Notes under the pieces: generated by a model | Told to the model about the DNA's origin: nothing | The model's input: the letters and a program-made list of their open reading frames with translations, nothing else | Databases searched by the model: none | Part shown: positions 1-64,000 of the stretch, in pieces | How the letters are laid out: each line of letters begins with the position of its first letter | How positions within the stretch are numbered: position 1 is the stretch's first letter | Position numbers and translations under genes: made by a program | NCBI GenBank assembly: GCA_963700285.1 | Contig: CAVOXA010000014.1 | Span: forward strand, 128,001-192,000 | Length of the DNA: 64,000 nt | DNA from: an uncultured Chloroflexia bacterium | GTDB lineage: Bacteria > Chloroflexota > Anaerolineae > JAAYZQ01 | Reading direction: 5' to 3'

Positions 1-33
1 ATCTATGATGGTCTGCAGGGCTACAACTATATC

Positions 34-1776
34 GTGGTGGTCATGCCCACCAGGAGCGAGTTGGGCCACATCACAGGCGCAATCGCCGGGCTCTACCGCC
101 TGGGTCGCAGCGCCGACAATGCACTGTACGCCAGCCTTGAGCAACTTCGGGTCGGCAGCAGCAAGACCGTCTACCTGGTGGACGGACGCGGCCGTGTCAT
201 CTATCACACCAACAGGTACCATATCGGCAGGAGCTTTGGAAAACGCACGGCCGTCGAAATGGTACTCGGTGACCTGACCGGCGCCTATCGAACCCGCAAC
301 TTGGAAGGCGAGGAGATCGTTGCCAGCTTTGCGCCCGTACCCAACACCCCCTGGGGTCTCATCATTGAGGAGAATTGGGATGCGCTGACCCGGTCCAGCC
401 GCAGCTACGGACAGATCCTGCTCTTGCTTCTGGGCTTGGGCGTGGTAGCCCCCGCAGCCCTGGTCACCGTGGGCGTCCGGCGCATCACGCAGCCCATCTC
501 CGACCTGATCCTGGCTGCCCAGGAGATCGCCGGCGGGCGCTACAAGCAGCGCATAGAGGCGTCCTCGGGCGATGAGCTGGAAGAACTGGCCGAGCAGTTC
601 AACCTCATGGCCGCCCACCTCCAGGAATCCTATGCCCACCTGGAGCGCAAGGTCGCCGATCGAACCAAAGGGTTGGCCGCACTCAACACAATTGCCGCCG
701 AGGTCAGCCAGTCGCTGGATCTGGAGCAGGTTTTGGACAAGGCTCTGGAGGAGGTCCTGCAGGTCCTGGGAATGGAGAGTGGGCGAGCGTTCCGGCTGGA
801 GGAGGAGACGTCCGAGCTGATCTCCGTGGCCCATCGCGGACTGTCCGACGAGTTTGTGCGCAGTACGGTGAGACTGCCCCTTGAGGCGAGCCTGGCGGGG
901 CTGGCATCCAGGCTGGGCCAGCCGGCTGTCCGCCGGGCAGCCGACTATCCGCCCGGGGAGATGAGGGATCTGGTGCGCCGGGAAAGGCTAGAGCTTTTGC
1001 TGAGCATCCCGCTCATGGTCCATGGCAAGTGTGTGGGCGCCATCAACGTTGGGACTAGGACACCGCGGTATATCGAAAAAGAAGAACTCTCGCTGCTGGC
1101 GGCCATTGGTCACCAGATTGGCGTGGCCGTGGAGAACGCGCGGCTGTACGAGCAGGCCCAGCAGTTGGCCGTCATGAAAGAACGCAACCGGCTGGCCCGC
1201 GACCTGCACGATTCTGTCACCCAGGCGCTGTACGGCATAACCCTCTACTCCGAGGCCGCGGTGCGCCAGCTACTTTCGGGCGAAGCCGGCCTCGCCGCCG
1301 GTCACCTGGTCGAGATCCAGGAGACGGCACAGGAATCCCTGCAGGAAATGCGGCTGCTCATCTTCGAGCTTAGACTGCCCTCGCTCCGCAACGAAGGCCT
1401 GGCGGCCGCTCTGGGAGCGCGCCTGGAAGCCGTGGAAGCCCGCGCTGGAATAAAAGTCGCCTTCGAGTCACAGCTCCATGGCGGATTGTCGCCGGAGATT
1501 GAAGAGGGCCTGTACCGCATTGCCCAGGAAGCGCTCAACAACACCCTCAGGCACGCCCGGGCGCAGAGACTCTGCGTGCGGCTCCATCAGAACGGTCGGA
1601 CCATTGCCCTCGAGGTGAAGGACGACGGTGTGGGCTTTGACCCGGCCCAAGCCTGGCAGCGCGGTGGCTTTGGCCTGCGGGGCATGGAAGAACGGGCGGC
1701 GAGGCTGGGTGGGGAGCTGACCGTGGAGAGTATGCCAGGCCATGGTACAACGATTGCTGTGGAGGTAGAACTGTGA
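34..1776 (+). CDS. Sensor histidine kinase (extracellular sensor-TM-HAMP-GAF-HisKA_3-HATPase), 5' end probably outside window
   Basis: ERNRLARDLHDSVTQ H-box, QEALNN N-box, DDGVGF and GGFGLRGM G-boxes; HAMP (DELEELAEQFNLM); overlaps the response regulator. Confidence 0.93.
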   Translation: MVVMPTRSELGHITGAIAGLYRLGRSADNALYASLEQLRVGSSKTVYLVDGRGRVIYHTNRYHIGRSFGKRTAVEMVLGDLTGAYRTRNLEGEEIVASFAPVPNTPWGLIIEENWDALTRSSRSYGQILLLLLGLGVVAPAALVTVGVRRITQPISDLILAAQEIAGGRYKQRIEASSGDELEELAEQFNLMAAHLQESYAHLERKVADRTKGLAALNTIAAEVSQSLDLEQVLDKALEEVLQVLGMESGRAFRLEEETSELISVAHRGLSDEFVRSTVRLPLEASLAGLASRLGQPAVRRAADYPPGEMRDLVRRERLELLLSIPLMVHGKCVGAINVGTRTPRYIEKEELSLLAAIGHQIGVAVENARLYEQAQQLAVMKERNRLARDLHDSVTQALYGITLYSEAAVRQLLSGEAGLAAGHLVEIQETAQESLQEMRLLIFELRLPSLRNEGLAAALGARLEAVEARAGIKVAFESQLHGGLSPEIEEGLYRIAQEALNNTLRHARAQRLCVRLHQNGRTIALEVKDDGVGFDPAQAWQRGGFGLRGMEERAARLGGELTVESMPGHGTTIAVEVEL

Positions 1777-2492
1777 GCGAACCAGAGATGAGCGCCCCCA
1801 TCACGACAGACCCAGCAGATGGCGGTACCATACGCGTTTTGATCACCGATGATCACGCCATCGTACGCAAGGGAATCCGCGCCCTGCTGGCCACGGAGCC
1901 CGGTATCGAGGTCGTGGGCGAGGCGGAAGACGGGCACGAAGCCATCACCCAGGTAATTACTACCCAGCCAGATGTCATCCTCATGGACATTGTGATGCCG
2001 GGCATGGACGGCCTGGAGGCCACGCGCCATATTCTGGAGCAGCAGCCCGGCGCGCGCATCCTGGTACTGACCAGCTTTGCCAGCGATGACAAGATTTTTC
2101 CCGCCATTCGGGCCGGGGCCCTGGGCTATCTTCTCAAAGACTCGGGGCCGGGGGAGCTGACGCTGGCCATCCGGCAGGTCTACCGCGGCGAGTCCTCACT
2201 CCATCCCTCCGTCGCTCGCAAGGTTCTGCATCAGCTCGCCTACCCACCAGATACCGCGGCCGGAACAGGAGCCCTTACCGAACGGGAGAAGGAGGTGCTC
2301 CAGCTCTTGGCGCAGGGTCACAGCAACCGCGAGATCGCTGAGGAGCTTTGCATCAGCGAGGCCACGGTACGCACTCACGTGAGCCGCATCCTGAGCAAGC
2401 TGAACCTCTGCAGCCGCACACAGGCCGCCCTCTATGCTCTGCGCGAGGGCCTGGCCACTCTGCACGATGCGGATGCCTCGCCTTCGTCCTAG
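1773..2492 (+). CDS. NarL/LuxR-family response regulator
   Basis: ITDDHAIVR, PDVILMDIVMP receiver; LTEREKEVLQLLAQGHSNREIA LuxR HTH. Confidence 0.95.
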   Translation: MSEPEMSAPITTDPADGGTIRVLITDDHAIVRKGIRALLATEPGIEVVGEAEDGHEAITQVITTQPDVILMDIVMPGMDGLEATRHILEQQPGARILVLTSFASDDKIFPAIRAGALGYLLKDSGPGELTLAIRQVYRGESSLHPSVARKVLHQLAYPPDTAAGTGALTEREKEVLQLLAQGHSNREIAEELCISEATVRTHVSRILSKLNLCSRTQAALYALREGLATLHDADASPSS

Positions 2493-2783
2493 TTCATCTG
2501 AGCCCGACAAAAAGGGGAGCCAGTGAGAACCAGCTTTCTTCTCGGTCACCGTACATCAATTGGTGTACGCTACGTGCAACTTTTGGTGGGCAACACAACC
2601 ACCCGGGGTGACTCTTTTTCCGTAGCCCATATCAGCCCTTTCTCCGATGACAATCTGGCAGCCCTTTGGTATACTGTGATCAGGCTTGTCGCTCCGTCCA
2701 AAAGAGCGTTCGGGGCATGCTTTCCCACGCGCGCCGGCTGAACGCTCAGCACTTATGGGTTCCTTAACGGCTCCGCGCGCAAG

Positions 2784-2813
2784 TTGACAAGTTCAAAGAA
2801 ACTGTGTTATAAT
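2784..2813 (+). promoter_or_regulatory. Sigma70-type promoter of Opp locus 1
   Basis: TTGACA (2784-2789), 18-bp spacer, extended -10 TGtTATAAT (2805-2813). Confidence 0.75.
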
Positions 2814-2999
2814 TCAGCGTCTCGTTGTACGCTCAATAAAAAGCCAACCATTCAGAGAGGAGGTGAACAGGCGGTCCCTGGACCCAAGCCCCATCCCGGG
2901 AAGGCGGTGATGCTGTCTATCCGACCGTCCCTACGGGCTACCGCACCCGTCTATCGTTATCTGTCCACCAAGCACATCAAACTGAAGGAGGAGCTTAAA

Positions 3000-4905
3000 A
3001 TGCCGAGTCGAAACAAAAAAGTGGGCGCCAGCCTGATCGCCCTACTGATCATCGCCACATTGATCCTTGCAGCCTGTGGCCCCGCGCCGGCGCCCGAGAC
3101 CGTGATCCAGACCGTGGTGGTGGAGAAAGAAGTCGAGAAAATCGTCACCCAGGAAGTCGAAAAGATCGTCGAGAAAGTCGTCACCGAGGTGATCGAGAAA
3201 GAGGTGACCATCGTCGAGACCGTCGAGGTCGAGGCTGAGGCCCCTGCGGGCGCGCGTGGCAGTTGCGGTACCGTCACGCTGCTTTACTGGCAGGCCGTCT
3301 CCATGGTCAACGCCTATCTCTCCGGCGGAACCAAGGACATCCACGCCGGTTCGGTCGTCCTGGAATCGCTGGCCCGCTACAACGAGTCCGGCCAATTGGT
3401 GCCCTGGCTGGCCGCAGAGATCCCCACCCTGGACAACGGCGGCGTCTCCGAAGACCTGATGAGCATCACCTGGAAGCTCAAGCCAGGTATCCTCTGGTCC
3501 GACGGCACGCCATTCACCGCGGCGGACGCTGTCTTCTCTGCCGAGTACTGCCTGGACCCGGAGATGGGCTGCAACGCGCTCTCCAACTTTGCCGACGTCG
3601 AGAAGCGTTGAGGCCATGACGATCTGACCTTCAAGATCAACTTCTCCGTGCCCAAGCCGTTCCCCTACGGCCCCTGGTCTCGAGCACGTCACCCATCATC
3701 CAGAAGGCCCAGTTCGAGGACTGCATGGGTGCCAAGGCCCAGGAGTGCACCGAGCAGAACTTTTACCCCATCGGCACCGGCCCCTTCAAGGTCAAAGACT
3801 TCCGGGCCAACGACGTCGTCGTCTACGAGGTCAACGAGAACTATCCGCGACCCCAACAAGCCCTGCTTCAGTGAAGTCGTGATCAAGGGTGGCGGCGATG
3901 CCCCCTCGGCCGCTCGCGCCGTGCTGGAGACCGGCGAAGCCGACTATGCCTGGAACCTGCAGGTCGAGCCGGAGATCCTGTCGGCCATGGAAGCCGCGGG
4001 CAAGGGCAAGGTCATCGCCTCGTACGGCACCGGCGTCGAGCGCATCATGGTCAACTTTACCAATCCCGACCCGCGACTTGGGCGACAAGCGCTCCAGGTG
4101 GACCGAGGACGACCAGTTCCCGCACCCCTTCCTGACCGACCCCGCCGTGCGCAAGGCGCTGTCGATGGCCATCGACCGCAACACGCATCGCCAGCCAGCT
4201 CTACGGCTTTGCCGGCAGAGCCGACCTGCAACGTGCTGTCTGGGCCGACCATCTATGCCTCCACGGCCAACGACGCCTGCCTGACCCAGGACATCGACGG
4301 GCGCCAACGCGCTGCTGGACGAGGCCGGCTGGGTGCCGTGGCGCCGACGGCATCCGCGAGAAGGATGGCGTCCGCCTGAGCATGCTGTACCAGACCTCCA
4401 CCAACTCGGTGCGCCAGAGCACCCAGGCCCTGGTCAAGCAGTGGTGGGAGCAGATCGGCGTGGAGACCGAGCTGCGCAACATCGACTCGGCCGTCTTCTT
4501 TGGCGGCGACCCGGCCAGCCCGGACACCTACGGCAAGTTCTACGCCGACGTCGAGATGTACACCAACTCCTTTGACGGCACCGACCCCGAGCGCTATATG
4601 GCCAACTGGCTGAAAGCAGAGATCTCGGACGAGTCCAACCAGTGGCTGGGCAACAACATCCCGCGCTGGTGCGAATCCGGACTACGAGGCGCTGGTGGCC
4701 GAGTTCGCCATGACGGCCGACTTTGACAAGCGCATCGAGATCGCCAAGGCCCAGAACGACCTGCTGATGCCAGAACTATGTCATGATCCCGCTGGTGCAC
4801 CGCGGCGACGTGTCGGCCCACGCCAACAGCCTGCTGGGCGTGCGCATGAACTCCTGGGATTCCGAGCTGTGGAACATCGCTGACTGGACGCGGGCGAGCC
4901 AGTAG
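3000..4905 (+). CDS. Peptide/nickel ABC transporter substrate-binding lipoprotein (family 5), split by several frameshifts
   Basis: AAGGAGG RBS; lipobox LAACG; Val/Glu-rich linker; ITWKLKPGILWSDGTPFTAADAVFS motif; continues through ORFs 3648-4379 and 4382-4726 to TAG at 4905. Confidence 0.85.
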
Positions 4906-4951
4906 GCGCCTGTGACTGCAAGGGAAGCAGTTACCCCTAGCTAACCGATAG

Positions 4952-4992
4952 AAAGTGGTCTACGGCGCCCGCCAGGGCCCGTAGACCACTTT
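4952..4992 (+). terminator. Intercistronic stem-loop after SBP gene
   Basis: AAAGTGGTCTACGG...CCGTAGACCACTTT 14-bp inverted repeat. Confidence 0.65.
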
Positions 4993-5013
4993 GTTCTTCA
5001 GAATCGAGGCAGC

Positions 5014-6031
5014 ATGGGAAGATACATCGTTCGCCGCATACTGACCGCCATCCCCACCCTGTTGGTCATCAGTTTTGTCATCTTTGCCATCCTGGACCTG
5101 GCGCCCAACGATCCCACCGGCAACCTGCCCCTGACCATCCCGCCGGAGGTCCGGGCCCAGATCCGGCGAGTCGTTGGGTCTGGGCCAGCCCATGCACATC
5201 CGCTACGTGAAATGGCTGCGCCAGTTCTTTGTCAACGAGCCGCTGAACATCATCGAGCAGCTCACCGGCGTCGAGATCGGCGACTCGGCGAACCGCCTGC
5301 GCGTCAGATCGTGGGCCACCCGCAGCCCGGTCATCGATCTGATCATCGAACGCCTGCCGCAGACCCTGTGGGTCATAGGCTTGTCCTATCTCTTCTCGAT
5401 GCTAATCGCCATCCCCATTGGCGTCATTTCGGCCTACAAGCAGTACTCTGTCTTTGACCAGGCCGGGACCTTTGTGGCCATGATCGGCTTTTCGGTGCCC
5501 ACCTTTTTCACCGGCCTGCTGTGCATCATCATCTTTAGCGTCGACCTGGGCTGGTTCCCTTCGATCTATGACACCACCCTCAAAGTCACCGATTTTGACA
5601 GCTTTATCCAGCAGATCAAGCAGTTGATCATGCCCGTGACCGTGCTGGCCTTTTTCCAGGCGGCCCAGTTGAGCCGCTACACACGCTCCTCGATGCTGGA
5701 CAACCTCGAGTCGCGACTATGTGCGCACCGCCCGTTCCAAGGGGCTGGGTGAGCGGGTCGTGCTGATGCGCCACGTCCTGCGCAACAGCCTGATCCCGGT
5801 GGTGACCCTGATCGCCCTGGGCATTCCCGGCCATCTTTGGCGGAGCCATCATCACCGAGCAGATTTTTCGCGTCAACGGCCTGGGCTCACTTCTCATCAT
5901 CGCCATCCAGGGGGCCGACATCCCTCTTGTACAGACGCTGACCTTTATTTTTGCCGTCCTTATCGTGCTCGTTCAACATCGTGGCCGACGTGCTCTACGG
6001 CGTCCTGGATCCGCGGATCCGTTACGACTAA
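5014..6031 (+). CDS. Peptide ABC permease, OppB/DppB-like (frameshifted)
   Basis: [10 protein letters not shown] start; [21 protein letters not shown] loop; DPRIRYD C-terminus. Confidence 0.88.
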
Positions 6032-6039
6032 AAAGAGTC

Positions 6040-6134
6040 AGTCCTCGGAGGTCTCTGTCTGGCGTGCTCTTGCCTCAAGTTGAGGCTCCCGCCACGGCAC
6101 AGCGACCGGCGTGAGAGCAGGACCTCCGAGGTCT
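6040..6134. repeat. REP-like palindrome doublet (AGACCTCCGAGGTCT family)
   Basis: gtcctcggaggtct at 6041 and gacctccgaggtct at 6121; same family at 14545, 51096, 58976. Confidence 0.7.
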
Positions 6135-6157
6135 TGTTGAGAATACGAGGTAGTACC

Positions 6158-7084
6158 ATGACTGCCGAGACTGTCAAAGCCAAGACCGTAACCGATTTTG
6201 CACTGCGCAAGCACCGCTCGCTCTGGGGTGACGTCTGGACACAGTTCCGCAAACACAGACTGGCCATGATCGGTCTGGCTACCTTCATCCTTCTGATCCT
6301 GTTCTCATTCATCGGCCCGCTGATTTACCAAGGGGATCCAGACTATATCGATTTCAACGTGGCCCACCAGGGGCCGAGTCGCGAGCATCCCATGGGTACC
6401 GACCACCTGGGGCGCGACATGATGGCCCGGACCATGTACGGCGGCCGGATCTCTATCGCGGTGGGCATCGTGGCCATGCTCATCGCCATCGTCGTGGGCG
6501 CCGCTCTCGGCGGCCTGGCTGGCTTCTTTAACAGACTGGACGGCCCGCTCATGCGCGTCACCGACATGTTCCTGGCGCTGCCCCTGCTGCCCCTGCTATT
6601 GGTGATCATCCTTCTGTTTCGCGACACTTTGAGAGCGGCCTTTGGGCCAGAGATGGGCATATTCATCCTCATCGTGTTTGTCATCGGCATCCTCAACTGG
6701 ATGGCCACGGCCCGCGTCGTCCGCGGCCAAACGCTGTCGGTCAAGGAAGAGGAATTTGTTACGGCGGCCAATGCCGTCGGCACCCGGCAAACCCGCATCC
6801 TGAGTCGCCACGTCTTCCCCAATGTGCTGAGCCCCATCATGGTCGCCGCCACGCTGGGTGTGGCCAACGCCATCCTCACCGAATCCGCCCTCTCCTTTCT
6901 TGGCCTGGGCTTCCCCTCCGACTTTCCGACCTGGGGCCGGCTGCTGTACGACGGCAAGGACTTTTTGGTGTTGAACCCCTGGATGGTCATCTGGCCCGGC
7001 ATCTTTATCTCACTCACCGTTCTGAGCATCAATTTCCTGGGCGACGGTCTGCGCGATGCCCTGGACCCGAGGCTGAGGGACTAG
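6158..7084 (+). CDS. Peptide ABC permease, OppC/DppC-like
   Basis: HPMGTDHLGRD, ESALSFLGLG, GDGLRDALDPR motifs. Confidence 0.95.
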   Translation: MTAETVKAKTVTDFALRKHRSLWGDVWTQFRKHRLAMIGLATFILLILFSFIGPLIYQGDPDYIDFNVAHQGPSREHPMGTDHLGRDMMARTMYGGRISIAVGIVAMLIAIVVGAALGGLAGFFNRLDGPLMRVTDMFLALPLLPLLLVIILLFRDTLRAAFGPEMGIFILIVFVIGILNWMATARVVRGQTLSVKEEEFVTAANAVGTRQTRILSRHVFPNVLSPIMVAATLGVANAILTESALSFLGLGFPSDFPTWGRLLYDGKDFLVLNPWMVIWPGIFISLTVLSINFLGDGLRDALDPRLRD

Positions 7085-7110
7085 GAAGAGCCTGCTCGCT
7101 GACATTGAAT

Positions 7111-7150
7111 AAGCCCTTCGGGCCTCAGAGCTCCGAAGGGTTTCTGTTTT
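7111..7150 (+). terminator. Rho-independent terminator
   Basis: AAGCCCTTCGG...CCGAAGGGTTT followed by CTGTTTT. Confidence 0.7.
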
Positions 7151-7295
7151 CGCACCCGGCCAGGACTGGCAGTCCTTCTCTCTCGCTCCCGTCGGGTCCG
7201 TGACCCGGCGGTCTCGCGAAGCCGGCATGGTTCGTCTCCTGGCCTTGGGCAGTTCACCGCCAGGATCCCCTGCCAAATCACAGATAAACCCGCAC

Positions 7296-7324
7296 TTGCG
7301 AAAAAAACAGGGCTCAGGTATACT
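7296..7324 (+). promoter_or_regulatory. Putative promoter of cytochrome operon
   Basis: TTGCGA-17-TATACT. Confidence 0.5.
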
Positions 7325-7381
7325 CTGCAAGTCGTAGAATCAACCGAGTCCGGCATAAGCTGAGAGGACACGCGGGCAAAG

Positions 7382-8170
7382 ATGGCCAAGTGGTTCACAA
7401 ACCTCCAACGCAGACGGATCTGCATCCTTATCGCACTGCTGCTGGGCGCTGTGTTTGTGGCGGCGCTTCCAGGATTCAGGCTTGCGCCTCACGACCTGGG
7501 TTCACCCCGCTCCCTGGCCGCGGATGCCGAGCCCACACCCAGTCCTAACATGGGCATGGGCATGGGCATGATGTCCCCCCACGAACGCCTTTCCCGCCCG
7601 CTGATATCCAAGCCCCCGACCCAGATCGAGCTGGGGCACGCCGAGTACTGGATGTCCTGCATGGTCTGCCACGGCGACCGGGGCCAGGGTCTGACGCCAG
7701 AGTGGCGCAGCGTACTGGACCCGGCCGATCAGAACTGCTGGCAATCCCGGTGCCACGCCGCCAACCACCCGCCTGAAGGGTTCCAGATCCCGCGTGAGTC
7801 GCCGCTGGTCATGGGCACCGGGGCGCTAGCCGGCTACCGGACCGCCACGGAATTATACGAGTACCTTCGTGTGGAGATGCCCTGGTCCTTCCCCGGCCTC
7901 TTTAGTGATGAAAAATACTGGGAGCTTGCCGCCTATCTGGCCGAAACCAACAAGATCGATATCCCTCACAAACCCCTGGGTCCGGATAACGGAAAAGATG
8001 TACTCCTGGTATCGGGCCTCGTCCAGGCCGACCACCAGGGGGTAGGAACAGAGAGGGTTCTAGCTGGCGTCGTGCTCGTGCTGCTGCTGAGCACCCTGAT
8101 TCTGCAGAGATGGACCCGGCGCCCTGAGGTGAAGCAACAACATAGCAGTGAGGTGGATGGCGATAGCTGA
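7382..8170 (+). CDS. Membrane-anchored c-type cytochrome
   Basis: N- and C-terminal hydrophobic segments; CMVCH plus CWQSRCH. Confidence 0.8.
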   Translation: MAKWFTNLQRRRICILIALLLGAVFVAALPGFRLAPHDLGSPRSLAADAEPTPSPNMGMGMGMMSPHERLSRPLISKPPTQIELGHAEYWMSCMVCHGDRGQGLTPEWRSVLDPADQNCWQSRCHAANHPPEGFQIPRESPLVMGTGALAGYRTATELYEYLRVEMPWSFPGLFSDEKYWELAAYLAETNKIDIPHKPLGPDNGKDVLLVSGLVQADHQGVGTERVLAGVVLVLLLSTLILQRWTRRPEVKQQHSSEVDGDS

Positions 8171-8918
8171 GCACGGTCGAGGAACAGGAACCGGGCAGGT
8201 GACGGGGCAAAGAATACGTACCACCTGCAGGCTCGGCGCCTTTGTCATCCTGCCGCTGGTCCTCTGGCTGCCGGTGAGCGTCTCCTTGCCCGGCTTGTTG
8301 GCGCCAACTCCGCTCCACGCCGCTCCCCCGCAGCCTCCCACGTCGAACTCAGACACGATGCCGGGCATGGGTCGCTCGACTGAGCAGAGCGGCGACCGCC
8401 TGGCCAAGCCGGTCCTGCCCGAATCGCCGACCCAGGTCGACGTGGGCCACAGTCTCTACTACTTCCACTGCATGCCCTGCCACGGCGACAGGGGCCAAGG
8501 TCTGACCGATGAATTCCGCGAGGTATGGGTTGAGGACCATCAGAACTGCTGGGGCCGTGGCTGCCACACAGGCAAGTCAGAACAAGCCGCCTTTTACATA
8601 CCAAAATCGGTTCCGCCGGTGAGCGGCGTACCGCAGGCCCTTGGGGCTTTTCAATCGCCGGAGGAGCTGTTCGCTTTTGTGCAGGGTACCCAGCCTCCCC
8701 AGCGCCCCGGGGCACTCTCTGAGAGCGAGTACTGGGCGCTGACCGCATTCCTGCTGCACGAGAATGGTCGCCTGCCCACTGGTGGCCGGGTTGGCCCAGA
8801 GGTCCGTGGCGACGCAATCGTCGCCGCTACGTTTGGGCTGGTCCTGATCCTCGTGACCATGGCCTGGACAGGCAGGCGAAGACAGGGCATGGTCGCTCAC
8901 CAGCCGGCCGCCAGATAA
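8148..8918 (+). CDS. Membrane-anchored c-type cytochrome, paralog of upstream gene
   Basis: CMPCHGDRGQGLT and CWGRGCH; HGDRGQGLT shared with 7382-8170; start uncertain. Confidence 0.8.
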   Translation: MRWMAIAEHGRGTGTGQVTGQRIRTTCRLGAFVILPLVLWLPVSVSLPGLLAPTPLHAAPPQPPTSNSDTMPGMGRSTEQSGDRLAKPVLPESPTQVDVGHSLYYFHCMPCHGDRGQGLTDEFREVWVEDHQNCWGRGCHTGKSEQAAFYIPKSVPPVSGVPQALGAFQSPEELFAFVQGTQPPQRPGALSESEYWALTAFLLHENGRLPTGGRVGPEVRGDAIVAATFGLVLILVTMAWTGRRRQGMVAHQPAAR

Positions 8919-8946
8919 CGTAGCCAGACAAGGATAGACCTGAAGA

Positions 8947-9453
8947 ATGGACCGTCAAGTTCAGACACCGCAGAACCACACCGACACCGGCCTTGACACA
9001 GACCAGGTAGACCGCCGCAGATTCCTGACCTGGCTAACCCGGGGCTCGCTGGCCGCGGCGGGCGCCCTCGCCATCGGCCAGGTCGTCCGCTTTCTCTCCT
9101 TTGAACCGCCCAATCCTATCTCGAGCATCGTTGCCCTTGGCCTTCCGGGCGACTATCCGCGGGGCACGCTGGTCTATGTTCCTGAAGCACAGGCCTACGT
9201 CGGCCACGATGCGCCGGGCTTTTACGTCGTCGACGCCGTCTGCACCCACCTGGGCTGTCTCGTGGAGCAAGGAGAGGCGGGCGAGTTCGTCTGCCCCTGC
9301 CACGACAGTCGCTTTGACGCCCAGGGAAAGGCCGAAAACGGGCCGGCCACCAAACCTTTGCGCTTCCTTTACATCTGGCTGGACCAGGACGAGGGCCAGT
9401 TGATGGTTGACCGGGCCAATCCGGTGGATCCCGCGGCGCGTCTGGCCATCTGA
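8947..9453 (+). CDS. Rieske 2Fe-2S subunit (Tat substrate)
   Basis: DRRRFL twin-arginine motif; CTHLGC and CPCHDS boxes. Confidence 0.93.
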   Translation: MDRQVQTPQNHTDTGLDTDQVDRRRFLTWLTRGSLAAAGALAIGQVVRFLSFEPPNPISSIVALGLPGDYPRGTLVYVPEAQAYVGHDAPGFYVVDAVCTHLGCLVEQGEAGEFVCPCHDSRFDAQGKAENGPATKPLRFLYIWLDQDEGQLMVDRANPVDPAARLAI

Positions 9454-9480
9454 GATCCCACACGAATCAGGAAGACATCC

Positions 9481-10497
9481 ATGTCCCAGCGCCGTCCCAA
9501 TTTCTACTACCACTTGCATCCCCCGACGATCCCCGCCCGGGAGGCTCGCGCTGTTTACACCTTCGGGTTGGGCGGCATCTCGCTGCTGCTGTTTCTCGTA
9601 CTGGGCATCACCGGCGTGATCGAGATGTTCATCTATGTGCCTGCTCCCGAACTGGCCCACGAATCGATCCGGCAGATCACCTATCGGGCACCCTACGGCT
9701 GGCTGCTGCGCAACCTGCATTTCTGGGCCGGCCAACTGATGGTGGGTACCGTCGTCCTGCACATGGCTCGCGTCGTACTCAGTGGGGGCTACAAGGCAGG
9801 GCGCAGGGCCAACTGGCTCATCGGCGTGGCGCTGTTGTTCCTGACGCTGGTCCTCAACTTTACCGGCTTTGTCCTGCGCTGGGATCAGGACACCTCCTGG
9901 GCGCTCATGGTCGGTACCAACCTAGTGGCGGCCATCCCCGGCCTCGGCCCGGCACTGTACCGCTTTGTAGTTGGCGGAACCACCATCGGCGCCGCGGCCC
10001 TGATCCGCTTCTACACCTGGCACATCCTGGGTCTGGCCCTGCCGGCCCTGCTGCTCACGACGTGGCACCTCTTCCGGGTCCGTCGCGACGGAGGCATCTC
10101 CAGCCGGCAGCGAGCGCCCCGCGTGGGCCGGGAGCGGTTGGTCCGTACCGAGATAACCGCGGCCCTGCTGACCCTGGCCGCCCTGGTCGGGCTCAGCCTG
10201 CTGCTGGACGCGCCCCTGGCTCCCCCCGCCGATCCCACCGCCCTGGTCGCCGAGCCGAAGGCGCCCTGGTTCTTTCTGTGGATCCAGGAACTGCTGCGCA
10301 TCGCCTCGCCCTTCCTGGCCGGCGTGCTGGTGCCGTTGGTTGTTCTGCTGGTGCTGGGTATCTTGCCCTACAGCCTGGACCGCAGCGACCGGGGCATCGC
10401 CCAGTGGTTCAATCGCCCAGGGCGCGCGGCCCAGATCGTCTTTCTGTTCATCCTCGTCGGAGCCGTGCTATTGACCCTGCGCGGTGTACTGCGCTAG
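9481..10497 (+). CDS. Cytochrome b of a Rieske/cytb complex (b6-like plus subunit IV-like, fused)
   Basis: GWLLRNLHFW, VLHMARV, RFYTWH, TWHL heme histidines; KAPWFF at the PEWY position. Confidence 0.9.
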   Translation: MSQRRPNFYYHLHPPTIPAREARAVYTFGLGGISLLLFLVLGITGVIEMFIYVPAPELAHESIRQITYRAPYGWLLRNLHFWAGQLMVGTVVLHMARVVLSGGYKAGRRANWLIGVALLFLTLVLNFTGFVLRWDQDTSWALMVGTNLVAAIPGLGPALYRFVVGGTTIGAAALIRFYTWHILGLALPALLLTTWHLFRVRRDGGISSRQRAPRVGRERLVRTEITAALLTLAALVGLSLLLDAPLAPPADPTALVAEPKAPWFFLWIQELLRIASPFLAGVLVPLVVLLVLGILPYSLDRSDRGIAQWFNRPGRAAQIVFLFILVGAVLLTLRGVLR

Positions 10498-10572
10498 CCT
10501 CTTGAGCTTGCCCATTCGCAGTGCATGTGTGAGCACTGGCTGCTCGATCTGGCTACAGGTCGGGCCTCGCTG

Positions 10573-10619
10573 GTAGTGCGCGCTTCAGCGCGCTTTTTTT
10601 GCGCTGGAGCGCCTACTAC
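10573..10619. repeat. GTAG-type REP doublet / bidirectional terminator between convergent genes
   Basis: GTAGT-GCGCGCTTCAGCGCGC-TTTTTTT-GCGCTGGAGCGCCTACTAC. Confidence 0.6.
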
Positions 10620-10636
10620 AAGACTCCGCCAGGACA

Positions 10637-11884
10637 TCAGTCGCCAGCTCCCGTCCTGATCACCAGCAGCGCCATGTCGTCAAACTGTGCTGCCCCTGCT
10701 TGGAACTGGCCGACGCGCTCAAAAACCAGGTCACACGCTCCTTGGGCATCCATTGCGCTGGCAGCAAGCATGGTATCCTGGAAACACTTCACCCCAAAGA
10801 ACTCACCAGAGGGCGAGATGGCATCCGTGATGCCGTCGGTGTAGAGGATGAGCAAGTCGCCAGAACCCAGACACACAGCGACTTCCTCAAGTACCACCTC
10901 TTCGACGACGCCCAACGCCATGCCCTCAGCATCCAGGACCTTGCACTCGCCCAGGTCAGCCTGCAAGAGCAGAGGACGATCGTGACCGGCCCTGACGTAT
11001 TGAAGGAGGCCCTGCCCCACATCGAGGACTCCGTAAAAGACGGTGACAAACATGCCAACCTGGCTCATCTCCAGCAGCAGGCAGTTGACATTGAGCAGCA
11101 CGGACCGGGGCGAGGGGTTGCGTTGGGCTTCGGCCCGGATCAAACTCCGGGTGAGGGCCATGAACAGCGCCGCGGCCATGCCCTTGTCCGACACGTCGGC
11201 CATCACCAGACCCACACGCTGGTCGCCCAGGGGGAAAACGTCATAAAAGTCACCGCCTACCTGCCTCGCGGGCCGGTAGCGGGCCGCACATTCCAAGCCC
11301 GGCAGGCGCGGGAATGCGCGGGGCAGGAAGCTGTGCTGGATGCCGCGGGCAAGCTCCAGCTCCCGCTCCAGGCGCTCCTTTTCCACCAGTTGGGCCTGAG
11401 CCTCCTCCAGTTCGCGAAAGGCCCGGGCCAGCTCCTCGTTCTTGCGCTGCAGATCGGCGATCATCTGCTGGTCTGACTCCCGCAGCCGGGCGCTGAGTAC
11501 CTGCATCGTACGGTACATCAACTGGGGCTGTTCCGACAGCAGGGAGTTCATGCCCGCTTCGGAAAGCTCCAGCAGCGTCGTGGGCTCCAGGGCGCGGATC
11601 GTGGCCGAGCGTGGCCGGCCGTCGACGAGGCCCATCTCGCCAAAGATCTGCCCTGGACCGCGTCTGCTCAGGACCATCTCTTCAGCGCCCTGCCCTTTGA
11701 CCACTTCGACCTGCCCTTCCACGATTATGTACACTTCACGTCCGGCGGTTCCCTCCCGCACGATCGTTTGCCCCGGCGCAAAGCTCCGCTCCTGCGCTGT
11801 CTCGGCCACCCATTCTAGCAGCTCCGGTCCAGCACCTTTCAGAAAGGGTACCTGGATCAAGACCTCCCTATCGAGCCTGGTCAT
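10637..11884 (-). CDS. cNMP-binding domain + coiled coil + PP2C/SpoIIE-type Ser/Thr phosphatase
   Basis: FGEMGLVDGRPRSAT cNMP cassette; VGGDFYD, ADVSDKG, YTDGITDA, DDMA PP2C motifs. Confidence 0.92.
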   Translation of the reverse strand: MTRLDREVLIQVPFLKGAGPELLEWVAETAQERSFAPGQTIVREGTAGREVYIIVEGQVEVVKGQGAEEMVLSRRGPGQIFGEMGLVDGRPRSATIRALEPTTLLELSEAGMNSLLSEQPQLMYRTMQVLSARLRESDQQMIADLQRKNEELARAFRELEEAQAQLVEKERLERELELARGIQHSFLPRAFPRLPGLECAARYRPARQVGGDFYDVFPLGDQRVGLVMADVSDKGMAAALFMALTRSLIRAEAQRNPSPRSVLLNVNCLLLEMSQVGMFVTVFYGVLDVGQGLLQYVRAGHDRPLLLQADLGECKVLDAEGMALGVVEEVVLEEVAVCLGSGDLLILYTDGITDAISPSGEFFGVKCFQDTMLAASAMDAQGACDLVFERVGQFQAGAAQFDDMALLVIRTGAGD

Positions 11885-12286
11885 GCGTCCTCACTCAAGC
11901 TACGGCCAAAGAACACCTTGCCCTCCATCCCCTGCCGGTGCACGGCCTGACCTGGTGCCCGGATGCCAGGCCGGTGTTGATGCCGACCCGCACACCAAAG
12001 CCATGGAGGCCGCGGTTTCGCTCCCGATGTGTCGTGTACTCTTGCGCACCCTTATGGCTACCACGTCACAAGCGTCCAGGGCCAAATCGGCCCAATCGCA
12101 GCTTCAACCTGTATTGGGCAGCAACGTCAATTGAAAGTATACCACAGTTGGGGGGAATCTACCACTGCCGAGAGACCATGCCAAACTGGACCAGTCTGGC
12201 ACGCAGGTGGCATTCTCGTTCACACGGTATCCTAGCCGCGAGGGCTTGTTGCTTTCAGGGTAACAGAGCTGATCTGGTCTTTCGAG

Positions 12287-15200
12287 TCAAGCCACGCGCT
12301 GCAGGTCCAGCAACCGCCTGCTTGTGTCGCGTTCAAGCTGCCGGCCCACGTACAGGTGCTCGCTGACCAGGCGGTCGAAATCATCTTTGGTTAAGGCCAA
12401 TACGCGTGTCGGCGCCAGGGCCGTGACGGTGGCCGTACGAGGAACTTGAAGCAAGAGCGCGATCTCGCCCACGTACTCGCCTGGCCCGCGCTCAGCAGCG
12501 ACGCGCAGCTCGCCATCCTGGCCCACGGATACCTGTACCCGCCCCGACTCGATGACATAGAAGGTCTCCCCCATCTCACCCTGGCGCATGAGGGCTGCGC
12601 CAGGCTCGTAGGTCTGGGCTTGCAGTTGGGCAGCGACGAGCCGGAGCTGTTGGGCGCCCATCTCGGCAAAGAGCGGTACGCGCCTCAGCAGTTCCACCTG
12701 GGTTATGGAGCGATCCACCTTGTCCCGCAGGGCAAAGCGAGCTTTGACCAACTGTTCAAAGTCGCGGCGGCTCAAGGACAGCAACTCTGTGGGTATTGTC
12801 GTCCGGCATGTGGCGTTGCGCGGGGCATCGTGCAGCAGCGCCAGCTCGCCAAAATAGCCCCCTCGGTCCAGTTGGTTCACCACCTCGGAGACTCCTCGTT
12901 CGTCGCGCTGTGTCACCTCGACGTGCCCGTGCCGGACGATGAAGAACCGGTCCCCGCGCTCACCCTGGCGGATGACGGCCCGGCCAGGCCCGTGGTGCTC
13001 TACCCGCAGGCGGGAGCAGACCAGGTCAACCTCGGCACCGTCCATGGTAGCGAAAAGGGGCATGCGCTGCAGCAGGCGCCTGTAATCCTGCTGTACAGTC
13101 TGAAAGTCAGCACTCAGGCTCTCGGCCCGCTTTACCTCGCGGAACAGGTATTGGACTCCGATCTCCCGCTCCTCCCAGGGCAACCCATCGTAGGCCCGCT
13201 GCAGAGACCGCACCGCCAGCTTTTCCCCTACCTCCTCGGCGGTCAGGTCCAGGAGCAGCCCCAGCACGGCAGCATAGATCTCGCCCTGCTCGATGAGGGG
13301 GCGCTCCGAGACTGTGGCCTCCTCGACCTGCCCTGCGACGATGCTCACCGCCCAGCCAGCGGCCAGGGCATAGTTGTTGAAACGCTCCACCAGGTTGCGG
13401 GCAGCCCGGTCGCCGGCAATCTGGCGGAACTGCTCCACGAGGTCGGACACAGTCCAGCCCAGGGCCCTTTGCAGACGGCGCCCGTCGCTCAGGTCAACCA
13501 CGGCCCTGGGTTGGTCGCTCAGGAGGGCGATGGACCTGAAGGCCAGGTGGTGGAGCAAAAGCCCTCCAGCCAGGAGCAGATAGGCAAGCAGCGGAACGCG
13601 GCCGGTGAGCGCCGAGACCGCCATTCCTCCCAGGCTGAAGATCAGCAGCGTCCAGGCCGGACCAAAACTCGTCCGCCAGAAAGAGACCAGGGTAGGCGCC
13701 ATCAGGGCCAGTGTCAGCAGCGGGAGCAGCCAGCCGCTGACGGTCAACAGCGCCCCGGCAACCGTAGGGCTGGCCTGCTGCTGTCGCGCGACCAGCCACA
13801 ACACCAAGCCGTAGCTTCCCGCCAGGCCAAGGACCAGCAGGGCCTTTCCCATCCGGCTCATCTCTTTGAGCTTCGCGCCGGAAAACAGGAGGAGGCCGGC
13901 CACGGCCAGAGCGCCATAGGCCAGGTAGGCCAGACCGATGGCGACAGGTGCGACGAGAATGGGCAGCACAGGCTGCCCTTCTTTCACCGCAATCGCCCCG
14001 GTTCCCACAAGTCCGATCAGCACAAGACTCGGCACAAGAGCCAGGGAAAAGAGCCCTATCAGCCAGAACACAGGCGACAGGCGGGATCCTGCATAGTCGG
14101 AAGCAATGCGCCAGGCGAGAAAGGCGGCAATGCTCAGAGCAGCCACGCCGATAACCGGGGTCAGCGCCCGGTAGGATAAGGCAGCAGGTACCAGGCTGAG
14201 CGCGACTGCGGCAGCCAGGAGCAAGGCAGCCACATTCCAGGGGTTGGCAAAGAGGCCCTTCCGGGCCGCCCAGAGCACAACCTTGCGGACCATGCTTAGC
14301 AGGGCCAGGCCGATGGATAGGACCAGGAGCAGGCTGAGGGCCGCCAACCCCAGGGCAAGCAAGATCCTGCCCACGCCGCCGCCCCGAGTCCACAGGTCGC
14401 GCAGCGCCCCAGCCAGCCGCCGCTGCCAAAAGTAGGCGCCCATCAAGATGGCGTAGGCGGTCCAGGCCGCCGACAACAGGCCAAAGACAGTAAAGATCTT
14501 TTCCTCGCGGGAGAAGGAGGGCAGGACGCCTTTAGGGCTGGCCGAGACTTCGGAAGTCTTGGAGACTTCCGAAGTCTGCTCTTGCCGGACAGCCTTGACC
14601 TTTTCCCACAAACCACCCCGGATAAAGGCCAGCGATTTGCGCCGCAGCATGGGGATGTCGAGCCAGTCCATGAGCAAGTAATAGCCATCCAACTCTAGCA
14701 GGGGATTGAGGTTGAAAAAGACCGTCAGGTAAGACAGAAAGGCGAACTGGAAGAGCAGGGGGTTCAGCGCGAAGGCAGGCCAGAGAAAGAGTACGATACT
14801 GGCCAGGCCTCCCAGGATCAGACCCGAGTAAGGGCCCGCCCAGGTGACGGCCAGGCGAGCCCGTTTGCCCTCCAGCCAGATGTCGGTGGTATCCACGAAA
14901 AAGGCGGGCATGCCAAAATAGATCATAAACCCGCCGCGCCGCACTTCGCGCCCATAGTGCTTGACCGTCAGGGCGTGGGCCATCTCGTGGATGAGGACGG
15001 CGAACAGGTTGGCCACGATCAGGCCCATCATGCCCAGCGCGATAGAACCGGCGATGGTCACCACGCCGTACTGTCCCCCGCGCAGGGCCTGGACAAAGGC
15101 ATAAAAGCCCAGTACCGTTACGAGCAGGTAGAGGATCAGCACCGGTCGGGCGAAGAGCAATCCACCGACCCGCCGATAGACACCACTCAACGCGCGATCC

Positions 15201-15682
15201 AGGCCACCGATGGTGAATTGCCTTTGCAGAAAAGACTGCCAGACCCGGGCCAGACGGTATTGGGGACGGCGTCTCAGCAGGCGGCCCCGCACCCGCTGGT
15301 AGACGTTGACCGGCCGCTCGCTGAGCAGCAGGCCAGCTTTGAGCCCCTCTACCAGGGCGGCCACACGAGCAAAGGCAAAGGAACCATATTCAAGAAAGTA
15401 GGCAACGACCAGGTCCTTGACCGTGCGGCGGCCATCCATCCGCTCCCACAAGAAGTGGTCCCGGTCGCTCAGGCGGTAGTAGGTCTTGGTGGCTGGATTC
15501 TTCAAGACATAGTACACGCCATCGCGCCCTGTCAGGCGGCTGGCTATCACGCCCGGCGCCGCCTGGGGTCGGTATTGGGCCATCTCCAGCTTTTCGTACA
15601 GCCAGGCCTTCAGGCCCAGCCAGCCCTGATCGGGCTGGCTGGTCTCTTGCCGCAGCGTGTCCCAGAGGGAGGTTGCTTCCAT
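12287..15682 (-). CDS. Fusion: PqqD/RRE-like domain + M50 zinc metallopeptidase + multi-TM block + two cNMP-binding domains
   Basis: N-terminal YYVLKNP..YYRLS..FLWERMDGRRTV (PqqD-like pattern); HEMAH, AGP, NLNPLLELDGYY (M50); FGELALLHDAPRNAT and VGEIALLLQVPRTAT (cNMP). Confidence 0.85.
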   Translation of the reverse strand: MEATSLWDTLRQETSQPDQGWLGLKAWLYEKLEMAQYRPQAAPGVIASRLTGRDGVYYVLKNPATKTYYRLSDRDHFLWERMDGRRTVKDLVVAYFLEYGSFAFARVAALVEGLKAGLLLSERPVNVYQRVRGRLLRRRPQYRLARVWQSFLQRQFTIGGLDRALSGVYRRVGGLLFARPVLILYLLVTVLGFYAFVQALRGGQYGVVTIAGSIALGMMGLIVANLFAVLIHEMAHALTVKHYGREVRRGGFMIYFGMPAFFVDTTDIWLEGKRARLAVTWAGPYSGLILGGLASIVLFLWPAFALNPLLFQFAFLSYLTVFFNLNPLLELDGYYLLMDWLDIPMLRRKSLAFIRGGLWEKVKAVRQEQTSEVSKTSEVSASPKGVLPSFSREEKIFTVFGLLSAAWTAYAILMGAYFWQRRLAGALRDLWTRGGGVGRILLALGLAALSLLLVLSIGLALLSMVRKVVLWAARKGLFANPWNVAALLLAAAVALSLVPAALSYRALTPVIGVAALSIAAFLAWRIASDYAGSRLSPVFWLIGLFSLALVPSLVLIGLVGTGAIAVKEGQPVLPILVAPVAIGLAYLAYGALAVAGLLLFSGAKLKEMSRMGKALLVLGLAGSYGLVLWLVARQQQASPTVAGALLTVSGWLLPLLTLALMAPTLVSFWRTSFGPAWTLLIFSLGGMAVSALTGRVPLLAYLLLAGGLLLHHLAFRSIALLSDQPRAVVDLSDGRRLQRALGWTVSDLVEQFRQIAGDRAARNLVERFNNYALAAGWAVSIVAGQVEEATVSERPLIEQGEIYAAVLGLLLDLTAEEVGEKLAVRSLQRAYDGLPWEEREIGVQYLFREVKRAESLSADFQTVQQDYRRLLQRMPLFATMDGAEVDLVCSRLRVEHHGPGRAVIRQGERGDRFFIVRHGHVEVTQRDERGVSEVVNQLDRGGYFGELALLHDAPRNATCRTTIPTELLSLSRRDFEQLVKARFALRDKVDRSITQVELLRRVPLFAEMGAQQLRLVAAQLQAQTYEPGAALMRQGEMGETFYVIESGRVQVSVGQDGELRVAAERGPGEYVGEIALLLQVPRTATVTALAPTRVLALTKDDFDRLVSEHLYVGRQLERDTSRRLLDLQRVA
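14545..14577. repeat. REP-like palindrome doublet lying in frame inside the M50 fusion gene
   Basis: AGACTTCGGAAGTCT-TGG-AGACTTCCGAAGTCT, read as QTSEVSKTSEVS. Confidence 0.8.
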
Positions 15683-15698
15683 AAGATGTCCAAGACAT

Positions 15699-15727
15699 CG
15701 AGCCGTCCGCACAGTGCGGACGGCTCG
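15699..15727 (-). terminator. 13-bp GC-rich hairpin between precursor gene and peptidase gene
   Basis: CGAGCCGTCCGCA-CAG-TGCGGACGGCTCG; no clear U-tract. Confidence 0.6.
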
Positions 15728-15794
15728 GTGCGGTTGTCAGACCCCCGATAGGCACTGACAAACCTGGGATTGAGGGGAAGAGATAATGTTAAAT

Positions 15795-16067
15795 CTAGAC
15801 GATCTTGAACTCCGGTCCCACCATAGGACCGGCGTCGACGCTGCCAAAGGCCACCATTCCGGCAAAGTCCATTTTGGAGATGCGCTCGTCCAGAGTACCG
15901 GCCAGCGTCTCCATGGTCTCTGCGTCAAGACTCTTCAGTGCGGCCACCTCCTCGTCCGTCAGCTCAAAGCCCGCCAGCGCCTCCTCGGGGCTGGCAAACA
16001 GAGCCTCGCGAAAGTCTTTCTCCAGTACTGCCTTGCCGATGACAGTTTCCACAGCTTCCTTGGACAT
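15795..16067 (-). CDS. NHLP-clan (Os1348/Franean1_4349-like) RiPP-type precursor peptide B, 90 aa
   Basis: AAAGGAG RBS; MSKEAVETVIGKAVLEKDFREALFASPEEALAGFELTDEE leader; leader ends LDERISK; 25-aa tail. Confidence 0.8.
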   Translation of the reverse strand: MSKEAVETVIGKAVLEKDFREALFASPEEALAGFELTDEEVAALKSLDAETMETLAGTLDERISKMDFAGMVAFGSVDAGPMVGPEFKIV

Positions 16068-16128
16068 GGTACACGCTCTCCTTTTCTTGAGTTTGGTCTC
16101 TCGGCCTGATGGGCTCAAATCTGACCTC

Positions 16129-16194
16129 ATTCTACAGCACAACCGGGCTCCTGTCTATGACCGCCTTCACAGGCTGACTGTGACCTGCGTCACA
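16129..16194 (-). promoter_or_regulatory. CRP-dependent promoter of precursor B: -10 plus two CRP boxes
   Basis: -10 TAGAAT (16134-16129); TATGA-N6-TCACA 16156-16171; perfect TGTGA-N6-TCACA 16179-16194. Confidence 0.85.
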
Positions 16195-16201
16195 GTATCG
16201 C

Positions 16202-16822
16202 TCAGCGGCGACAACCAATGTCCGCCAGCAGAACTTCTAGGGCCGCGATGTTCCGCTGCTTTCCCGTCCCGCGAAGGGCCCGCGCTGCCCCGGTAAAGTA
16301 GGTGTGTTCTCGAAGGAACTGGAGTTGGCGGCGATACCAGGCTTCCTTACCCAGCCGCACACCGTGCGCCGCCCACTCGGCACGCAGCGCCTCACTCTGA
16401 ACCAGGCCATCCTCCCGCCCCAGGCTATCGAGGTCAGCATCGGCCAGGATCTCTTCTAGGGACGTAAGGGGTCGCTGCGGCAGCCTGGTGGCCAGGATCA
16501 GCCCCTGGACCACGGACACCTGTTTTGGCGTGAAACCAAAGCAGGGCAGGACCAGGACCACGATCTCGGCGCCGGCCCGTTCGTGGTCGTGGTACTGGAA
16601 CAAGAATCCAATGTCATGATAGGCCGCGGCGATTTCGATGAGCCGGGTCTCATCCTCATCCATGCTGCTGGCCGCCGCCAATCGCAGGGCTGCGGGCAGC
16701 ACGTCATCGTTTGTATGGGAAAAGTTGTGGTAGGTCAGTTCCGGAGCCAGTTCGCTTTGCAGGCGGTCCAGCGCATAGCGCTTGGCAGCCTCAAAATCGG
16801 ACTGGCGGTGAGGGTAGCGCAT
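16202..16822 (-). CDS. HD-domain metal-dependent phosphohydrolase
   Basis: YHNFSHT, AAAYHDIG, ADADL motifs; start could be further upstream (ORF to 16909). Confidence 0.88.
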   Translation of the reverse strand: MRYPHRQSDFEAAKRYALDRLQSELAPELTYHNFSHTNDDVLPAALRLAAASSMDEDETRLIEIAAAYHDIGFLFQYHDHERAGAEIVVLVLPCFGFTPKQVSVVQGLILATRLPQRPLTSLEEILADADLDSLGREDGLVQSEALRAEWAAHGVRLGKEAWYRRQLQFLREHTYFTGAARALRGTGKQRNIAALEVLLADIGCRR

Positions 16823-17157
16823 GGCTTCCCGGCCAGCTCCTGCCCACGGCTCTCCGCTCAGAATCTGCCAGCCGGTCACGGCCTCCGGATCCGTTCCCTG
16901 GATAGCCATTGCGCAGGAATGCAGATCATTGGACGCTCACGCGGCAGCCCTCGCCCTTCGCTGCGCATCGACCGCAGTCCACGCATGGGATCCATGTGCG
17001 CTGGAGGGCGCACTTGGAGGCCCGCCCGAGCTTGGCGCAGGAAAGGCACGGGTCTGTGACCCGGCCTGAGGGAATTCGGACGGGCGAGCCGGTGTCATTA
17101 GCCGGCACAGGTGCCGGGGGAGGGAATGCGGCAGCACATGAGTCCGATGCAGGTCTT

Positions 17158-17448
17158 CTATGTGACCTCAATCAGGGACGCCCTGCCCATGTCACCCGAC
17201 TCGCCGGCCCACAGCCCGTTCCAGCCGTAGCTGAGCACGCCCTGGTAGTCACTCTTGGAAATGCGCTCGTCCAGGATGCCGGCAAACGACGCAATGGCCT
17301 CGGCATCGATGGTCTTCAGAGCGGCTGCTTCCGCCTCGGCCAGGTCGTAGCCGGCCAGTGCCCGGTCGGGATCTATGAAGAGGAGGTCGCGGAACTCGCG
17401 GTCCAGCACTGCCCTGCCGATAACGGCCTCTACGGCTTGCTTTGACAT
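17158..17448 (-). CDS. NHLP-clan (Os1348/Franean1_4349-like) RiPP-type precursor peptide A, 96 aa
   Basis: AAAGGGG RBS; MSKQAVEAVIGRAVLDREFRDLLFIDPDRALAGYDL leader; LDERISK; 31-aa tail; collinear with precursor B. Confidence 0.8.
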   Translation of the reverse strand: MSKQAVEAVIGRAVLDREFRDLLFIDPDRALAGYDLAEAEAAALKTIDAEAIASFAGILDERISKSDYQGVLSYGWNGLWAGESGDMGRASLIEVT

Positions 17449-17532
17449 AGGATTCCCCTTTCTTTCAGGCCGGTCCCGCCCCAGATCGCGGGCGTACCTG
17501 CTACAGCCCCATCGAGATCGCTAACTGGTACG

Positions 17533-17598
17533 AGTATAACGCACTGCCGGACTGTGGGCCATGAACTGCGTCACATCGTTGCTGTTAACTGGGTCACA
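17533..17598 (-). promoter_or_regulatory. CRP-dependent promoter of precursor A: -10 plus two CRP boxes
   Basis: -10 TATACT (17538-17533); CATGA-N6-TCACA 17560-17575; TGTTA-N6-TCACA 17583-17598. Confidence 0.8.
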
Positions 17599-17616
17599 CT
17601 CCAGGCTAGCGCCGGA

Positions 17617-17658
17617 CAAAACGAAAGGGATGGAAACAGCAGAACCGTTTCCATCCCT
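17617..17658 (-). terminator. Rho-independent terminator downstream of the CRP gene
   Basis: AGGGATGGAAAC...GTTTCCATCCCT 12-bp stem, then TTCGTTTT on the minus strand. Confidence 0.7.
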
Positions 17659-17776
17659 CACAGGCACAGCACCGTCTATTTGCTTATGACAAGATCATCT
17701 CGCGCTTCAGAGAGTGGCCGGGCTCTCCCCCCTGAGCGGCAACAGGGTTGGCGGCTTCGCAGGCGTCTCGGTCCCA

Positions 17777-18478
17777 TCAATACAGGATCCTTCTCTCCAA
17801 TCCCTGCCGGTCCAGAATCGTGACCCGATGCCCCTCGATCTCGATCAGCCCCTGGTCCCGGAAGGCGCCCAGTACCTTGTTCACCCTCTCCCGGCTGGCT
17901 GCTACCCAGGTGGCCAGCTCGGTCTGGGTCAGGCGGAGATCGATGGCGACAGTCTCATTGCCTTGCTCCCCTTCCTGTCCCTCCCGCCCGTAGCGCTCGG
18001 CCAGCTCCAGGAGCTTGGCCGCTACCCTGCCATAGACGTCGAGAAAGGACAGGCTCTCAACATAGGCAGTGGTATAGCGGACTCGGGCGCTCAGAACCTC
18101 CAGGATGCTTCTGGCCATACCGGGGCAGGATTCCAGGTGCCGCAAAAAGTCGTCTCGGCTCAGGGTCAGCGTCACCGTCTTTTCCATGGCCACCGCCCCG
18201 GCCGAACGCGGCAGGCCGTCGAGCAGTGCCAGCTCACCAAATACCTCACCGGGGCCGTAAACGTTGACCGAAATCTCCTGACCAGACTCGCTGATGATAA
18301 AGATGCGGACCTTGCCCGATTCGATGACGTACAGACTGTGGCCCCGGCCGCCCTTGTGAAAGATGATCATCCCCTTGCCAAAGGTGCGTTTCCCCAGGCT
18401 GCCGGCCAGGGTCTCCAGATTTTGGTCAGAGACTCTGGCAAAGAACGAAACGTTCCGAAGCTGATCCACCTGGGACAT
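17777..18478 (-). CDS. Crp/Fnr-family cNMP-binding transcriptional regulator
   Basis: FGELALLDGLPRSA cNMP cassette; LTQTELATWVAASRERVNKVL HTH with CRP-type R-E recognition residues. Confidence 0.95.
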   Translation of the reverse strand: MSQVDQLRNVSFFARVSDQNLETLAGSLGKRTFGKGMIIFHKGGRGHSLYVIESGKVRIFIISESGQEISVNVYGPGEVFGELALLDGLPRSAGAVAMEKTVTLTLSRDDFLRHLESCPGMARSILEVLSARVRYTTAYVESLSFLDVYGRVAAKLLELAERYGREGQEGEQGNETVAIDLRLTQTELATWVAASRERVNKVLGAFRDQGLIEIEGHRVTILDRQGLERRILY

Positions 18479-18879
18479 TCACACCTCCCGCGCGCGCTGC
18501 AAGCGATTGGAATGCTCCTATTCTAACACACAACAGCAGAAAACAAAACCACTACTCTCATTTCCCGTGTCGCCGTGGGTCGAAGGCATCCCGCGGTCAA
18601 TCGCCCACAAAGTCTAGGGACGTCGTCAACAGCGCACAGTGGTCGCACTCAAGCTCCCGGCCTAGGGCCCAGGTCAAGAACACGACAAGCCCTGCCCGAT
18701 ACCCCACTGAATGTTTTCGAGCAGCGTCGCGCTTGAGAGAAGGCGCAGGATCGCCCCGGCGATGGCGACCACCAGGTCCAGGGCTGTGATGGCCTGATTG
18801 GTCGGATAGATGGGGTCGATAGGGGTGCGTCCCGGGGCGTTACGTCACTCGGCTTCGTCGTGTCGCACCTCTTCGATTG

Positions 18880-19481
18880 AGATTCACCTGCTGGTGTATC
18901 CACTCCGGCACCGGATAGCGGTTGAGGTGATGCTTGAGCAGGGTTAAGGGCACGATCAGTGGCACCAGCCCCTGCCGGTAGTCCTCGATGAGGCCCAGGA
19001 GTTCCTGCTTATCTTCGCTGGAGAGGTCATTCTTGAGGTAACCCATCAGGTGCTGGAGCACGTTCACATGCTTGCCCCGCGTGCCCAACACGGCGAGGCC
19101 CTCCATCAATTGAGCGCCGTACTCTGCGGTCAATTCGTCCCAGTCCCGCTTGCCCGCATCGGCGACCAGGCGGCCCATCTCAGTGTAGTGTTTGGGACTA
19201 TGGGCCATCAGCGTCATCTTGTGCGCCGTATGGAACTTGACCAGGCCACCTGGCGTCGGCTCCTCGTCTAGCATTCGAGTCCAGCGATAGTAGGCGAACA
19301 CCCGCTCGACAAAGTTCTCGCGCAGCGGCAGGTCGTTGAGCCGTCCCTCCTCCTCCAATGGCAGCAAGGGGAACCGGTTCATCACCTCTCGGGGGAACAT
19401 GCCCGTGCCGTTGCGCTCGGCCATGCCATGTGGATTGTACACTTTCACGCGAAATAAGCCTGAACTTGGCGAATCCTTCTT
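18880..19481 (-). pseudogene. DUF1722/YbgA-like gene fragment, copy A (truncated at both ends)
   Basis: KKDSPSSGLFRVKVY...LKHHLNRYPVPEWIHQQV; near-identical to 22738-23424 but lacks start and final residues. Confidence 0.85.
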
Positions 19482-19602
19482 ATAAGACTGGACACAAACG
19501 ACAAATCCAGCTGGCCAATGAACTGACTCTGACAACTAGAATCAAGCTCCGGAGGCTCTGCGACTGAGACCTGTTACTACGCGTGGTCGGCTCCAGAGAT
19601 AG

Positions 19603-20676
19603 CTATGCCCCAGACTCAAAAACCTCTGCCGCGCGGCGCATCTTGGCGATGATATCAACATCAAATGGGCAACGCTCGAGGCACACCTCGCATTCGATGC
19701 AGTCCGATCCCGTAGCCGGGAGCGACGCATACCACTCCCGATTCGCCTGCTGGTGAAGCGGCGTAAGTCCGTAGTACTCGACGTAGTTCAGATAGTAGAT
19801 GACGCTAGGAATGGGGATGTCCTGTGGGCAGGGGAGGCAATGTTTGCAGCGCACGCACTGCCCGCGGAGCCAGTACTTGAGATCGTCGTGCAAAGGGGTG
19901 GCCCGTTTCTCCTCCGCGGATGCCGTCAGATAGCTGAGGGCCTGCCGCGTCTGATCGGCATTCCGGGGGCCGGGCACGGCAGCGGCGACTCCCTGTGACA
20001 GGACATAGTGCAAGCACTGGGCCGGCGTGATGCCGGTCGGGGTGCCATCTCTCTGCAACAGCACGCCACCGTAGTAGGGCTTCATGGCGACGACGCCAAC
20101 CCCGTACTCTGCGCAGGTCTCCAGAAGTGCGGCTCGCTCCGGGTCCCCGTGGTGTTGATACAGATTGACCGGGAACATGAGGACATCGATGAGGCCCGAT
20201 TCGATGGCCATGCGGGCCACAGCCGGATTGTGGTTGCTGAGACCGATAAAACCGATCCGCCCGTCGCGTCGGAAGCGATCCAGTCGTTCGATTCCCTGCG
20301 CCGCCCAGTTCTGCCACAACGATTCGGTATCGACCATGGTGAGCATTGCGATCTCAGCGTAGCCGTTTCCCAGGAGGCTGAGTGCCTGATCGAAGCAGCG
20401 CTGGCAGCGGTCAACCGGTTCGTGGTAGATGAACCCCCAGTGTAGGCAGAGCACCAGACTCTCGCGAAATCGGCGAATGGCTGGGCCGATAGCCTCCCAA
20501 TAACCGGCATGGCTTTCCAAGGGGTCGTTGTAGACCAGATCGATGTAGTTCACGCCCGCTGACAGGGCTAGGCCGAGCACTGCATCCATGTTCTCAGAGC
20601 TCTCGATCAGGTGCTCAGTGCCTAGCCCGATCACACCGACCTCGAGTCCTGTCCTACCCAGAGTTCTGGTTTCCAT
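19603..20676 (-). CDS. Aldo/keto reductase with C-terminal 4Fe-4S dicluster
   Basis: RTLGRTGLEVGVIGLG, GVVAMKP; CVRCKHCLPCP and CIECEVCLERCP. Confidence 0.9.
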   Translation of the reverse strand: METRTLGRTGLEVGVIGLGTEHLIESSENMDAVLGLALSAGVNYIDLVYNDPLESHAGYWEAIGPAIRRFRESLVLCLHWGFIYHEPVDRCQRCFDQALSLLGNGYAEIAMLTMVDTESLWQNWAAQGIERLDRFRRDGRIGFIGLSNHNPAVARMAIESGLIDVLMFPVNLYQHHGDPERAALLETCAEYGVGVVAMKPYYGGVLLQRDGTPTGITPAQCLHYVLSQGVAAAVPGPRNADQTRQALSYLTASAEEKRATPLHDDLKYWLRGQCVRCKHCLPCPQDIPIPSVIYYLNYVEYYGLTPLHQQANREWYASLPATGSDCIECEVCLERCPFDVDIIAKMRRAAEVFESGA

Positions 20677-20878
20677 TCTTATCGCAGATTGCCCCCTATT
20701 CTGCTCGTCCAGCTTTCCTGTCCAATGGTAGACCGTCTAGCAAGTACCGAACAGAACACCTCTGCACAAGCAAACTGACCAGATGACCATGAAGAATCTG
20801 CTTGTAGAAGCACCCGTAGCTGGAAAATTCCAGAGATCCTTCAATGCGTCTCCTGGTGGGACTCTATGACCAATTGAC

Positions 20879-20907
20879 ATTGTATCATAGTCTCGCCCCT
20901 TGAGCAA
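20879..20907 (-). promoter_or_regulatory. Putative promoter of the aldo/keto reductase cassette
   Basis: TTGCTC-17-TACAAT with extended TG. Confidence 0.55.
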
Positions 20908-20939
20908 AACCACGTGTGCGGGGACTGGAATGCCACAAC

Positions 20940-21512
20940 TCAGGTGATGCTTCAGCAGCGTCAACGGCACGATCAGCGGCCCAGCCCCTGACGGTAGTCC
21001 TTGATGAGACCCAGGAGCTCCAGCCTACCTTCGGTAGGCCTTGTCATCACTGGAGAGATGGTTCTTTAGTAACCCATCAGGTGCTGGAGCACGTTCACAT
21101 GCTTTCCTCGCGTGCCCAGTACAGCCAGGCCCTCCATCAGCATAGCCCCATACTCGGCTGTCAGTTCGTCCGAGTCCCGCTTGCCCGCGTCAGCGACGAG
21201 GCGGCCCATCTCGGTGTAATGCTTGGGACTATGGGCCATGAGCGTGAGCTTGTGGGCGGTGTGGAACTTGACCAAGCCGCCTGGGGTAGGTTCCTCGTCT
21301 AGCATTCGGGTCCACCGATAGTAGGCAAAGATCCGCTCGATAAAGTTCTCACGCAGGGGCATATCGTTGAGCCGGCCTTCCTCCTCCAAGGGCAGCAGCG
21401 GGAAACGGTTCATGAGCTCGCGGGGGAATATGCCTGTCCCATTTCTCTGCGCCATTCCGTGCTCATTATACACTTTCACACGGAATAAGCCCGAACTTGG
21501 CGAATCCTTCTT
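20940..21512 (-). pseudogene. DUF1722/YbgA-like gene fragment, copy B (degenerate)
   Basis: ORF 21066-21479 matches full copy; frameshifted tail to PLTLLKHHL. Confidence 0.85.
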
Positions 21513-21627
21513 ATAAGACTGGACACAAACGACAAAAAGTCTTCATGCTAACGACCTGCATCCAAGTAATGGGAGAGGCCGAAATAGACTGAACACGTCT
21601 TATAGGTTGAGCAAAACGCAGATGAAA

Positions 21628-21972
21628 CTACATCTGTAGCCCAGATCGCAACAGGTCGATGATTGCCTGGACGATGCTCTGGAGGGTCGCTTGCGAGAGG
21701 TTACCGGCTTCGGATACCATGAGGCTGCTGCTGGCCGTGAACAGCTTGCCAGGACGTGCATAGCTTGTCACCCGAAGGGAGCCTGTATCGAAATCTGCGT
21801 CCGTAAGCTCAACGGCACGCGGGTCTGCGTACGGATTGCTGGTGATCTGGCACAGTATCCAGTCATCCCTGCCAGAGTCAGCCAACACAAGCGCAGGTCG
21901 CAGCTTGGCCTCCGACAGATCCGAGAACGGAAATGGTACAAGCACTATCGAGCCGACTGCAGGTGTGACCAT
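21628..21972 (-). CDS. PemK/MazF-family toxin
   Basis: GSIVLVPFPFSDLSEAKLRPALVL...ILCQITS signature. Confidence 0.88.
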   Translation of the reverse strand: MVTPAVGSIVLVPFPFSDLSEAKLRPALVLADSGRDDWILCQITSNPYADPRAVELTDADFDTGSLRVTSYARPGKLFTASSSLMVSEAGNLSQATLQSIVQAIIDLLRSGLQM

Positions 21973-22166
21973 GCGGCATCTTCCTCTGACCTGTTCCAGT
22001 CCTTGGCCAGTGCTGCCTCGCTGAGCAAGGCCGTTTCAGACACGCCGCTTAGAGGCGCCTCCTCCAAGATTGTCACAAGTGCACGCCGCACAGCCGGCAA
22101 TCGGACTGATTCAAGCAAGCTCACTTTGCCTTGCTCGTCAATCACAGCTTCGATTGTTTTGACCAT
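21945..22166 (-). CDS. Putative cognate antitoxin
   Basis: 73 aa upstream of and overlapping the toxin; acidic C-terminus LSEAALAKDWNRSEEDAAW; own promoter. Confidence 0.75.
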   Translation of the reverse strand: MVKTIEAVIDEQGKVSLLESVRLPAVRRALVTILEEAPLSGVSETALLSEAALAKDWNRSEEDAAWSHLQSAR

Positions 22167-22201
22167 GCCTACCCCTTTCATCGACACTGAACCCTAACCT
22201 G

Positions 22202-22230
22202 ATTATACAACGAATGGCATGGCCGGTCAA
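22202..22230 (-). promoter_or_regulatory. Promoter of the toxin-antitoxin operon
   Basis: TTGACC-17-TATAAT. Confidence 0.7.
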
Positions 22231-22295
22231 CCAACCGAAACAACTTCGCACGCAGGTCAAGGCTCATGTAGACAGTGATGGGTTGATCCATTGGT

Positions 22296-22430
22296 CTACA
22301 CGTGATTGCGCAGCATGAGCTCCTTGGGGTACGGATGCAAGTACGCCTGCTGGTGTACCCAATCGGGAACCTGATAGCGGTCTAGATGATGCTTGAGCAG
22401 CGTCAGCGGCACGATCAGCGGCAGGAGGTC
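22296..22430 (-). pseudogene. DUF1722/YbgA-like 3'-terminal remnant, copy C
   Basis: Encodes PLIVPLTLLKHHLDRYQVPDWVHQQAYLHPYPKELMLRNHV-stop. Confidence 0.85.
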
Positions 22431-22443
22431 CCGCTGACAAGCC

Positions 22444-22725
22444 TCACCCATCTGGGCTCGGAACTCCAGGATACACAGATTGTGGAAGGCTTCTAGCTTC
22501 TGCTGCTGCCTTCTGCAACGCAGCGGCTAGTTGCTCTGCCTGTTCGATGGTCAGCAGGAAGCTCGTCTCATCCGCCTCAAAGAGCCGCATATCCCTCGGC
22601 CCTGACTCATGGATGCGAAACCGGATTTCATCATCCCAACCTTGCTCCCGGTCCGCAGGGTCAAAGTACACTTCGACAGAAATGTTCTCGCCTGCTTGAA
22701 CGATCATGTAGACATCTCGAAACAC
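22444..22725 (-). CDS. Hypothetical protein, 93 aa
   Basis: Clean acidic ORF between full ybgA-like gene and copy C; no motif recognised. Confidence 0.55.
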   Translation of the reverse strand: MFRDVYMIVQAGENISVEVYFDPADREQGWDDEIRFRIHESGPRDMRLFEADETSFLLTIEQAEQLAAALQKAAAEARSLPQSVYPGVPSPDG

Positions 22726-22737
22726 CGCACTACCAGT

Positions 22738-23719
22738 TTAAACATGATTCCTAAGCATCAGCTCCTTTGGGTACGGATGGAGGTAGACCTGCTGGTGCAC
22801 CCAGTCAGGCACCGGATGCCGGTTCAGATGATGCTTGAGCAGCGTCAGCGGCACTATCAGTGGCACCATCCCCTGCCGGTAGTCCTCGATGAGGCCCAGG
22901 AGCTCCTTCTTGTCTTCACTCGAGAGGTCCTTCTTGAGATAGCCCATCAGGTGCTGGAGCACGTTGACGTGCTTGCCCCGGGTGCCCATCACACCGAGGC
23001 CCTCCATGAGCATGGCCCCATACTCGGCTGTCAATTCGTCCCAGTTCCGCTTGCCCGCGTCGGCGACGAGGCGGCCCATCTCGGTGTAATGCTTCGGACT
23101 GTGGGCCATCAGCGTCAGCTTGTGCGCGGTGTGGAATTTGACCAGACCACCGGGCGTTGGCTCCTCGTCTAGCATTCGCGTCCAGCGATAGTAGGCAAAG
23201 ACTCGCTCGATAAAGTTCTCGCGCAGCGGCATGTCGTTGAGGCGGCCCTCCTCCTCCAGCGGCAAGAGCGGGAAGCGGTTCATGACCTCGCGGGGAAACA
23301 TGCCCGTGCCATTGTGCTGGGCCATGCCGTGTTCATTATACACTTTTACACGGAACAGACCCGACGAAGGAGAATCCTTTTTGAACACAAAGCCGTGAAG
23401 CTCGGCGGCAGCCAGCTCTTCCACACGATTCTCGTGCCCAGGCGATCATGGCTTCCGTATGGTCAGTGCCGGACTTGGGCGCTATCAGCCGCGGATGCTC
23501 GCTGTCACCCACCAAGCGCAGGCTCTCCCGTGGGATGGGCAGCCCCATCTCTACCTCCGGGCAGACAGGCACCCACTCAACGAATAAGCCCAGCGTGCCG
23601 GTCAGATACCGGTCCAGTTTGTGCCCGCCGTCAAAGCGTACCTTTTCTCCGAGCAGGCAGGTGCTGATTCCAAGACGAATCGTCGGTCCCTCGATGGGCT
23701 TCTGCTCGACGTTTGCCAT
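22738..23719 (-). CDS. DUF523 + DUF1722 protein (YbbK/YbgA-like), one frameshift near 23425
   Basis: AAGGAGG RBS; GISTCLLGEKVRFDGGH, VCPEVEMGLPIPRE, KKDSPSSG, EEEGRL, YPKEL motifs. Confidence 0.88.
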
Positions 23720-23770
23720 CTGTTCCTCCTTCCCTGTCACGGTGCCGGCCCCATCGGGGGGCAGCTTCGT

Positions 23771-24244
23771 TCAGGGGCTTTCAGGCCGGCTATCAGCAGG
23801 CGTGCCCCACCGCTCTCGGCGACGATAGCGTCGGCGGATGGAGCGAAAGTGGACTCGAATCGGCGCCTCATCCAGCTCTGGATGGGCAGTGAAAAGAGCG
23901 CGATCGCCGTAGCGAAAGGCCTCCAGCACCAAAGGCAACTCACGTTGAAAGATGGCGTACCGCCAACGAGAGGTGCCAAAGACGAGTCCCCCGCTCACGT
24001 GACAGTACACGTGCAACGCAGGGCCGTCGTCGTCTTTGCGCCACTCAGCCAATACCTCGTCACGCATCAGGCGTGTGTACCAACTGCTGATCTGGTCCCG
24101 ATCATAGTCCGGACCGACGGTTAGGTACAGGTCGCCGGTCATGTCGGAATGAGTCAAGGTGTAGCACCGGTGTGCAATCGGGCCTTCCGCCTCCATGCCC
24201 CGGACAAAGCGCACATCCAATTTCTCAGGACGCAAGCGACTCAT
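23771..24244 (-). CDS. Staygreen (SGR) family protein, Mg-dechelatase homolog
   Basis: YTLTHSDMTGDLYL, RDEVLAEW, LHVYCHVSG, IRVHFRS, WG motifs. Confidence 0.88.
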   Translation of the reverse strand: MSRLRPEKLDVRFVRGMEAEGPIAHRCYTLTHSDMTGDLYLTVGPDYDRDQISSWYTRLMRDEVLAEWRKDDDGPALHVYCHVSGGLVFGTSRWRYAIFQRELPLVLEAFRYGDRALFTAHPELDEAPIRVHFRSIRRRYRRRERWGTPADSRPESP

Positions 24245-24268
24245 TTGAGCACTCCCCTGGCCCAGCGA

Positions 24269-25564
24269 TCACGGATGTGCCTGGGCCGGTTCTGGAGTAG
24301 CCGCCGTTTCCTCCCTGCCCGGCAGAGGCGGATCAGGATTGATGATGAGTCGGCGCCAGACATAGATAACGACCCAGGCCATGATGACCGCGCCGACTAC
24401 GCCCGGCGCCCAAGCCCCCAGAGCTCCCAGGAGAAGGCCGCCGGCTGCTGGGCCAATGACTCGCGTTAGACTCTCGACGGACGAGGACACACCCAGGGCG
24501 CCACCCACCTCCTCGGGATAGACCGACTTGGTGATGCTACTGTTGATTACGGTATTTAGCACGCCAGCGGCAAAGGACAACGGAGCCAGGACCAGCAGCA
24601 ACCACAGGAGATTTGGTGCAAATGCCCAGCCCAGGAGCGAGACGGCCAGCACCATCACGGCGCCAAAGATCAAGCGATTCTCGGGAAAGCGTTTTGTCAG
24701 CCGGCCAATCGCCACCCCCTGGACCAACACGCTCAGCAAGCCGACATAGGCCAGGATGTAGCCGGTTCCGATCGAATCAAGCCGGAGCTGGTACTGAGCA
24801 TACAGCGCAAATACCCCCGTAAACGTGGCAAAGGCCAGGCCGTAGAAAAAGCGGATGTTCAGCAACGGGCCAAAGCGCGGTCGCTGCAGTGCATTCACAA
24901 GCTCCCGCACGCTGAGCAATGACTTTGCCGGTTGCTTGGCCAGTTCAGCCTTGATCTCGTCGGTAAGCGACTCTGGCAGCCAGAACAGAACGGCGAACCA
25001 GTTCAGGGTGGCGATGGCAGCCGCTACAAAGGCAGGAACAGCATACCGCCCCCCGGCGCTAAGCGCACCGCCCAACGCCGGACCGATGATGAAGCCCAGA
25101 CCAAAGGCTGCGCCGATGAGGCCCAGCCCGCGAGCTCGACTCTCCTCGTCGGTGACGTCGGTGATGTATGCCTGTGCAACCGAGATATTGCCGCCGGTCA
25201 GACCATCAATGATGCGACTGATGAAAAGAATAATGAGGATGATCGCATTGGTCGTCGCCACCGAACTGTCACCGGCCAGTGCCCTTCCTAGCGGCTCGGC
25301 AAGCCCCAGCAGCAGAAAGCCGGCCACCGTGCCGGCAATGCTGATCAGCAGGATGGGCCGCCGACCGTAACGGTCAGAGAGGCGGCCCAGGACCGGTGCG
25401 CCAATCAACTGCGCTGCCGCATACGAGGCAGCCAAAAGGCCAACGACAAAAGGCGCAGCGCCATAAGCCTCGGCATAATACGGCAGCAGCGGCAAGATTA
25501 AGCCAAAGCCCAACAAGTCAACAAAAACGATGATGAATACAGTAATGAGACGTCTTTTGTCCAT
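24269..25564 (-). CDS. MFS efflux transporter, TetA-like
   Basis: GRLSDRYGRRP motif A; GFIIGPALGG antiporter motif. Confidence 0.92.
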   Translation of the reverse strand: MDKRRLITVFIIVFVDLLGFGLILPLLPYYAEAYGAAPFVVGLLAASYAAAQLIGAPVLGRLSDRYGRRPILLISIAGTVAGFLLLGLAEPLGRALAGDSSVATTNAIILIILFISRIIDGLTGGNISVAQAYITDVTDEESRARGLGLIGAAFGLGFIIGPALGGALSAGGRYAVPAFVAAAIATLNWFAVLFWLPESLTDEIKAELAKQPAKSLLSVRELVNALQRPRFGPLLNIRFFYGLAFATFTGVFALYAQYQLRLDSIGTGYILAYVGLLSVLVQGVAIGRLTKRFPENRLIFGAVMVLAVSLLGWAFAPNLLWLLLVLAPLSFAAGVLNTVINSSITKSVYPEEVGGALGVSSSVESLTRVIGPAAGGLLLGALGAWAPGVVGAVIMAWVVIYVWRRLIINPDPPLPGREETAATPEPAQAHP

Positions 25565-25591
25565 CCTACTCCTCCCTGTTTGCCCCCTTGT

Positions 25592-27103
25592 TTATCGAGT
25601 CCCAGGCTGCGCCGCCTGCGCAGCCAGGTCTGTAGCCACCTCTGGGGACGACAGGGATTCGGCGCGTTCGGCCAGTCTGCCGATCATGTTACCAAAGATG
25701 GGTCCATGGAACGGGTAAAGACCGTACCAGTACAGGAAGCCGGGCAACCCTTTTGGCGCCAAGAAAGCAGTCTGCACCAACAATGTCTTTCCATCCTCGC
25801 GGGGCCGAGCTTCAAACTGAAGCCAAGCCTGGCCCGGCACCTTCATCTCAGCCCGCAGGCGCATCAGGCGGCCCGGCTCGACGGCTTCTACGCGCCAAAA
25901 GTCCAGGGCATCTCCCACGCGAACTTTTTCGGGATGGCGACGGCCCCGGCGCAAGCCCGGCCCGCCCACGAGCCGGTCGGCGACGCCCCGCAGCCACCAC
26001 AGCCAGTTGGCATACAGCCAGCCCTGCTCACCGCCCAAGCGGCTGAACACGGCAAAGACATCCTCCGGCGGCGCATCCACTACCTGTTGGCGGCGCTCAA
26101 TCTGCAGGCCTTCTTCGGTCGTGAGCTCCACAGGAGCCACGTCTCCGGCACTGGATGCCAACGAGTCGCTCCAACGGGTCTCCACCTGTCCCAACTCCAA
26201 GCTGGCCAAGGCTCGGCGCACAGCCGTGTCATAGCCTACCGGCACGATATCGGGAAAAAGTGTCTGGGCCGCGTCGTCGCGTACGACAACTTCGTTTCGC
26301 AGTCCCTCGATGAGGGGGTATACGATGCCAGCGTTCACCGGCGTCATCCAGTGTACCCAGTGAGCGGAAAGACGGGGCGTCAGCACCGGCACGGGGATGA
26401 GCAGGCGGCGCAGGCCGCGCACCTGCGCGTAGCCCTTCATCATGTCGCCGTAGGTCACTATGTCAGCCCCGCCGACCTCGATGATGCGCCCGGCACTCTC
26501 CGGCACCCTCAAGGCATCGACCAAGTAGTCGAGAATATCTCGGATAGCGATGGGCTGGATGCGAGTGTATACCCAGCGCGGGCTAATCATGACCGGCAGT
26601 CGCTCGGTCAGGTAGCGGATCATCTCGAACGACAGGCTGCCCGAACCGACGATGACGGCCGCGCGGAACTCGGTGACCGGCACGCCCGCCTCGCGCAGCG
26701 CAGCACCCGTCTCCTGGCGAGAGCGCAAGTGTACCGAGAGCTGGCTGTCAGGATCGCCCAGACCGCCCAGGTAGATGATGCGTTCTATGCCAGCAGCCTT
26801 GGCTGCATGCCCAAAGTTGCGAGCGACGACGATGTCGCGTTCACGGTACTCTTTTGTGTCACTCAGACTGTGGATGAGGTAGTAGGTGGCCCATGCGCCT
26901 TGCATAGCGGCGACCAGCGTCTCTGGACGCAGCGCGTCGGCTTCAACCACCTCTACCTGATCGCTCCAGGAACGTCCCTGAAGACGGTTGGCATCGCGCA
27001 CCAGGCAGCGAACCCGGTAGCCCGCATCCAAAAGATGCGGCACCAACCTGCCGCCGATGTAACCTGTGGCACCTGTGACGAGAACGAGCTTTGGCTCCTG
27101 CAT
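25592..27103 (-). CDS. Atypical SDR / NAD(P)-binding protein with DUF2867, YbjT-like
   Basis: VTGATGYIGG Rossmann motif; DFWRVE, LRAEMKVPG, GFLYWY C-terminal domain. Confidence 0.88.
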   Translation of the reverse strand: MQEPKLVLVTGATGYIGGRLVPHLLDAGYRVRCLVRDANRLQGRSWSDQVEVVEADALRPETLVAAMQGAWATYYLIHSLSDTKEYRERDIVVARNFGHAAKAAGIERIIYLGGLGDPDSQLSVHLRSRQETGAALREAGVPVTEFRAAVIVGSGSLSFEMIRYLTERLPVMISPRWVYTRIQPIAIRDILDYLVDALRVPESAGRIIEVGGADIVTYGDMMKGYAQVRGLRRLLIPVPVLTPRLSAHWVHWMTPVNAGIVYPLIEGLRNEVVVRDDAAQTLFPDIVPVGYDTAVRRALASLELGQVETRWSDSLASSAGDVAPVELTTEEGLQIERRQQVVDAPPEDVFAVFSRLGGEQGWLYANWLWWLRGVADRLVGGPGLRRGRRHPEKVRVGDALDFWRVEAVEPGRLMRLRAEMKVPGQAWLQFEARPREDGKTLLVQTAFLAPKGLPGFLYWYGLYPFHGPIFGNMIGRLAERAESLSSPEVATDLAAQAAQPGTR

Positions 27104-27170
27104 AACACACCCTTTCGGTAGATCTGGCTGGGAGAACCCGAACCAGAACGATCTCTATTCTACGTCAAGG

Positions 27171-27210
27171 ATTATACCACGTTGAAGGTATTTTGTCAAG
27201 CTTTTGTACA
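27171..27210 (-). promoter_or_regulatory. Promoter overlapped by 11-bp-phased repeats (CarH/LitR-like operator)
   Basis: TGTACAaaagcTTGACA-17-TATAAT on the minus strand. Confidence 0.7.
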
Positions 27211-27257
27211 TGTTCCTAATGGGTTTCTAACGCCGAACAGAGGGATACCAGTGTCAG

Positions 27258-27593
27258 CTAGGCACCCGCCGCCCGCCTCCCCATCCAGAAACGTCGCCAG
27301 TCTCCCCCACTGGTCTGGAGCGCAACGAGTGTGTACAGGCTGCCCGCCCAGAAACCCAGAGTCATCATGAGGATGACCCACACAACGGATCGCACGCCGA
27401 TTCCCTCCCGGTAGACGATCCAACCGGAAAACAGGACAAAGCCCACGTACAGATCGACCAGTGACACGATTCCCCAGGGCATGGATAGGAGCTGCTTCCC
27501 TTCTTCGGCAAAGTTGCCGGCAGTGAAGCCATAGATGAGGACGGCCGTCATAGCCAGCAGTCCCAACAGTGCGATACCTTTCGCAGTCTTCAT
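27258..27593 (-). CDS. Small membrane protein, DUF1475-like
   Basis: PWGIVSLVDLYVGF..WIVYRE motif; three TM segments. Confidence 0.7.
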   Translation of the reverse strand: MKTAKGIALLGLLAMTAVLIYGFTAGNFAEEGKQLLSMPWGIVSLVDLYVGFVLFSGWIVYREGIGVRSVVWVILMMTLGFWAGSLYTLVALQTSGGDWRRFWMGRRAAGA

Positions 27594-27722
27594 GTGTTTG
27601 TCTCCTTTTGTCTACACACTGGCCGCCAGAGGTCCCGACGACCACCTTCCCTTAGCACCCAGACAAACAGTACGATGACCGAGCCCAGGGAACGCCAGAT
27701 GTAGACGTCCTGGGCCAGCCCG

Positions 27723-29147
27723 TCATATTCCAGTCTCTCTAGCCAAGCGATAAGCGCTTAGCGTCCGCTGCCGCGCCCAGGCATGGTCGATGATCGGCGC
27801 CGGGTAGCCCTGGCCCAGGACGAACCCGGCCTCACGCTGTACATCACCGGGCATCTCCCACGGCGCGTGGAGGTATCTGTCCGGCACGCGGGCCAGCTCA
27901 GGCAGCCAGCGCCGCACAAAGACACCGTCCGGATCGTGTTTTCTGCCCTGAAGTATTGGGTTAAAGATGCGAAAGTAAGGCGCAGCGTCAGTGCCGGTGC
28001 CGGCCGTCCACTGCCAGCCGCCGTTGTTGGCCGCCGGATCGCCATCTACCAGGTGCTGCATGAAGAACCGCTCACCCCACCGCCAGTCGATGAGCAGGTC
28101 TTTGACCAGGAACGATGCGACGATCATCCGTGCCCGGTTGTGCATCCAGCCGGTCTCGACCAGTTGGCGCATGGCCGCGTCGACCACGGGATAGCCGGTC
28201 CGGCCCTCGCACCAGGCGGCGAAAGCACCCGCATCGTTCTCCCAGGCGATCTGGTCGTATACAGGGCGAAAGCTCGATCCGGATACATGGGGAAAGTGGT
28301 GGACGATGTTGATGTAGAACTCGCGCCAGACCAACTCGTTGAGCCAAACCTCGACGCCTTTGCGCTCCTCAGCGCTGGACGCCGCGCCGGCAGCAGCCAG
28401 GGCGCGGGTCACCGCCTGCCGCGCTGAAACCATACCAAATCGCAGGTAGGGCGAAAGTTTTGACGTGCCGTCCTGATCCAATCGATCGCGGCCCTCTGAA
28501 TAGCAGTAGATAGGCGCGGCGTCGAGATCGACAAACGAGTCTAGGCGGCGCCGGGCCTCGGCCTCCCCGGGTGGGAAGGGTACCTTGGAGGGCAGAGTCG
28601 GGGAATCGGGAATCGGCAAGGCCGGCACATCCGGCACTGCAGGCAGCGACGCCGGGGCAGCCAGCAAGAGTCGCTCGTACGGCGGGGCTAGGGCCTTCCA
28701 GGCACGGCCAAAGGGCGTAAAGACGGTATAGGGCGCACCGGCGGCGTTGAGAACCACTCCGGGCGGGTGCACAGTCACGCCCGCGGTCAGGTGGAGCGGA
28801 AGCACCTCGGCGACGCGGGCATCACGCCCTCGGGCGTACGGCGTATGGTCCTCTTCGGCAAAGATGCCGGCCGCACCGGTCTCACCCACCAGTGTCCTCA
28901 GTTCGGCCAGCGGCTCGCCGCGCCGGACCACCAGGCGGCTGCCCCGCGCACGCAGGTCTGAGTCGAGTTGGCGCAGCCCGCCAAGCAGGAACGCCACCCG
29001 CTTCTCGCCGGCGCACGGCGAATTGAGTAGCGCCGGGTCGAGTACAAAGACCGGGATGACCTTTTCGGCGAGGGCCAAGGAGGCGGCAAGAGCTTGGTTG
29101 TCTGCCAGGCGGAGATCGCGGCGGGTCCACCAGATGGCTGTGGTCAT
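27723..29147 (-). CDS. phrB: Deoxyribodipyrimidine photolyase (class I CPD)
   Basis: [48 protein letters not shown]. Confidence 0.95.
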
Positions 29148-30135
29148 GATTGGTTTTGGTCCGCCTCGATCAATTGCTCTCGACGGCGCCGATGTTCGAT
29201 GATGGGCCGGTCACCCTGGATCATCTTTTCGCCGATGCGCAGCCCTGAGGGCCGCGGCTGCTGGGTCTCTACCACACGGCGATCCTGGTGCAGCACAAGA
29301 CGGTTGTAAGGCATCGCCGCCCAAGCTACCAGTTCCTTCAGCCCCGGTACCGGCAGGAACTTCTGATAGAAGCGCAGGTAGAATAGTGTGTGCTCCTCAT
29401 CCACGGGCGCAAAGGCAACGATGATCCGCACGTCCTGGCTGATATAGTTCTGCCACAGGTTGGGAAAGAGAAACTCCAGTTTGAATTCCCGATCCGTGGG
29501 CGGCACCGGCACTTCAGCTTGGTCGTCGAGGTGGCGTCCCGTCGTCCTCCCGGTTGAACGTATAGACGTAGAACATGTCCTCGTCAATCCAGTCCATACC
29601 AGGGCCATCCACCAACTTGCCTATGCCGCGCCCAATGGTGTTGTAATGCACGAAAGGCACGTGCACTACGTCGAGCTGGTTTTCAATGGCGCGGGAATAG
29701 TGCGCATTCCACAGGTCATGGATCGTAGCGTAGGTAAAGCCATCGTCCATGTCGTCAAAGAAGCGCGGTGGCGGCAGGTCCTCCGGTGGGTTATCACCCC
29801 ACCACACCCAGACAAAGCCGTGGCCCTCGTAGGTCGGGTAGCTATGTGCCTTGAGAGCTTGGGGCACCGGAGCATTGCGACCATTTGCCGGGATGAGCAC
29901 CGCTCTATCAGAGCTGTCGTACTCAAAACCGTGGAAAGGGCAATGGATGTGGCCATCGACCACCTTGCCTTTGCTGAGCTCGACGCCCCGGTGAGGGCAC
30001 TTGTCGCGCAGACAGACTCACGCTGCCCGTGCCGTCACGCCAGAAGACCAATTTCTCGCCCATGCGGGTGACGCCGACAGGTTTGTCCTTGACCTGTTTG
30101 GATTCGACCAAAACGTACCACTGGTTAGGAATCAC
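29144..30135 (-). CDS. Rieske non-heme iron oxygenase alpha subunit (frameshifted)
   Basis: NQWY start, [23 protein letters not shown] iron motif, QD near C-terminus; three ORF pieces. Confidence 0.85.
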
Positions 30136-30182
30136 GTCCCATCATCCTCCATCGTTGCTTTTTGAATCCTTGCCATTCTCTC

Positions 30183-31744
30183 TTACCTCCAGGTTGATGA
30201 GTACGAGGATTGTGGCTCGCCAGGAGCTTTGAGAGGTACTTCCCGCAGACCCAGCTCGGCCAGTAGCGACCGCGCCACGCGCAAGCCACCCAGGGCCACG
30301 GCCGGCACCGACTGCCCGGGAAAGACGCTGTCGCCCACCAGCCACAGGCCAGGTGCCAGCCGCGGCCCCCAGGCTCGGAAGAGGCTGGTCTGCGGGAAAC
30401 CACCCACCCAGCCCCAGTCCCGGCGGGTGAAGCGCTGAAACGTAACCGGCGTGCCGGGCAGAATCAGGTTGGCGGCGTCCCGCAAGAGGGGCACCGCAAC
30501 CTCGGCCAGCGGCCAGTACTCGTTCCGCATACGATTGCTTGCGGGCCTTGTAGGCCTCGCGATCATGCTCGTACAGATCCCACCACGGATCTAGCTCGGT
30601 ATGGGTGCTGAGGGTGAGCGTGCGCTGTCCCTTCGGCGCGCGATCCTCATCCCACGCTGGGCTGAGCGACAGAAAAACGGTATTGCCGTTGCCCATCGGC
30701 TCGCGCACCACGACCTGGTGGTGCAGCGGAAAACCGGCGGGCACGGCGGCACCATCCAGGCCGACGTAGACCATGAAGGCGCCCCACACCTCCTGCGGGC
30801 GGGGCGGAAGCGTGCGCAGTCTGTGAACGCGCAGGCCGCGCGCCTCGTGCTCACCCAGCAGCCGGGCAACGTTCCACGGCGGCAGATTGGCGATCACGAC
30901 GTCGGCGGGGAAGGACTGCTCCCTTTTTCGTCTCCACGGCCACCGGTCGCCCGCGCTCGACGGCGATGCGCGTGGCCTCCTGGCGAAAGTGCACCTGCCC
31001 GCCGTTGCGCCGCACAGCTTCGACCAGCGTCCCGGCGATGGCTCCCATGCCGCCCTCTGCGTGGGCCACGCCGCGACGGGGTAGGTCCAGCGCCGATGCG
31101 CCGTAGAGGGCGTTGGCGTAGCGGCTCGTCGTCTGGGCGGCGATGAGCAGTTGGGCATCCACGAACAGCCGCAGCCGCTCAGACGCGCCGCGCAGGTGGG
31201 TACTGACTGGGCGGAACGCATCGAGCATCAGCGACGGCCTGAGCCGATTCCGCAGATCGTTGCCCAGCCAGGCGAGACCATCGCCCACCAGGTGGGCAGC
31301 CTCGCCGGGAGTCTGAGGCGGCCAGGCCGGCAGCCGCAGCGCCAGGTCCCACAGGGCGTCAGAGGTGGCTTCCTGCCAGCGCCAGAAGGGCTCGGCCTCG
31401 GGGCCAAAGGCGCGGCGGCGTTCGTTCCAGCGCTCTTCGCCACAGTAACGGGTGACGCTCGCACCATCGGGCAGGTGGACGACCATGGCCGGGTCGTCGG
31501 GCTGGACCGGCCAGCGGTTTATGCCCACAGCTTGGGCCACAAGGTCCATCGGCCCGCCGGGGTAAAAGCCAGCGGGCAGGGTCGCCCCGACGTCGAAGCG
31601 GTAGCCCTGGTGATAAAAGGTCCCGGCGCAGCCCCCGGCGTAGACGTGGGCCTCCAGCACGGTGACGTCCAGGCCGGCGCGGGCCAGCAGCGCCGCCGTC
31701 GTCAGTCCGCCGATTCCTGCACCGATGACGACAACGCGACTCAC
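30183..31744 (-). CDS. FAD-dependent carotenoid desaturase, CrtD/CrtI family (frameshifted)
   Basis: [52 protein letters not shown]. Confidence 0.82.
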
Positions 31745-32091
31745 GCTGCAGCTTCTTCCAGCAAACGCCGAGTTTTCCAGCCTCGATAGGCAAAGAGCAG
31801 CGCTAAGGCGAGCCACATGGCCAAACCGACAGATCGCCAGAACAGGTGCGGCTTGAGCTGCGCATCCACCTCGTCAATCACCTGGGTCGCCGCCTCGTCC
31901 ACGGCCACAAAGCTATGGTGATGGGCCCAGGAGGCAAAAGGACCGCGTACCTGACGGTCCAGAAAACCGGTCGGCGAGACATCCTCCACGCGGGCCACCC
32001 AGTGCACGGGTAGGGGCCCCACCCACATGGTGAAATCCATCTCGTCGCTGTCGCCCATAATCCAGCAGAATCTCGGTCTCCCCCGTTCCAT
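31741..32091 (-). CDS. SRPBCC/START-like protein, N-terminus truncated or frameshifted
   Basis: [25 protein letters not shown] motifs. Confidence 0.7.
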
Positions 32092-32175
32092 CCAACCCTA
32101 CTCCTTCCCTGCCCTCACGCACGGTAATGCGTCCAATCCTATCGTTGTCGCAACGCGTTTGCCGACGGGCCTCGC

Positions 32176-33018
32176 CTACTCCTGCGCCTTGATGGCCACA
32201 AAGCCGACGGCACCCGGACCGATGTGGGTGCCAATCACAGGTGTTACCTCGGCGGACAGGGACAACACGCCCTCGGGATCCAGGTATCTGGCCTCGCGCC
32301 CCAGCGCTTCCGCTTCTTCGGGCGCGTGGGTGTGGACCAGAGCCAGTTCCTCAAGCGATCCCAGTCCACTCAGCAGCTCGATCACTCGGGCCAGGGCCGC
32401 CTTGCGCGTGCGCACCCGTTCCATGTCGAATTCCCCGTTGTTCATCTTGAGCAGCGGCTTGATCTGTAGTACCGAAGCGAGGCCGGATTGGAATCGGGTC
32501 AGGCGCCCACTGCGGCGCAGGTACTCTACGGTATCCAGGGCGGCGAAGCAATAGGTGCGCGCTGCCAGGTCTTCGAGGAGGGCCACGATCTCGTCCATGG
32601 TGCGCCCCTCGGCAGCAGCCCTTGCTGCCGCCAGCACCTGCAGGCCGGTGCCCAGCGTCAAGTTTCCCGAATCAAAGACGGTCACCGGCAGCTTGTCCCA
32701 CTCTTCCGCCGCCAGGCGGGCCGAGTTCACCATGGCGCTCAGACTGCCGGCTACGTGTATGGCCAGGATCTCGGTCGCTCCCTCGGCAGCCAGCTTGTCA
32801 AACGTCTCAATGAACGTCCCCGGCCCGGGAACCGACGTCATCGGATGGCTATCGAAATGGGGCAAGCCCTCGTAGAACTCCTGGCGCGACATCGTGACAC
32901 CATCCAGGTAGCTTTCGGAGCCGATGTTGATGTACATCGGCACGACGGTGATGCCATACTCGTCTACCATCGCCTGGGGAAGATCGCAGTTGCTGTCGGT
33001 GACAATCCTTATAGACAT
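32176..33018 (-). CDS. DegV-family fatty-acid-binding protein
   Basis: IRIVTDSNCDLP, YLRRSGR, IKPLL, IGTHIGPG. Confidence 0.93.
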   Translation of the reverse strand: MSIRIVTDSNCDLPQAMVDEYGITVVPMYINIGSESYLDGVTMSRQEFYEGLPHFDSHPMTSVPGPGTFIETFDKLAAEGATEILAIHVAGSLSAMVNSARLAAEEWDKLPVTVFDSGNLTLGTGLQVLAAARAAAEGRTMDEIVALLEDLAARTYCFAALDTVEYLRRSGRLTRFQSGLASVLQIKPLLKMNNGEFDMERVRTRKAALARVIELLSGLGSLEELALVHTHAPEEAEALGREARYLDPEGVLSLSAEVTPVIGTHIGPGAVGFVAIKAQE

Positions 33019-33066
33019 CAGCTCATCCCTCCTCGATAATTGGCCTACAAGCCCTTCCATGAGGGC

Positions 33067-33106
33067 ATTATAGCACGTTGTCATGGTTTTGTCAATAGTT
33101 TGGACA
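33067..33106 (-). promoter_or_regulatory. Promoter overlapped by three 11-bp-phased repeats (CarH/LitR-like operator)
   Basis: TGTCCAaacta-TTGACAaaacc-ATGACAacgtg-c-TATAAT; 17-bp -35/-10 spacer. Confidence 0.7.
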
Positions 33107-33177
33107 GGTTTCTGGAGTTAAACTTGCATTAAAACTGGGCACAACCTTGACAACCAGCAAGGCATGGAGGTTCTGAT

Positions 33178-33673
33178 ATGAATCACCAACGGATCGAGCC
33201 TGGACCCGGTCAGGAATCGGTGTGGGATTATCCTCGTCCGCCGCGCGTTGAAGAGACAGCGCGGCATGTGAAGGTCGTTTTCGACGGTGAGGTGATCGCC
33301 GATACGCGCCGGGCGAGGCGGGTGCTGGAGACGAGCCATCCACCCGTCTACTACATCCCGCCGGAGGACGTCCGGATGGAATACCTGACCGAGACGGGCC
33401 GCCGCACCTGGTGCGAGTGGAAAGGGCAGGCCGGCTACTACAGCCTACGGCGTAAGCGGGCGGCGAGTGGAGAATGCTGCCTGGTTTTATCCACAACCCA
33501 CCACCGGCTACAAAGAGATCCAAGGACACGTGGCCTTTTACCCGGGAAAGATGGATGCCTGTTACGTGGATGGCGAGCGGGTCCAGGCTCAGCCCGGCGA
33601 CTTTTACGGCGGCTGGATCACCGGTGACATCGTGGGACCGTTCAAGGGCGAGCCGGGAACGGCGGGCTGGTAG
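33178..33673 (+). CDS. DUF427 family protein (frameshift near 33450)
   Basis: ESVWDYPRPP, LETSHPPVYYIP, CEWKG, GDFYGGWIT. Confidence 0.85.
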
Positions 33674-33723
33674 CCCTGCACACCCTGGTGGCAGCATTGC
33701 AGTGCGCCCTTGTGACAGTTTCA

Positions 33724-34610
33724 CTACCGTCTGGGTGAGAATCGAGGTCGGGGGATCAGCACCGGGGTGCGTTCCTTGTAGGCCTCGTAGTCCTCCTGGC
33801 CGCCCCATTTCTCGTCGGCCCTTTTCTCCAGCATGGGCACGCCGCTGACGCGGGTGAGCAGCAGGGTGACAAATACCGGGGAGATCAGGGTGACCCACTG
33901 CCAGCCCCGCAGGACGGGCAGGGCGATGATGGCCACGCCGATCCAGAGCACGATCTCGCCAAAGTAGTTGGGGTGGCGGGACCAGGCCCACAGACCGCTG
34001 TCGATGAATCTGCCCTTGTTCGCCGGATCCGCCCGGAAGCGGCTCTTCTGGGCGTCGGCCGCCGCCTCGAACGCGAACCCGAGCAGCCAGACCACAAAGC
34101 CGACCAGCGCAAACAGGCCCAGCTCCTTGCGGGTGGTCGTGGTGATGGCCGCCAGCGCGGCGGCCAGCGTGAGGGTCACCCACAAGCCCCTGCAGGGTCC
34201 AGGTCAGCAGGAAGCGGGGGAAGGAGGGCTTGATCTCGTCAAAGCGGGCGTCCTTGCCTGCCTTGCGGATGCGGCGGAACAGGAAGGTGCCCAGGCGGAC
34301 CGCCCAGATCACCACCAGGCCCAGCAGCAAGAGTCGACCGGCCATCGACGACCGGGCTGAGCAGCACCGCAATGGCCGTCACCGAGATGTAGGTGATGCT
34401 GCCGGTGAGGTCAAAGAACTGCTCGCTCTGCAGCAGGTAGGCCGGGATGAAGGCCAGCCACTGGATCAGGAAGGCCAGCCCCACACACAGGGCAAAGACC
34501 GGGATGCCGGCGACCGTGGCGCCCCCCTGGCTGCCGGCCCAGGCGATCCCCACACCGACCAGGACGATGACGGGCAGGGCGAGCAATGAGTTACGATCTG
34601 CTTTCTTCAT
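33724..34610 (-). CDS. DUF1295 / steroid 5-alpha-reductase-like membrane protein (frameshifted)
   Basis: FFDLTGS, GKDARF, ADAQK, GLWAWSRHPNYFGE, SGVPMLE. Confidence 0.88.
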
Positions 34611-34816
34611 AGGGTTCTCTGTCCTCTCTGCCCCAGCGGATCGGTGGGGCAGGCCACCATCTGGACAATCCAGATGACTTGTCTGGAGAATTATATCACA
34701 GATTGACCGAGACCGCCAGCTTTCCGGCCGGACTTCCAGCAAGACGCCCGTGTACTTCGTCCTCGATTGGTCGTCGCTCGTTGGTCCATAACTCAGCCGG
34801 AGCATCGTTCCGCCCC

Positions 34817-37800
34817 TCAATGCGGCTCGATGACCACATCCTGCCAGAACCAATTCCTGAGGGAGGAGGCGGGGCTCTTTTTCACCCAGGGCTTGACCAG
34901 CAGATGCCGGCGCATATAGATCAGGGGAAGTATCGCAGCCTGCTCAAGCGCGATCTTGTCTGCCTGCTGATACAGCACCATCCTATCCCGCTGATCTGTG
35001 AGACGCCTGGCCTTCTCCACCAGATCGAGAAACCCCTCGTGCTGCCAGCTCCCTCGGGTCCAGCGGCGCATGCCCACCCGCAGGGGATTGTCCGGGTCGG
35101 CATAGTCGGTGACCCACGCCCCGAGCCACATGTGGGGAAGCTCTTCGTCCAGCATACTGAGATAATTTGCCCAGTCCAGCGATGAGGCCAGGGTGACAGG
35201 AACCTCGAGGCTCTCCTGCCACATGATGAGGGGAACCTCGCCAAAAGGCTCCCTGCCTCGCCACACCGGCAGTTCAATCTCCGGGAAGCCTCGCCCACCC
35301 GGAAAGCCAGCCTCGGCCAGGAGAGCGCGCGCGCGGTTGAGGTCATAAGGCAGGCCGATATTCGGAGAATGACCAGGCATCGTCGGTGGTATTACTCCCC
35401 CGGTGGCCGGAAAATAGTGTCCCCGGAAGGCGACATCCGCCAGCGTCTCCCTGTCCGTAGCCAGGGCAAAGGCCTGTCGCACACGCACGTCGTCAAATGG
35501 GGGGCGGCTTGCATCGAAAGCGATGTGAAAGTGCCCCGGCACGGGGACCGATACGTATTCATCTGCAAGTCGCTGTCTCAGGCCCTCCACTTCTGGCTCC
35601 GGAAACCCCAAGGTCTCCAGGATGTCGAGATCGCCAGCCTCGTACATCTCCAGCTTGCGAGGCCATGCCTCGAGCGGAAGCACCCAAACCTCCACACGAT
35701 CTACGTTGCCTGAACAGAGACCATGATATCGACGATTGCGCGCCAGGACCAGCCGTTCTCCCGGCTGCCAATTCTCCAGCATAAAGGGGCCATTCGTCAC
35801 GATGTTTCCTGCTGCTGCCCAGGCATCGCCGTAGGCCTCCACGATGTGCCGGGGTACCGGCAAGAGGAATGGCAGCAACTGAAGGAAATGGCCGGTTGGC
35901 CGCTCCAGTTCAACAACAAGGGTTGTGGCATCCAGCGCCTGGATCGCCACTTGGTCCGGATCTGTTTCCTGACCCTGGTGGTAGGCCCGGGCTCCCCGGA
36001 TATCGTGCAGCCCCTGTGCAGCGGCCGATCCAGTCGCTGGATCCAGGATGCGCTTCCAGCTGTATTCAAAATCGTGCGCCGTCACCTGGACGCCATCGCT
36101 CCACCACACATCGTCCCGCAGGTGAAAGCGATACTTGCGGCCTCCTCCAGGACCTCCCAGCTCAGGGCCATATCGGGAACGATATCCATCTCCGGGGTCA
36201 GGATCGCCAGCCCGCTGAATAGATGCTGGATCACTTGGGCTGAGTCATCGTCGTTGACCGCAGTCGGATCCAGAGTGAGAAGGACCCCGATGGATACTCT
36301 GAGGGCATGGGGGGCAGGTCGCAACAGGATAGAAGGCTGTGGCCTTCCTGCCTTTTGCCACATGGCGAAACCGTCGTCGTAGGCCTGGCGGGCCTGGCGA
36401 AAGTCAAAGGCATTGTGGTGGGTCAGGCCCAACTTCATCAGCGTCCGGGCTGCCTGCTCATGGTCCCCACGCTCCTTGAGAAAAGCCAGCGCCCGCTCGT
36501 AGGCGCGGATCGCCTCCGGATGGGCGTACAGACCCCGCGCCCTGTCCCCTGCCTGGAGCAGATACCCCACAGCTTCGCCGCTGCGCCCGGCCAGCGCCAG
36601 GTGGTCGGCGATCAGACCCGTGTACTCGGCAACCCGCTCCCCACCCTGCTCCAGCAGCCAGTCGGCGACCAGGCCATGGTACACCCGCCGCTCCCGTCTC
36701 AATACGCTCTCGTAGCTGATCTCCCGCAGCATGTTGTGCTTAAAGATGTACTCCTGGGCATCCGCAAAGGTGGACGTCTCCCGCTGGAAGACCAGCTCTC
36801 TGCCCCGAAGAGCCGACAACTTTTCCTCCACCTCCGCGTCCGTTATCCCCTCACCGGCCGACTGGTTTATGCGGGCCACGGCCTGATCCCAGAACAACCG
36901 CCCCACCACCGACGCCTGCTGCAGCACCGTCCGCTCAACCGCCGGCAGGAGGTCCAACCGGGCCTGCAACACACCGGTCAGGGTGGGCGGCACCCGGACT
37001 TCCGCCAAACGCGCAGTCTCCAGCCGCCACTCCGTCCCACTCTTGACGATCACACCATCCTCAACGAGCATCTTGATCAGCTCTTCGATGAAGAAAGGAT
37101 TGCCCTCCGCCCCGGAGACCACGAGGTCGAGCAGCGCTTTTGGTGGGTGGTCCATCCTTCGCAGGATCTGGGCTACCAAGCGCCGGCTATCCCACTTGGA
37201 CAGGGGATCCAAGTCAAGGCGGCTGTGGAAGGGCTGGCCCTCACCCCAGCGAGGCCGCCGCTCAAAGAGCGACGGGCGCGCCGCACCGACGGTCATCACC
37301 GGCTGGCCTTCCAGGGCCAGGACCAGGTGGTTCACCGCATCCAACGAGCTTTCGTCCGCCCAGTGCAGATCCTCCAGCAGAACCAACACCGGACCCTGGG
37401 CAGCCATGCCCCGGAAATAATCAGCCAGGTTCGCCAGCCCCCGGTTGCGGACCTCCTGGGCATCGCTCAGCACGCCGTCCGGCTGTGGGCTTTCCCCAAG
37501 CTCAAACCCGAGCAGGTAGCCAATGAGATGAGCCGCGCTTTGACTCTCACTGGAGCCGCCCAGGGCCGCTGCCACGCCTGCGTCGAGCTTCTCTCGTACC
37601 TGTGCCGGCGGGTCACTGTCCAGGATCTCGAAGCGAAAGGCCAGCAGGTCACGGATCAGCCGGTAGGGCAGGTTCTGCATCTCCTGGCTGGCGCGCCCCT
37701 TGAAATAGTAAAACTGCTGGGGCAGCAACTCGGACCACAAGTCGAACTCATAGAGCAGCCGCGACTTGCCGACACCGGCCTCGCCGCTGACGGTCACCAT

Positions 37801-38761
37801 CTGCAGCTCACCGTCCTCCATCGCCGTGTAAAAGGCATCCTGCAGGCGCTTCAACTCCGCTTCCCGGCCCACCATGCGCGTCTCTATACCTTCCACGCCC
37901 CGTTCCGGCTTGCGAAAAGCCCTCGCTTTGGCCCGCTCCACCAGGTAGGTCTGGACTGGCACCGACCGGCCTTTGACGTGTAACGGTTCCTGGGGCTGGA
38001 CATCAAAGACGCCGCGCACATGACGGTAGGTATCGTGGCTGATCAGGATGCCGCCCGACGGCGCGTTCTGCTCCATGCGGCGCCGCCAGGTTGACCGCGT
38101 CACCCATGGCCGTATACTCGACCCTGAGATCGGTGCCCACTTCGCCGACGACCACCAGCCCGGTGTTGATACCCACCCGCACGGCAAAGCCCCGGATCCC
38201 GCGCTCCCGCTCCAACTTGATGCCGTACTCCTGAGCCCCTGCGATGATGTCCAGTGCAGCCTTGCAGGCGCGCTCCGGGTCATCCTCGTGGGCGATGGGC
38301 GCTCCGAAAAAGGCCAGGATGGCGTCACCCATCAGCCGAGCAACAGTTCCCTCCTGGCGATAGATCGGCCCCATCAGGACATCAAAGGCGCCATCCATGA
38401 TCTCGAGCCATTCCTCCGGGTCCAGCTCCTCGGCCAAAGCCGTCGAACTCTTGATATCGGAAAACAGAATCGTGACCATGCGGCGTTCGCGGCTCAGGCG
38501 ACCGCGGGTGGCCTGCAGCCGGTCGGCGTACTCTCTCGGTACCAGGCGGTGCAGCCGCTCTGCAACGGCATCGGAAGAGCCACTGGCTTGGACGTCCACC
38601 TCCGCCGCTATCTCGCCGCCGCACACGAAGCAAAAGCGTGCATCCGGATCAGGCGGCAGATCTGTTCCACACTGGGGACATACCAGGGACAGCTTGGACC
38701 CACACCTCATGCAGAAACTAGCGCCGTCAGGGTTCCATTTTTCGCATTGCGAACAGCGCAT
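34817..38761 (-). CDS. Zinc ribbon-class III nucleotidyl cyclase-AAA/STAND ATPase-TPR-peptide-binding (family 5) fusion, copy 2 (frameshifts near 38080 and 36130)
   Basis: CxxC ribbons; ILFSDIKSST, RLMGDAI, YTAMGDAVNLAAR; GEAGVGKS, LEDLHWAD; WSDGVQVTAHDF, PFDDVRVRQA. Confidence 0.85.
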
Positions 38762-38874
38762 CGTACCCCCTCAGCAATGGCAATGCCAGACCGGTCCAAC
38801 CCATTTTACATCAGATCCCGAAATAGGCCAAGGTCCAGTTCCGAAGGCTTGAGCTTGGCGTTCGGCGAATGCCA

Positions 38875-39927
38875 TCACGTCTCATGCAGCCGTGGATCAA
38901 GGGCATCCCGCAGCCCATCGCCAACAAAGTTGAAGGCCAGCGTCAGCAGGGTCAGCGCCAGGCCGGGCACTAGGACCAGGTGCGGGTTGGAGCGAAGGCC
39001 GGGATAACCCTCCTGGATCATGGCCCCCCAGCTTGGCGTCGGCGGGTTCACGCCCAGCCCGATGAAGCTCAGCGCCGCCTCGGCAAAGATAAAGCCGGGG
39101 ATGGCCAAGGTGGCGACCACCAGTAGGGGACCGATGGTGCTGGGCAGCAGGTGCCGAAACAGGATGCGCATCCTGCCCGCGCCGATGGCCCGGGCGGCCA
39201 GGACGAATTCCCGCTCCTTGTGGCTAAGCACCTGTCCCCGGGCCAGACGGGCGATGCCCAACCAGCTCAGCGCCCCCAGCGCGATGAACAAGAAGAGCAG
39301 CCCGCCCAGGGCATTGTTGGCCCCTATGAGAAAGCCGGCAGGACCGGTCGCCCCCTGGCGCGAGAGGGCCTTGAAATAGACCTGGAGCAGGATGATCAAC
39401 GTCAGCCCGGGGATGGCGTACAGAAAATCGACCACGCGCATCAGGGCCTCGTCCGTCCGCCCGCCGCTGTAGCCCGAAACAGCGCCATAGATGACCCCGA
39501 CGGCCAGGCTCACGGCCGTTGCCACAAAGGCCACGGCCAGGGAGACGCGGGCGCCGTAGACGGTCCGGCTCCAGAGATCGCGGCCCAGCCCGTCGGAGCC
39601 AGCAAGGAAGACTGTGCACGCTGGCTGCAAAGGGGTCCCGGCCCAGTGGCATTTCACCAGATGGTCCTCGTCGACACCGTAGCGGGTGAAGGGTTTGGCT
39701 CGACCGTTGGCGGTGTTCAGCGCGGCATAGTCATAAGGCGTGATGCAGGGAGCGATGATGGCCAGGAACACGACCAGAGCAATGAAAAGCGCTCCGGCCA
39801 CGGCCACCCTGTTGCGGCGAAACTGGCGCCAGGCATCTGTTACCGGACCCCGGCCCGTGCGCAGTTGATCCTGAACCCGTACTGCTGCTGGCCCCTCGTC
39901 TGCCATACTCACCAACGCTTCAGTCAT
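38875..39927 (-). CDS. Peptide ABC permease, OppC-like
   Basis: GSDGLGRD, EAALSFIGLG, GDGLRDALDPR. Confidence 0.92.
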   Translation of the reverse strand: MTEALVSMADEGPAAVRVQDQLRTGRGPVTDAWRQFRRNRVAVAGALFIALVVFLAIIAPCITPYDYAALNTANGRAKPFTRYGVDEDHLVKCHWAGTPLQPACTVFLAGSDGLGRDLWSRTVYGARVSLAVAFVATAVSLAVGVIYGAVSGYSGGRTDEALMRVVDFLYAIPGLTLIILLQVYFKALSRQGATGPAGFLIGANNALGGLLFLFIALGALSWLGIARLARGQVLSHKEREFVLAARAIGAGRMRILFRHLLPSTIGPLLVVATLAIPGFIFAEAALSFIGLGVNPPTPSWGAMIQEGYPGLRSNPHLVLVPGLALTLLTLAFNFVGDGLRDALDPRLHET

Positions 39928-40163
39928 GGGTGCGCCCTGGTCATTGCGCTCTGGGTCTAGGACTGGCAGGATCACTGCCACCCTCAACCTAGTCTTTGAA
40001 GAGGACACATGGCAATGCTATCACTGATTGGGTCCCGGGAGTCCCCAGCTTGCTGGGGTTCTTGCCCTCCGGGGACAGTCGCCCAGAGCAGGGCTTTGAC
40101 CTTGGCACAGGCGGACGCCCGGAACCACCACCGAGGGTCATCTATCAGACCAACAGTATCCCA

Positions 40164-41136
40164 TCAGTCGTACCGGATCCGTGGATCCAGCCAGGCGTAC
40201 ATGATGTCGACCATCAAGTTCCCGGCAACCAGGAATAGCGCATAGATCAGGGTGATGCTGGTCAGCAGAAAGTACTCGCGACTGCCGACGCTCTCCACGA
40301 ACTTTCGGCCCAGGCCGTCCAGGGCAAAGATCTGCTCGACGATGAAAGTCCCGGTGAGGACTCCGGCCAGGAGCGGGCCCAGGATGGTGGCCAAGGGGAT
40401 CATGGCGTTCTTGAGCACGTGGCGCAGTAGGACCCATTCCTCGCGCACGCCCTTGGCCCGGGCCGTCCGGGTATAGTCCTCGGACAGTACCTCCAGCATG
40501 CTGGCCCGCAGCAGGCGGGCGATACCGGCCGACAGCCCCAGACCCAGGGCGAGCACGGGCAGCACGGCATGCCGCCAGAAATCGGCCGTCGGCCGCGGCA
40601 GGAAACCCAGGATGTAGGGTGGCTCGGCCCCCCAGAAGGCGATGGGGAACCAGTCGAGGCGCAGGCCCAGAATCAGGATCAGCGCTGGACCCAGGACGAC
40701 GACGGGCATCGACGCGCCCAGCACGGCGAAAAAGGTGGCCGAATGGTCGACGAATGTGTTTCGCCGCCAGGCCGCGATCAAGCCGGCCGGCATGCCGATG
40801 GCGAAACCCACGAGCAGGGCCAAAACCCCGAGTTGGATGGAGACCGGCAGCGTGCGGGCCACCACGTCGTTCACCGTCTGGCCCGGCATGTGCAGCATGG
40901 GCCCCAGATCACCACGCAGCAGGTTGCCCATGTAGGCGCAGGAATTGCTCTGGCCAGAGGCCGGTCCAGGCCGTAGCGCTTCTCCATGACTAGACGGATG
41001 GATCGGGCATGTCCTTCTGGCCCATGGTGGAGAAGGGACCGCCGGGCAGGGCCTGGATCAGGGCAAAGGTCGCCGCGGCGATGGCAAAAAGTACCGGAAC
41101 CGACAGGAGCAACCGCCGGACAATGTGCCGGGTCAC
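40164..41136 (-). CDS. Peptide ABC permease, OppB-like (frameshifted near the 5' end)
   Basis: RHIVRRLL, PGGPF, RTARAKG, DPRIRYD. Confidence 0.9.
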
Positions 41137-43319
41137 CGGCGGGCTGCCTGCTTTGCTTCCCAGTCGATGGTCCAGTTGTGGAAGTGCATGCTGAAGGGAT
41201 CCTCTGGCCCCTGATCGAGCCAAGAGTGCACGGCCTCGATCGACATGTCCACGGTGAGGGGGATGAAGGGCAGATCGCCCTCTGGGCCGAAAAAGCCCTC
41301 TTCGATCTGGCGGTAGAGCGCGATCCGGCGGTCCGGGTCTGGCTCTTCCCGCGCCTGAACGATCAGATCGTCGAGCGCCCCACATTCCCGGCCACGCGCC
41401 GGCATTGTGCCACTCTTGCACCACAGCACATCCCCAACCCAGTTGTTCTCGTCAGGATAGTCGGCGGCCCAGCCCATCGTCCACAAGTGGGGCCGCGTTT
41501 CCGCTGGCCCCCGAGCGGCGTCCATCCGCTCGCGGAAGGACAGTTGCTCAACCTGGATCATTTCCGGGCTGCAGCCCAGGTGTTCCACCCATTGGGCCTG
41601 CGCGTATTCACCGTTGGGCAGCGCATCGGGGCCAGGACCGATCATCAGCGTCACCTGGGGAAAGCCGGCGCAGTCCGGGTATCCAGCCTGAGCCAGTTGC
41701 TCTCGAGCGAACTCGGGATCGAAGCCGACCCCACCTCGTAGATGGGCGGGGCGCCAAAGATGCCCGGAGGGGCAAAGTGCACCATCGGCAGGCCTGACCC
41801 TGCATCACCTCCTCTGCGAGGGTCTGGCGGTCAAAGGCCGCGTTAAAGGCCCGACGCACATGCACATTGTCGAAGGGCGGCTTGTCGCGGGCGAAGCCAA
41901 GATAGAGCACCGCCGGATCGGGCACCGGATCCCCTTCGTCCGGGAACTGCTCCAGGTGCGCCTGCAGCTCCAGATCCGGGATCCCGAGACATCCACCTCA
42001 TTGTTGAGCCACAGGGCATAGCCGGTGACTCAGGTCGGGCACCACTCTGACCACGGTGCGCTCGATGTTGCCGCTACCGCGCAGGTCCTGGGGCATCAGC
42101 GGGTTGCGCCACAGGCTGCTGCGAACCCCACGCTGCCACTCGTGCAGCACGAAGCGGCCGTTGGTGACAATGCTTGCCCGGCTCTATCCAGGCTTCGCCG
42201 TGCTCCTCGACGGCCCACTGAGGCGTCGCCGCCAGCGTCCACATGGGCGTCATCGACAGAAAGTAGCTGGCCGGAAACGCCAGCTCGATGACCAGCGTGT
42301 CGTCCGCCGGCCCGGACCCCGATGGCCTCGACCAGTTCCGGCGGGATCGCAGCCGGATCTTCCGCGTACAGGACCTCTTCGCAGCCTTTAATCAGGGGCG
42401 CGACCACAGCGCTATAGTAGGAACCAACGTCGGGATCGCAGGCGCGCTTGATAGCGTATGCGAAATCGTGGGCCGTAACGGTGCGGGGCTTGCCTGCCTC
42501 GTCCAGCACTTGCCTCGTCTCGCCCGTGTCCGGGTCGTGGCGGACCCAGGGGATGTCGGTGCGCAGCTTGAAGGTGTAGACCAGGCCGTCGTCGCTGACC
42601 TGCCAGCTCTCTGCTACCTCGGGTACGAGCTCGAGCGTCTCTGGATCCCGGTCGGTGAGGTTCATGAACAGGTTTTCGATTTCGTCGAACGAGACCACGT
42701 CGCTGGCCAGTTGAGGGACATGGGCCGGGACGTCGGCATACAGCACGGCCTCGCAGCCCTTGATCAGCGGCGCTACCACGCTGCTGTAGTAACTGCCCAG
42801 GTTGGGATCGCAAGCGCGCTTGATGGCGTAGGCGAAATCGTGGGCCGTCACAAAGCGGGGGTTGCCCGCCTCGTCCAGCACCTGCTCCGTGTCGCCCGTG
42901 TCCGGGTCGTGGCGCACCCAGGGGATGTCAGGCCGCAGCTCGAAGGTGTAGACCAGGCCGTCGTCGCTGACCTGCCAGCTCGTAGCGGCCTCGGGCACGA
43001 ATTCGAGAGACTCCGGGTCGCGGCTCGTCAAGCTGACAAACAGGTTCTCGACAAAGTCGATCGAGCCCGCGTCATCGGCCAATTGCGGATCAAGGGTGGA
43101 GATCTCTGTGGTACGATAGCCATCAAAGGTCACAGGCTCCTGCGACGCCGACGGCGATGGCACGGCCGTCAGAGCGGGCGACGGAGCCTGCTCTCCGGTA
43201 GATGAAAGTACTGCAGTCTCCCCCAGGACCGCCGGCTCCGGGGTCGAAGCGCAGCCGGCCAGTACCATTGCCGCCAAGATCAAGGGCAACCGCAAACTTG
43301 GGTATCTCCTCTTTATCAT
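41133..43319 (-). CDS. Peptide ABC substrate-binding lipoprotein, OppA-like, with an internal 372-bp duplication (frameshifted)
   Basis: Lipobox LAGC; SDDGLVYTF/VTAHDFAYAIKR present twice; PFDNVHVRRAF; GWAADYPD. Confidence 0.85.
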
Positions 43320-43461
43320 CTCTTCCTCTTTCCAGCTCAGATTCCTACTCGAAAGTCTCAGAGAAGCGCCGAGACCGGCCAGTGTTCAGTGACGAATGGC
43401 CAAGGGATAGTGGGCCATCCCATGTCCATCCTCCCCCATCCACCGCTCCTGCTTCCTCCCC

Positions 43462-46400
43462 TCAGTGCGGCTCGATGACCATGTCTTTCCAGAAGAACGC
43501 GCCCGACGCCGACCTGGGGCTGCTCCGGACCCATGGCTTGACCAGCATATGCACCCTCGGGTAGGAGAGGGGTAGGAGGGGCACCTGCTCGACCAGGACA
43601 AGTTCTGCTTGAGCGTACAGCGCCATCCGCTCTGCCAGGTCCATGGCACGCCGTGCCCGCTCGATGAGGGCAAAGTACTGCTCTTCGCGCCAGGCCGTGG
43701 CGCGCTGCACCGCCACGCGGAGGTAAGTATCCGGATCCGGGTAGTCAGGCCCCCAGGCCACCAGAGTCAGGTGAGGTGGAGCGTTGCGGACCCGGTTGAT
43801 GAACTCGGCCCACGGTAGGACCTGGTAGCCGATCTCTACCCCCAAGATCTCATGCCACTGCGCCTGCAGGTGCGGGGCCTGGGCCCGGAACCCAAGAGGT
43901 GCCAGCAACTCCACCTCAGGGAAACCCCTGCCGCCAGAATATCCGGCCTCTGCCAGGAGTTGCCGGCCACGCTCTGGGACGTACGGCAGGGCGATACCCG
44001 CCGAGTGTCCCGGCATGCCAGGCGGCACAAGCCCGCCGGTAGCCGGCTGGTAGTAGCCGGCGGAGGTGACGTCGACCAGTCCCTCCCGGTCCAGTGCATA
44101 GGCAAAGGCCAGCCGCACCCGGAGGTCGTCAAAGGGCGTGCGTGTCAGATCAAAGGCCAGGTAGCGGGTTAGCACCCCGGGTTGCGTTATGTAGTCCCCT
44201 GCCAACCTCCGCCGTACCCGATCCGCCTCTTTCGGGTCGTCAACATCCAGCCCGATGATATCCAGAAGATCGGCCTCGTACATCTCGAGAATAGAACGCC
44301 AATCCCCTAGGAGACCCAGCGGCAGCTCCACTCGTTGGACGTTGCCGCCGAACCGCCCGTGGTACCGCAGGTTGCGCACAAGTACCAAGGAGTTGCCCCG
44401 CTGCCATGAATCCAGTCTAAGGGGCCCATTGGTGAGGATGTTCTCGGGCTCCGACCAGGCTGAGCCCAGTCGCTCAACGAGGTGGCGAGGAACCGGATAC
44501 AGGGCGCTGTAGCTCAGCAGTGGCAGAAGGTATCCCGTCGGCGCCTCAAGCTCCACGGCGAGTGTGACGTCGTCAATGGCCATCACACCCAGGCCATCCG
44601 ACTTGGAGACGTGTCTATTGTGGTATGCCTTGGCCCCCTTTATGTCGTATAGCAGGCTGGCATTTCGGGATTCACTCGCAGGAGCCAGCACGCGCTTCCA
44701 GGCGTAGACAAAGTCATGGGCTGTCACCGGCACCCCGTCACTCCAATAGGCATCAGCCCGCAGGCGAAAAACAACCCTGCGCCCATCCCGGGAGACCTCC
44801 CAGCTTGCAGCCACGTCAGGCACAACGCCACCGTCATAGGTGAAATCCACCAGCCCACTGAATAGTTGTTCAACGAGATCGAGGGAACCCTCGTCAGTCG
44901 CGAATGCTGGGTCCAGGGTCAGCGGGTCAACGCCTGGCTCCCTGAGGGCATGGGGTGCAGGCGGCAGCGAAGCGGCAGTGGCGGCCTCTTCCGCACGGCG
45001 CCAGAAGGCAAAGCCCTCGTCATAGGCCAGGCGGGCCTGCTGGAAGTCAAAGGCCGCATCGTGCGTCAGCCCCAACCGCATCAATGTGCGCGCCGCTTGC
45101 TCATCCTCTCCTGCCTCTTTCAGGGACACCAGCGCCCGCTGGTAATAGTCCGTCGCCTCCTGGAGGGCATAGGCAAGCCTCGCCCGATCCCCTGCCCGCA
45201 ACAGGTACTCTGTCGCCTTCTCGACGTCACCGGCTCGCTCCCAGTGGTAGGCCAGCAAGCCCACCTGCTCCTCCACCCGCACGTGGAACAGTCGCTCTAG
45301 CGCCTCGGCCACCTGCCGGTGGAAGACACGCCGGTCTTTTATCAATAGTCCGTTGTAAGCTGCCTCCTGGGTCAGCTGGTGCTTAAAGATGTACTCCAGA
45401 TCCGGCAGCCGCGCTCTCTCACGTATCATCTCTTCCCGCTGCAGCGTCTGCAGCTCAGCGTGCAAATCGCGTTCCTCATGGGCGAGCTGCGTCAGCACCC
45501 GGCACAGAAAGAGCCGCCCGATGACCGCCGCCATCTGCAACACCCGCTTCGTCTCCTCCTCCAGCCGGTCGATGCGGGCCGCCAACACCCCCTGCAAGGT
45601 GTCTGGGATTGCGATCTCGCTCACCTCCCGCGCCGCCAGCCAGCGACCTGTCCCTACCTCTTGCTCGATGGCTCCCTCATCGATCAAGGAGCGCAGTACC
45701 TCCTCCAGGAAGAAGGGGTTGCCCTCGGCCCGGTCCAGGATTCTCTCCTTAAGCTCAGGGGGCAGGCATTCCATCCACAGCAGGTTTCCCACCAACCGCC
45801 CACTCTCAGCCTCGGACAGGGGATCAAGCCACAGATCGGTGTGCCGCTGTCCGTGGTCCCGGGCAGCCGTTTGCCTCAACTGCCAGGACTTGTGCGACCG
45901 CTCCGGGCGGAATACGCAGACGATCAACAGCGCGTGCCCTTCGGTGACGGCCAGCAGCTTTTCCAGCAACTCTATCGACGTCGGGTCCGCCCAATGCAGG
46001 TCCTCCACGACAAGCACCAGGGACCTTTCCCTGGCCGCAGATGCAACCAGCGTCTCCACAGCGCGGAACGTGGCAGACTTGAGCTCCCGGCCATCCAAGT
46101 GGCTCAGCCTGGCCTCCGACTCTTTTTCCAGTGGTAGGGACATCAGCGCGGCCAGGAAAGGGTAGACCTCATCAGACTGCTCAGGGTACAGGGCCTGGAC
46201 GCGTCCTCGCAGGGCATCCCCGACATCCACAGGACCGTCCCCCACGCGCACTCCCAGCAGCCCTCGCAGCAGATCGAGCCAGACAAGATAGGCCACGGAG
46301 CCACCGTAGGACAGACAGCGGCCCTCGACCCATTGGACCCAGCCTTGTGAAGGCTCCTTCGCAAGGCTTTGCTTGCGCAGCTCCGCCACCAGCCGTGACT

Positions 46401-47405
46401 TGCCGATCCCGGCTTCGCCTACGAGGGTCGCGATGCCGCCCGCCCCGGTCTGCAGGCGGTCCAGCGCCTCGGTCAGGGCAGCCAACTCTTCTACCCTACC
46501 CACCAGCGGAGAATCCAGCCCGGCGATGCCACGCAGCTTGCCGGGGGCATCCTCTGGCGCCAGCACCCGGTAGACGTCGACTCGCTCCATCCGGCCCTTG
46601 ACCTCAATTGGCCCTAGGGCCTCCGTCTCAAATAGAGGCGCGACCAGTTTGTGGGTGGCCTCACTGATCAGCACCGTGCCTGGCTCCGCCGCCGACTCTA
46701 TCCGCGCCGCCAGGTTCACCGCGTCGCCCATGGCCGTGTACTCGACCCGCAGGTCCGAGCCCACCTCGCCCACGACGACCAAGCCGGTGTTGATCCCCAC
46801 CCGCACGTTGAACCCCTGGACCCCTCGCTCTCGCGCCAGACGCGTTGCATAGTCTTGAGCACCCGCGATTATGTCCAGGGCAGCGCGACAGGCCCGCTCC
46901 GCATCGTCCTCGTGGGCAATCGGCGCGCCAAAGAAGGCCAGGATGGCGTCGCCCATCAGCCGGGCCAGCGTGCCCTCGTAACGGGTTACGGGCTCGATGA
47001 GGACGTCAAAGGCCCCGTCCATGATCTCCATCACGTCTTCCGGATCGAGTTCTTCGGCCATGGCCGTCGAACCCTTGACGTCACAGAAGAGGATGGTTAC
47101 CGTGCGCCGCTCACGGCCCACCTGGCCCCGCGAAGCCAGCAACCGCTCGGCGTACTCTTTGGGCACCAAGCCGTCTCAGGAGGCGGCCGCCGTTGGCCTC
47201 AGGCGCAGGCCGCGGTTCGCAGCCAGGGCTGCGCCAGTACCTAGGGCGGATGGGCAGCACGGTTCGCGCCGCAGTCAAGACAAAACCTGGCCTGGAGGGG
47301 CAGCTCAGTGCCGCACTGGGCGCAGATCAGACCAGCCTGGACCCGCACTTCAGGCAGAACTTGGCGCGTTCGGGATTTTCGGTGGTCGCAGCTCGCACAC
47401 TGCAT
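43462..47405 (-). CDS. Zinc ribbon-class III nucleotidyl cyclase-AAA/STAND ATPase-TPR-peptide-binding (family 5) fusion, copy 1 (frameshifts in N-terminal ribbon)
   Basis: Continuous 1235-aa ORF joins ILFCDVKGST/RLMGD/GDAVNLAARIE, GEAGIGKS/VEDLHWAD, GNPFFLEE and WSDGVPVTAHDF..WGPDYPDP. Confidence 0.9.
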
Positions 47406-47558
47406 CTCAACCCTCCGATCTGCGTAGCGGTTTGTGCGAGATTATCGGTACAAAGACATCTCGCCTTTCGCGCCAGTCTTCGCCACGATAAGCGTGTGAC
47501 GGTAGCGACAGAGGCCAGGTGTCCCTGGTTCTGGCCCAGAGCGAAGAACCCCTACTCG

Positions 47559-47587
47559 ATTATAGAACAGATGAACAGATTTGTCAA
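47559..47587 (-). promoter_or_regulatory. Consensus sigma70 promoter of the cyclase-Opp operon
   Basis: TTGACA-17-TATAAT on the minus strand. Confidence 0.75.
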
Positions 47588-47923
47588 CTATTGCCTGCAG
47601 GCCACGTACCTTACGTACAGTTGTGGGCACCTCATCAGCGCAGGACCTGCTCGGTCCTGGCATCCGGCGCCATCCTCTCTCCTGGTCCATCGCCCGCCTG
47701 GCCTGCTGGCAAGGGCAATGATAGGCTCGTGGCGCCACGGTGGTTCCAGGTCCTGTCTGTCAAGTACCACAGACAGGCCGGAAATAGCCAGCGCCCGTTC
47801 GGCGCCGGGGACAGGCCAGGCCAAGCCGTCTCCAGTTGGATGTGGCACAGTTCGCCCTTATGTGGTAGAATACCTAGGCGGTGCCCAAACCGCGAGACTG
47901 TCAGACTAGGAGGAGGTCAATTG

Positions 47924-48493
47924 ATGCTACGGGATCTGGTACTGAAGAACAGAAGCTACCGCCGCTTCCACCAGGAGGTCGCCATCGACACAGAGACGCT
48001 GAGGGATCTCGTGGATCTGGCCCGACTCTCCGGCTCCGGCAGCAACCAGCAAGCCCTCAAGTTCATGCTGGTCAACGACCCGCAGACCTGCGCCGTGGTG
48101 TTTCCCCGCCTGGGCTGGGCAGGGTTCATCAAGGACTGGCCCGGCCCGGGCGAGGGGGAGCGGCCCTCGGCCTACATCATCATCCTGGGCGATACCGAGA
48201 TCAGCAACTCCTTCGGCGTCGATTGGGGCATCGCTGCGCAGAGCATCATGCTTGGCGCCGCGGAGAAGGGCTGGGGCGGCTGCATGATCGGATCCGTCAG
48301 CCGGAAAAACCTCCGAGATGCGCTGGACATCTCGGAGCGTTTCAAGATCCTGCTGGTCCTGGCCCTGGGCAAGCCCGCGGAGAAGGTCGTCATCGACCCA
48401 GTCGGATCAGATGGCAGCATCAAGTACTGGCGCGACAGCGACAGCGTGCACCACGTTCCAAAACGGTCTCTGGACGAGCTGATCGTCGGCTAG
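47924..48493 (+). CDS. Nitroreductase family protein
   Basis: AGGAGG RBS; NRSYRRF, SGSNQQ, IAAQSIMLGA..GWGGC, PKR. Confidence 0.9.
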   Translation: MLRDLVLKNRSYRRFHQEVAIDTETLRDLVDLARLSGSGSNQQALKFMLVNDPQTCAVVFPRLGWAGFIKDWPGPGEGERPSAYIIILGDTEISNSFGVDWGIAAQSIMLGAAEKGWGGCMIGSVSRKNLRDALDISERFKILLVLALGKPAEKVVIDPVGSDGSIKYWRDSDSVHHVPKRSLDELIVG

Positions 48494-48542
48494 CCCTCAA
48501 GCGTGGCCGCGGCCCATATCCTGCGACAATGGAGGAGGCAGC

Positions 48543-49034
48543 ATGGCGATCGAGATCCGCCCGGCAACCCCCCAGGACTATGATGACTTGTGCGCGCTCC
48601 TTGACCAGGTGGATGCCCTGCACCGCGACAACCTGAGTCACCTCTACCAGAAGCCACGCGGGCCAGCCCGAGGCAAAGACTATGTCCTGAGCCTGCTCGC
48701 AGACGAGGATGTGTGCCTGTTCGTGGGCGAGGCTGCCGGCGTCGTCGTCGGCTTTGTGCATGTTCAGGTGTGCGAGTCGCCGCCCATACCAATCTTTGTC
48801 CCACGACGATACGCGGTCGTGGACAACCTGGTGGTAGACCGGCACTTCCAACGACGCGGCCTGGGCCGGGCGCTCATGGAACAGGCGCATCGGTGGGCCG
48901 CAGATCAAGGCGCCACCGCAGTCGAGTTAACCGTCTACGATTTCAACGAAACGGCCCGCGCCTTCTACAAGAGCCTTGGCTACGTCGTCCAAAGCTCCCA
49001 GATGTACAGGCCTCTCAAGCAGGACTTGCCCTGA
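48543..49034 (+). CDS. GNAT acetyltransferase
   Basis: LVVDRHFQRRGLGRALM, NETARAFYKSLGY. Confidence 0.92.
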   Translation: MAIEIRPATPQDYDDLCALLDQVDALHRDNLSHLYQKPRGPARGKDYVLSLLADEDVCLFVGEAAGVVVGFVHVQVCESPPIPIFVPRRYAVVDNLVVDRHFQRRGLGRALMEQAHRWAADQGATAVELTVYDFNETARAFYKSLGYVVQSSQMYRPLKQDLP

Positions 49035-49066
49035 TCGCGGCAGACCCCACAGGAAGCGGTGGCAGC

Positions 49067-49799
49067 ATGGCGCTACGGTTTGCGTTCTTGGTTCTGCAAG
49101 AGCACCCTTATGGGCGCGAGATGTTGCGCATCCTCCTGGACCAGGGCTTTGTGCCGGGGCTCGTCATCGAAGAGGTCTCGGCCGTTGCCGACGAGGAGCG
49201 GGCCAAGTTCCTGACCCGCATCGCCGGCCAGCCGGTGCCACCGGCCACGGCCGAACTCGTCGCCGCTTCGGACATCCCCCGCCGGGAGGTGGCCAATCAC
49301 AACGAATTCGCCTGTCGCCAGTACCTGGAGGCATTCCGCCCCGACCTCACCGTGCTGGGCGGTACGCGCATCCTGCGCCCCGACATCCTGGCCATCCCGC
49401 GCCTGGGCACGGTCAACGCCCACCCGGGGCTGCTGCCCTGGCTCCGGGGCTCCTCGTCGGTGGCCTGGGCGCTGTACAAAGATCTGCCGCTCGGTTCGAC
49501 CACGCACCTGTTGGACGCGAGCATCGATACCGGCCCCATCATCCTGCGGCGGCGGTTGGCGGTCCGCCACGGGGACACCTACGAGCAGCTCGTCCGCCGC
49601 ATGCTCACGCTCTCTGGCGAACTGATGGCCGATACGCTGGCACTGTTCCAGGCAGAAGGCGGTGGAAACACTCGGCCAGGACCCGAACGCCGGCGAAACC
49701 CTGCGCGTAATCCCAGCCGATCTGCTGGAAGAGGCCAAGGCCAAGCTGGCTCGGGGACACTATAGTCACTTTGTCGACGCAGGAGGAACGAATGATTGA
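49067..49799 (+). CDS. Formyltransferase-domain protein (frameshift near 3' end)
   Basis: VNAHPGLLPWLRG, IDTGPII motifs. Confidence 0.8.
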
Positions 49800-51069
49800 A
49801 CCAAGCTTTGAGTCAGGCCTGACCGCCGCCCTGGAAATGGACCGGCAGGACAACCTGGCGTCCTTCCGCGATGCTTTTGTCATAGACCAGCCGGACCTCG
49901 TCTACCTGGACGGCAATTCTCTGGGCCGCCTGCCCCACAAGGCGGCCGAGCGGATGCAAACAGCCGTCGAGGACGAGTGGGGCCGCGACCTGATCCGGAG
50001 TTGGAACGCCAATTGGTTCAGCGCCCCGGCCCGGGTGGGCGACAAGATCGCCCGCCTGGTAGGCGCCGGCCCGGGGCAGGTCGTGGTCAGCGATTCCACC
50101 TCGGTCAACCTCTTCAAGCTGGTCATGGCCGCGCTGGCCATGCGGCCCGACAGGCTGGGCATCGTCAGCGACGTACTAAACTTTCCCTCCGATCTCTACA
50201 TCCTTCAGGGCTGCAGCCAATTGCTGGGCAATCGCCACCAGATCCAACTGGTTCCCTCGGCCGACGGGATCGAGCCCGACCTCCAGGAACTCTGGCAGAC
50301 CATCGACGAACAGACGGCACTGGTGACCCTGTCCCACGTGTGCTTCAAGAGCGGCTACCTCTATGACGCATTGGCGGTGACCGAGCGCGCGCACGAGGCC
50401 GGCGCCCTGGTCCTCTGGGACCTGAGCCATTCCGTGGGGGCCGCGCCTGTAGACCTGGATCGCTGCGGTGTGGATCTGGCAATCGGCTGCACCTACAAGT
50501 ACCTCAACGGCGGGCCCGGGTCGCCGGCCTTTCTGTACGTCAGCCACGACCTGCAGGAAGCCGCCTCATCGCCCATCTGGGGCTGGCACGGCCAGCGGTC
50601 GCCCTTTGCCTTCAACCTGGGCTATGAGCCCCTGGAGGGCGTGGGCCGCTTTCTGACCGGCACACCACCGGTCCTCTCCCTCCTGGCCATGGAGGCCGCC
50701 CTCGACCTGACCCTGGAGGCCGGCATGGACCGCATCCACACCAAGTCGGTCAAGCTCACTTCCTACCTGATCCACCTGGTGGACGCTGTGCTTGCCCCCC
50801 TGGGCTTCACGCTGGGCACGCCACGCGACCCCGGCCACCGCGGCTCCCACGTCAGCATCCGCCATCCGGAGGGCTACCGCATCAACCGGGCGCTCATCGA
50901 AGAGATGCAGGTTCTGCCCGATTTTCGAGAGCCGGACAACATCAGGCTGGGATTGGCACCCCTCTACACCTCCTTTGCCGAGGTCTGGCAGGCCGTGGAT
51001 CGCATCCGATTGACCATAGAGGAAAAGCGCTACGAACGCTATTCGACAGCGAGACAGACCGTGACCTAG
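49792..51069 (+). CDS. kynU: Kynureninase
   Basis: YLDGNSLG, FPSDLY, WDLSHSVG, GCTYKYLNGGPG, RGSHV, APLYT. Confidence 0.95.
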   Translation: MIEPSFESGLTAALEMDRQDNLASFRDAFVIDQPDLVYLDGNSLGRLPHKAAERMQTAVEDEWGRDLIRSWNANWFSAPARVGDKIARLVGAGPGQVVVSDSTSVNLFKLVMAALAMRPDRLGIVSDVLNFPSDLYILQGCSQLLGNRHQIQLVPSADGIEPDLQELWQTIDEQTALVTLSHVCFKSGYLYDALAVTERAHEAGALVLWDLSHSVGAAPVDLDRCGVDLAIGCTYKYLNGGPGSPAFLYVSHDLQEAASSPIWGWHGQRSPFAFNLGYEPLEGVGRFLTGTPPVLSLLAMEAALDLTLEAGMDRIHTKSVKLTSYLIHLVDAVLAPLGFTLGTPRDPGHRGSHVSIRHPEGYRINRALIEEMQVLPDFREPDNIRLGLAPLYTSFAEVWQAVDRIRLTIEEKRYERYSTARQTVT

Positions 51070-51095
51070 ATGCGCGATTCGGATCTGCGCCATCC

Positions 51096-51193
51096 AGACC
51101 TCGGAGGTTTCTCACGCCCTTCCACAAGTCGAGTCGGAAGAACATTGGCCCGATCCTCGACTGTTTGGATACCCGGCAAAACCTCCGAGGTCT
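51096..51193. repeat. REP-like palindrome doublet (AGACCTCCGAGGTCT family)
   Basis: AGACCTCGGAGGTTT at 51096 and AAACCTCCGAGGTCT at 51179, inverted pair. Confidence 0.75.
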
Positions 51194-51217
51194 GTTCTCG
51201 ATAAGGAAGGACACTCG

Positions 51218-52898
51218 ATGGCTAATACCCCATTCGCAGAACTTGCCCAACTTGGCGAAGAACTGGAGGCGACAACCAAACGCCTCGAGATGTCGACGCT
51301 GCTTGCTGGCTTTCTGAGACAGCTCGCCCCAGAGGAGATCCCCCCAGCGGTGCGCCTGACCATCGGCCAGGTCTTTCCGGAATGGGACGGCCGGGCGCTG
51401 AATGTGAGCTGGAAAGTCGTCATCGCCGTCGTGGACAACCTGACCGATGCGGCCCCCCAGGTCCGGGAGGAGATCTGGGGCCAGGCGGCAGATGGGGGTG
51501 AGGCCGTGCGCCTCTTGCTCGAGCGCGCCCGCATACAGCCTCCTGAGGCGCCGCCGCTGACGATTTTGGGTGTGTACGGCACCTTCGAAGAGATCGCCGC
51601 GACGGCGGGCAGGGGCTCCCGGGCGCGCCGGGAGGCGCTCTTGCGCAGGGCTGCTGGTCCGGGCCACCCCCGTGGAGGCCAAGTACTTGGCCAAGATCAT
51701 CTACCAGGACATGCGCCACGGCGTCAGTGAAGGCATCATGCTCGACGGCATCGCCAGGGCGGCCGGGGTCAAGGCCCCGCTCGTGCGCCGCGCCAACCAG
51801 TTGTGGGGCGACCTGGGTGAGGTGGCGCTTGTAGCCTTGACGGAAGGAGAAGCGGGCCTGATCAGAGCCAGCCTGCGCCTTTTCCGCCCCATCAAGCCCA
51901 TGCTGGCCCATACCGCCGGCAGCCTCGATGAAGCAATGGAGCGACACGGTGGCGGGTTGGCCCTGGAGTACAAACTCGACGGAGCGCGGGTCCAGATCCA
52001 CCGCCGGGGTGACCAGGTACGCATCTACTCGCGCAATCTGGCGGACGTCACAGCCAGCCTGCCGGACGTCGCCGCTGAGGTCCAGAAAAAGCTGGGGGCA
52101 GAGGAGGCCATCCTGGAAGGCGAAGCGCTAGCCGTGGACCATCAGGGGCACCCGCTGCCCTTCCAGCATCTCATGCGCCGCTTCCGCCGCACACGCGATG
52201 TGGCGGCGACGGTCGCCCAGATACCCGTCCATCTCCACCTTTTTGACGTGCTGTACGTAGATGGCCGGTCGCTGGTGGATGAAAGCAACGAGGCTCGATG
52301 GGCGGAACTGGAATCCGCTGCCGGCGGACTCGACCTGGTGCGCCGTATCCTGCCGGGTACCATGGAGGAAGGTAAGGCGTTCACCGACGAGGCTTACCGC
52401 GACGGCCACGAAGGGGTGATGGCCAAATCCCTGGACAGCACCTACAGTCCCGGTGTGCGGGGCAAGTCCTGGCTCAAGCTCAAACACGTCGTCAGCCTGG
52501 ATCTGGTCATCGTCGCCGCCGACTGGGGCTATGGGCGGCGGCGAGGTTGGCTATCCAACTACCACCTGGCAGCCCGCGATGCCGAAAGCGGCGAATTCCT
52601 GGTCGTGGGCAAGACCTACAAAGGGCTGACCGACGTGGAATTCCAGGTCATGACCACACGCCTTCTTGCCCTGGAACAGGGGAGACGCGACGGTACCGTC
52701 TTTGTCCAACCCAGGGTCGTCGTCGAGGTTCTGTTCAACGAGATCCAGGAGAGCAACCGGTACCGGTCGGGCCTGGCGCTCCGCTTCGCCCGTATCGCCG
52801 GCCTCCGCGAGGACAAAACGCCGGCCGAGGCCGACACGATTCAGACGCTGCGCCAGCTCTACGACCAGCAGTTCCAATACAAAGGGCGATTGCCCTGA
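51218..52898 (+). CDS. ATP-dependent DNA ligase, archaeal/LigB-like (frameshift near 51645)
   Basis: EYKLDGARVQ motif I, ILEGE, LFDVL, EGVMAK, WLKLK, LRFARI. Confidence 0.92.
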
Positions 52899-52967
52899 TT
52901 TCGCAAGAGCCCAACGCCCACGCTTGGTTGAGGGACGCAAGGGCCTGAGCTGAAATCGTAACAGACC

Positions 52968-53906
52968 ATGGACAAACCAGCAGGAGAGACAGAGGGTCTG
53001 GAACAGCCAGTATCCAGCCGGCGACGGGCGCAGTTGATCGGCGTCGTCCTGGCCAACGTGGCCACCCTTACCTGGGCCACCAACATGACGCTGGGCCGCT
53101 GGCTGCGCGACGACATTGGGCCGCTGACCCTGGCCGCGTCCCGGTTCTGTATCGCCTCTGTTCTCTTTGCCATCCTCCTCCAGGGACGGCCGGCCGAGGA
53201 GCGCAAGTTGGGTCCGGATCGCTGGTGGCTGCTGGCCATGGGTCTCACCGGCGTCGTCTTTTTCGCGCCCGCCCTGTACCTGGGCTTGCGTTTCACCACC
53301 ACCGTCAATGCCACCCTGATCAACGGGCTGGGCCCGCTCATTACCGGGCTGCTGGCCGCCCTGCTCATCCAGGAACCCATGACGCGCCGCCAGGTCGGCG
53401 GCGCTTTCGTCGGACTGGCCGGCGTGTTGGTCTTGATCTCCGGAGGTTCGCTGCTGCTCTGGCGATCGATGGCCATCAATGCCGGCGATCTCATCATGGT
53501 CGGGGCGGTCGCGCTGTGGTCGCTTTATTCGGTCCTGGTCCGGCGCGTCATGCGGCAGAGATCGGCCCTGTCGGCTACGGCGCTCTCGACCTTTATGGCC
53601 CTACCCCTGCTGTTGATGGCCGCCACATGGGAGATCTACCACCTGGGGGTGAGGCTCAGCCCCCAGCTCGCTGTGGCCATCCTGTACATCGGCATCGCGC
53701 CGACCGTGGTTGGCTTCCTGTCCTGGAACGAAGCCATCCGCCGCCTGGGCTCCAGCGGCGCGATGGTCTTTTACAATACCCTGCCCCTTTACGGGGCGCT
53801 GCTGGGCATCATGCTCCTGGGCGAGACCGTCAGTTGGAGCTACCTGGTGGGTGGCGTTCTGATCATCGGCGGCGGGCTGTACGCAGCGCGGGGGCAACAG
53901 AAGTGA
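52968..53906 (+). CDS. EamA/DMT-family transporter
   Basis: About ten TM segments in two repeats; GD..M and LLGE motifs. Confidence 0.9.
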   Translation: MDKPAGETEGLEQPVSSRRRAQLIGVVLANVATLTWATNMTLGRWLRDDIGPLTLAASRFCIASVLFAILLQGRPAEERKLGPDRWWLLAMGLTGVVFFAPALYLGLRFTTTVNATLINGLGPLITGLLAALLIQEPMTRRQVGGAFVGLAGVLVLISGGSLLLWRSMAINAGDLIMVGAVALWSLYSVLVRRVMRQRSALSATALSTFMALPLLLMAATWEIYHLGVRLSPQLAVAILYIGIAPTVVGFLSWNEAIRRLGSSGAMVFYNTLPLYGALLGIMLLGETVSWSYLVGGVLIIGGGLYAARGQQK

Positions 53907-53973
53907 CAGCCTGGTCGGCGGCAAGGACCCAGGGTACGCGTTGTTCTACGTGTACTGCAGTATGCACATTCAC

Positions 53974-54116
53974 ACCTGAAGCCACGACTTGCTCGCGCGG
54001 ACCACAGTCCGCGCATTGGGACCTGGAGCCACGAGTCGTTCCACGCAGACGACAGTCTGCGCATTGGCACCTGGAGCCACGAGCTGCTATGCGCGGACCA
54101 CAGTCCGCGCAGTTGT
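53974..54116. repeat. Three tandem ~48-bp units, each with a hairpin
   Basis: ACCTG(G/A)AGCCACGA-N7/8-GCGCGGAC.caca.GTCCGCGC; units at 53974, 54021, 54069. Confidence 0.85.
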
Positions 54117-54212
54117 GCCAGGAGCGCTGGACTGCGATCCAGCGTGAGCCGAAATGGGATGGAGGATCATCCCAGAATAAAACGGAAAATCTGCAAAGGG
54201 AATGCTACAACC

Positions 54213-55148
54213 ATGACAATGACTCAGACTCTCAAAGCCTATGATCTCCTGGATAGCGCACTGGTTACAGGGTATTCGGTAGCAAACGTACTCCGGGAAC
54301 ACGGACTGCAGGTCGAGGTGGTCCCTATCACAGGCCCAAACGGCTCCACCCACTTTGTCCGTGCCTTTGTGTCCGGTACGGCCGGCAAGCGAGGCGGCGG
54401 ACCCGCCCCCACCCTGGGCATCATCGGCCGGTTGGGCGGGATCGGTGCGCGCCCCGCCGCCATTGGCCTGGTGTCGGACGGCGACGGCGCGGTCACGGCC
54501 ATCGCCTGCGCCCTCAAACTGGGCGATATGGCCGCCGCCGGCGACCGGCTGCCCGGCGATGTCATCGTGGCCACCCACATCTGCCCGACCGCACCGGTCA
54601 TGCCCCACGAACCTGTGCCTTTCATGGGCTCGCCTGTAGACATGGGCACCATGAACCGCCACGAGGTGCAGCCCGAGATGGACGCCATCCTTTCAGTGGA
54701 TACGACCCGCGGCAACACCCTCGTAAACCAGCGGGGCTTTGCCATCTCTCCAACCGTGAAGGAGGGCTACATCCTGAAGGTGAGCCCCGACTTGCTACGA
54801 ATTATGTCGACTGTCACCGGCCGTCCACCGGTCGTACTGCCCATCACGACCCAGGACATCACGCCCTATGGCAATGGCATCGATCACGTCAACAGCATCA
54901 TGCAGCCGGCCACGGCCACCGGCGCTCCCGTTGTCGGGGTGGCCCTGACGGCCGAAACCGCGGTGCCGGGCTGTGCCTCCGGGGCCAGCCAGCCGGTCGA
55001 CATCGAGGCGGCCACGCGCTTCTGCCTGGAGACAGCCAAAGGCTTTGGCCAGGGCGCCTGCAGTTTCTACGATCCAGAGGAGTTCGAGCGACTGGTCAGC
55101 CTCTATGGCTCGATGCAGCATCTGCAGACCCTGGGCAGCCCGCGATGA
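54213..55148 (+). CDS. DUF1177 family protein
   Basis: GRLGGIGARP, VSDGDGA, PHEPVPFM, SPTVKEG, HVNSIMQP, VPGCASGAS. Confidence 0.85.
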   Translation: MTMTQTLKAYDLLDSALVTGYSVANVLREHGLQVEVVPITGPNGSTHFVRAFVSGTAGKRGGGPAPTLGIIGRLGGIGARPAAIGLVSDGDGAVTAIACALKLGDMAAAGDRLPGDVIVATHICPTAPVMPHEPVPFMGSPVDMGTMNRHEVQPEMDAILSVDTTRGNTLVNQRGFAISPTVKEGYILKVSPDLLRIMSTVTGRPPVVLPITTQDITPYGNGIDHVNSIMQPATATGAPVVGVALTAETAVPGCASGASQPVDIEAATRFCLETAKGFGQGACSFYDPEEFERLVSLYGSMQHLQTLGSPR

Positions 55149-55255
55149 GTCCCTTGCGGGCCATTCCGGCTCCCGGCTATCAGGCAAGAATCCGTGTCCT
55201 GAGCCATAATCCAGCCCGGAAGAGCGCTCTGTTCCGTCAACGGCTGGAGTAGTTT

Positions 55256-55323
55256 GTCATTCTGAACGCAGTGAAGAATCTCACTTGCGCCCAGCCGAGA
55301 TCCTTCGCTTCGCTCAGGATGAC
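55256..55323. repeat. Palindromic intergenic repeat (GTCATTCTGA...TCAGGATGAC type)
   Basis: GTCATTCTGAACGCAGTGAAGAATCT...AGATCCTTCGCTTCGCTCAGGATGAC; widespread REP/MITE-like element. Confidence 0.75.
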
Positions 55324-55467
55324 GTTATGTCTGGCTCAGGATCTCTTTCTCACGAAGAGGCACCCTGTACCATGGAACACTCAAAATGACGCATTCCCGA
55401 GGACCGAATTTCTTCCACATGGAGTGACCTGCCGGGCCATAGATCACCGGTAGTAGAAAGGATCACG

Positions 55468-58400
55468 ATGGCAAAACGCTTCATACCAATCACTCTGCTA
55501 CTGACGCTCCTTCTTCTGGCTGGCTGTGCCACAGCGGCGACGCCCAGCCCCGAGCCGTCGCCGACTCACCCACCACCGCCGACAGAGAGCCCCACCATTC
55601 TTCAGCAGGGTGCGCTGATCAGTGAAGTCCTGCCAGGTGTGGTCGGCACCAACAACAACCTGGAATTCATCGAGCTGTACAACGCCGGGACCGAAGCGCT
55701 GGATCTGAAGGGCTGGTCGCTGTGGTACCGCCTGGATGACAAGCAAGCGGAGCAACAGATCTACGCCTGGGACAGTCCGAGAGACGTGCCCGGCCATGGC
55801 CATTTTCTCATCGTACGCTCCGGGCAGGATGTGGGCAACCTTGGCGATGCCGAGTTTGACCTTTCACTCTATGAGAAGAGGGGAGGATTGGCGCTGCGCA
55901 ACGCTGAAGGCGAACCCGTGGACACGCTCGTTTGGGGTGCGGGCCCTTCCGATTATGTCACTGGCTCTCCTGCCGAGGCGCCCGCCTCGGGCGCGAGCCT
56001 GGAGAGACTGCCAGGGGGTTCCGCCGGCAACGGCGCCAGCACTGGGAATGATGCTGCTGACTTTGCCCTCAACGCAGTGCCGAGTCCCCAGAACAGTGGG
56101 GATCCCGTCAGCCCCCTGCCAGATCAGTATCTGATCATCGACTTGGTAGCGCCAGAAAGCATTGAACCCGGGAGCGAGATCAACTATGCCGTCGAGGTCC
56201 AGAACCTCACCGCTGGGCCGGTCCACGATGTTCGCGCCAGGATTCCCATTCCCCCTGGCTTTGAGGTTTTGTCGATGCCTGCTGGGGCAGGCAAAAGCGA
56301 GGGCTGGATCGAGTGGCCCATCCCCGAACTGGGCGCCGGCGCTACCCAAACCGGCAAGATCATACTTCAGAGTCCCTGGACCTATCTCCGTACCCTGGTC
56401 AGCGGCTATTATGTCCAGGCCGGCGATTGGGTAGACAGGGTCTACGGCCCGATCCGGCCGCTGGCCGTGGAGGGTGGGGCCATCCCCATTGGTACGGCTC
56501 GCGCGCTCACGGGCGAGACCGTTACCGTTGAAGGCGTGGCCAGTATGTACACCGGCGGCTTTTACGCAGGCAGCACCGGCACCAAGTTCTACATGGAGGA
56601 CGACTCGGGCGGAATCCAGGTCTATTGCCCCGGTGGCGCCGACCTGGTCAGCGTGGATGTGGGCGACCGGGTGCGGGTCACGGGCCTCATCGAGGCCTAT
56701 CGCGACTCTGTCGAGATCGTCCCCGCCGTATATCCGGACGACGTTGAGGTCGTCGAACAGGGAGGCAGCGAGCCGGTTCCCTTCCCGGCCACGCTGCCGC
56801 AGGCCAGCAGCGACGAATCCCTACTGGGCCGCCTCGTCGAGGTAGAGGGAACCGCGGGCCGTATCGAAGAGTTCAGCTACAGCTACGAAGTCGATCTGCT
56901 GGACCAGGAGGGCCATGCCCTCCTGGTCTACGTTGACAAGGAGACCGGCGTCACCACCGAGCCCATGGACGTGGGCAGCCTGTACCAGATCACTGGCGTT
57001 AGCGAGCTGTACAACGGTAGCTGGCAGCTCATGCCCCGTTTCCAGACCGATCTCGGCGAGATCTTTCCGCCAGAGCTGATGCTGGACATGGCAGCCAACA
57101 ACAGTGCCCTGCCCGGGGGAATCATCACCTATACCCTGACCGCCTTCAACCACACGCAGGCGCCTCTGACAGGCGTCCAGATTCAGGCTGTTCCACCGAC
57201 CGGCGGGGTAGCCATCTCCGGGATCCTGGATGGGGGCGAGCGAACAGATAACAGCATCATCTGGACCATTCCCGAGCTGGCCGCCGGGGGAGGGTCCGCG
57301 ACAGTCCAATTCCTGGTCAGCGTTGATGCGGACGCCAGCGGCCAGATCCAGGTCCCAGGGGCAGTGGTTACGGCCAGCGAATGGCCGGAACCGGTCCACA
57401 CTCATCCCACCCTGACCTTTGTCGGCAGCGGCGTACCCATCTGGGCCATCCAGGGCCCGGGCGTCGCTTCGCCCTACGCGCGCCAGGAGGCGACCACCGA
57501 AGGTATCGTCATCGGCGTCTTCCCGGGCCTGGGCGGGTTCTGGATCCAGGAAGAGGAGAGCGACGACGATCCGGCCACGTCTGCCGGCCTGTTCGTACTG
57601 ACCCAGGATCTGGAGACGCCGGTCGAGCTGGGCGACCTTGTCCGAGTCACCGGCAGGGTCCGGGAGCTGTCGGGCCAGACGATGCTTGACGTCTCTGACT
57701 CGGGTGATATGACCGTTCTGACAACGCGCAACCTGCTGCCGGCAGCCGTCGAGCTGGACCCGCCCCTGGACAAGGCGGAGTCACAAGTCTACTACGAAGC
57801 GCGGGAAGGCATGCTGGCCCAGGTCACGGCTCCGGCCGTGGCGGTGGGGCCGACGACCAAGTACGGCGAGACGGCGCTGGTTCGCAGCGACCGCGAGATC
57901 GAGCGGGTTATGCGCGGCGACCCAACCGGCATGTTGATCTTTTTCGACGACGGCTCGGAGGCCACCCACTTGGACGCCTCCACGCTGGCTTTTGGCCTGA
58001 GAACGGGCGATTTGCTCAGCGCCGTCGAAGGCCCGCTGGCCTACACCTTTGAGAACTACAAGATCGAGATCATCTCGCTGCCGGTCATCACGTCGACAGC
58101 CACGGCACTCCCCGCGCTGCAGCCTCCCGGCCCTGACCAATTCAGCATCGCCACCTTTAACGTGGAGAACCTGTTTGACGCCAACTCACCGCATCCCTCA
58201 GATCCGCCGATACCTAGCACGCGCCAGTACAAAGCGGACCTGGGCAAGACGGCGGAGGCCATCAAGGCCATGGGCTCGCCGACCATCGTCGCGCTGCAGG
58301 AGGTGGAAAACATTGGCGTCCTGGCCGACCTGGCCGAGCAGGAGGCCATCGCCCAGCTTGATTACCAGCCTTTCCTGCAGGAGGGTACCGACAGCCGGGG

Positions 58401-58971
58401 CATCGACGTTGCCTACCTGGTCCGCGGCGACCGGGCCACCGTCAAGGGGACGGCCAGCTACCCGGCGCCGGAAGGCCTGACCAGCCGGCCGCCGCTGGTC
58501 ATCACCACGACCCTACACCTGGAGACGGGGGATACCACGGTCTATGTCATCAACAACCACTTTACCTCCATGTCAGGCGGAGAGAAGCCGACCGAGCCCC
58601 GCCGGACGGCCCAGGCCGCGTGGAATGTTGACCTGGTGGAGAGGATCCTGCGCAGCGATCCGGCCGCCCGTGTCGTCATCCTGGGCGACCTGAACTCCTT
58701 CTACGACTCACCGCCGCTGAACGTTCTGCGCGAGGCAGGACTGCGGCACGTCTACGAATTCGTCGAGCCTGACCGGCCTTACTCTTATATCTACCAGGGC
58801 GAATCCGAAACCCTGGACCATATCCTGGTGACACCTTCGCTGTACGACCGCCTTGTACAAGTTGAGGCCCTTCACATCAACGCCGACTACCCTCTCCCGA
58901 CGCCGGGTGATGCATCCGCCCGCGGCTCGTCGGACCACGATCCGATCGTCGCCATGTTCTCGTCTGACTAG
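55468..58971 (+). CDS. Extracellular nuclease lipoprotein (lamin-tail, DUF11-like, OB-fold, EEP nuclease domains)
   Basis: Lipobox LAGC; LISEV..EFIELYN; ATFNVENLF, ALQEVEN, NNHF, GDLN, LDHIL, SDHDP. Confidence 0.9.
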   Translation: MAKRFIPITLLLTLLLLAGCATAATPSPEPSPTHPPPPTESPTILQQGALISEVLPGVVGTNNNLEFIELYNAGTEALDLKGWSLWYRLDDKQAEQQIYAWDSPRDVPGHGHFLIVRSGQDVGNLGDAEFDLSLYEKRGGLALRNAEGEPVDTLVWGAGPSDYVTGSPAEAPASGASLERLPGGSAGNGASTGNDAADFALNAVPSPQNSGDPVSPLPDQYLIIDLVAPESIEPGSEINYAVEVQNLTAGPVHDVRARIPIPPGFEVLSMPAGAGKSEGWIEWPIPELGAGATQTGKIILQSPWTYLRTLVSGYYVQAGDWVDRVYGPIRPLAVEGGAIPIGTARALTGETVTVEGVASMYTGGFYAGSTGTKFYMEDDSGGIQVYCPGGADLVSVDVGDRVRVTGLIEAYRDSVEIVPAVYPDDVEVVEQGGSEPVPFPATLPQASSDESLLGRLVEVEGTAGRIEEFSYSYEVDLLDQEGHALLVYVDKETGVTTEPMDVGSLYQITGVSELYNGSWQLMPRFQTDLGEIFPPELMLDMAANNSALPGGIITYTLTAFNHTQAPLTGVQIQAVPPTGGVAISGILDGGERTDNSIIWTIPELAAGGGSATVQFLVSVDADASGQIQVPGAVVTASEWPEPVHTHPTLTFVGSGVPIWAIQGPGVASPYARQEATTEGIVIGVFPGLGGFWIQEEESDDDPATSAGLFVLTQDLETPVELGDLVRVTGRVRELSGQTMLDVSDSGDMTVLTTRNLLPAAVELDPPLDKAESQVYYEAREGMLAQVTAPAVAVGPTTKYGETALVRSDREIERVMRGDPTGMLIFFDDGSEATHLDASTLAFGLRTGDLLSAVEGPLAYTFENYKIEIISLPVITSTATALPALQPPGPDQFSIATFNVENLFDANSPHPSDPPIPSTRQYKADLGKTAEAIKAMGSPTIVALQEVENIGVLADLAEQEAIAQLDYQPFLQEGTDSRGIDVAYLVRGDRATVKGTASYPAPEGLTSRPPLVITTTLHLETGDTTVYVINNHFTSMSGGEKPTEPRRTAQAAWNVDLVERILRSDPAARVVILGDLNSFYDSPPLNVLREAGLRHVYEFVEPDRPYSYIYQGESETLDHILVTPSLYDRLVQVEALHINADYPLPTPGDASARGSSDHDPIVAMFSSD

Positions 58972-58975
58972 AACA

Positions 58976-59009
58976 AGACCTCGGAGGTTTTTCTCAACCT
59001 CTGAGGTCT
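58976..59009. repeat. REP-like palindrome doublet (AGACCTCCGAGGTCT family)
   Basis: AGACCTCGGAGGTTT-TTCTC-AACCTCTGAGGTCT. Confidence 0.75.
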
Positions 59010-59080
59010 GGGAGGCACAGACTACGGGGGTGCCAAACCTCCGGTTCGTCGAACGCCTCTAACGTCCAGGAGGTACAACT

Positions 59081-59944
59081 GTGTCCAACGCCAACAGCTT
59101 TCGCGAGATCTATGCCCGGGTTGACGATGAAACGGCCCGCTCCCTCCAGGCGTTTCGCCGCGATCCACCGATCAAGCAGCTCTCTATCGATGGCGGCATC
59201 TGGGATTATGTCACTTTGGGACACGGCGACCAAACCATCCTGTTTCTGCACGGCATGGCGGGAGCCTACGATATCTGGTGGCGGGTCCTTGAGAGCCTCA
59301 AGCACCGCTATCAGGTCCTGTCCCTCACCTACCCGCCGGTCGAGGGACTGGAGGCTCTGGCCCGCGGGATCGAGGGCATTCTGGACCAGGAGGGGATCCG
59401 TAAAACAAACATCGTGGGCAGCTCGCTGGGCGGCTACCTGGCCCAGTACCTGGTAGCCAGGGTTTCCAACCGGATCAGGCGGGTGGTCTTTGCCAACACA
59501 TTCCCACCCAACGACGTCATCGCCGCCAACACCCGGCTGGCGGGCAGGTTCCTGCCCTTCCTGCCCGGCCCGCTGCTGATGTACGGCCTCAGGCAGAATA
59601 CAGAGAAGCGGCTCTACCCCGCGTCGGGCAATTCAGAGCTCCTGCGGGCCTATCTGCTGGAGCAGTATTCAGGGGCCATGAGCAAGGCCCAGTTCCTGGC
59701 CCGCTACCGCTGCGTGGTCGATCCTTTTGAGGCCCCCAATCCGGAGGAGCTGGGCATCCCAGTCCTGATCCTGGAGGCAGACAACGATCCACTGGTGGAA
59801 AAAGCCCTGCGCGACATGCTCAAGGAGACCTATCCTTCGGCGGTCGTGCACACTTTGCTCGGAGTGGGCCACTTTCCCTACTTGAACGTGCCTGGCGTCT
59901 ACACAGACCTGTTGAGAGGATTCTTTGCCGGCGAGTCGGGATGA
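59081..59944 (+). CDS. Alpha/beta hydrolase
   Basis: AGGAGG RBS; FLHG, GSSLG nucleophile elbow, NDP, GHFPY. Confidence 0.88.
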   Translation: MSNANSFREIYARVDDETARSLQAFRRDPPIKQLSIDGGIWDYVTLGHGDQTILFLHGMAGAYDIWWRVLESLKHRYQVLSLTYPPVEGLEALARGIEGILDQEGIRKTNIVGSSLGGYLAQYLVARVSNRIRRVVFANTFPPNDVIAANTRLAGRFLPFLPGPLLMYGLRQNTEKRLYPASGNSELLRAYLLEQYSGAMSKAQFLARYRCVVDPFEAPNPEELGIPVLILEADNDPLVEKALRDMLKETYPSAVVHTLLGVGHFPYLNVPGVYTDLLRGFFAGESG

Positions 59945-60010
59945 GCAGGGCGGCCCTGGCCATGACGCGCGTCGCGGCCGGCGGACAGGAGCAGGCGGCC
60001 GCTCCGGACC

Positions 60011-60439
60011 CTAAAACGACAGGGCGACTGTCCCCCCACGCTCCAGAACTGCTGGCCATAAGCGATTCCTACCCCGCCCCGTTGGGCAGCGCCTGGGGCC
60101 GCATACAAGTCCTGGGCGCCTGGCCAAGCCCCATGGCACGCCATCGTCCCTCAGGGCGCAGGACTGGGCATAACCGGCGCCTGCCTCGAGAAACACCCCG
60201 GGCGGCGGTGTCGCCTGCCCTTTGTCGTTGCGACCCCAGCATACAAGGCTGCCGTCGGCCTTGATGGCACAGGTGTGCTCGGTGCCCGCCGCAACCCTGC
60301 CGGTGATGGAGGCCAGGCTGGTCGCCTCGCCAACCGTGCGCGGGCCCCCTGCCCACGCGACCTGTGGCCGGAACATGACAAGGATGGCCACACCAGCCAG
60401 CATCAGGGACAGGAGGAAACCTGTCCGAAACAGGCTCAT
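60011..60439 (-). pseudogene. Truncated secreted RCC1-repeat protein
   Basis: Signal peptide, then VAAGTEHTCAIKADGSLVCWGRNDKGQ and a decayed second repeat. Confidence 0.6.
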
Positions 60440-60607
60440 ACCAAGATGTACACCGAATTGTGATTGGGGGTTACCGCGCTTGACTCCTGCCCCTCCGGAT
60501 CGGTGCGCTCAGCCTCCATCAGGGCTGGGGAGGCCGACGGTCCAGTACCGACCTCCCCACGGTGTTGCGGGTTCAGATCCGGCCGATCAACCGGTGGACC
60601 GATACCC

Positions 60608-61913
60608 TCAGCGCCGCAACAGAGGCAGGAAGGCCCGCGCATGGCCCACCAGACGCCCCCGGATCTCATAGTCAGGCCCCGGGCCATTCATCCTCGTAGG
60701 CCACCAGGCAGGGCCCGGAGGGAGCACAGGCCACTTCCGGGACCTTTTGGGCCAAAGCCGAGTTGTCGATGGGGAATTGGGTCCCCACGGGCGCATTCGA
60801 GATCGGGCTGACCACCCGGCCATAGACATCCCAGGCCGGATAGGCGCCGCCGATGTGCCGCCACGGGACCAGATAGCGCCCGCCGTCGCCAAAGGCCACC
60901 GCAGGCTCGACGCGCTTCATTCCGGTATCGTGGGCGATGTTGATGAAGGGCTCAAGCCCGCCATCGCCGCGAACCCGCCGGCCCCAGACGCTGTAAAGAC
61001 TCGCCCCATGATCCTCATTCCAGACAGCCATGTATTCGTCTGAGCCTCCGGCCAGGGCAACGCCATCCTGCGGCGGGAAACCGGTGGGGCTAAGGTAGAA
61101 CTCGGAACCCAGCCAACCCATGTTAAAGCTGGTCCGCCGCCCGACTATGTCGCCGCCCGCCGTGGGTGGGCCCTGGAAGGTATAGGCAATCAGATACTCG
61201 TTGCGCGCCCGGTTGTAGGCGACGTCGGGCAGCCGCCGCACCTGATTGGCTCCCCCAGCGATGTTTCGCCAGGTTTGCAGCGCGCCAGTGCTGGCACGGA
61301 CCCGCCGGGCCTCGATATCGCGCCGGGTGGGGCCGAGGTCCTTTTCGTATACCACCAGAAACTCATCCGCCTGGGCGCTGCAGGCCACAGCGGCATACCC
61401 GTCCTTGTCATAGTCAGGGTCGATCTGAACAAATGTCCCGGGCTCACCTGACCCTTTGAGCAGCTGGCCTTGGATGTCCGTGTCGGTGGCACTGAACTCG
61501 TAGGTCCACACCACCAGGTAGTTGCCGCTCTTGGGACAGTAGGCCACGTCGGGCCAAGTGTACCGCGCGTTCACCTTGTGCCCCACCGCAAAGGCCGGGT
61601 CCCTGAGCGATCCGTTGCCTGCCACCCGCCGGCCAAAGATGGCCACTTCGCCCCCGTGGATGTGCTGCTCCCAGACCACCAAGTACTCGTTGAGCCGCTC
61701 GTTGTAGGCCACCGACGGGTTCTGGTTTTCCAGCCCGTCAACCTGGATTTGGATAAAGTCACCCATCGGCGGGGCGGCAATCGCCGCTGGAACTCCGACT
61801 GCGGTCACGCTTTTGCCGTCTTCTCCAGGCTGGGCCAGTGCTCCCCCGCTGGCCACAAACAGAGCCACCAACAAACCCAATAACGTGCCCTTCAACCAGT
61901 GTGTGCTCATCAT
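60608..61913 (-). CDS. Secreted repeat (beta-propeller-like) protein with C-terminal LPL motif (probable frameshift near 60675)
   Basis: Signal peptide; repeated PxVAY...EYLVVW...I.GRRV units; alternate frame ends AFLPLLRR. Confidence 0.7.
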
Positions 61914-62665
61914 GTTCCCTCCTCTCTCTACTTGTACTCTTGCTTTTGCCTTCGCAGGCTGACAGCCAGGCTGGCGCCGCACCGGCCCGGGTCTACCACT
62001 GAAGACCACTTGTCTGCGCCGCGCACCTCAGGCAGCCCGCCACCGTGCCGAACTCGGCCATCCAGAAGACACCGCCCCCAGGGTACGGCACTGTCGGCGG
62101 CAATGTCGCCCTGCGGTACATTGCACTGAACGGGAATGTGGGATGGGAGCCAACGGGCACCGTACGCCGGAGCTGTATGGTCTTTGACGCGGTGGCTGCC
62201 TTGACGGGCATAGATGGCCTGAGACCACCTGCAAGCCGTCAGCGCCTGGTTGCGGGGCAGATCGTTGGGCCAAGCCCACCCAATCTGTTGGCGGATGGTG
62301 GCCGGGCAGGGCAGCCGGCCGGTTGGCCAGTGCCTCATTCGGTCCATCTTGCGGATGCACAAACGGCTCACACTACCAACCTCCCTCTGCGAAAGCGCCG
62401 GGAGATGATCCAAGGAGACGTTCAGGCGCTGTTGGCCTGCAACATCTCTATCACAGTACCGTTGTCCCCGCTGCCCGGTGTGCGTGGTGTGTGCCTGCTC
62501 CGCAGACCACCCTGCGGGTCCGGGCGGGATCCGTGCTATATTGACTGGTGCGTCCCTATTGTAGCACAGGATCCAGTCCGGGGCAAGTCGCCCCGGCTGA
62601 GACCAGGCAGCAGAGACTGCGGAGGTCCGCTCTGCGCCTCACGCGCCGCCCGTGATCCGCGATCC

Positions 62666-63115
62666 CTACCTGTCCTCCTCCATGATCCGGATGGCGGCCT
62701 GGGCCAGATCCTGGCCGGCAATATCGGGGCGCGGCGAGAGCGAGCCGAAGACCATCCCGGGGCGGGCAACGAAAGCGGCGGCGCGTCCGGCCCCCATTGC
62801 GCCGGCCACGTCCCGGTCGCAGGCGGCGATGAGCCGCATGTCCCCCGTCCCCACGCCCAACTCCGCCGTCGCGTAGCGATAGAATTCGGCGGCAGGCTTG
62901 AACGCTGCACTGCATCGACGGAGAGAACTCGTTCGAAATCGCCGGCCAACCCGGCGTGGGCCCCAGTTGGGCCTCGGCCACCTCCAACGTCGAGTTGGTG
63001 AGGGTGGCCGCGCGGAAACCCGCGTCCTGCAAGCTCGCCAGGCTGGCGGGGGCCTCGGGATGGCGGGTGTTTGGGTACTTGAACCACAGACACACGGGAA
63101 CACAGTGAAACCCAT
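62666..63115 (-). pseudogene. Haloacid dehalogenase type II fragment
   Basis: ATLTNS, FERVLSVD, FKPAAEFY, DVAGA..AG..AAFVARPG spread across frames; no N-terminal motif I. Confidence 0.65.
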
Positions 63116-63197
63116 GGATTGGCTGGACGTGGTGCGCTCTGCGCCTCTGGCTGGGGCTGGTGCCGATTCCCGGTAGCGCTTGGCAGGCAGGCACGGC

Positions 63198-64000
63198 CTA
63201 TGCTTTGCTCAGATTGTATTTCATGATCCCGGCGTGCTTGCCTCCCTTGGTGCGCTCCAGGGCATAGACATCGCCCGCGGGGCCCCGCGCCTGGTCGGCA
63301 ACCTGATGGATGGCCGCCACGTCCTCGCCGTCCAGAGAAAAGTCAAAGAGGTGCAGGGTATCGGGCAGGTGGCCGGCGTGGCGCGCGCCGACGATAGCTG
63401 CGGCGACCCCGGGCTTTTGCAGGACGTAGCGCGTGGCCACGGCGGCGATACTGACCCCATGCTTACCGGCCACCTCGCGCAGCACAGCCAGCAGATGCTG
63501 GAACAGGCCCCAGCCACCAAACTCGTCGACGATGAGCATGTACTTGGTCAGGGAACGGTTCTCGAAGGGCGGCTCTGGTTGAGGCACGCCCAGATAGCGG
63601 TCCGAGAGAAGACCTCCGGCCAGGGAGCCATAGCAGAGTAGCGAGATGCCGTGCCGCGCACAAAAGTCAACCATAGCCGGTTCGGGGCGGCGGTCGAGGA
63701 CCGAGTACTGGACCTGGTTGGAGACCACTGGCACGCCAGCGTCCACGATCTGAGCGAGTCGAGGAACGTCAAAATTGGTCAGGCCAACCTGCTTGATCTT
63801 GCCCGCGCGCTGCAGGTCGTAGAGATATCCCGCGACCTGCACATAGCCGGGCACCTCATAGTCCCACCAGTGGAACTGGACGAGATCCAGCCGCTCAACA
63901 CCCAGGCGCCGCAGAGAGCGGTCGATGGCCCGCTCCACGCCATCCCTGCCCAGCGACGGCAGCGCGTCGAGATCGGGGACATACTTGGTGTGGACCTGCA
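63198..64000 (-). CDS. Aldo/keto reductase, 5' end outside window
   Basis: TKYVPD, SLRRLGVERLDLVQFHWW, NQVQYSVLDRR, YGSLAGG. Confidence 0.92.
   Translation of the reverse strand, partial: QVHTKYVPDLDALPSLGRDGVERAIDRSLRRLGVERLDLVQFHWWDYEVPGYVQVAGYLYDLQRAGKIKQVGLTNFDVPRLAQIVDAGVPVVSNQVQYSVLDRRPEPAMVDFCARHGISLLCYGSLAGGLLSDRYLGVPQPEPPFENRSLTKYMLIVDEFGGWGLFQHLLAVLREVAGKHGVSIAAVATRYVLQKPGVAAAIVGARHAGHLPDTLHLFDFSLDGEDVAAIHQVADQARGPAGDVYALERTKGGKHAGIMKYNLSKA

Follow-up and report, generated by a model that had tools for sequence, protein, structure and literature searches.

A family of STAND proteins, mainly from Anaerolineae, with an OppA-type clamp as putative intracellular sensor

What do two apparently cytoplasmic proteins sense with an OppA-type domain, and do they serve the Opp importer encoded between them? 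The question is raised by the window analysed here, a stretch of 64,000 nucleotides from an uncultured Anaerolineae bacterium, in which genes A and B each combine a class III cyclase, a STAND NTPase, TPR-like repeats and an SBP_bac_5 domain (Table 1). In our best reading, both belong to a MalT-like family of intracellular receptors with paralog-specific ligands. To the fuller scheme, in which small ligands would be caught by an OppA clamp that acts through a STAND switch on a cyclase, whose cyclic nucleotide goes to linked receptors, we assign a probability of about 65%. What appears to be new is the use of an SBP_bac_5 clamp as putative sensor on a known cyclase/kinase-STAND-TPR chassis.

Table 1. 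Features of the window discussed in the text, with their positions
Feature	Position	Strand	Description
Gene A	43462..47169	-	class III cyclase (base site Arg70/Thr145)-STAND NTPase-winged helix-three TPR-like hairpins-complete OppA-type SBP_bac_5
Gene A 5' end, double zinc ribbon	47170..47405	-	found by tblastn of homologs; two indels; reading frame differs from that of the long ORF
Sigma-70-type promoter consensus	47559..47587	-	perfect match (12/12) to TTGACA-17-TATAAT, predicted
oppA	41133..43319	-	exported-type lipoprotein, lipobox in sequence; 5' part duplicated; frameshifts
oppB permease	40164..41136	-	frameshifted near 40935-40955
oppC permease	38875..40008	-	start uncertain
Gene B	34817..38761	-	double zinc ribbon-Arg-type cyclase-STAND-TPR-SBP_bac_5; split over three frames near 38079 and 36143
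CRP/GlxR-like transcription factor	17777..18478	-	next gene after the gene B ortholog in the genome of the same genus; likely receptor
Probable HD-domain protein of the cNMP block	16202..16909	-	weak matches; HD label read from motif
PqqD-like domain-HExxH intramembrane metalloprotease-many TM-two cNMP-binding domains	12287..15712	-	likely receptor
cNMP-binding domain-SpoIIE/PP2C phosphatase fusion	10637..11884	-	likely receptor

Gene A is a single ORF of 1235 amino acids with matches to Guanylate_cyc (residues 22-195), AAA_16 (221-417) and SBP_bac_5 (782-1152). The initial annotation had described this fusion as continuous at these positions and as present in two diverged paralogs. Continuity holds for gene A; gene B is split over three frames (38761-38081, 38079-36124 and 36139-34817). 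The fusion is not a frameshift artefact, since the TPR-SBP junction lies in a single frame in 78 of 78 cases. As had also been claimed, neither signal peptide nor transmembrane segment is evident: hydropathy in a 19-residue window peaks at 1.62 in gene A, none of 120 homologs reaches 2.0, and a hydrophobic N-terminal core occurs in one of 77 full-length homologs. Searches with homologs (tblastn) place the real start near 47405, upstream of the long ORF, the intervening zinc ribbon being interrupted by indels at 47328 and 47384 when compared with a related contig. The predicted promoter, also pointed out in the initial annotation and identified as a sequence match, lies about 150 nt upstream of this start; sites of its kind number 5 in 14.5 kb versus 2.3 in shuffles. 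AlphaFold models the STAND-TPR-SBP part of gene A with a pLDDT of 92.4 and a pTM of 0.90, which predicts a single, fixed packing of these domains; with the cyclase added the pTM is 0.71, fitting a looser tether for that domain.

In its STAND region, gene A carries G224/R225/E228, K257, D390, R421 and G483/P485, corresponding to what we take to be the marks of SWACOS-type STANDs (hhGR-x-x-E ahead of the NTPase, Walker A, Walker B, sensor Arg and GxP). Among 118 aligned members, the Walker A Lys (116/116), the Walker B Asp, Arg421 and the GxP Gly (118/118 each) are near-invariant. SWACOS proteins, reportedly described by Leipe et al. in 2004, are said to be cyclase- or kinase-fused STAND NTPases. 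The clade name appears in PMC7159879, PMC8195603 and PMC13236601. Like these proteins and TIGR03903 (TOMM kinase/cyclase fusion), gene A has an N-terminal cyclase, where others have a Ser/Thr kinase, followed by AAA_16 STAND motifs, a winged helix and TPR. TIGR03903 matches its residues 16-695 (E 3e-86), with 290.3 bits against a whole-protein cut-off of 705.75. Unlike in them, the long TPR array is reduced to three hairpins followed by a whole OppA-type clamp, and SARP/BTAD effectors occur as well. The M. tuberculosis proteins Rv0386, Rv1358 and Rv2488c presumably share the chassis as cyclase-STAND-TPR-HTH proteins, with a C-terminal LuxR HTH where genes A and B have the SBP. No solved STAND structure related by sequence was matched, and the Foldseek matches listed were SBP or cyclase chains.

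Two diverged paralogs had been announced. Genes A and B do share one design (identity 79% in the cyclase, 36% in STAND and 50% in SBP_bac_5), but the genome carries at least five STAND-TPR-SBP5 genes, and the family is large and mainly found in Anaerolineae. Both ends of the proteins are swapped across it. The 27 members with other N-termini carry BTAD (17), BTAD plus kinase (3), a kinase (5) or an unassigned region (2), and among 67 new full-length close relatives of the cyclase 24 have the SBP and 43 lack it. The SBP takes the place that the TPR array occupies in sister proteins; the effectors are cyclase, SARP/BTAD and Ser/Thr kinase, the putative sensors an SBP or a long TPR array. Our full-text literature search found no paper on a STAND-SBP_bac_5 fusion, and the family is apparently unstudied. 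A search of sequencing runs listed no RNA run, and DNA shares of at most 0.09.

The catalytic motifs of the cyclase are intact. D30 and D74 (metal binding) and N152 and R156 (transition state) are all present in gene A, as the initial annotation had noted, together with the class III fold; the catalytic Arg of gene B lies just beyond the first frame break and is reached across it. The folds of P. aeruginosa CyaB (3R5G) and Cya2 (2W01) are matched with TM 0.85-0.90, sharing the two metal Asp, the Asn and the Arg. Canonical adenylyl cyclases contact adenine through Lys plus Asp, Thr or Ser. Gene A shares the Thr of CyaB (Thr145), but the Lys of CyaB, Glu in Cya2, is replaced by Arg70; the substitution reported earlier is thus borne out, gene B being of the Arg type too. 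This Arg is the mark of a conserved clade, being found in 79 of 84 new cyclase matches, in a family whose base sites also read Lys/Ser, Gln/Leu and Glu/Lys besides Arg/Thr. The cytidylate cyclase EaPycC (PMC11224242), of Pycsar clade E, has the same Asp-Asp spacing of 44 and the same Phe(-2)/Arg(-4) register, in which F28 and R70 correspond to its base contacts F100 and R142 and the third contact, Gln144, is replaced by M72, the register being counted from the two metal Asp and not from an alignment to EaPycC. The product of the Arg type is probably cAMP, and CRPs linked to these cyclases have the cAMP-type Thr at cAMP-contact positions. Production of cCMP is doubtful, and another or mixed product, or an inactive enzyme, would each be more surprising still. 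An Asp at the CRP-128 position of the receptor stands beside Arg-type genes at L039, L078, L093, L104, L129 and in the window; it is not diagnostic of them, as it also occurs beside the Lys-type L035.

The SBP_bac_5 domain retains a complete two-lobed fold in the predicted structure. The model superposes on closed, peptide-bound OppA (8ARE) with TM 0.91 and on an open form (4TOZ) with 0.62, AlphaFold tending to draw SBPs closed; across OppA, MppA and DppE (8ARE, 1OLA, 3O9P, 8AY0) TM is 0.87-0.91 at 25-28% identity. The equivalents of OppA Asp419 and Trp416, which we take to be the amino-anchoring peptide contacts, are found in 101 and 109 of 118 members, and Gly415 is also kept. Unlike the exported proteins, the fused domains have no signal peptide or lipid anchor, are joined to STAND, have lost the Arg413 equivalent and form one separate lineage in a FastTree tree; the NCBIfam OppA score of gene A is 186 against a cut-off of 947. 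Fold, anchors, single lineage and position in place of the TPR array support the earlier proposal of an OppA domain co-opted as a cytoplasmic sensor on STAND. Pocket sites, whose list we presume to follow OppA structures, were placed on the fused domains by HMMER alignment. Entropy reaches at least 3 bits at 19 of 27 pocket sites, compared with 31 of the 453 remaining SBP sites and none of the 118 TPR sites; 15 pocket sites had been chosen before the entropies were known (mean 2.71 versus 1.63 bits) and the others afterwards, which makes the 27-site figure partly post hoc. At 50-60% non-pocket identity, fused domains share 12% of the pocket (427 pairs) and exported SBPs 34% (45 pairs), a contrast inflated by an exported set richer in orthologs. 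Judged by sequence, the pocket lining is hypervariable between paralogs, more so than in exported OppAs.

The genes recurring around the cyclase forms are those of cyclic nucleotide receptors. Of 24 cyclase forms, 13 have a cNMP-binding gene no more than 3 kb away and 11 have none at that distance; among BTAD/kinase forms the count is 0 of 15 (background 1.6%; Fisher p 0.0004, with related loci that are not independent). The recurring partners are CRP and cNMP-binding PP2C, the latter fusion being the gene most often found downstream of cyclase-type members elsewhere. Since cNBD genes also accompany 6 of 30 STAND loci without SBP, the link belongs to the cyclase and not to the SBP. In a genome of the same genus, the gene B ortholog is directly followed by CRP, then HD, protease-cNBD, a second cyclase-STAND-SBP gene and cNBD-PP2C; because the receptors of the window lie 16-24 kb from gene B, the link for the window rests on that genome.

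Several other explanations have to be weighed. The locus might be decaying in its source organism, gene B, oppA and oppB being pseudogenes and the zinc ribbon of gene A lost: there are at least ten indels over 12.7 kb, and the internal duplication of oppA (about 350 nt), absent from the same-genus genome, is genuine, its copies being just 80% identical, which rules out a copy made by the assembler. However, contigs of related strains are without the indels (at 36143, 38077-38081, 40935, 40955, 41982, 42030, 42173, 42314, 47328 and 47384), which favours assembly errors over pseudogenes; paralogs at three other sites of the assembly are likewise in shifted pieces, and gene B keeps 84% DNA identity with its same-genus ortholog across 3.7 kb. 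The comparison points to assembly errors as the source of the broken frames, and decay is highly improbable. A different possibility, favoured by the initial annotation, is that genes A and B form one unit with the enclosed OppABC and that their products are dedicated to sensing its imports. The order that it gave, cyclase-oppA-oppB-oppC-cyclase, is confirmed on a single strand, with gaps of 142 and 113 nt and one strong consensus promoter upstream; the fused domain belongs to the OppA/MppA type, and Opp genes lie near a fused gene at L123 and L125 and directly divergent at L191 and L198 (2 of 10 loci in one set, from one family). Yet the neighbourhood analysis, set beforehand as the test that could refute this coupling, found Opp permeases at background level: none of 28 homologs had one at a distance of up to 3 kb (background 5%), and 2 of 20 had one at up to 8 kb (background 9%). 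None turned up at 10 further loci, many of them with short flanks, nor around the three other paralogs of the source genome. The same-genus genome carries the orthologous oppABC on a separate contig, where the 17 kb examined contain no cyclase, and lacks a close gene A ortholog (best 57%). No oppD or oppF was seen within the cluster, and its OppA groups with exported proteins (on a long branch, its exact place being unsure), which rules it out as donor of the fused domain. Homolog neighbourhoods and the same-genus genome exclude Opp co-location as a family trait; going by these comparisons, the importer's position between genes A and B is a local feature that relatives do not share, and dedicated sensing of its imports is improbable. 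A weaker version, in which any Opp system could supply the peptide that serves as ligand, fits the receptor reading.

The SBP could instead have ceased to bind ligands and now serve as a rigid lid for autoinhibition or as a module for protein docking, its pocket being unconstrained, as would agree with the loss of Arg413, with a variability of pocket sites that equals that of the most variable sites outside the pocket and with fast pocket change in one of three same-genus ortholog pairs. But the buried Asp419, Trp416 and Gly415 anchors and the two lobes are retained, and in the two other pairs the pocket is conserved at least as well as the rest of the domain (19/19 and 17/21 identical, paralogs sharing 0-21%), which makes a lid a rather remote option. 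Comparably remote is an NLR-like immune role, in which the clamp would detect peptides or metabolites of invaders and trigger defence by way of a cyclic nucleotide, which might be cCMP as it is in Pycsar. The STAND-TPR design, expanded and mosaic paralogs, the hypervariable sensor with its burst in the gene B ortholog pair (changes at 9 of 20 pocket sites versus 73 of 454 elsewhere, p 0.003), R70 in the register of EaPycC R142 and PADLOC matches to PycC and PycTIR profiles all speak for it. These matches, however, are confined to the shared cyclase and cNBD folds, with none on the STAND part that would indicate an antiviral STAND (Avs, bNACHT, CARD-NLR). Effectors (SARP, kinase, cyclase) and neighbours are of signalling type rather than TIR, nuclease or pore domains; in place of the two-gene Pycsar layout with a PycTIR or PycTM effector, the neighbours are CRP, cNBD-PP2C and cNBD-protease, the linked CRPs have Thr at cAMP-contact positions, and no recognisable defence family recurs in the 92 nearest neighbours.

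We therefore retain intracellular receptors as the preferred reading, and infer ligand binding, cyclase activation and product as follows. The cytoplasmic OppA-type domain would close on a small ligand. A short peptide or some other amino compound is likely, and different paralogs are predicted to bind different ones. Closure would release the STAND switch, perhaps, as in MalT, through ADP/ATP exchange and oligomerisation, and the released STAND would bring cyclase domains together to make a cyclic nucleotide, most likely cAMP, likely read by the CRP and the cNMP-binding phosphatase and protease of the linked gene block. E. coli MalT is a cytoplasmic STAND hub switched by a small imported or endogenous metabolite via ADP/ATP exchange and oligomerisation (PMC10427625), which is the likeness proposed here. 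It senses through its SUPR/arm and has a C-terminal DNA-binding effector, whereas genes A and B have an N-terminal effector and an SBP_bac_5 sensor; MalT is also tied to its transporter, and the STAND-SBP family has no conserved Opp link. SBP_bac_5 is used inside the cell by SgrR and V. cholerae DsvR as the C-terminal part of a regulator, with the HTH fused directly and no STAND or TPR (bioRxiv 10.64898/2026.04.01.715812). In profile searches, the SBP of gene A is much closer to OppA/MppA, and the SgrR profile gave no match.

In databases these proteins are annotated as ABC-transporter parts, and a large group of putative cytoplasmic receptors, from uncultured bacteria of sediment and soil, is thereby overlooked. 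To our knowledge, few small-molecule ligands are known for STAND proteins, MalT being the model. The sensor is a stand-alone clamp, predicted to fold well, that may be expressed and used to fish for ligands, with cyclase activity as direct read-out; a variable pocket, a fixed chassis and swappable outputs would make a natural set of modular biosensors. A more speculative and rather unlikely extension is that Anaerolineae possess an NLR-like repertoire in which the OppA clamp replaces leucine-rich repeats, with a conserved STAND chassis, a pocket under diversifying selection and swappable outputs; the varied cyclase base sites would then serve separate cNMP channels, the Arg type making cCMP for CRP and PP2C. 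The Arg variant offers a one-assay test of cyclic pyrimidines outside phage defence; if it does make cCMP, a cyclic pyrimidine would act in ordinary signalling beyond such defence.

The fusion of cyclase and SBP_bac_5, an OppA-type peptide-binding fold, had been described as one continuous ORF, and it is so in gene A, whose three domains lie in frame. Homologs place the real start of this gene at ~47405 and reveal a double zinc ribbon at its 5' end, out of frame with the long ORF. A cytoplasmic location had also been proposed; accordingly, neither signal peptide nor transmembrane segment was seen in gene A, a hydrophobic N-terminus occurs in just 1 of 77 full-length homologs, and no transmembrane segment was seen in any of 120 homologs examined. 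The description of two paralogs stands in part: gene B shares the design of gene A (identity of 79% in the cyclase, 36% in the STAND and 50% in the SBP), but it is split over three frames, and the genome carries at least five copies. Assembly errors are the likely cause of the broken frames, because indels at the break points distinguish the contigs of related strains from the window and three paralogs elsewhere in the assembly also appear in shifted pieces. No oppD or oppF was seen in the cluster. The duplicated segment of oppA (~350 nt, copies 80% identical) is absent from the same-genus ortholog.

Features of the cluster and its surroundings in the window
Feature	Position	Strand	Description
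Second oppABC set	2784-7084	plus	Sensor kinase and LuxR-type regulator ahead of it; genes for cytochrome c, Rieske and cytochrome b behind; synteny kept in locus L039
cNBD-PP2C	10637-11884		cNMP receptor
Protease-cNBD	12287-15712	minus	1141 aa; PqqD-like domain, HExxH intramembrane metalloprotease, ~12 hydrophobic segments, two cNMP-binding domains
CRP	17777-18478		cNMP receptor
Block dividing gene B from CRP	18840-34372		Two DUF1722, staygreen, DNA photolyase, carotenoid-type oxidoreductase, DegV, DUF1295
Gene B	38761-34817	minus	Gene A design, read in three frames
oppC	between genes A and B		
oppB	between genes A and B		Frameshifted
oppA	between genes A and B	minus	Duplicated 5' part (at 42420-43320), frameshifted
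Gene A	43462-47169	minus	Single 1235-aa ORF; Guanylate_cyc, AAA_16, SBP_bac_5
Predicted promoter	47587-47559		12/12 consensus
Secreted-type nuclease	55468-58971	plus	1167 aa; lamin-tail, OB-fold, DUF11, exonuclease/endonuclease/phosphatase domains

Residues 560-1235 of gene A matched 1666 of 7997 candidates (679-2162 aa), the fusion being checked for part of them; among the best 120 of these matches, all had SBP_bac_5 and 85 a cyclase. Genome and metagenome scans yielded 154 loci, 75 of which contain 78 TPR-SBP fusions, with the junction in a single frame in every case. Anaerolineae and other Chloroflexota predominate among the source records, with single records from Desulfobacterales, Fidelibacterota and Gemmatimonadota, and ESM Atlas clusters with the same architecture are most frequent in Actinomycetota. 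The fusion was present in 9 of 300 genomes drawn from across the phylum, with three candidates scored in each; of 30 closer relatives, 9 gave matches at 1e-90. Our full-text searches found no publication on a STAND-SBP_bac_5 fusion, which may nevertheless be listed in Leipe 2004, Kibby 2023 or Gao 2022, or in the supplements of PMC7159879, PMC8195603 and PMC13236601.

By their N-termini, the 78 fusion genes comprise 35 with a cyclase, 25 with a SARP-type BTAD and/or Ser/Thr kinase and 18 cut or unassigned. The SBP is missing from 43 of 67 new full-length close cyclase relatives, many of them annotated with TPR arrays instead. Since effectors vary under the SBP and TPR arrays replace it in cyclase relatives, the SBP is, judging from these architectures, a module occupying the predicted sensor slot of the STAND chassis. 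Six proteins from the family search (P0001, P0005, P0006, P0008, P0010 and P0018) seemingly have two or three SBP_bac_5 domains, as seen for P0001, P0006 and P0010; P0006 has two SBPs together with BTAD, kinase and STAND. On metagenome contigs (L140, L160-L162, L174, L185), two to four STAND-TPR genes stand in tandem; a cyclase is present in nearly all of these genes and an SBP in none. In an unrooted FastTree tree of 85 SBP domains, one branch (support 99) separates 36 exported from 49 fused domains, a subset without short rows or rows lacking a detected start, and effector types are intermingled over the fused side. The window's oppA, considered as source of the fused domain, groups with the exported SBPs, on a long branch that makes its exact place uncertain, and was rejected. 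Identity in the STAND correlates with that in the TPR (r 0.95) but not with that in the SBP (r 0.33); one same-genus copy combines a B-type STAND with an A-like SBP.

An AlphaFold model of STAND-TPR-SBP (pLDDT 92.4, pTM 0.90) has as best structural matches of its SBP closed, peptide-bound OppA. Among 118 rows, the OppA-numbered anchors Asp419 and Trp416 are conserved in 101 and 109, and the Arg413 equivalent is not conserved. Pocket sites, which we take from OppA structures and mapped to OppA numbering, reach at least 3 bits in 19 of 27 cases, 15 having been chosen beforehand and the remainder added after the entropies were viewed, against 31/453 other SBP, 7/172 STAND and 0/118 TPR sites; the 15 predefined sites average 2.71 vs 1.63 bits. 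Pocket identity is 0.34 in exported vs 0.12 in fused SBPs in the 50-60% identity class, and 0.42 (4 pairs) vs 0.14 at 60-70% identity, the exported set being richer in orthologs. Such variability, with 0-21% pocket identity between paralogs, would less probably reflect relaxed constraint; two ortholog pairs between the window's genome and the same-genus genome G305 keep their pockets (19/19 and 17/21 sites), and in the gene B pair change is concentrated there (9/20 pocket sites vs 73/454 elsewhere, p 0.003). From these patterns we infer a functional pocket whose ligands would differ by paralog, with occasional switches.

The initial annotation had coupled these proteins to the enclosed Opp importer, which the neighbourhood check contradicts, Opp being at background level: a permease lies within 3 kb of 0/28 genes for which both flanks are present, and no more than 8 kb from 2/20, compared with 5% and 9% in the window's genome. 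Permeases occur anywhere in 3 of 75 loci, directly adjoin the gene in 2 of 10 further loci, both of one family, and were found in 0 of 10 of another set, many with short flanks. In the two adjoining cases, L191:3765-11043 and L198:950-8234, an oppC-oppA-oppB set is directly divergent from the cyclase-STAND-SBP gene, an arrangement absent from the stretches examined of two other genomes of that family. Among the genomes seen, the cyclase-opp-cyclase sandwich appears peculiar to that of the window, because G305 has the orthologous oppABC, with single-copy oppA, on a separate contig and a nitroreductase directly before its gene B ortholog. Imported peptides are a possible sensor ligand.

The cyclase forms have another kind of neighbour. 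Counting kin that are not independent, cNMP receptors lie within 3 kb of 13/24 cyclase forms vs 0/15 BTAD/kinase forms (p 0.0004; background 1.6%), in 10 of the 13 on the same strand and at most 2 kb downstream; they also occur at 6 of the 30 STAND loci that lack an SBP. The order in G305 is nitroreductase, gene B ortholog, CRP, HD-like gene, protease-cNBD, second cyclase-STAND-SBP and cNBD-PP2C. In the window, the three receptor genes lie 16-24 kb beyond gene B, and parts of the intervening block are on a different contig in the same-genus genome. The metalloprotease of protease-cNBD gives sub-cut-off daptide/YydH-like matches, and proteins of this type recur next to cyclase-STAND genes and CRP in loci L039, L097 and L131. 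Protease-cNBD resembles a peptide-processing protease under cNMP control, and production or breakdown of the sensors' ligand is a conceivable role.

At the base site, R70 of gene A aligns to a Lys of the Pseudomonas cyclase CyaB, and Thr145 is retained. Of 85 cyclase-bearing matches, 50 have Arg at this position, 30 have Lys and 1 has Glu, and 4 do not cover it; the 34 locus genes carry Lys (15), Gln (9), Arg (7), Asp (2) and Glu (1). We favour cAMP as product of the Arg type (probability about 0.6): neighbouring CRPs have Thr-Thr at the position of the GlxR Thr-Asn, and Ser/Thr at this place marks cAMP binding according to PMC11224242. Production of cCMP is possible but less likely; the same paper gives F100, R142 and Q144 as required for activity in the cCMP synthase EaPycC, of which F28 and R70 of gene A match the first two by register, but M72 replaces Q144. 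Gln/Leu-type cyclases of L099 and L107 adjoin receptors with Glu at that same CRP place, reported for a cGMP binder (PMC11224242). There is a hint of channels with matched cyclases and receptors, and a cGMP channel is possible at these two loci. At L099:6339-7959 and L107:14504-16166, the cyclase-STAND-SBP gene precedes a cNBD-PP2C in which Glu occupies the CRP-128 position and the phosphate-binding Arg is altered. The base-site pair is reversed (Glu, Lys) in L041, a Desulfobacterales record, and P0089.

Class III cyclases must pair head to tail, and the AlphaFold model including the cyclase has a pTM of 0.71. The proteins would work in a similar way to MalT (PMC10427625), and SgrR/DsvR likewise have a cytoplasmic SBP (bioRxiv 10.64898/2026.04.01.715812); SWACOS-type STANDs share the chassis and its motifs, whereas these proteins qualify neither as exported OppA, Pycsar or TIGR03903 nor as antiviral STANDs. 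To the anatomy, motifs, modularity, pocket pattern and linkage observed here we add a proposed mechanism, by analogy with MalT (PMC10427625): a resting monomer would hold ADP, with its open clamp packed onto the STAND-TPR arm, and a ligand shutting the clamp would let the STAND switch exchange nucleotide and oligomerise. The tethered cyclases would then pair head to tail, and their cyclic nucleotide product would drive CRP transcription, PP2C and the intramembrane protease.
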